From positions 1 to 36,993 of the forward strand of contig NW_014040055.1 of assembly GCF_001186125.1 (NCBI RefSeq): a stretch of 36,993 nucleotides of DNA, written 5' to 3'. Position numbers and translations under genes: made by a program. The notes under the pieces are model-generated. The model was not told where the DNA came from. It saw only the letters and a list, made by a program, of their open reading frames with translations, and did not search any database. The stretch is from Sphaeroforma arctica JP610. Lineage: Eukaryota. Shown in pieces: positions 1 to 36,993 of this stretch (its first letter is position 1; each line of letters opens with the position of its first letter).

Positions 1-82
1 ATATAGGGTTTTAGGGTTTTAGGAAATAAAATTGAATAACTATTGCTCAGATTCTAACTACTAATCTCACGCGCGTGTAGGT

Positions 83-1213
83 ATGAAAGTAAGCTTTAAT
101 GCTGAAAATAGCTGTAAGATTCGGATCTCAGCTGAACGAATAGAAAAAGGGCTGTATCGACACACGAAAGAGGTGACGAATCATACTTGTACAGCTAAAA
201 GTTACCAAGAAAGCCGTATAAGAGGTATCAAAAATATAGTGTTTAACTGGGATTTTGTTTGTATATATTTTCTGTTGGCACTGTTCACGCAAAATTGATG
301 CTGTCGGGCTTTGCCACCTGACTATTGCCAATTTATTTGCAGAGCACAACATGAAGATACTCAAAACCGGCAAGTCTTTGAAAGTATTAGAAAAGTATAC
401 TATCCCACAATTTAAGGCAGTCAAACATCTTGACTCCGCTTTACAAGTACACGCAGGGTTGATACTCAAACCACCACAATTGGAAGGGCATGTGAGAACA
501 GTATCAAACCGTACATCGTTGGATCACATAAAACATTTGAAACTAATAGACTCTGCAAGATATATATTTATGAGGGTTCCAGACACTACACTCCTAGTGC
601 ATAAAACTATATGTACCTACTTAGAAACCAATATTCCTATGTACGACGGAATCTACTTAGTACTTGGTGACATGAAGTGGTTTATGAGTATCTACCAAGA
701 TGGGGTGCTTTTGATGTTGCACATATGAATACTATTTCCGGTGGTGTACTTCAATTTTTCACCACATACAATGCTAATGACCATATGAAGTTGTTAACTA
801 TTTCGACAGCGGGCAAAGAGAATGGAAACGGGCCGTACTGGAACAGGTTCAAAGAGCTCTCTGATAGATGTCTTCCAAATATGTCGGCGTATCTCGTAGA
901 TAAAGAACAGGGTAAGTATTTTCATTTTAAATTTTCTAGTTGCGATACCATGTTTAAAGTGGGACAACTCTATATTTATTTATTTTTTATGCAGAACAGC
1001 TATTTGATAATTAAGTATAATTGTGTTTTATTAGGCATTCATCAGAGCATCGCAAATTCAGTGCATCAAGTTCAAGCTAGAACTTGTATACTCCATATCA
1101 TCAAAAAAGTGATGAACAAAGGTCTACTCGGTAGAAACGATAAACCAACTCATCAATCGACAATTGCTATGGCTAAAGCAGCTACCGAACAAGGATACAA
1201 CTACCACACTCAG
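83..1213 (+). pseudogene. Mutator/MULE DDE transposase relic (spliced, frameshifted, 3'-truncated)
   Basis: ORF 83-298 has a MuDR-type N-terminal motif (SCKIRISAE...TKEVTNHTC). ORF 677 onward reads GAFDVAHM..GGVLQF..YNANDHMKLL..GKEN..YWNRF..SAYLVDKEQG. After removing intron 912-1034 it continues IHQSIANSVHQVQARTCILHIIK, giving the MULE first Asp, second Asp and CxxH signature. A frameshift lies near 675 and the catalytic Glu region is missing. Confidence 0.8.
912..1034 (+). other. Spliceosomal intron (123 nt, phase 1) in the MULE transposase
   Basis: GTAAGT donor at 912 and T-rich TTAG acceptor ending at 1034. Removal restores MULE spacing between the second Asp (DKEQG) and CxxH. Confidence 0.7.
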
Positions 1214-1248
1214 GTAAATACCTATTTATATACAGGCGAGACTCGAAA

Positions 1249-1444
1249 TTGCTACTGCGGGGATATCACAAAGCTGCGATCTATGGGTCCGATTCCCCGA
1301 CTTCCAGAAGTTTTCTGTGGACAGCGTGTTGTCGCAGCGCTACTGAGTCCTGGGGACAAGGGGACTCGTGCCTAATAGGTTACAGTTTTGTGATATCCTC
1401 GTAGTAGCAAGTTGATTAACCACTACTACTACGGGGATATCACA
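1249..1444. repeat. Three copies of a ~20-28 bp motif in forward/reverse/forward order (MITE/foldback-like)
   Basis: TTGCTACTGCGGGGATATCACAAAGCTG (1249-1276); its reverse complement with 3 mismatches at 1383-1410; direct copy CTACTACGGGGATATCACA at ~1426-1444. Confidence 0.75.
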
Positions 1445-2001
1445 GCAGTGGGGATAGTGAACATGTAGAAAAGAAGTAAAAGGAGATAATCAACGTAGAT
1501 ACCAATATAGTGATAGGTACTGTGGCAGAGTCGAAGACATTTTATATCGGCGGCTGGATCTTGCAGGAAAACATAGTGTTACAATGTTGCGGACCAGGGA
1601 AGTGGATAAAAGGCTCGCTTATATCCGGAGTATTCTGCCATTTGTCGCAATTACCTTCTCCGGCTGTTCGTTTCTGTGATGCTGATGCACATAGAGTATG
1701 AATGAAGGACTTACACAAGTAACATAGGGCAGAAAGCTTACGACTTAAGGAACCTTCACATGAGTCTGAAATGATCTCAGTATTGATCGTGTGAAATCAT
1801 AGGAACCCACATTGTAATTTGGCAATTGTTACATTGTACAAAACAAATGCTACAGTTACTATTTGAGTGGAATGCCAAATCCTGCTAGAGCTGCCGAACA
1901 ATTCAATTATATAGTACGATGGATGAAATGTTACCTCACAGATAATGTTACATACAACCTTGAAGTAGTCGGTATAAACCAACACAACAGTTTAAGCTGT
2001 G
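1445..2001 (+). pseudogene. Ulp1-like (peptidase C48) domain relic, copy 1
   Basis: CGPGKWIKGSLI resembles the PG.WLND motif; later NPHCNLAIV and NQHNSLSC. It is a nucleotide-level inverted homolog of 5010-5800 and lies downstream of the MULE transposase on the same strand. Confidence 0.65.
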
Positions 2002-2243
2002 CAAACCCTCCTTTAAACGCCTCCTGCTGGACTGGTCCCTACTTTAAAGGGATCATCTTTCTTACTGAGATCCAAGATAAGTGCAAATGTTACCTCACAG
2101 ATAATGTTACATACAACCTTGAAGCAGTCGGTATAAACCAACACATCAGTTTAAGCTGTGCAAACCCTCCTTTAAACGCCTCCTGCTGGACTGGTCCCTA
2201 CTTTAAAGGGAACATCTTTCTTGCTGAGATCCAGGATAAGTGC
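1926..2243 (+). repeat. Tandem duplication, 2 x 159 bp
   Basis: Near-identical units start at 1926 and 2085 (AAATGTTACCTCACAGAT...GATAAGTGC). Confidence 0.95.
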
Positions 2244-2570
2244 CGTGAAACGGGAATTGTTTGGAATCTACTGGCTCCGATAGTTAATTGTGTGTTACCA
2301 GGAAGCCAATATGTCCTTGTCCATGGGTGGGGGCAAGCGCAGGATAGATTTCATTCTATCCTCGCTGATAGCAGATCTTTCCTCACCCATCAACCTTGCC
2401 AAGGCCAGAACCGGCCGGTCGAAGAAATCAAAACAGCAATTATTCAAATTCAGCTTGACATTGTGCTTCTTGCATCCTGCAATCAAAGCCTTGATGCCCT
2501 TCCAATGCTTCTTGGCGTCATTTTCGCCAACCTGATAGAGGCAGATGATGCATCCGATTTCGTCACAATT
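2162..2570 (-). pseudogene. Ty3/Gypsy reverse transcriptase C-terminal fragment (a family distinct from A/B)
   Basis: Minus-strand translation ..KHNVKLNLNNCCF..LARLMGEE..EDRMKSILRLPPPMDKD..LSKKDVPFK matches Gypsy RT domains 6-7 and the thumb, with stops. Confidence 0.65.
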
Positions 2571-2770
2571 TAGTAGTTAAGAAACCAAAACCATGGATAC
2601 AAGTATTTTCATATTTTCGATGATAGAGGATATCTTATTCCACATAGGAACGTGATTTATACAGCAGACGCGCCGTTCATATTAATATTTCTGACTGAAT
2701 TCACTTATTCATACTGAGCACTCTTTAAAAAGCGCTACTCGGTTTTGACTACAGCCCTATCAGCCGACTT
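2571..2770 (+). repeat. Partial copy of the LTR-like repeat with PBS-like motif (inverted relative to 31264-31445)
   Basis: CACATAGGAACGTGATT..TACAGCAGACGCGCCGTTCAT and GGTTTTGACTACA are reverse complements of sequence at 31264-31385. Confidence 0.75.
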
Positions 2771-2963
2771 TTATGATACAAATGAGGGCAATGTACACGC
2801 TGGGTCAGTGTAATATTGTCATACTAGCGCTGAAGTCTATTAGGATTGCAATGCTGCAATTCCGAAGCTGCTTCCAAAGCTGCACTGAAACCTTCTGGAT
2901 GCAATATGATGAGCTACAAACATATCTCTAGTATGTTGATCATATGTATTGATAATTATTTAT

Positions 2964-3400
2964 AGTATGTGGATCATGTATATTGTCTGCAATCTTAAAT
3001 CATCTAAAAATGGCTTTCCAATCAGTAGCTAGTAGCTCCCGTAACACCTTGTTAAACGGTACACAATGTGACAGCATATCCGGTAAGTATTTGTATACAC
3101 CAGGAGCACATGTTATACCAATAGAAAATTTGCAATCGTGTCATGCAACCGACTTACCATCTGTGAGTTGGGGTTCATGTCCTCAAGATGTTGCAATGAT
3201 TTCTGATCACATACTATATTAAAGTGTATACCATACAAATAGTCCTTAAAATGAGTGAATGCAGTCACAATAGCTGAAGCTTTTGTTGTACTGTCGGGTA
3301 ATTGATTTGTGACGAGGTCATGGCTCTGCTAAAACACTGAATGTACCTTGCTTCCCCATCAATCATTTGATACAATACACCTCTGAGTGCCAATTCGGAA
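2964..3400 (-). pseudogene. Decayed RNase H of Gypsy family B, reaching the start of the methyltransferase domain
   Basis: Collinear nucleotide similarity to 21450-21890 (e.g. AGTCCTTAAAATGAGTGA, AATTGATTTGTGACGAG, GGGGTTCATGTC). Confidence 0.9.
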
Positions 3401-3404
3401 TCAT

Positions 3405-3794
3405 AGTCAGCTGATAGGTTGGCCAAGTATTTAGTCAAACCCGATTAACGCTTAGTTAAGAGTGTCAAGTCTGGACAAGTTAACCAGTCAGAAGTGCCGT
3501 TGTAAACGGTGCGACTGCTGTATTTATTAAACACGTTCCTATGCGGAACGAGATTTTCTCTACCAACGGCTGATTGTGAAAATACCTGTATCTGTTGTTT
3601 TGGTCTCCTAGCTACTAAATGATGAATCATCCTTCTCTATCATTAAATTTTCTCTTATACTATATGGTTCGGTCCCCTGACCCGGCTCTGAAATATTCAT
3701 TTTGGTCTGGTCCTCTGGTCCAGTCTTGAAATCCATTTATAGGTCCGATCCTCTGGCCCGATCCAAAATCTCCGTCTAGGGTACCTTGTCCACA
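3405..3794 (-). repeat. LTR-like repeat with PBS-like motif and short leader, copy 2
   Basis: Collinear with 31264-31670 (GTCAGAAGTGCCG, CACGTTCCTATG, GAGATTTTCTC, TGGTCTCCTAG and GGTCC..TCCTCTGG subrepeats). Confidence 0.8.
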
Positions 3795-4158
3795 GACCTG
3801 CCAAGTTGAGTGTTGGTGCGTTTTTAAGAATATTTCCCCGTGGTAACATTATAATGAAATACAAGGTGGATATCTTAATTGTAATTTAATCCTATATGTC
3901 GTAAATAATTTCTGAGAAAAACCAGTCAGGCAGCTGTTAAATATTATATTACGTTGTACATTAATTCCAAACTTCTGCTTAATAAAAAAAAATTTACTGA
4001 AATATATACTACTGTCGTAAGTAATATTGTTGTTCCTTCCTTAGATAAATTTAATAACTAAATATCATACCCGCTATATAAGCCCTGTCGCTACTCCCGC
4101 GAATTCATCGATATTTATAGCCGTTGGTTTTTATTGGCGAACATATGAATCTAGTTAC

Positions 4159-4211
4159 ATATATATATATATATATATATATGCACATTTANNNNNNNNN
4201 NNNNNNNNNNN
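4159..4211. repeat. (AT)12 microsatellite (4159-4182) followed by a 20-N assembly gap (4192-4211)
   Basis: Directly visible in the sequence. Confidence 0.95.
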
Positions 4212-4559
4212 GACTTTCGAGAGCAGATTAAGTTTCTCAACCGATTCCCGAGAGTGGATCAAGTCCGTCAACCGCAACATTCTAAAAATAGCTGCGGTTC
4301 TATGTGAGTCACAAACTATGCGGGAAGGCATCACGTGGTCAGCGTGAAATTTAGTTGCAGAGAAGTTAAATAGAATAGCATCGAAGTTTTAAAGTGTTCT
4401 GCCTAAGGTTTCTCATACTGACCATATGAGTTTATACCCTGGCCAGCCAAAGTGGTTGAACACTACCACAAACACCTTAGGTATAAAACCAAAGGTGAGG
4501 TCAGAAATAAATATATACATTTGCACTTTATTTAAAGTCTACTACATTGCACTCTAACA
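4212..4559 (+). mobile_element. Partial LTR of the Copia family (solo or 3' LTR, cut by the gap), opposite orientation to the full element
   Basis: Diverged reverse complement of 12207-12555, ending ...ACTCTAACA at 4559; contains TATAAAA (~4482) and AATAAA (~4506). Confidence 0.92.
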
Positions 4560-4966
4560 CTGGTGCGCAACTCACATGATCTGTGATGTTATTTTGCAGG
4601 AACATAAGAGAATAGTTCTTTGGAAGCCCGTTTTCGAATTCTGTTGTGATGTTGGACACTTGTGACATACTCGTGCGAAGACAATGCCTCCAAATCATGC
4701 AAGAGTTGTGAATTTTCGGATACTGCTCTAGCATAGGAATAATCTCATTTATTCAAGATGGTAGTAGTATACATTCTTATTAATCAGTGGGAACGGTTGA
4801 TTACTGACTAGGTCAGGTAGTTTTATATACAATCGGGTCGGTAGTCGCCCTTTGCTGGCCGGTACGGGCCGTTTCCACCTAATTTTTGCCAGTTTTAAGA
4901 GCCGTTCGAATATTCAAGGTGGGTGGGTATTCTGCACTCTGGTTGGATGAGTGGGGTTTTTTTTCT

Positions 4967-5815
4967 TCAATTCCTGAGCGAGATTCGGACTTGCGCACAA
5001 AGTAAAACTCCACAACTAAAACTGTCGTGTTGGGATACACCGCATATGTACTCTAATGTTATATCTAACATCCATCGTACTATATAATTGAATTGTTCGT
5101 CAGCTCTAGTAGGACTTGGCATTCCACTTAAAACAGTAACTGTAGGGTTTGTTTTGTACAATGTAACAATCGCTAAGTCCCAATGTGCGTTTCTATGATT
5201 CCATAGGTTCAATATTGAGATCTTTTCGGACACCTGTGCAGGTCCTTTCAGTCGTAAGCTTTCTGCCCTATGATACTTGTGTAGGTCCTTCATTCATATT
5301 CTACGTGTATCTGCATCACAGAAACGACCAGCCTGGGTGGATAATTGCGACAAATGGTAGAATATTCCGGATATATGCGAGCCTTTTATTCATTCTCCTG
5401 GTTTGCAACATTCTAATACAATGTTTCCCGGCAAGATCTAGTCGCTGATATAAAATGACTTCGGCTATGCCGCAGTACCTATCGCTACATTGGTATCTAT
5501 CTTGATCATATCCTTTCGTGATACTTGTGTAAGTCCTTCATTCATATTCTATGTGCATCAGCATCACAGAAACGAACATCCTGGAAGGGTAATTGCGACA
5601 AATGATGAAATATTCCAGATATAAGCGAGCCTTCTATCCATTCTCCTGGTTTGCAACCTTTTAATATAATATTTCCCGGCAAGATGCAGTCGCTTATATA
5701 AAATGACTTCGACTATGCCGCAGTACCTATTGCTACATCGGTATCTTCGTTGATCATCTCCTTTCGCTTCTTTTCTACATGTTCACTTTTTCCACTGCAT
5801 ATTGTACAAAAGGCG
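4967..5815 (-). pseudogene. Ulp1-like (peptidase C48, SUMO/ubiquitin-like protease) domain relic, copy 2
   Basis: ORF 4967-5293 has NHRNAHWDLAIV (catalytic His in the HW.L motif) and SQHDSFSCGVLLC (oxyanion Gln plus catalytic Cys, Q.xxxxCG). KPGEWIEGSLI lies upstream. The catalytic Asp is not evident. Confidence 0.75.
5271..5766. repeat. Diverged tandem duplication, 2 x 248 bp, inside Ulp1 copy 2
   Basis: Units begin TGATACTTGTGTA at 5271 and 5519 and end TCCTTTCG, with many substitutions between them. Confidence 0.92.
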
Positions 5816-7389
5816 GCACTCTCTTTCTCAACAACGTAGATCGATAAAATGTATTTTTGCTAGCCATCAACACTTTAGACTCGCCAAGCGTCTTACTTCC
5901 TTTGGCTAGGCGTGCATTGCGGTATGCAATCAGTTTTTCTCTCGTTGGAGCACCCGATGCAAGGATTTGGCCTGATATGTTCGATGTTCTAATTCTTCTG
6001 GCACTGCACTGCTAATTATAAGATGAAAAATAGGGGATCAGTCAAAACTGTGCCGAGCTTCATCTTACAGAGAAATGACAATCATTCTCAAATATGTAAA
6101 ACTCACCTTGATACGTAGTCATTGTCGTTGTTGCTAGCTGTTGTTCTCATTCGACTGGATGTGCATTCCTTTTCTGCACTGATGAAAGAAGAGCCTGTCT
6201 CCAAATAATGTACATTTTCGTCAGCAAACACAAGTTTTATGGCCGAAAATGTACTTATAGTCTTTACACTAACTCAAATATAGTCTTTACATTAACTCAA
6301 ATATCAGAGATATACAGCCTGGAGAATATCCTTTCACTGGTTTTCTTGTCGCATCTCACAGGCGAATTTTCCAAAATCTGTGATCAAGAGGGCGATTTAA
6401 ACCATAAACTATAAATGTCAGTTTTTGTATTACATGTTGAAAATTTTCGATATCAATTTGATGCGGTTACTGAAATGGTTCACTCCCATACATCCGGCAG
6501 AATTAGGGGAGAGAATAAGGAGTAAAATATCTCTCACTTTTTCATATTGCTTGTTAATTTGATGTAGAGAAGCTCTCTCTTGATATTCCCCCGAATCAAT
6601 CGCTTTTTCCAATTGCGGCATCAGTTTTTCGATACACGTAGTATTGCGTCTTGCATTTTTCCTGCGAACGGATTTTTGTTTTAGTCGTGATCATTAAAAA
6701 AAAAGCCCTTGATTCTCTCATCAGCATCGATTCAACGATTTAAAGGAACCGAATAGACATACCTGACAGATGACGTTGATGGAGGTGGCGCATCAGGCGT
6801 TGGTATTTTCCGTAGGGGCGAATCCTTGACGGTGTCACTGTTTTGGTCCGCTGAGCGCATCTTCGTTGACGTTTTTTTTTGTCTGTGCGTTTGAGCAGGT
6901 GATTCACAACACTTGGAAAATAGCTACACAATATATCACAAGCAACAAACTTAACAAGGCACCATATATAAGAATCAATATGCATATTCTCTGCACGTCG
7001 AAGGCCAGAGCTTTGAGACATTTAATGGCGAATACTTGTGTGTAGGCTTAAACGTCGCAGGATACCTTATACTTTTTAGTCTAATTAACTAGAAATCTAT
7101 ATAAATACACTGGTCAATTCAGAAATAAAAAATTTCAAATAAATAATCAGCCCAGATTTAGTCCCTTTTTATATATTTATATATAACTAAAAGCACATAC
7201 GTTTATGACTAAAAACACATACTTTTATTGATAAAAGTATATGCGTTTCTATTTCTATCCACCTAATGTGCGTATGCCTACCAGTATACTAGTTCACTGT
7301 TCAAATATCGAAAGACTGTCCTTTTTACTCACATTATTATAGGTTCGATGTGACAATCTCGTGCCTGCTGTGCCGCCAACGATCAATGG

Positions 7390-9805
7390 TTACAGGTGAC
7401 AGCTACATGCTGTACCTGACCCCCCCTTTCATACTTAATGAGTATTATTTTTTCTTCTTTTTAAGAACACTTGTTTTGAAGAGTGTGGCGTGGTGAACTC
7501 ATGGGCATATTCGAATTGGGCACGCTGTTCGCGACTCCGTCACAGCGTCTTTACATGTCCCGCCTTATACGTAATAATGCTATACCAACTCAACACCTCT
7601 CAGAACGAATCTATCAACTGTGTGCAATACAACACGCCCGAAGCTGCGGGTACTCACCGACTCTAAGGTTGCTCGCCGCTATGCCAGAGTGTACAGGGTA
7701 CTCGCCTGCACTCTAAGTATATAGACATACTTGCCACCTACGACTAAACACTCGTGTTTTAGGGGTTTAGGGTTTGTTTCTTTCCTGATTTTCTTTCCAA
7801 TGCACTTATAGCAGCTTTGCATCGCGTCGTGTAGTGTTGTTCTTTAGATTTGCTGTATGATGCAACGTAGCATTCTCCTATAATAAAAATACTTCTACTA
7901 CTTGCAAACTGTTTAGATATCTGACTCGTTCCATGTATGTGTGTCAGCTAGTGTGAAAGCTATGCGCATGCCGTATATCTAACTAATAAACTTAGTTCAT
8001 GTGGATATCATATATCTTACTAATAAAACTTAATCTATGTACAAGTATTTTCTTAAAACAAACCTATGATATTGTATCATACATTCGTTCGTGCATTTGC
8101 CACACGCGCACGCAGAAAGAAGGCAACCCCGGCCAGACATACCATCAACCCAGGCTGCTTTAATCTTGTCCCAGCTGTCGCTGACGTCGACTCTCACGCG
8201 TCTGAATCAGCTTACGATATGCTGGCACTACGTTCGGATCGTCGAAGGCATCTGCTGTTACCCATGTAGGAGAGACTTCCAACCAGATAACCAAGTATTC
8301 TGATTACTGAGTCGCCTTGTTGTGGCGGTGTGATAAGATGTGTCGGAATGTCGATCGCTTTTCTCCCAAAAGTGATTTATCAAACGGTGGCTCCGTAGCG
8401 CGACGTACTAGCCTGATAATCTCAAACAGAACTGGACAGTCTTGAGCTCAGGCGGCTTGCTTTCGCCCTTTGCTCGTAGATGGTATTTCTGATTCTCCCG
8501 ACTGTGAACTGCGTATGGTCCAATCAATGATTTCGTGGCTTTGGTCGTAGCCCCTTGGGTATCATGACGTTACGCATCGGATCAGTAGCCTCCGCGATAG
8601 TATCACCAGGTAAGTCATCTGTCAAATTTGCGAACGGGACATGGCGGCGACCCAAAAAAATCACTGAAAGGTGCAGACTTATAGCGCCGTAATATCCAAA
8701 GGTTCTGATAAAACATAGTAAACGGTAGACGCTCATCCTTAGTTCCGGACAGCCAACACATAATGCGCGCGCACATTTGTAGGGTTTTTTTGTACCGTCG
8801 CTCTGCAGCACCCGAGGTCTGAGGGCAGTATGACTGAGATGTCTTGTGTATGATTCTGAGTGCCCGCGTAATCGATTTTACGTCTTTACGATAATATTCA
8901 CAAATTGGATACTCTCGTTACTCTGAATATTACGAGAAGAATCATGCTCATCAAACACAGACATTGATTCTGTCACCATGGTCTGTGCATCCTTTACAGG
9001 TTTTGCCCGAAGAATACAGTACCCCAACGCCACATCCAATAGATGTGGAATAAACTTGTTTCATATAGTGGATCAATGTGGCCACCATAGGAATGAGATC
9101 CAATTGTATATGATCGCACGGGTACCGTGCGGCAATACTCATTAAAGGATGGAATCCCTTATTCATAGTATTATTGCCTAAAGCACGCACGACATAATTT
9201 ACAGATCCCTTGTTCGAATTGTGCCCATCATTCCGTATGCGTTGCAAAGTTACCGCCGGCGCAGGATGCCCTTGTTCATGAAATTGCTATGTTAACTGTA
9301 CGCGACGATTTTCTTCCTCGTGCCCTGGATAATTGATCACTGTTGCTCCCACACATACTTCAGCAGCCTGTCCCGCAATTTGTCGTGTACGTCTAGCCAT
9401 CTCCTCCTGTGCCCAGTTGTCATGATAACGTCTAGCTATCTCCTCCTGTGCCCAGTTGTCATGATAACGTGTAATAGCTTCATCATATTCAGGCACTTCC
9501 TGAACCAGATCGCACCCGAACGATGGATTAACCTTCTAGCCAGAGGGAGGTGCAATACGTACAACACAGTATGCTCCCTTTCCACAGACTTGTGTGCCAA
9601 GTTTCAAGTATGTATGGGCCGTATGCGAGATAAGTAGCGGGTCCGTCTACATCAACGACAGGTGTAATGGAAACCACGGCGTCCGTGTGTTCAACGGTAA
9701 ATATATTGTTGCAAACGCCTTGTCAGCCAACACCTTGCGCAGTACCTTATGTATAAGGCGTCAGGGTGGGTTCATCCATGCACTGCATATACTCCTGTCA
9801 TATTT
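7390..9805 (-). mobile_element. Decayed 3' half of Gypsy family A (methyltransferase, integrase, chromodomain, 3' repeats)
   Basis: Collinear with 23800-26690: AWMNPP*RLIHKVLRKV..IYLPLNTRTPWFP (~9670-9785), KGFHPLMSIAARYPCDHIQLDLIPM (~9080-9165), chromodomain region ~8130-8350 and 3' repeats 7500-7760. Confidence 0.93.
9389..9471. repeat. In-frame 39-bp tandem duplication (RYHDNWAQEEI/MAR x2)
   Basis: ACGTCTAGC.ATCTCCTCCTGTGCCCAGTTGTCATGATA occurs twice; the homologous region at ~26310-26350 has a single copy. Confidence 0.9.
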
Positions 9806-10729
9806 AACTCAAGTGGCACACCATCGACCGGGAAATTCAACCGTACTGCCAAATACGATTGTGTAAAAGTCAGACTAACCAGGCTGACTATCGATGTCAA
9901 TAAGTTAACGTAAAAGAAAGTACGATTTCAAAGTGAATTTGCAGAATGTAATTTTAAGTTTAGCTTCAGCCCTTGATAATGAGCTAAAAGATTAGGGGAT
10001 TTAAGACTGAGACTGTTGTCTTTATGGCTCCGCTTTAATCACTCAATACTTCGGTCTAGATTTATTTGGTGTCAGTAACTAATATCAGATTTCATTTCAA
10101 TGGATGTTTGATATTTCATTCTATATCATTTCATGCCTCAAAACAATCTTCCAATCGCAATTACCAATAAAATAACTTTAAGTCCAACTTAAGAAAATCA
10201 AAAGAAATCAAAAACACAATGATGGTACAGTGAAATGTCTGTACCTATACCCCATCACATGGTACCTAGCTCTCTATCCCATTGAAGGCATAGACGGGCA
10301 CATCTAGTCGGGTGGCTAGGGAGGATCATTTTCATGCCCCATTTCTCAGTGGGCTATCTCGCGCTGGGAGTATTTGGTAATACAACATGTGTCATCAAGT
10401 GTCAATATCACCTGAGACTCACTCAATTGTTATATCCCAATATTCTGATGGAAAACATATCATTGTAGAAAAACCATCTTATCAATATCAACAGAGTCCC
10501 CGGCCTCTGTCGTATACAATTATATTTCCAAATATCCCAAAATAGATTATTTGTTTGTTTGCTTTCTGCCAATTCAATAGATCTATATTTGATTATTTGA
10601 TTATTATACAGATACAAATATCTACAATTGCGTTTCAACGTATACCAGGTTTTATAACCGTAAAAGCGTTTAAACGGTAATACGTTTATAGTATACGTTA
10701 CCATGTGCTTCTACTATAGGGATAATATT

Positions 10730-12206
10730 ATTTATTTCAAAAAAGATAGATTACAATGTATGTATGTTACAAAGTAGGGACATATGGTATGGCTCTCATA
10801 GCCATTTTAGTGGTTCGGGAAAGATCGATGGGAAGAAGTGGTTAGTAAATTCCCGTTTGAAGCCTGGGCCAAGTGAGTCGACGATGGAGGATATGCGCTG
10901 AGTCAATTTGGGCCGGTGCTGACAGAACACTGATACCATCGAATGTGTCATGTATTCGCTTGCTGACCTACTAAGTAGCGTACCCACCTCTGTGGTACGG
11001 ATCGGGTCTGCGCCGTGTAGTGCCGTGGAATGGGTTAGTGCAGAGTACGAAATACCGAGTAGGACCAGGTTATCCGGCATAATTCGGTCGAGGAGCAAGG
11101 ATGGGGGTGAGCCAATGCCGCACCAGACCACGGATGCATTCGGTATGTGCTGGCTGGTCTGGATCGTAAGTATAATAAACGGAACCAACAAGCGCGATGA
11201 TTTGGTTTGAACCGAAATTTGGAAGTAGTACTTCAACAGCGTGATTAGCCGGGGTATGGGGAACATATGTTGATGTGTCAGAGGCGGGTGAGGGTACGGT
11301 GGTTCTTCTACATGCTGGAGAAAAGATACAAGGTGTTCGTGGAGGGTCCAGATACCGTGGAAGTCGTGGCACTCCTGTAATTGCTGGAGGAGGTCAGGGC
11401 CAATGGGCGGCAGTTTCGGGCCTACCAGGATGCGTCGAGTCAGTTGTTGGATGCAGGTAAAGTGGCTGGTGGTGAACTTGTGGCTACCGGGGCAGACAGG
11501 GCAGAGACAGCCGTCGGTGCGGTAGTCGAGTAATGTGAACATGTACGTATTCGTTACAATCATAGCACAGAGCCGGATTGGTGTGGGCTCGAAGCAACGG
11601 TTGAAGCTGTCGTGTCTGGCTTTGTCTCGGTTTGAAGTTGGCGGTTTACCCATAACCAGTTGGTAGTAGTATTGGCGCCGGGCCATTGCCGCGATCTCCT
11701 TGTTGGACCAGCGTTTTGTTGAGTTCTTCCTGATGTCGTCACAGCGTTGGCGGAGGGCTACATGGTCGAGTGTACGCCCGCCCGTGGTTTTGTGTACAGT
11801 TTTCAGGTGAGCATAGATACTGTACGGGAAGCGTAGTGATGGTTTGTCGTGGGCCCAGGCGGGTTACGTCAGAGGGGTGAGTGTATTTGTGCAGGCCATT
11901 GAATCGAGTTGTATTCCCAGGCAGCCTCCGACGTAGTCCGCGAATGGTCGCACGGGTAGCAGGCCACAAAAGTGTAATGAGTTTGCTTGATGTTTGGGAA
12001 ACCGAGGGTATTTAGTGCCCGTGATAATGGCTGCTGCTTCGAACACGGAGTCCAACTCATCCTTCCATATAGGCGGAGTCCAGGCAATAATGTTCAGGCC
12101 ATATGTAGCCGTGGATAGGATGAATATTTTGAACAGTACGAGTCGGTTGCGGGGGTGTTGCCAACTGAAGCCATGGAAGCCATAAGCGCGGAAAGAGGCG
12201 ATACCT
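10730..12206 (-). mobile_element. Non-LTR retrotransposon (LINE) ORF2, C-terminal part and short 3' UTR
   Basis: One frame runs from 12202 to 10796 with a single stop (11864): RLVLFKIFILSTATYGL (LINE RT thumb motif), CPVCPGSHKFTTSHFTC (CCHC knuckle), then ~210 further aa. AATAAA lies at ~10731-10736 on the minus strand. Confidence 0.78.
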
Positions 12207-12720
12207 TGTTAGAGTACAATGTAGTACACTTGAAATAAAGTGCAAATGTATGTATTTATTTCTGACCTCACCTTTGGTTTTATACCTAAGGTGTTTGTGC
12301 TAGTGTTCAGCCGCTTGGGCTGGCCAGGGTCAAAACTCATATGGTCAGTATGAGAAACCTTATGCGGAACACTTTAACACTTCGATGCTTTTCTATTTCA
12401 ACTTCTCTGCAATTAAATCTCACGCTGATCACATGATGCCTTTCCGCATAGGTTGTGACTCACATAGAACCGCAGCTATTATTAATATGTTGTGGTTGAC
12501 AGGCTTAATCCACTCTCGGGAATCGGTTGAGAAACTAAATCTGCTCTCGGAAGTCAAGTAATAACTCAACTCTTGAGAGTAATTTGAGCAACTTGATTAG
12601 CTCTCGGGAGTGAGCTAACTCTGATGACTTAGCTCTCGGGAGTGAGCTAATTCTGATGACTTCCATAAATCAAAGATGGTTTCTTGCTGTAAAATCTGGT
12701 CTGTGACCTGTAGTCTCTCA
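12207..12720 (-). repeat. Copia 3' LTR (514 bp)
   Basis: Direct repeat of 18274-18791; by manual alignment 14 substitutions and one 4-bp indel. Confidence 0.97.
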
Positions 12721-12730
12721 CTCCCCCTCA
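12721..12730 (-). promoter_or_regulatory. Polypurine tract of the Copia element
   Basis: Minus strand reads GAGGGGGAG immediately before TGAGAGAC (LTR start). Confidence 0.9.
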
Positions 12731-13733
12731 ATTTTACAATCAACAAGGGCTGAAGTCTGAAGGCTGAAAATTGGAAACTAAAGACTAATGAAGGCTGAAG
12801 ACCTAAGACCTGGATTGTGAAATTATTGACTCGGTAGATGGATTGGGCGATAGGCGTTGAACCAATGTATATTTGTCGAAGACGTTTACGAATTGGTGCT
12901 GTTGAGTATTGTCTCGATGAAAATCGTTGAAAACGGTGTTTTTTCTTCTTCTGAAGAGTAGACGATCTCCTGTACAGTGACAGGCTTCACGACTGGCGTG
13001 GATAATCTTCTGTATGGGGACATGCATAACAATTTCGCAAGTAAAAAGACTCGAGATTTTCTTGAAAAATGCATTTTGCTTACTGAATCGGTGTGTACTG
13101 TGGCGTGGATGCTGTGGGACAGCTCCCTTCTGCGTTGTGGCATATTGGTTTGACTTTGGGATGTGGCCTGTGAGGCTGAGACTCAGAGACTGTGAGGCTA
13201 CGATTTTCTCTTGGGTCTTGGAATGTGCGGCTCATATGCTGCGGTCTGGCTGCTATCCTTAGTATGGTTGCTTTTGTGTGAGGTTGTGGTCCCTGTAGGG
13301 CCTGTGGGCTGTGAATTTCACAATTTTGTTTGTATCCTGCGAGTGAATTTCTATACAAATTGTCACAGGTATGCAACTTTTACGATATCACACATAAAAA
13401 TTAAAAGAGCCAGTAAGTACTAATATCATGTGTATCAATAAATACAAATTGTCTGCGGGATTCAACTTTAACTTCAGAGTACTTTTATGCCAAAACACTG
13501 TCGCACAAGTAAATACTTGGGTGTTTATCGATAGGAACAATTATATGAACAAATATATAGTTATATATTGCGTGTACATTATTTATAATCTCATTTTTAC
13601 ATATAATACAAACAGTTTGTACACACTCTTTTTACAAGGTACGATATATCTGTATATTTTGCAGTCGGAGATAGAAGCACAAAGCATTTGACACCTGCTT
13701 ACCTTAAAATACTTACCTTTATTACAAATTGGA

Positions 13734-16700
13734 CTATGTTGATACTGGCATCCGAGTCATTAGTCTGTCACGTATGTCGGTAAACTTCTCTCGGCTGAGT
13801 GGCTTCGTGAAGAAATCACTGAGTAGTTGTTCTGATGGTATGTATTTTAGCTTGATGGTGTTGTTCGATGTGAGTTCTCTGATGTGATGATATCGTAGAT
13901 CGACATGTTTTGTTCGGCGGGATTTCGTGATACCATTTCCCATCAGTATTGCTGACTTGTCGTCCTGTTTTATGGTGGTGGGTTCTACGAGCGGAATGCC
14001 GAATTCTGTGGAGAGATTCCTAGCCCATACTGCGCCTTTGGCTGTATCAGATTGTGCTACGTATCCTGCCTCTGCTGTAGACGTTGTTACTAGTCGTTGC
14101 AAGTTTGTTCCCCACATGAATGGTGCATCTGCTATAATGCCCACTCGCCAGGTGGTGGATCGTCTTGTTGTGTCATCGCTAGCAAAGCTACTGTCTACAC
14201 TCAGATAGGGAATACATGGTTCTTTGTTCGTGTATTCAAGTCCGAAGTCCTGAGTGCCAGCGAGATACTTCAAACAGCGCTTGGCACCTCTGAAGTGGTG
14301 GTACTGAGGTGCTATCAGATAGCGACTTAGGATCGAAACTGCAAAGCATATATCCACTCGTATTTGATCTACAAGGTATCGTAGCTGACCTACTATCTTG
14401 TTGTATTGTGTGATTGTTGGGACGTCTGAGCTGGCCGCCTTTTTCGGGAGATATGCATGTTTGTCTGTTACTTCACAGTCCGATTCTAGAATTGGCACCC
14501 ATGCTGGTTTACAATCTATCAACCCTCCTTATTCCTGCAATATTTATCTTAGGTATAGTCGTTGATGGTAACGTACTCTTCTAGAGTGTATTTCCACTTG
14601 GCACTTGAGAAATCATAACGGTAGGCCCATATCAACAGTGTTCCATTCGCCTTTCATTGCGTCAGCTAGTTTCTGTCTGTCGGTCTTACTCTGGCATGCT
14701 GCAATTTTGTCATCTACGTGTACGATAATGAAACAAGGTCCACTGTGTGTTTGTTTGATGAACAGTGCTCCATCCGATTGTGCTTGTTTACAACTGTGTT
14801 GTATAGCAAACCGATGGATAGCTTTAAACCAGTAGTGTCCGCTAGGTGGTAGACCGTATACGCAACGGTCAACTCGACATACAACCTTTGTGTCTCCTTG
14901 CTTGTGCCTTTCGTACAGTTTTTTCTGAGACGGGTCCAATAGATGTTCGATGAGATTGTATCCTTGCGGTACTCGCATGTAGCTAGGGGTATCCAGTTCT
15001 TGAGTGAGGTAGGCCGAGGGTGTATCGTATTGTCGAATGTCCATGTCATAGTGTGCCCTTAGAACTAGACAGATCCTGAGTGTTTCCTTGGCTACTACTG
15101 GGGCATAGCTTTCATCGTAATCGACCCCCTGTTTTGCATTGAATGCTGCTACATTCAGACGTGATTTGAGTCGTGTGACTTGTCCTTATTCATCCGTTTT
15201 TGCCTTGAAGACCCATCGAGGGGGGAATAATGATTTCTCTCGCGGTTTGTTGTCAGCCAGAGTGAATGCCTTGCGCTGTATCACCAAGCTCTCCATCTCC
15301 GAACGTGCTGATTCTTCCCAGTCGGCTGCATTTTGCATATCATATATACCTTTGTATGTTTTCGGTTCCATTGCTACAGTTGCTGAATTGACAGTGTATG
15401 TAGTGCTAGAAGTTCTCTTACGGTGGCTATCGTGATACCAGTCGACATTATTATCACCTATCGCGAGGTCCCGCAGTTCTCGAGAGACTTGGCGACCTTC
15501 TGCCGTTCTTCTAGCTATGGTTGCTTCGAGATCATGTTGTGCTTTGGTAGTCGCTGCAGAAGCCTCCGACTCGTTGGTACGTACTTTACTCTCAGCAGGT
15601 TGTTGTATTGACGATGAAGTTATTTGTAGTTGGTCTGAGTTGCTCGATTTGTGTATCACAGTGGACTGGGCTTGTTGGCTAAGCATATCTTCCGTTGTCG
15701 ATGTTGTCCCTGCGTCTGTTTGGAAATCGACATTCTCGATTTGGAGGAATGTACTACTGTTCGTAGTGTCAGGTGGTGCGATAGCGGTTTTACATTTGTT
15801 ATCTTCCCAGGCAAAGAATTCATCTTCGAATATATAGACGTCTCGGCTTTGTATTATACGTTTGGTCAGAGGTGGGTATATACGATACGAGTCCGGTGTT
15901 GTGTCCAAGGGTTGCGCAAGAAGAATGCCACCCAGTGCTTTGTCGTCGAGTTTGCCGTCTGGATCACGGTTTATGTATGCGATGTGACACCCGAATGTTC
16001 TGAACATATCTATCGGAAATGCATATCTTGTAAACTTCTCGTATGGGGATGAGCTCTTCTCGTTGGTGGGTATAGCATTGTATATGTTGGTAGTTTGAAT
16101 CAGTGATTAAGCCCACATAGTAGTCGGTAGACGTGCATACTTCAGTTGTGCAAGCATTCTAGGGGCCAGTGTACCATGGAGTCTCTCTACCTTGCCATGG
16201 TATTGTGGCGTGGCCGTAGGTGCGTACCTCGAGCAGTATCCCAAATACGCAAGCATGCGCCTCGTTACGTTTGCTGTAAACTGTGAGCCTCGATCCATTT
16301 GTATGCACTGAACTCGGTGATGACTTAAGATGTACCATTCATCGAAGGTGTGTAACATAGCATCCAAAATTGTTGTCGCTTTCAGATCGCGGATCGGATA
16401 CTCTTTGGCCATGCTAGAAAAGTCGTCTATGATTGATACATAGTGGGTGTTGGATCCTATTGACGTTACGAACGGTCCTATTATGTCCACGAAGACTAAC
16501 TCGAGGGGCTCTGTAGCATGTTCGTGCTGTCGTTCCTTGTTTGTATTCTTGTTCTTCTTCTTAGCAATAGTGCATGCTTTGCATCGTTCCTCTGGTTGCC
16601 TTATGCAGGGTAAATCTTTTGGGACGTAGCTGGGGTGCGCGAACCTGTTGTGCCATGAAATCTGATTGACTTTCTCCAGCGATGGTTCCACTGTAGTCAT

Positions 16701-17040
16701 AGCTATGTCGTCGATGTGCACACAGTATATTCTGTGTTTTTCATGTACTGTTATGGTTCCAAAGCTTGGTAGTAATATGTACATCATGCTGTTGGTGAAT
16801 TCAAATGAGTAATGTCGCGCTGAGAGTAGGCTGATACTTAGTAGTGCAGTTTTAAATGTCGTATCAATGAGTACGTCCCCCAAGTTTCCTAGCTGAGCCA
16901 CATACTTCGGATAAATGATTGTACCATCAGCTACTTCGAGCGCATACCGATCATTAATGCGCATGTTGCTGACGAGATGATGTTTGTGGTACTTATAGGG
17001 AAGTACGTGTATGGTGGCGCAACTATCGCAAGCTAGTCAG
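13734..17040 (-). pseudogene. pol: Copia pol (protease, integrase, RT, RNase H), interrupted
   Basis: DSCATIHV (~17005-17030); WHNRFAH..CKAC; VFVDIIGP, IIDDFS, QMDRGSQF, GKVERLHGTL; PRWVFKAK, YDTPSAYL, VYGLPPSG, VHVDD; VDSSFA, STAEAGY, TKHVDLRYH, DFFTKPL. Confidence 0.95.
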
Positions 17041-17436
17041 TATCCACCTCTGGAATCTCTATCTGACTGATCATTCACCTCCTTGTTGTCGATTGTAGGG
17101 TTAATTGTGGAGAATGCAATCTGTCTGTTTGCAGGTAACTGGTCATCAGATACTTGTGCTGACATACCTTTGTCTTGTCTGCCGTCATGAGCTTGGCGTC
17201 GATTGCTCTGGGATCTATATGTTCTGTCAATGTCTTGTGAATGTTAGATATCTCGTGAATATCTACCATCGTCGTAGTCGCGTCGATTGTACCTATCTAC
17301 TCGGTAGTCCTGTCGGTCCTGATCATTGTGATTATCGTAGCGGTATTGGTAGCTGTTGTTTCTGTTGTACTGTTCCACACGAGTACGGTAGTCACGATTC
17401 GAATAAGGTCGGCGATGCTTGTCATTGTTTTTGGGC

Positions 17437-18239
17437 TTAAAATCTGTAGTCTCTCATGTCATGACGAAGACCAGGTTTGTCAATCCGTCGATCGTAACGT
17501 TTACGACCGTCGTGGTCACGATCCTGATTATGTGGGTTACCAGCAACGCATGATTTGATTAGAGCTTGTAGCTTACGGCATTGCCCGATGGAATGCCAAC
17601 GATTATTGCAGAATGCACAATTTCCTGTCGATATAGCTGCATGCGCACCGTGCACAATGGTTGATGGGTCACTTTCATCTGGATCCAATGCGATGAGGTA
17701 CGTGGTGAGCTCATCATACGACATGGCCATCATAACGGATGTCTTCAACATAATCTTAACAGTCTGATTATCGTCGTTTACAGGCTGCCGTAGAATAGCG
17801 CATAGGCTGTTGTTAGACTTCGTACCTCCGGCGTTCTTGAATTTCACAAATGCCGTGTTGAGACGACTGATAAGGCAGGCGTAGATTCGTTCCGTTCTTG
17901 CGTGATGCGGTTCAGTTTTCCTTCTAATGTCTGGATATTATCTTCGGTCAGGGCTTCAAACTCGAGTTTCAGTGCGGCAAAAGCTTCCCACGGCTTATCA
18001 ATGAATTGGCTGATCTCCGTTTGCAGCTGTGGAGATAAGGTGCGGTTGATAATCTGATATGCCTCAGCGATTTCCTTGGGTGTCCATCGGTTGCCTCTAG
18101 ATGGGGTTGGATCGGTCAATATTGTTGGGATTCCTTCACAATTCACGGATAGAATTGTTTGGGTTTTCCAAGGAAGCCAGTCAACCTTCGATTCGAGAAT
18201 AGTGGTGGTCTTAATATCCTTAGAGTTCACAGTAGGCAT
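17437..18239 (-). pseudogene. gag: Copia gag with CX2CX4HX4C zinc knuckle, frameshifted
   Basis: ORFs 17844-18239 (DWLPWK..) and 17437-17847 (CAFCNNRWHSIGQC); the ATG lies 35 nt from the 5' LTR. Confidence 0.88.
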
Positions 18240-18273
18240 ATTGATAGCGCGAGATCAGAGTGACCTGATAAGT

Positions 18274-18791
18274 TGATAGAGTACAATGTAGTAGACTTTA
18301 AGTAAAGTGCAAATGTATGTATTTATTTCTGACCTCACCTTTGGTTTTATACCTAAGGTGTTTGTGCTAGTGTTCAGCCGCTTGGGCTGGCCAGGGTAAA
18401 ACCTCATATGGTCAGTATGAGAAACCTTATGCGGAACACTTTAACACTTCGATGCTTTTCTATTTCAACTTCTCTGCAATTAAATCTCACGCTGATCACA
18501 TGATGCCTTTCCGCATAGGTTGTGACTCACATAGAACCGCAGCTATTATTAATATGTTGTGGTTGAAAGGCTTAATCCACTCTCGGGAATCGGTTGAGAA
18601 ACTAAATCTACTCTCGGAAGTCGGTTAAGTAATAACTCAACTCTTGAGAGTAATTTGAGCAACTTGATTAGCTCTCGGAAGTGAGCTAACTCTGATGACT
18701 TAGCTCTCGGGAGTGAGCTAATTCTGATGACTTCTACAAATCAAAGATGGTTTCTTGCTGTAAAATTTGGCCTGAGACCTGTAGTCTCTCA
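18274..18791 (-). repeat. Copia 5' LTR (518 bp)
   Basis: Direct repeat of 12207-12720 with TG...CA ends. Confidence 0.97.
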
Positions 18792-18960
18792 TACCTAGAG
18801 ACAATGCTGTAACCAGGGATTCCATATGTCTGGCGAGGTTGATCCCTGGTATTCCGTGAGAGAGTGGGAACCCCAGATATTTAGAGCGTTTCAGTTTGGA
18901 ATGTGTGGGCGACATCTTCAGGAGGAGGTAACGTATGTTCCAAGGTGCGTCTGAAAGCGT
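18792..18960 (-). mobile_element. 5' remnant of the LINE (RT domain 7), 5'-truncated; left boundary exact, right boundary approximate
   Basis: SKYLGFPL..SLG joins in frame across the TSD to IASFRAYGF.. at 12202. Confidence 0.72.
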
Positions 18961-19998
18961 CGGCGTGATAAGCTCACCTTTTATACGGAGGGTTAGCGCC
19001 ACGTGTCGCAAGTAAACCCGCTAATTTCTCACAGTCCCCCCCCCTCAGCTTGAAAATTACAATGTTGGCTTATATGTAATTTGAAGCACATAAACTCAAA
19101 AAGCTCACGTGAATTGTACAAGCGAAAAGAAGCAACGGGTTTCGATCATATAATGGCCTCAATGCTTACAGTATATTCTCTTAGACAAAGTATACTTAGA
19201 CTTTATAAGTTACTCGGTTACTCTATTGCGTGTGGGTTTAGGTCGTTGAGGTCCCCGATGGTGGATGGGACGTTTCTTAGTGCCTTTAGGAGGTACATAC
19301 ATTCCATGGTCCTTGAAACTTGGGAATGAATGACGTCTGTGTATAAGCCTTGACTACATCAGGACGTTTGTTTGTAGGTAAGATAGCTTCTGCGTCTGCC
19401 TTGTTCTTATGTAGACGTTTACGAAACTCCTTATTAAAAGCCCTCAATACATCTGGATCATCGAATACCGATGGAGGTAGATCGTATTGCGCGCCATCTG
19501 CAAACTCTGTTGTGTAGTAAGTGATATCCTCATGTTTGTACTTCCCCAGAATTTTCTTAACCTCGTAAGACGTAAGAGGTGTAGTAGCTTCACGTGTGCG
19601 ACGAAGGATGATTTCTGTCGTTGGAATTCGATGTGATCCGATATTAAGAGCACTTGAACCGTCAACGTTATTAACTTCGTAAGTTCCGCTCTTCGTATCG
19701 GCCACTGAAATCTTGAATGTTCCAATGTATTTAGCCGTAAACACAGCTGTATCGGAGTTGCGAGCCATAATGTTGACTATGTCGCCTACCTCAAACTCGA
19801 CTATATTCTTCGAATCATTCCATCACTTCTGTCTCTTCTTGAACGCGATGTCCTTCATCTCTCTCAAACAAGGAAAGACGACGTCTCTGGTACGACGCAT
19901 CTTCTATAGCCATGGTAACACATGATCTTCTTGAAAGTCCTTGTTAAAAGGTACTTGTAGTTCACTATAACGACCCCTGAAATTATGAGCGGATGTTG

Positions 19999-20025
19999 AT
20001 ATATATATATATATATATATATATA
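19999..20025. repeat. (AT)n microsatellite interrupting the family B integrase
   Basis: Pure AT run directly after ..TPDSVTG in the integrase core. Confidence 0.9.
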
Positions 20026-21119
20026 CCAGTGACTGAATCCGGTGTCTCGTTCATTTGTGTCTGTACCCAGTTAATTGAGTATGGCCACAAGTCAGCATCG
20101 TCTAGTAACACTCCACGCATGAACCTCTTCATCTTTCTGTGTCGCACCTCACTCGCACCTTGTGTCTGAGGCTTATAAGGTACACCCATTTTGTGGCATG
20201 ATCTCGCAACGAGCAACAATGCCGTCATGACGTCTCCTATAAACTCACTACCGTTGTTGGTACATACAATAGCTGGCCAGCCGAAATCTGCGAAACACTT
20301 ATAAATGCACTCAGCCACTGTTTACATTGATTTGTCTTTCAAAGGATATAATACATTATATCTTGAAGCGACATAAAAAATGTGGCAGGCATACTTATCT
20401 TTCGTGTGTTCGGACGTGGGTAGCTCCACCAAATCAATGATAACCCTGCCCCATGGCTCGTCTTCCGATACACTCCGCAATGGGGCATATCCATAGCGCT
20501 TGATCCGGTTAACTTCGCAGTCGTTGCATTCGTGATACACCTGATATATATTGCTTGAGCTATGGGTGTACAATTCCGTATCTCTTACCTTCTTTCTCAG
20601 TCCTAGCCTTATCCATGTGTTTAAGTGTATGATTCTGGTTTAACCACTTCAGAATGTCATCCTCCGATGATCTTGCCGTATCAAAGTCTGTAGGTGAGGA
20701 TTCCACTACTACATCACCAGGACTCGAAGACTCGTCGTGTCCAATCTCGTAAAGACTCGTCTGGTCCAATCTCGCCTGAAAGGTCGGCCGTGTGAATTCT
20801 ACTAATGTTCTCTTTGTCCATTAGTTGAGTTACATGGTCGTATACATTTGGAAAATCATTCATCAACTGTTTGAGTAGCCTGGTCTCGGCTTCGTATGCA
20901 GTTGCTCTGTCAGAACGTATCTTCTTGTAAAATGCTTTTGCTAGTGATGAGTTCCTTTTCGCTTCTTTAAGATCGGATTGTACCTCTGTGACGCATACTG
21001 CAGGTGCGTGTGTCGCCCCAGCCTCTCGGTGAGACTTAGGTGTCAAGAGTGAAATCTTGGATTCTTCGACCTTACGTTTGAAGGTCTCGGATGGTGTCCA
21101 TTTGTTGGTTCCAACTGGA

Positions 21120-21500
21120 CTTATTCGACATATTATTGTATGTCGCCAAGGAGTCTTCTGGACTGCACGGGTACCCTGATAGAGGAAAGTATCTACCTCT
21201 CTATCCACATATATGGGCTCACATTGTATCATCGATATCAACTGTGGTAGCCATTTATCTGAATGTCTTAGGGGACAACCCAACGTGATGGTAGCATCTT
21301 GTATATGAACATAATTCAGCAACTGTGGTATTAACAACCACGGTGGATTCTCATCGGATAAATCGATTTGAAACCCATCACCGTCTGGATGTTCCAGAGT
21401 CCGGTATCACGGCAGTTGCGCATTATGACGTGCTGCAAACATATCAATGGTATGTGGTCCATGTATGTTGTCTGCAATTTTAAACCACCTAGGATTGACC
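21120..21500 (-). pseudogene. Dam/DIRS-type amino (N6-adenine-like) DNA methyltransferase domain in family B pol
   Basis: Single frame: HGPHTIDMFAARHNAQLP*YRTLEHPDGDGFQIDLSDENPPWLLIPQLLNYVHIQDATITLGCPLRHSDKWLPQL..TPWRHTIICRI; NPPW at 21338-21349; one in-frame TGA at 21407. Confidence 0.85.
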
Positions 21501-23974
21501 ATCCGATCCGTAGCTAGCAATTCTCGGACCATCTTGTTGAAATCCGGTACAAAGCGTGACAGCGTATCCGGTAAGTGATTGTGTATGCCCGGTATATGTG
21601 TTATGCTGAAAGAAAATTTCGCGATCGTATCGTGCCATCGACTGACCAATTGTGAATTGGGGTTCATGTCTTTTAAATGTTGCAACGATTTCTGGTCGCA
21701 CAGTATATTAAAGTGTGTACCATAAAGGTAGTCCTTAAAATGAGTGAGTGCAGTTACAATAGCTAGTAGCTCTTGTTGCACTGTCGGATAATTGATTTGT
21801 GACGAGTTCATAGCCCTGCTAAAGAACTGCACGTATCTCGGCTTCCCGTCAATCATTTGGTACAGCACGCCTCCCAACGCCATGTCGGATGCATCTGTAG
21901 CCACCATGGAGGGCACTCCATCTTTTGATGACTGGGCTACGGGGGCTTGTTAAATCACTGTTTTGAGCTGCTTAAAGGCATCATCACACTCTTTGGTCCA
22001 CAACGCTCCTAGTTTGCCTTTGTGACATCTTAATGTCCGAAAGGTTTAAGGTAGCTTGCCAGGTGTAGAACTCCATCTGACAGGAAGTTGACGAATCCAC
22101 ACATGCTATTAACATCTTTGCCTGTAGTGAGAGTTCTCCAATCCAGTAAGTGTTCTACCTTTCCAGGATCGATCATAGTACTTTCCCCGGATACACGGTA
22201 GCCCAACAGCTGTATCTCGTTTACACCGAAATGACATTTCTTGCTGTTGATCTTAAACTTGTGTTTGTTGAGCCTTGCCAGTACTTCCCTCACAACTCTG
22301 TTATGCTCCTCTTTAGTCTTGGTAAACACAACAATGTTATCGATATACACCTGCACATTGTCCATGTCTCTAAACAGGCCCTGCATGATGTGTTGAAAGA
22401 AGGCTGGTAACATATGTAGACCAAAAGGGGCTCTTTTGAATGAATATTGTTGTCCATCCGAAGTGAAGGTAAAATACTTCCGGTGTGGTTTGTATATTTT
22501 CATTTGATGGTAGCCTTGCTTCAAATCGATGATCGAAAATATCTTCGCTCCTTCCATTCTTCTCAGCAATTCGTTGATTCTTGGTAGATGAAAGTTGTAT
22601 GTGGGTGTAAGATCGGTTATAGGACTCATATCCAAACACACGCGAACCTTCTTTAACGTACCATCAGAGCTGAACTGGTCTACAGCCAAGAGCGCTAAGT
22701 TGACAGGGGTAGGTTCGTGGTTGACTGCGATTACTCCGTTTTCCAACCATGCTTTAACTTTTTCTCGTACCACTTGTTCATGATGCCACGCTACGTAGTT
22801 CCGCGTTGGACATTTCAACTTCGAAAAGTCTACTTTTATCAAGTCTAAGCTCATGTATCCGTTGTTGAATTTAAACTGAGCCCAGTCGGTGATCTTTATC
22901 TTGTTGTTCTCAAAAATAAGATCCTTTAGCTTCTCTGTGAATTGGGGTATCATTTCTTTCACAGTCTTAGAAGGCTTCTATACAGGCTTCAGCAGATTGT
23001 CATCTGACTGATCTTTCTGTCGGTCAATGTTTGTCGGCAAACAGGTACTCGTTATACCTAACGACAACAAATCTCCCATCCCCACTATTAAATCGTAATC
23101 TGGCGAAGTGTTACACAACTGCTTTAGTCATTGTGGTCCGTTGATCTGTAAGGGTAAACCTTTAGTCTACGGCCATGTCATGACACGTATTCTCCCTTTC
23201 GTCAGCTAATTTTAACATAGTAGGTTCTTATTTACGAGTTACATCAGTTATCTTACAGAATCTCGATGATATACATGAAATTTGCGAGCCCGGATCCAAC
23301 AACGCTTTACAATCTGCTCACTTCGCAATAAAATGTTTACATTTCTCTGCGTGCCTGCCATTCCAGCGTCCATTCGGCTCAAGTTGGGTCATGCGCCAGC
23401 TGCAATCTTTCTCAGCACAGTCCTTGGTCTCCTTGTACTTCGGTTTAGGAGGATTGGCTGCCTGATTAGACTTATTGCCCAAAGTCCCGCGAGTGTTGAC
23501 ATTGTTCTTTTGACCATCAGCACATATATTAGAGGAGGTCATGTGCGTTATAGATACATGGCTTCCGCTACACACAACATAAAAGAGTCACTCGCATGCC
23601 TACACGAAATGTTGAGATCACATTCAATTGAATGTGATCTCATTTAATAAAAAACATAATAATGTACGGATAAATATAAGGGGCGGTTACCATTATGTTA
23701 TATAATGATTCTAATAACATTGTACTATCCTCTTTCTTCTATCATCACAGGGTTGACCGCGTGCGACACCCTTGTATGTGACGCTCACCAACCCTGGGTA
23801 TCAGTGACAACTCCCTGTTGTTCCTGACCATATCGTATTATACCATTAAACCTATTTACTCTGGTCTGCTCTTGTTCTTAATGACTCGAAGTGCTATGTA
23901 TGATATGCGCGTGGTGTGATGTCCTCATGAGCATACTTGAGATGGGCAATCTTTCCGTGACTCCGTCACAGCGC

Positions 23975-24495
23975 CTTACATGTTCCGCCTGCCACACCAA
24001 TAGGGTTTCACATGTTCCGTCGTCTACGTAATAGTGTCTCAACTGTATCGCCTCCTGCGTAACACATCGCACATATTCCGCCTGCTGCGTAATAATGTCG
24101 TACACGTTCCGCCGTCTACGTAATAGTGTTACCCATGGTATCGTTTGGTACGTAATAATGCTATCCAAATAAGCACCATTCATAGCGACTATGCAACACG
24201 CTTGAGGCTGCGGGTTCCTACCGACTCTCAAGTGTTCGCGCAAAGTTCAATGCTGCGTGTCCTCAGGGTTGCTCACCTCTGAGTAAGAGTCAACAGGGTA
24301 CTCGCCTGTACTCTCAGCATCTAAACAACCATACGGTCTATTCTGTCAACTATGATAGTGCCATGCAACACGCTAGTGAGGCTGCGGTTGCTCACCGACT
24401 TCAAAGTGCCTACGCAAAGTTCAATGCGCCGTGTCCTCAGGGTTGCTCGCCACTTAGTTAGAGTCAACAGGGTGCTCGCCTGTACTCTAAGCATA
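23975..24495. repeat. Tandem repeat arrays in the family A 3' non-coding region
   Basis: Four ~31-bp ACATGTTCCGCC..CGTAATAGTGT units (23978-24130) and two ~130-bp units starting ATGCAACACGCT at 24191 and 24363. A shorter version is present at 7530-7760. Confidence 0.85.
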
Positions 24496-26429
24496 TATAT
24501 ATACTTGCCACTCACCACCACCACTCGTGTTTAGCGACGTTTGGCGTCGTGTGTTTGTTTGTTTCTATGTCTGTTACATTAGTGCTGCGCGTATGTTATT
24601 ATGACACTAGTGTAAGCTCTTGTATGTTTATATGTGCGTGATGTCTTCGTATAGTGTATGATGTAGCAAATTACTTATATCATTTCCGTTGTTGTCGAAT
24701 ATGTATCATGCTTATCTATCGTAATGTATGTAAGCAATGTGTCTTCTAATATTGATCTGTGCAGCTCGTGCATCATATATAGTCTAATACAGGTATCTAC
24801 TCTATATATAACAGCTTCTATTAAAAGAATATTACTGCTCTAACATCGACTATCGGTTATATGAATGTGTTGTCATCACACATGAGCGCAGCAACGTCGC
24901 AGCCTCGGCCAGACATACCATCGACCCAGGCTGCTCTAACCTTGTACCAGGCGTCGTTGTCGTCGACTCTCACGCGTTTGAATCTGTTTGCGATATGCGG
25001 ACACGACGTTGGGATCGTCAAAGGCATCGGCTGTCACCCATGTAGGAGATCCTTCCAACCAGCGTACCAAATATTCCGACTGTTGAGTCGCCTCATTATG
25101 ACGGTGCGATATGATGTGTCGAAATGTCGAACCGCCCTCTCTCCATAGAGATTCATCAAGTGGTGGTTCCGTAGCCCGATGTACAAGCCGAATAGTCTCC
25201 ACATTCACGGGTCGGTCTCTGAGCTCAGGCGGCTTGCTGCCATTCTTTGCTCGTAGATGGTATCTCTGATTTTCCCGACTATAAATCATCACATACGGAC
25301 CAAGCAGTGGTTTTATGGCTTTGGTCGTTGCTCCCTGAGCGAGTATCATGACGACGTCCCCCATCTTAAATTCAATCAAATCAAATTTACGCATTTGATC
25401 CGTAGCCGCTGCCATGGCATCAGTATACTTAATCGTTTCTGATGAAGTTTTGGTAGTATAGTCTTCTCCAAATCATCCAGCCTCTTTAACCATGCATCAT
25501 TCGAGGTAGGAATATGACCAGATAAGTCATCAGTCATGTTTGCAAACGGGACATGTCGTCGACCAAAATAAACGCTGAATGGTGCTGACTTGTGACGTCG
25601 TGATATCCGAAGGTTCTGGTATAACATAGTAAACAGTAGACGTTCATCCCACAACTCCGGACTACCAACACACAATGCGCGCACGAATTTGTGGATTTCC
25701 TTATGTCGGCGCTCCGCCGCGCCCAACGTTTGCGGGCGGTATGGTTGGGACGTCTTGTGTATTATGCCCAACGCTCGTGTGATGAATTTGACAATATTGG
25801 TTACAAATTTGGTGCCCTCGTCACTCTGAATCTTACGAGGAAATCCATGCTCACCAAACACTGACACTGACTATGCCGCCACTGTCTTTGCATCCTTTGC
25901 AGGTATCACCCGTAGAATAGAGTAGCCCGACGCCACATCAAGCACATGTAAAATATATTTGTTTCCTCTAGTGGATGTGACCGCCATAGGAATGAGATCC
26001 ATTTGTATGTGATCCCAGGGATACCGAGCGGTAATATTCATTAAAGGATGAAAACCTTTCTTCATCGTATCGTTGCACAAGCATGTGCGACATAACTTGC
26101 GGTCCTCTTCTGTGATTGGAAGCATCTGGAACCAGTTATGTCCATCGTCGCGCATCTGTTGTGCTGTAACTGCTGGGGCCGGATGTCCTTGTTCATGAAA
26201 TTGCCATGTCAACTTTACACGACGGTTCGCTTCCTCGTGCCCTGGATGATTCATCACTGTAGCCCCCGCACATATCTCAGGAATTTGTGCAGCTATCTGT
26301 CGCGTTCGTTTCGTCATCACCGGTTGTGCCCAGTTTTTCTGATAACGTGTACCAGCGTCTTCACATACAGGTTCCTCCAAGCCTAAGCCACACCAAAATG
26401 ATGGATTGACTTTGTACCCAGATGGAGGG

Positions 26430-26830
26430 CCAACACGTGCCACGATGGTATACTCCCACGGGTATTTACCACAAGCCTGGGAGCCGTGCTTCAAGAATGT
26501 GTGAGCCGTACTTGGGATAAGTAGCGGGTCTGCTTGCATCATCGATAGAAGTAAAGGGAACCATGGCGCACGTGTGTTTAACGGTAAATATATTGTTGCC
26601 GACGCCTTGTCCTTCATCACCTTACGCAACACCTTATGTATAAGACGCCACGGTGGGTTCATCCATGCGTTGTATTTACTCCAGTCAAACTTATACGCCC
26701 CGCCATCCTTGTCGTATGACCAGTATTGGCAAAGCTGAGCGTTATGACTCGAGGCAAAAGCGTCGACGTCGTTTGGTCCAAAGTGCTTCTGGATCTGGCC
26801 GAAGAAATCCGGAAACAACTTCCAACATGA
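26430..26830 (-). CDS. Dam/DIRS-type amino (N6-adenine-like) DNA methyltransferase domain in family A pol, uninterrupted
   Basis: Within ORF 25871-27307, between RNase H and the integrase HHCC: FGPNDVDAFASSHNAQLCQYWS..GAYKFDWSKYNAWMNPPWRLIHKVLRKVMKDKASATIYLPLNTRAPWFPLL. DVDAFAS at 26750-26770, NPPW at 26648-26659. Confidence 0.9.
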
Positions 26831-28776
26831 CGTATAGAACACCGCGGGGTAGTTGACATCCGCCGTGCCCTCATGAACACGACTCCACATGTCTGGCAAC
26901 TTGTTCAGTTCTCCATGTACATGTGTAGTAGTAAAATTGAACTGTGCAATAATATGATGCCATCGCTGCAACATACTATTCAGCTTTAGCTGAGTGTTCA
27001 TATATATGAGAGCCTTATGGTCGGTGTGTACAGTAAACCGTTGTCCAATGAGATGATCATGAAAGCGAACCAAAGCACCGGTAAGTGCTAGTAAATCTTT
27101 CATCGGGGTTGCATATATCTGTTGTGCCTTGTTGAGAGTTTTCGAGAAGAACATCAGGTAATGTTTGCGTCCGTCAATCAATTGAAACAATGCGCCACTA
27201 ATTACATAATCGCTTGCATCCGTCTCTAACTCAAGTGGTACACCAACAACACGAAAGTTCAACCTGGCTGCCGATACGATAGCCTCCTTCATCTGATCCC
27301 ACGCCAATTAATGTTCTGGCTTCCAACGATCCCCAATGGGCTCTTTTGGCTTAAGTTTAGAGAATGTTCGGAGTGGAGCTACCTTGTGTGCAACGTTCGG
27401 TAAATGCTCATGTAGAAAGCTTGCTAATCCTAACGCAGAGGCAATATCCCTTTGACATCATGGAACTGGCCAGTCAATTAAACGTTGCTGCTTCTCATGA
27501 TCCACGTCAATGCCTTTAGCTGATATCTTCTTTCCCGGGACCATCGCCTCTCGCACCGCAAAGTGACATTTCTTCTGATTAAGTCTGAAGTTATTCTCCG
27601 TCAAGCGTCGAATGACTTCTTGAACCGTAGCAATGTGCTCCTCGTAATCGTCCGATGCAATTATTAGATCATCAACATAGCATTGCACGTCCAGTCCTGC
27701 CATCAAATTACTGATTGTACGTTGAAATTGGGACGTGAGTGTCGTCAATCCAAAGGGAACCGACGTAAACGAGTACTGCTGACTGATTCATGTAAACGAG
27801 AGAATGTGCTGCGAATCGACGTGCACCGGTAACCGATGGTACGCGGCCGATAAGTCCAACGTGGTGTAGTAACGCTTGCCCTTCAAGTTGCTGCTGATTT
27901 CGTTGACCTTCGGAAGCGTAAACTGATCGCCCGGAATAAGAGCGTTAATCTGCCGCAGATCCAAACACACGCGCACCTTAATAAGTTCACCCGACGGTGT
28001 GAATGATGGTACTGCCAACAAAGGAAGGTTAATGATCGACGCCGATGTTCGACGATTGGTGATCAGTTCGTGTTCCCATTTGCTTACTTGCTTCGTTACA
28101 TGTGGTTTGTATTTGTCCGATACAAAATTTCTTGTCTGCCGACGTAGGCCCAGGAGTTTATCCCGAGGAATAGGGAGTGACACCTCACTACCCGGGAGTG
28201 TGCAGCGAGCTGCATCCAGAATAGTGTCATTAGCATCCAGGTATTGGCGTAGGCGTGCGCGTATATCACCTGGCTTGGACAAGTCTGGGCCATTCGAAGA
28301 TTGATTGGTTCCAGTAGTTCATCCATAACATTACGATTAATCTCTGGAAATGTAAATACTAATCCGGATAAGCCTAATCCCAACCCACCCATAATATCCA
28401 TACCCAAAATTATATCAATGTTATCCGGTAGGTTCATAAGTTCAAATGTACAACCCTCAGTAGCAGCTGACCCGTACTGGACCTTTGTTGCTTGTGTTTT
28501 GCCCAAGTGTGGAGTCCTGAAGGCTTTGTCCGCCAAGTATATGTGACTATCCTTGGCCGGTGGTGTAATAGAGAGGTGTGCCTTAGCTGCAGATGCCTGA
28601 CGGTTGCCTGACGGTTGGCCCCCGTGTCAATAAGGGTGCGCATGTCATGTCCGTTCACTTGCAAAGTAACATATACACGGTTGTTAGTAGGAAACAGTTT
28701 ATCTTTTACTGCAAATATTTTTTGTTGCCGTACGACCAAATGACATGCACATGTTCACATCAGGCACCCCAGCCTG

Positions 28777-31153
28777 TCAGTCCGAATCTGTTCCAACTTC
28801 CCAACCATCGGGTGTCTGCTCTTCTTCCATCAACTCATCGTCACTCTGCACATACGACTCCTCGACCAAATCATGAATGTGCATCACTTCAGTCTCTCCC
28901 GTCTCGGTGGTTGGTTGATCAGGCATAATATCACCATCCACTAAGTTAACACGGGGTCGGAAATTAGTACCCGATCCGTGAGTCCCGCGTGTCGATGTGT
29001 TTGTAGCCGATGTACGTTGAACTGTAGCCCCACCATTTTTTGTGCGGCTACCTGTGCTAGTCTGGACCGGTACTCGTTGTAAGTTAGGACAACGACTTGC
29101 ATGTCCTGGTCCCGGCGGAATGTTTTGTTCACATGGCCGACAACGAACCCCTGGGTTCGATATAGGCGGTGCATGCGGGTTGGCGCGTGTATTCGCTCCC
29201 GTACGCAAATTTGAGCGTGATCGCGAGTTCCCCAGAATTCGTAGAGGTCGCGAAAACTTGTCTTGGGCGATTTTCTTCTGCTTTGTCAATGTTCACACGG
29301 GATACATCGCGCATCTTTTCAGTCGAGCAGTTTCGCCACTGTGGATGCATTCGAAGAGTATCCCGGTAGTACTCCCCACCTGCAGCTTGGCGTATATGGT
29401 TAAGTGTACCATGGTTGCGGTATACTTGTAGGGGGTTTTCATACCGTCGCATTTCCATGAACTCCACCTGGCGTTCAAAATCACGAATCTGAGTATCAAG
29501 CGGCACCGATGGCTTCAGCTTCATGCATGCTAACACCTGGCGGTATGCATTATCCTCCAGATCTTGCTCTTGTGTACGTACAATAAAAGCAGTGGCAGCC
29601 TCAAATGTCATAGACTGTAATTTTTGCTCGTTTTTCACAATAAAATCCAATAGCGCCTTAGGGACCCCTTCATGCTGTAGAGCTCGATGTAAACCCATTT
29701 GCATATGAATCGGTTCTAGTTTGTGGAATCGCGCATTCTTATGCCAGTCCAAGATAAAAGCATGTAACTGTATCTTCTGCGGATTGTCCAAATAATAATT
29801 GCCCTGTGGGTTGGGTGGCCATTCCTTCGGTGTTCGTTTGTCGACCGTCTTCAGAGTCTCATTCGACGCACGAATTAGACCCCGTAGTGCACGCGCATCG
29901 TCTATGCGTCCATCCGCTTCTGCCTGCATCATTCGTTGGGTCAGTTGAAAAACTTGCATTTTCATCTCGGCCGCTGTCGATGCAGTAATGCTAGGCTCCA
30001 TAGGTTCCGAGCCCTTATGACGTTTCACTGGCTGTGGGTCTTCCAAGTAGCGGTCGTGATGAACAGGAAGGTGCTTGCGGTATGCAATCGTATCAATAGG
30101 GCATTCGCCGAATCCTGAGAATTCTCCTGTAGCTCATCTGGTGAACGTGGTTTACGGTGACGTTGCAACTTATCACAAAATAAGTTCGTTGCTACACGAC
30201 TCTGGTTCATCTGTTGCTACGGGGACTTCATTACTCTGCGGAAGGCATCAAAGGAACGGTTTGCCGACGACGATAAATTCCGAGGAGTGTCCATGTCCAA
30301 GTGTAAATCCGCAGGTTCCAAAAGAAAATTCTACCAGGCGATTTCACCAAGGGTTTCGAGTCCTGATACCAATCCGGACCATTAGGCGGCATCTCATCAG
30401 GGGTCGGAATTGTTTGTGCCCGATTTTGAGTGTTTGTTAACAATCGCGCTCTGCGAGTAGCATGGAGATTATCGTTCGATGCCTGATACCAATCCGGACC
30501 ATTAGCCGGCATCTCCTCAGGGGTCGGAATCGTTTGTGCCCGATTTTGAGCGTTCTGTAACAACCGCTCTTTGCGAGTGATCTGGACATTACCGTAAGAA
30601 GCCACCTGAGGTATAGGCTTCGTCCGTCCAATTTTACGTTTCACGGGGCTAATTTGGTTCATGTTGTTGACCCTGCCTGAGTTGGGTATTGAAGAGCCCA
30701 ACGTTGTTGCACTGTCGGTTCGGTCTGAGTCTCAGAAAAGTCCTCATCCACTGTCGCCTGGTCCAAGTCCTGGGGTGTAGACGTGTCAATATCCGCCAGT
30801 GACAACTCACGGAATTGGCGGAGTTGCTCTTGAATAAGATGAATATTGTCCGTGGCCTCCTGCACATGCATCATCGTATTCAGGTGTCCTTCTACATCAG
30901 AAATCCAATTTGGGGACTGTTGAAGCTTACCCAAGGTTTTAATTGAGTATTGGCCCTCCGAAAGCAAACGGGTTAATTCCAAATGGATTTCGACCTTCTT
31001 GGCATCTTCAGGTGCAGGTTTCTTGGCAAGTGCTGACTCCACCTTATCGCATAGCTCGGTTAAACGGCGAAGATTTCGAATCAACCGTCTCAACAACCGA
31101 TCACAAGCTTTCTTACCCACCATTGGCAACGGTCTAGTCTTGGGTCCCGTCAT
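28777..31153 (-). pseudogene. gag: Putative long gag of family A (helical N-terminus, repeats, capsid-like region, CX2CX9HX3C knuckle), frameshifted
   Basis: ORFs 30659-31153, 30231-30701, 29129-30046 and 28777-29289 (CRPCEQNIPPGPGHASRC) lie upstream of the protease on the same strand. Confidence 0.65.
30362..30600. repeat. Coding tandem repeat, 2 x 120 bp (40 aa)
   Basis: RLL.N.QNRAQTIPTP.EMP.NGPDWYQ occurs twice at an exact 120-nt period. Confidence 0.95.
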
Positions 31154-31263
31154 TGTTGATAAAAATAAAAATAAAAATATTAAATTGAACTAAGTTGTTT
31201 CTTAGTTGATTTAATCTTCAAAGAATGTAGTATAATAAATACAGTAGTTCGGTGACTTAAAAA

Positions 31264-31679
31264 TGTAGTCAAAACCAAGTGACACTTAATAAAGAGTATT
31301 AAGTCTGAAAAAGGTGAACTCGGTCAGAAGTGCCGCTATGAACGACGCGTCTGCTGTATTTATTAATCACGTTCCTATGTGGGACGAGATTTTCTCCGGC
31401 AGATTGTGAAAATCTCCGTATCTAAGATTATGGTCTCCTAGTTACTAAGTAATGATGACATCTGATGAGTCATCATTCTTTCTCACTAACTTATATATTC
31501 CACTATCTAGTCCGGTCCCCGGGTCCGTCCTTCAATAAAATTCTCTTAGGCCCGAGCCTCTGATTCGGTCCTAAATATTTCCCTTAGGTTCGGTCCTGTG
31601 GTCCGATCCTAAATTCCTCTTGTCAGTCCGGTCCTCTGGTCCGGTCCTAAATCCCCGTATACGGTACTTTTGGGTGACA
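31264..31679 (-). repeat. LTR-like repeat (~31280-31679) with candidate primer-binding site (31264-31277)
   Basis: Minus strand: GGACCGGACC-type tandem subrepeats, TATATAA (~31491-31497), AATAAA (31359-31364), end ..GTGTCA, 2 nt, then TGGTTTTGACTACA. Two more copies lie at 2571-2770 and 3405-3794. Confidence 0.65.
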
Positions 31680-31801
31680 GCCGATGCCTTTGACGACCCC
31701 AACGTCGTGCCCGTATATCGCAAACGGATTCAAACGCATGAGAGTCGACGACAACGACGCCTGGTACAAGGTTAGAGCAGCCTGGGTCGATGGTATGTCT
31801 G
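31671..31801 (+). repeat. Inverted 131-bp copy of the family A chromodomain end and stop codon
   Basis: Reverse complement of 24910-25040 (WVTADAFDDPNVV..RRQRRLVQG*). Confidence 0.95.
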
Positions 31802-31820
31802 ACAAGCACCTTGCACTTGC

Positions 31821-32585
31821 TTATTCTTTTTTTCCTTTGTTGTTTCCCGTACCCGTATGAGAATCTCGACCGTTACCTGGTCCTCCATTCGTGTTGGGCA
31901 TTGTCTTCTTAGTAGATGGTGTGAATTTCACCACAGAATTCGGCCGTTTCGAAAACGTCTGGTCTGCTCTCGAATAAAATTCAGTCCAAGACAAGTCGGC
32001 GAGTTTCATGATGCCGTAAGTTGGCCCTTTAATCGAAATCTCACGTACCTTGTCTGGGAAAGATTGATTGATATCTGCGTACAACACTTCCTGGTCTTTT
32101 CGGTGAAAAGCCGCCCAAAAAATTGTTTGTACCCACAACACGCACATACTCAGTTTGTCTGGTGACATTTCTTGCGTCTCAGCGCGTGATATATGGGTGT
32201 CCAGTTCCAAGAGGTAGTGTGACACTGGTGTTCCTTCGTCCGGTGGCACCATTATCGATACCAATAGTTCCGGCCTAGGATCTGTTGAGAACAGATGGAC
32301 TATCATCTCGCTCTGCTCCTCTCACGTCTTCAGCTTTGTTATAGCAGCCTTAGCCTTCTCCAACTTATTATTTTTATAAGATGACGGCTTAAAACTCTGT
32401 TGCGCAGCCTCAAACCATAGGTTCTTATATAAATTCGCAGAAAGCATGATTTGACCAAACTCTTTCAAAGCTCGCGACAAAAACGCTAAGTTACTTGTAT
32501 GGATTGGGTCCTTATGGTCTTTTCGATCTGGACGATACGTAGTGGGTAACTTACCTATGTCCTTGACGAACTTCTTACTGTCCAC
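31821..32585 (-). pseudogene. gag: Gag fragment distantly related to families B/C
   Basis: SIMVPPDEGTPVSHYLLELD / DQEVLY / LADLSWTEFY align with SILTEPVENTPIQSYILKLD / DRESLY / LSRLTREQFY at 35060-35335. Confidence 0.7.
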
Positions 32586-33554
32586 TGACTTTTCGGCGTG
32601 TACGATGTGTAACTCCGTATCGATCTTGGATGGATTGGAAGTGCCCCGCCATTGTCATTATCAAGCTGGCTTGCTCTATCTTCTCTTGATCCATCGCTAG
32701 TGTAATAGCCGGGCCTCCACATTAGACTCTATGTTATTAACGTACTCTTAAGCAGTACGTAAACTATAAACGCACTCTTAATAGTACGATGAACTTAAGT
32801 TTCCTAAATGGGTTAGATATTTGGACAAGGCCATTAAAAAGGCCCCAGTAAAATACCAAACATAAGATTTGGTCTAGTTCTATTAATAGAACTAAATATA
32901 CTTTCCAAATCTATTTAAATCTGAATACTTCGGCAGCGAGATGGCTCAACCGAACATAGGTTTCTAAGGACTATTAGCGTTGCTTAGTTTATCCTCCGTT
33001 CAGCCAACCAGATGTGCCAGTCTGATGAAGGCTAAGTCGGTAATTCTTGATAAGTGGCAAGTTATTGGTTAATGCAATAACTATGGACATCAGGAGTATT
33101 TTTCTTTTTTCTATTCTTTTTTTTCTAAAGATAGGATTTTATGAGACTCTCGGATTCGCCCCAACGAAACATACCATAAATTCTATTAGAGCGACAACGA
33201 AAAGCTAAATAAGATCCCTTAGGCGAAAACAGTACTGCGAGGATTATATATAGACAATGTCTCAGCCTCACAATCTCTCAGAGTATTGCTGTTTTCACGA
33301 GGCATACCAACTTTACTAAAAGACTCATTTCGTTTATTTATTTCGAATTTAACTATACTTAGACTTAACCTAAGCGTTTAATTACTCTAAGGCGTTAATA
33401 TCGCCTTGATAGACCGAAACTTACATTTTTTTAAAGTTAGCAAAGGTATTAATTACTTAGACTACTTAAACGTAAAGGTATATAACTACCACAAAATTTT
33501 ACTTAAGCACAGTCATTCCTTAGAAGAATAAGACTGAAGTCATAAGTTAAAATT

Positions 33555-36500
33555 ATGACAAAGAAAGACAATACGCCGGCAAAGAAACGCAAGGCCGAAC
33601 GTAAAAAGATGGAAAGAGAAGCTGCTAGCGCTGCTGCCGATGCGTTTAACCCCACCGTAGCCGAAGCACTTGACTCCGACAATAATAGTCAGGACAATGC
33701 CTCAGATAAGGATGTAGCCACTCCGATTAAGGAAACTACTTCTACAGATAGAGCCCGAGGGCCAACTATTGCCTCAGCTTCGAAGCTGCATTTACGAAGC
33801 CAAGAAGTGAGACAAGGGACAAGTCTCAAGACGCCTCAACCAATTCTTCTGACGAAACTCAGAAAGAAAGGTCCCTAATTATAGGGGACAAAGACAAATC
33901 TCAGAAGGTACCTATACAGGAACCAGAAGAGGAGGCAAGCTCAAGTGGCAACCCCGAATCTACGTCCGAGACCAATGAACCAACGCGCATAAGTAGGTTA
34001 ATTACTGAAAACACTGATCTTAATAATCAGTTAGCCGCCCTTATGAAAGGCATGACTGTTGAACATGTAGATCGAATGTATAGATCAGGAAAACATACAC
34101 AGCACTTACGCGAGTATGTTTCTCCGGGCATTACTGAAGCCCTACAGAAGTGGACAGAACATCGACTGGCAATTACGCCCGAAAAGCGTAAAGGCCTGAG
34201 CGTTACACCTGTGGCAGATGAGCCAGATGTGCTCAGCGTATCTATACCTTACGAGGTACTACCACCACAACACCAGGCTAATTATTCGCCTGTTCAAATG
34301 CCCGGCCACGAGTCGCCCGTCCTTGATGGTATTATAGACCCAGAGGCTGGTAAAAATACTCCGCCACCTATACCCAACTGGGATGACAATCGTCGGAAAC
34401 CAGTTAAGACGGGGTATGTCATCCAGACGCATGAATCACCCAAGATTATAATACTAACTACTATTCAAGGAACAGAGCACCGAAAGGCCTCGACCATGGG
34501 CTTTACAAGGGGTAATTAACACTCCCGTAAACGTGTTAACGATGTCGAATTTAATCGCTTCGATCACACACCATTACACCAGCCTGCAGAGGATTTCCAC
34601 TCTGACGAGGTGACCGAACTTAACAAATCGGTCGACGATTACACCATTAAGATGGAAATCGCCCATGACAAGCACCGTGCTGATGACGTATCATATTTTG
34701 CTAATATGATCGCGATCAAGCAGAAGCGCGACCACCGGGATAAACAGAAATACAAGTGACAGATCAGTCGACTTAAGTCGAACTGGGATGCCAACAGCAA
34801 GCAGGTCTAGTATATAAACAACCATGACCTCGACACGCTAACCCGTACGCTTAATGCGTTTACGGTCATGCTGGAGACGAATGATATCTCTCCCCAGCAA
34901 TGGATTTCTGCTTTAATGCAATCGGTTGACCCTACAGGAACAAGTTACTTGATCCTGCAGCGACACCAGCATGCGCTAGACACTTGTTGTGATTGGCCAG
35001 CTGTGTGTTGGTTGGTTACGTCCTTATTAAGCAAGGACATGCGCAGTCCAGGACTGAGTTCAATCTTAACTGAACCAGTTGAGAATACTCCTATTCAGAG
35101 TTATATTCTGAAACTTGATGCTGACCTTAAACGTCCAGATATAACAAAGGACAAGGCGCAGCGATGATACGAGTTCCTGGTTAAGCATGTTTTTTTGTCA
35201 GAACATAGGGAACAACGACCGTGAAAGTCTGTACACCGAGTTGCGACGTAAATACGCGATTGAGGCTCGAGACAAGGGACATGAAACAAAGTATCATCTA
35301 TCTCGACTTACGCGGGAACAGTTTTATGATACTGTATCCACTCTTTTCCCCGCACACCGAATAACCTCGAAGGGAAAGGCGATAAATAAGAAACCGCGCG
35401 AGCTCCCTGATCAAGGATACCTCTCACGCCAGACGTCAGATGATAAACCTCATCAGACGCGTCCTAACCAGACACGTGCTCGCGACTCCACTCAATCAAC
35501 GCGACCCAATAAACGAACACGCGCGGAGGCGAAGAACAAGGAACCTCCATTTAAGGATATTAAGAAATGTGCCGACGCACAGTGTGGGTATGACATGTAC
35601 CAATTGACCCCTAACGGTTATTGGAATGGCAGACATGCACCCACCTGTACACACTTACTTACTAAGCGTGACAAGTGTGAGAAGACCAATGGTTATCACG
35701 CCAAGTCTTGTGACAAAAAGCCCGACATTAAGTTGGAGTGAAAGTACTACCAGGTACAATCGTTACAAAGGAAATACAACGACTCCTTAGATGAGCGCGT
35801 AATAATCCCTGTATATTGCAATGGAAATAAAGTCCTTGTATTGATTAATCCTGGTTCAGAAATTTCATGTATATCCGACCGCTTTGCACTATTGAAAGAC
35901 ATTGAAAGGCGAACTCAAACTACTCACCTAATCTTAGCAGATGACAAAACTTCTCAGTGTGATACCATGACCACAGATGTTAAAATCTCACTGGCCGATG
36001 ACAGAAATATCACTACCCAAGCTGTGATAGTTAAGATGCCACAGAAGTTCGACTTAATAGTCGGAATGAGTGATTTACTCACTCTAGGTATAACCGTAAC
36101 TGGTTTACCAAATAACATAGATCCATTAAAGGATCAATCAGACGATAACTGTCTGAAACCACATAAGCCCCCGTCAGACACAGTCACGGCATTAATACCT
36201 GACTTTGCGGACAAAATCATGGATCTGATTCTAGTAAATAAGAAGATAAAGATCACAGATTGGGCAAAATTCCGGTTTAACGACGGATATGTCAGCCTTG
36301 ACTTAACCAAGGTAGACTTTACTAAGCTCAAATGCCCTTCAAGAAACTATGTTTCTTGGAGACACGAAGCTGTAGCTAAAGAACAAGTTGAGAAATGGTT
36401 ATCCGATGGGGTAATCGAAATCAATTACCAACAAACGCCAGTTAACTTAGCAATATTGGCAGTTGATCAACACAATTCTGACGGAATATTTAAGAAAGGA

Positions 36501-36993
36501 GTAAGTCTAGATATGAGTCCAATAAATAAGTTATTGCCGACTCATAGTTTCCATCTCCCTCGTATAAACGAGTTACTGAGACGAATGGAAGGTGCTACGG
36601 TGTTTACATCCATAGACCTAACACAGGGGTATCATCAAATGCAAATTTATGAACCCCATCGTAAGTGCTTTAGTTTAACCTGGAAAGGTAAACAATACAG
36701 GTTTAGAGGTGCACCTTTCAGGTTGCACTCCTTACCAGCATTCTTCCAACAAGTAATGGAGGACATGTTTGCAGACATGTCTAACGTGTAAGTCTATATA
36801 AATGACATAGTCTTCTTTTCTAAGACTAAGGGCGAACATGCCGTATTAGTCAGGCGAGTCCTTCAGAGACTCAACGAACAAAACTTCAAGATTAACGAGA
36901 AGAAATGTCACTTCGCCATGAGCGAAATACAGCTCTTAGGCTACCGAATATGTGGGGAAGGTATTAAAATCGACCCCGGTAAGGTGGAACACC
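33555..36993 (+). mobile_element. Ty3/Gypsy element C (relative of family B): gag, protease and RT, running off the window, defective
   Basis: Broken gag 33555-35741 with CADAQC..WNGRHAPTC; LINPGSEISC; RT closely similar to B (KIKITDWAKF..LKCPSRNYV..FHLPRINELLRRMEGA..IDLTQGYHQ..VYIND..KKCHF..IDPGKVEH). Confidence 0.92.

What the first reader, a model, noticed from the sequence alone, without database searches (positions are those of the whole stretch)
24936..27307. Ty3/Gypsy chromovirus-like pol with an in-frame Dam/DIRS-type DNA methyltransferase between RNase H and DDE integrase
Seen: one 478-aa ORF runs from RNase H (ETDASD..TDHKAL..NKLPDMWSR) through ~130 aa carrying DVDAFAS.HN, FDW, MNPPW and LP-x5-WFPLL, and into the integrase HHCC finger and first catalytic Asp. 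GPY and a chromodomain follow. Established: DxFA and [DNS]PP[YFW] are the SAM-binding and catalytic motifs of amino-methyltransferases (6mA/4mC), and this phage-Dam-like domain follows RNase H in DIRS tyrosine-recombinase retrotransposons; it is not part of the canonical Gypsy pol. Inference: an integrase-type retrotransposon packages a DNA writer together with a chromatin reader, perhaps to mark its own cDNA or integration site (self-marking or escape from silencing). I cannot confirm from here that it is undescribed.
Basis: partly seen in the sequence, partly recalled or inferred. Interest (0 to 1): 0.92.

Follow-up and report, generated by a model that had tools for sequence, protein, structure and literature searches.

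The report
Gypsy retrotransposon with adenine methyltransferase, chromodomain
This is a broken copy of a repeated jumping gene, likely from the single-celled animal relative Sphaeroforma, whose enzyme chain contains a methyltransferase-fold domain that likely marks the element's own new copies; this kind of element was described in a 2026 preprint, but the chromodomain seen here was reported there as absent from this lineage.

Summary
Observation confirmed. A decayed Ty3/Gypsy pol on the minus strand runs PR-RT-RNase H-Dam-like MTase (PF05869, E 1.9e-9, DxFA and NPPW intact)-integrase-GPY-chromodomain. It is not a nested insertion: a second family in the window and 16 database polyproteins have RH-Dam-rve in one chain. 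RT and Dam trees give congruent clades with Abeoforma proteins, apart from the DIRS-like proteins sampled. The closest hits (77-84%) are named Sphaeroforma arctica. The architecture is published as 'DAM-LTRs' (bioRxiv 10.64898/2026.05.21.726589), including an ichthyosporean lineage, and this scan noted DAM-LTRs before in other genomes. Three points go beyond the preprint's main text. (1) It says this lineage lacks chromodomains, but a divergent one is present here and in Abeoforma (38.6 and 36.4 bits, controls 2.1 at most; dN/dS 0.07), with a degenerate aromatic cage. (2) 15 of 16 clade members keep NPP[WF], against 0 of 120 sampled DIRS-like proteins. (3) The modelled domain is a bare Rossmann core whose nearest solved structure is the RNA cap methyltransferase PCIF1/CAPAM. 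Activity and substrate remain untested.

The parts
31264..31670 (-). Candidate 5' terminal repeat/LTR (TG...CA-bounded about 414 bp; the last few bases are replaced in this copy). Not found again at the 3' side.
   Evidence: Loose ends with variable flanks behind 31670 in the rows shown for 3 of 4 runs; diverged copies at 3429-3786 and 2533-2753; no match at the 3' end
28777..31152 (-). gag-position ORF pieces (no convincing Pfam hit; gag inferred from position)
   Evidence: even contig cover with the rest of the element
28611..28670 (-). Aspartyl protease active-site stretch (LIDTGA); the rest is frameshifted
   Evidence: gag-asp_proteas E 0.0047
27308..28222 (-). Reverse transcriptase and connection, Ty3/Gypsy type, with in-frame stops
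   Evidence: RVT_1 E 2.4e-13 and 2.7e-4; one frame with RH-Dam-IN; RT tree
26876..27304 (-). RNase H (Gypsy-type RT_RNaseH)
   Evidence: Pfam E 2.3e-24; the only PDB hits are Ty3 Pol/RT
26420..26836 (-). Dam-like (PF05869) amino-methyltransferase domain; motif I DAFA starts at 26764, motif IV NPPW at 26648-26659
   Evidence: Pfam E 1.9e-9; PHROG 111 DNA methyltransferase E 6.2e-8; AF2 pLDDT 92.5; class I MTase fold, best match CAPAM Z 9.9; dN/dS 0.19
25480..26197 (-). Integrase HHCC finger and D,D-35-E core, one in-frame stop
   Evidence: rve hits; residues read from the ORFs
25170..25400 (-). GPY / SH3-like integrase C-terminal domain, after a frameshift
   Evidence: GPY invariant in alignment A2; Foldseek to Ty3 integrase 7q5b, E 5e-3
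24975..25130 (-). Divergent chromodomain (group-II-like: Trp kept, first and third cage aromatics absent)
   Evidence: 38.6 bits on an HMM from non-clade Gypsy chromodomains, controls 2.1 at most; SUV39H1 chromodomain Z 8.4, rmsd 2.1, 59 aligned; Atlas Chromo 0.93; dN/dS 0.07
23681..24935 (-). Long 3' non-coding region with tandem repeats; this copy is cut at 23681, where other copies continue with other sequence
   Evidence: homologous to 7280-8160; shared loose ends before 23681 in 4 of 4 runs
7280..9806 (-). Second, more decayed copy of the same family (Dam C-part, IN, GPY, chromodomain, 3' region), about 60% aa identity
19286..23280 (-). Second DAM-LTR family (B), RT-RH-Dam(NPPW)-IN-GPY-weak chromo, about 35% aa identity to family A
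33546..36993 (+). 5' part (gag-like, PR, RT) of another family-B-type copy, running off the window

Best explanation
This is a decayed copy of a multi-copy Ty3/Gypsy retrotransposon of the ichthyosporean DAM-LTR lineage, whose Pol carries a Dam-like domain that likely methylates adenines in the element's own reverse-transcription product, so that new copies would enter the genome already marked with 6mA. Shown: the domain order, the intact SAM-binding and catalytic motifs, purifying selection on Dam and chromodomain, and co-inheritance of Dam with RT. Predicted: a minimal Rossmann core with no separate target-recognition domain. Inferred: as part of Pol it is packaged in the particle and reaches its substrate (nascent cDNA or RNA:DNA hybrid) by being tethered to RT/RNase H or integrase. 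Also inferred: after integration, host AMT1 keeps the ApT mark and the copy stays transcribable (the preprint's model), while the cage-less chromodomain helps hold the integration complex on chromatin without classic HP1-type methyl-lysine reading.
For: Motifs and Pfam above cut-off. Class I MTase fold at pLDDT 92.5, 140 of 156 residues aligned to the CAPAM core. All 14 of 14 aligned domains hit a phage DNA-methyltransferase family. NPP[WF] is kept in 15 of 16 rows of the Dam clade. dN/dS 0.19 for Dam, like integrase (0.19-0.22), and 0.07 for the chromodomain (one pair, 83 and 51 codons). RT clade support 99 and Dam clade 100/99, with the same members where both domains are present. The preprint reports more 6mA-marked and more highly expressed DAM-LTR insertions than other LTRs in S. 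arctica and A. whisleri.
Against: No activity has been shown: the preprint's eukaryotic DAMs gave no 6mA in dam-minus E. coli. Its 6mA enrichment is a correlation and could follow from transcription and AMT1 alone. The nearest solved fold is an RNA methyltransferase, and rRNA MTases (Z 7.9-8.2) score level with T4 Dam (Z 7.6). 8 of 29 LTR-type domains and 120 of 120 sampled DIRS-like domains lack the catalytic Asn, so the domain can be kept without the canonical motif. ApT content of the element is unremarkable (1.13 against 1.06 in the Copia element).
Confidence: 0.5

Rival explanations
1. The domain is a PCIF1/CAPAM-like RNA writer that puts m6A or m6Am on the element's own genomic RNA (or on the RNA strand of the hybrid), aiding its stability, translation or packaging. 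The 6mA seen on genomic copies is then host AMT1 following transcription.
For: Both structure searches put CAPAM/PCIF1 first (Foldseek E 1e-4, TMq 0.58-0.60; Z 9.9 against 8.2 for the next). Iyer et al. (PMC4738411, passages) place DIRS MTases in the PCIF1 clade. This would explain the negative DNA assay. The preprint's main text has 0 mentions of PCIF1 or CAPAM. An orchid Gypsy element with an m6A RNA demethylase domain is a precedent for RNA-mark cargo (PMC9289625, title and passages).
Against: At sequence level the kin are phage DNA methyltransferases, and a Dam profile finds no PCIF1 among PDB sequences at E 10. CAPAM needs its helical domain to bind the cap (PMC8287941 passages), and this domain has none. 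CAPAM may top the list only because no PF05869-family structure appeared among the hits.
Confidence: 0.18
2. The domain is a non-catalytic or weakly catalytic SAM- or nucleic-acid-binding module that serves the RT/RNase H/integrase machinery structurally, as proposed for DIRS MTase domains.
For: Iyer et al. call the DIRS copies likely inactive. 0 of 120 DIRS-like and 21 of 29 LTR-type domains have Asn at motif IV. No E. coli activity. Earlier scan notes describe Rozella DAM-LTRs that lost the motif but keep the domain (unchecked).
Against: In this clade NPP[WF] is kept in 15 of 16 rows despite only about 30-45% identity to the window's domain; the exception is a Sphaeroforma fragment with a deletion.
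Confidence: 0.27
3. The arrangement is a one-off chimera: a DIRS fragment nested in, or mis-assembled with, a Gypsy element.
For: The locus is a nest of broken elements and lacks a paired LTR.
Against: RH-Dam-IN lie in one open frame. The same junction is present in family B at 35% identity and in 16 single database polyproteins with RH, Dam and rve. The RT sits with Gypsy, apart from the DIRS-like rows. Four runs hold many 85-99% alike contigs over all 30 bins.
Confidence: 0.02

Closest known systems
Ichthyosporean DAM-LTR lineage (Fernandez-Moreno et al., bioRxiv 10.64898/2026.05.21.726589; whole main text read, figures and supplements not seen)
   Same: Ty3/Gypsy RT with a PF05869-type Dam domain; hosts S. 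arctica and A. whisleri; NPP pocket conserved. The window's RT and Dam group with Abeoforma proteins.
   Different: The preprint says this lineage 'lacks chromodomains'. Here the element and Abeoforma P0009 carry a divergent chromodomain that stays below Pfam thresholds.
Chlorophyta DAM-chromovirus-like clade (same preprint)
   Same: Dam plus chromodomain in one Gypsy pol
   Different: Different host group. Other Dam-plus-chromodomain polyproteins found here (hosts unnamed) have Pfam-positive chromodomains and fall outside the window's RT and Dam clades; whether they are the chlorophyte clade was not tested.
DIRS1-type tyrosine-recombinase retrotransposon MTase domain
   Same: Homologous domain directly after RNase H (119 of 119 DIRS-like proteins hit the Dam profile)
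   Different: DIRS-like RT is a separate clade. The sampled DIRS-like domains have F/Y-PP in place of NPP. This element has a DDE integrase, GPY and chromodomain.
PCIF1/CAPAM cap-specific m6Am RNA methyltransferase
   Same: Nearest solved fold; NPP-aromatic motif
   Different: No WW or helical domain, 18-21% identity, no profile-level sequence match
Group II retrotransposon chromodomains (PMC3350952, passages)
   Same: Lacks Y24 and Y48, keeps W45
   Different: Described there as found only in plant Gypsy elements. In this clade 7 of 10 aligned rows keep the first aromatic and 0 of 10 keep the third.

Membership tests
Ty3/Gypsy LTR retrotransposon | pol order PR-RT-RH-IN with Gypsy-type RT/RH | tested here: met
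   Ty3 is the top PDB hit for this RH and for the family-B RT; RT tree
Ty3/Gypsy LTR retrotransposon | HHCC finger and D,D-35-E integrase | tested here: met
   read from ORFs 25871-27307 and 25376-25870; rve hits
Ty3/Gypsy LTR retrotransposon | paired direct LTRs, PBS, PPT, target-site duplication | tested here: inconclusive
   A 5' TG terminus with variable flanks, but no second copy at the 3' side, where this copy is cut at 23681. No clear PBS. No genome held.
DAM-LTR (ichthyosporean lineage) | PF05869 Dam domain inside a Gypsy pol | tested here: met
   above the gathering score
DAM-LTR (ichthyosporean lineage) | RT and Dam group with Sphaeroforma/Abeoforma/Pirum elements | tested here: met
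   RT clade of 12 rows, support 99, includes Abeoforma P0009 (FastTree). Dam clade of 16 rows, 100/99, includes 3 Abeoforma and 1 Sphaeroforma named rows.
DAM-LTR (ichthyosporean lineage) | no chromodomain (as the preprint describes it) | tested here: not met
   Chromodomain found in the window element and in Abeoforma P0009. I read this as a descriptive statement that the data contradict, not as grounds for a separate lineage, because a named Abeoforma member shares it.
Chromovirus | chromodomain at the integrase C-terminus after GPY | tested here: met
Chromovirus | RT inside the chromovirus clade | tested here: inconclusive
   The tree has no named reference chromoviruses and its deep forks are weak
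Group I (HP1-like, methyl-lysine-binding) chromodomain | aromatic cage Y24, W45, Y48 | tested here: not met
   S / W / G in this copy; definition from PMC3350952
DIRS (tyrosine-recombinase retrotransposon) | DIRS-type RT | tested here: not met
   16 DIRS-like RTs form a separate clade, support 99
Active N6-adenine DNA methyltransferase | motifs I and IV intact on a Rossmann fold | tested here: met
Active N6-adenine DNA methyltransferase | SAM-dependent 6mA formation on DNA | not testable with these tools
   the preprint's E. coli assay of representative DAMs was negative
PCIF1/CAPAM | WW and helical cap-binding domains | tested here: not met
   The 156-aa model is core only, and no such domain lies in the ORF by Pfam

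The most novel reading that the evidence does not exclude
The ichthyosporean DAM-LTRs are an overlooked chromodomain-bearing lineage that kept a catalytically intact, tether-dependent PCIF1/CAPAM-like enzyme which methylates the element's own RNA or RNA:DNA hybrid: a retroelement-encoded adenine writer acting on RNA, not the genomic-DNA Dam it is taken for.
Probability: 0.17. Interest if true: 0.75.

Novelty: already known. Interest (0 to 1): 0.32.

Why it matters
The architecture and lineage are in a 2026 preprint, so the headline is not new. Two additions are usable. The chromodomain corrects that preprint's description of the very lineage on which its 6mA data rest, so writer plus chromatin tether may be more general among DAM-LTRs than its domain counts suggest. 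The bare-core, CAPAM-like fold with an intact NPPW offers a reason why the enzyme did nothing on E. coli DNA and points to the substrates to test next (RNA, capped RNA, hybrids, with RT or integrase attached). If activity were shown, it would be a transposon that writes an activating mark on its own progeny.

Tried and rejected
No whole genome is held, so copies could not be counted or compared genome-wide. The word-index search on the Dam region among longer proteins found nothing (38 candidates); on the whole ORF it gave 1 hit of 3946 candidates. Both were insensitive, since the full HMMER search found many relatives. The PDB sequence search with the Dam segment gave only chance hits, as did the Dam profile. 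Metagenome and prokaryote contig scans gave no Dam-bearing locus: 0 of 8 stretches, 0 of 113; the 4 loci have no Dam hit. The LTR search by alignment in both orientations found no partner for the 5' repeat. The sequence that continues other copies beyond 23681 is not in the window. No tRNA genes. No RNA holder listed, so expression was not assessed. Dinucleotide content showed nothing special. The place look-up of earlier findings was empty. The Atlas search with the Dam segment gave mostly unnamed eukaryotic clusters and one cluster with 14% Dam. No complex prediction was run. DIRS sampling is biased: all 120 rows are neighbours of one protein, labelled DIRS-like from their RT-RH-Dam layout and tree position (recombinase genes not checked), so the direction of transfer was not tested.
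Full report
Observation. The 478-aa frame at 25871-27307 (-) is there. It carries RT_RNaseH (E 2.3e-24), Dam PF05869 (E 1.9e-9, 37.9 bits, cut-off 28.1) and the start of rve. All quoted motifs are present, except that LP-x5-W is x6. Read in one frame, 28318-25376 holds RT, RH, Dam and the integrase with 4 in-frame stops. The protease lies upstream in pieces, and GPY plus chromodomain follow after a frameshift. This copy cannot make Pol.

It is an element family, not a chimera. The window holds a second copy of the family (7280-9806, about 60% aa) and a second family B (19286-23280, 35% aa over RH-Dam) with the same RH-Dam junction and NPPW. Four of 4 runs laid have contigs over all 30 bins of 23300-31900, mostly 85-99% alike. 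One 471-base contig spans the whole Dam domain with 62 substitutions and no gap in each run. A full HMMER search with the ORF gave 150 listed hits, 30 of which match a Dam profile. I scanned 28 of the 150 with Pfam, chosen by eye for Dam coverage plus a few controls: 23 have Dam, 16 have RH, Dam and rve in one chain, and 8 have Dam and a Pfam Chromo hit. The closest full relative, P0002, is one 1288-aa PR-RT-RH-Dam-IN chain.

Host and lineage. I looked up 30 of the 150 hits. The closest fragments, P0005 (84%), P0037 (83%), P0010 (77%) and P0115 (50%), are named Sphaeroforma arctica JP610, and P0009, P0022 and P0026 are Abeoforma whisleri. The host is therefore likely S. arctica or a close relative. 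In an RT tree of 125 rows (87 other Gypsy, 19 Dam-bearing, 16 of 120 DIRS-like, 3 window; FastTree), the three window RTs fall in a 12-row clade of support 99 in which all 9 database rows carry Dam, including Abeoforma P0009. The DIRS-like rows are apart. A Dam tree of 47 rows (IQ-TREE LG+G4) recovers those 9 rows and both window domains, plus 5 further rows absent from the RT tree, at 100/99. Dam has thus travelled with this RT. Deep forks are weak and no named chromovirus references were included.

The methyltransferase. AlphaFold2 on a 26-row alignment gives pLDDT 92.5. Foldseek ranks human and zebrafish CAPAM/PCIF1 first (E 1e-4, TMq 0.58-0.60). The wide structural search agrees: CAPAM Z 9.9 over 140 residues, then rRNA adenine MTases Z 7.9-8.2, T4 Dam 7.6, M.TaqI 7.5. 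The fold is a class I MTase core with motifs I and IV 35 residues apart and no separate recognition domain in the modelled stretch. The roughly 65-residue linker to the zinc finger was not modelled; in P0002 it is about 30 residues. By sequence the kin are phage enzymes: PHROG 111 in 14 of 14 rows, and no PCIF1 match by profile. Motif IV starts with Asn in 21 of 29 LTR-type domains and in 15 of 16 rows of the window's clade, but in 0 of 120 DIRS-like neighbours of P0001, which have F/Y-PP; that DIRS sample is narrow. Between the two window copies dN/dS is 0.19 for Dam (83 codons), 0.19-0.22 for integrase and 0.07 for the chromodomain (51 codons) (one pair, Nei-Gojobori-type counts, stop codons skipped).

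The chromodomain. Pfam gives only E 0.058, and none of the 12 clade proteins scanned reaches E 0.01. An HMM built from 86 chromodomains of Gypsy proteins outside the clade scores the window tail 38.6 bits and Abeoforma P0009 36.4. Ten of 16 clade rows score above 5 bits at the C-terminus; 5 of the other 6 end before or inside the domain, and 1 full-length protein (P0004) has no hit. The best of 259 controls is 2.1 bits. The model's C-terminal part matches SUV39H1, Rhino, Oxpecker and CBX chromodomains (Z 8.4, rmsd 2.1, 59 aligned; rmsd 1.6-2.5, though no Foldseek row reaches E 0.001), and the Atlas returns Chromo clusters at 0.93. The cage is S/W/G here. In the clade 7 of 10 rows keep the first aromatic and 0 of 10 keep the third. 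That resembles group II chromodomains as defined in PMC3350952 (passages), so HP1-type methyl-lysine reading is unlikely for this copy (inference).

Termini. Other copies end near 31677 with variable flanks, giving a 5' TG terminus, and 31264-31670 recurs diverged at two other places in the window. It is not found at the 3' side, where this copy stops at 23681 while others go on. Paired LTRs, PBS and TSD are unresolved.

What is known. bioRxiv 10.64898/2026.05.21.726589 (whole main text read; figures and supplements not available, and they may already show this family or its chromodomain) reports DAM-LTRs in five lineages. Chromodomain-bearing LTRs make up 30.9% of its DAM-TEs. It describes an ichthyosporean lineage in Pirum, Abeoforma and S. 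arctica that 'lacks chromodomains', more 6mA and expression on DAM-LTRs than on other LTRs, no activity in dam-minus E. coli, and a model of marking RT intermediates that then recruit AMT1. Its screen used hmmsearch at E 1e-5, which likely explains the missed chromodomain (inference). Iyer et al. (PMC4738411, passages) put DIRS MTases in the PCIF1 clade and call them likely inactive; the preprint's main text never names PCIF1 or CAPAM. CAPAM is an RNA cap m6Am writer that needs its helical domain (PMC8287941, passages). Gypsy elements with a cytosine MTase are in PMC5890265 (passages). I found no paper that reports a chromodomain in this lineage (searches, listings only apart from the preprint) or that links DAM-LTR domains to CAPAM. 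Earlier scan notes report DAM-LTRs in other genomes, two of them with the catalytic motif lost (unchecked).

Mechanism and verdict. Most likely the domain is a Pol-tethered N6-adenine methyltransferase acting in cis on the element's cDNA or hybrid, seeding 6mA that host AMT1 maintains (0.5). Rivals are a non-catalytic binding module (0.27), an RNA writer (0.18) and a chimera (0.02). The feature is real and already described. The chromodomain correction and the substrate hypothesis are modest, testable additions. Interest 0.32.

Noticed in passing
window 31671-31801: A 131-base inverted copy (96% identical) of the element's own chromodomain end (24910-25040) sits exactly at its 5' terminus and replaces the last bases of the terminal repeat.
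   Followed up: partly
window 12200-18791: A near-complete Ty1/Copia element on the minus strand with LTRs of about 525 bp that are 96% identical, and a related solo LTR at 4212-4559; it has no Dam hit.
   Followed up: partly
window 31821-32654: Two minus-strand ORFs (166 and 110 aa) with no Pfam hit, lying between the inverted fragment and the family-B copy.
   Followed up: no
window 23330-23520: A very high-copy short repeat (summed contig depth about ten or more times that of the element); no tRNA gene called.
   Followed up: no
window 1445-1925 and 5069-5798: Long inverted repeats (84%) with internal 159- and 248-base tandem duplications overlapping unidentified ORFs; possibly a decayed DNA transposon.
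   Followed up: no
window 10796-12208: Minus-strand ORFs without a Pfam hit that by eye resemble the 3' part of a non-LTR retrotransposon, cut by the Copia LTR (not tested).
   Followed up: no
P0006, P0007, P0013, P0014, P0015, P0019, P0020, P0023, P0025, P0044, P0053: Dam-bearing Gypsy polyproteins from unnamed hosts are scattered over several RT branches (Dam label needs 9 changes, at least 7 forced by starred branches) yet lie on one side of the Dam tree away from the DIRS-like rows. Several have lost the catalytic Asn. They may be lineages beyond the preprint's five, or ordinary Gypsy relatives may have lost Dam repeatedly.
   Followed up: partly
window 30355-30594 and 23999-24500: Tandem repeats inside the element: a 120-base in-frame duplication in the gag region, and 174-base and 30-60-base arrays in the 3' region that vary in copy number among copies.
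   Followed up: no
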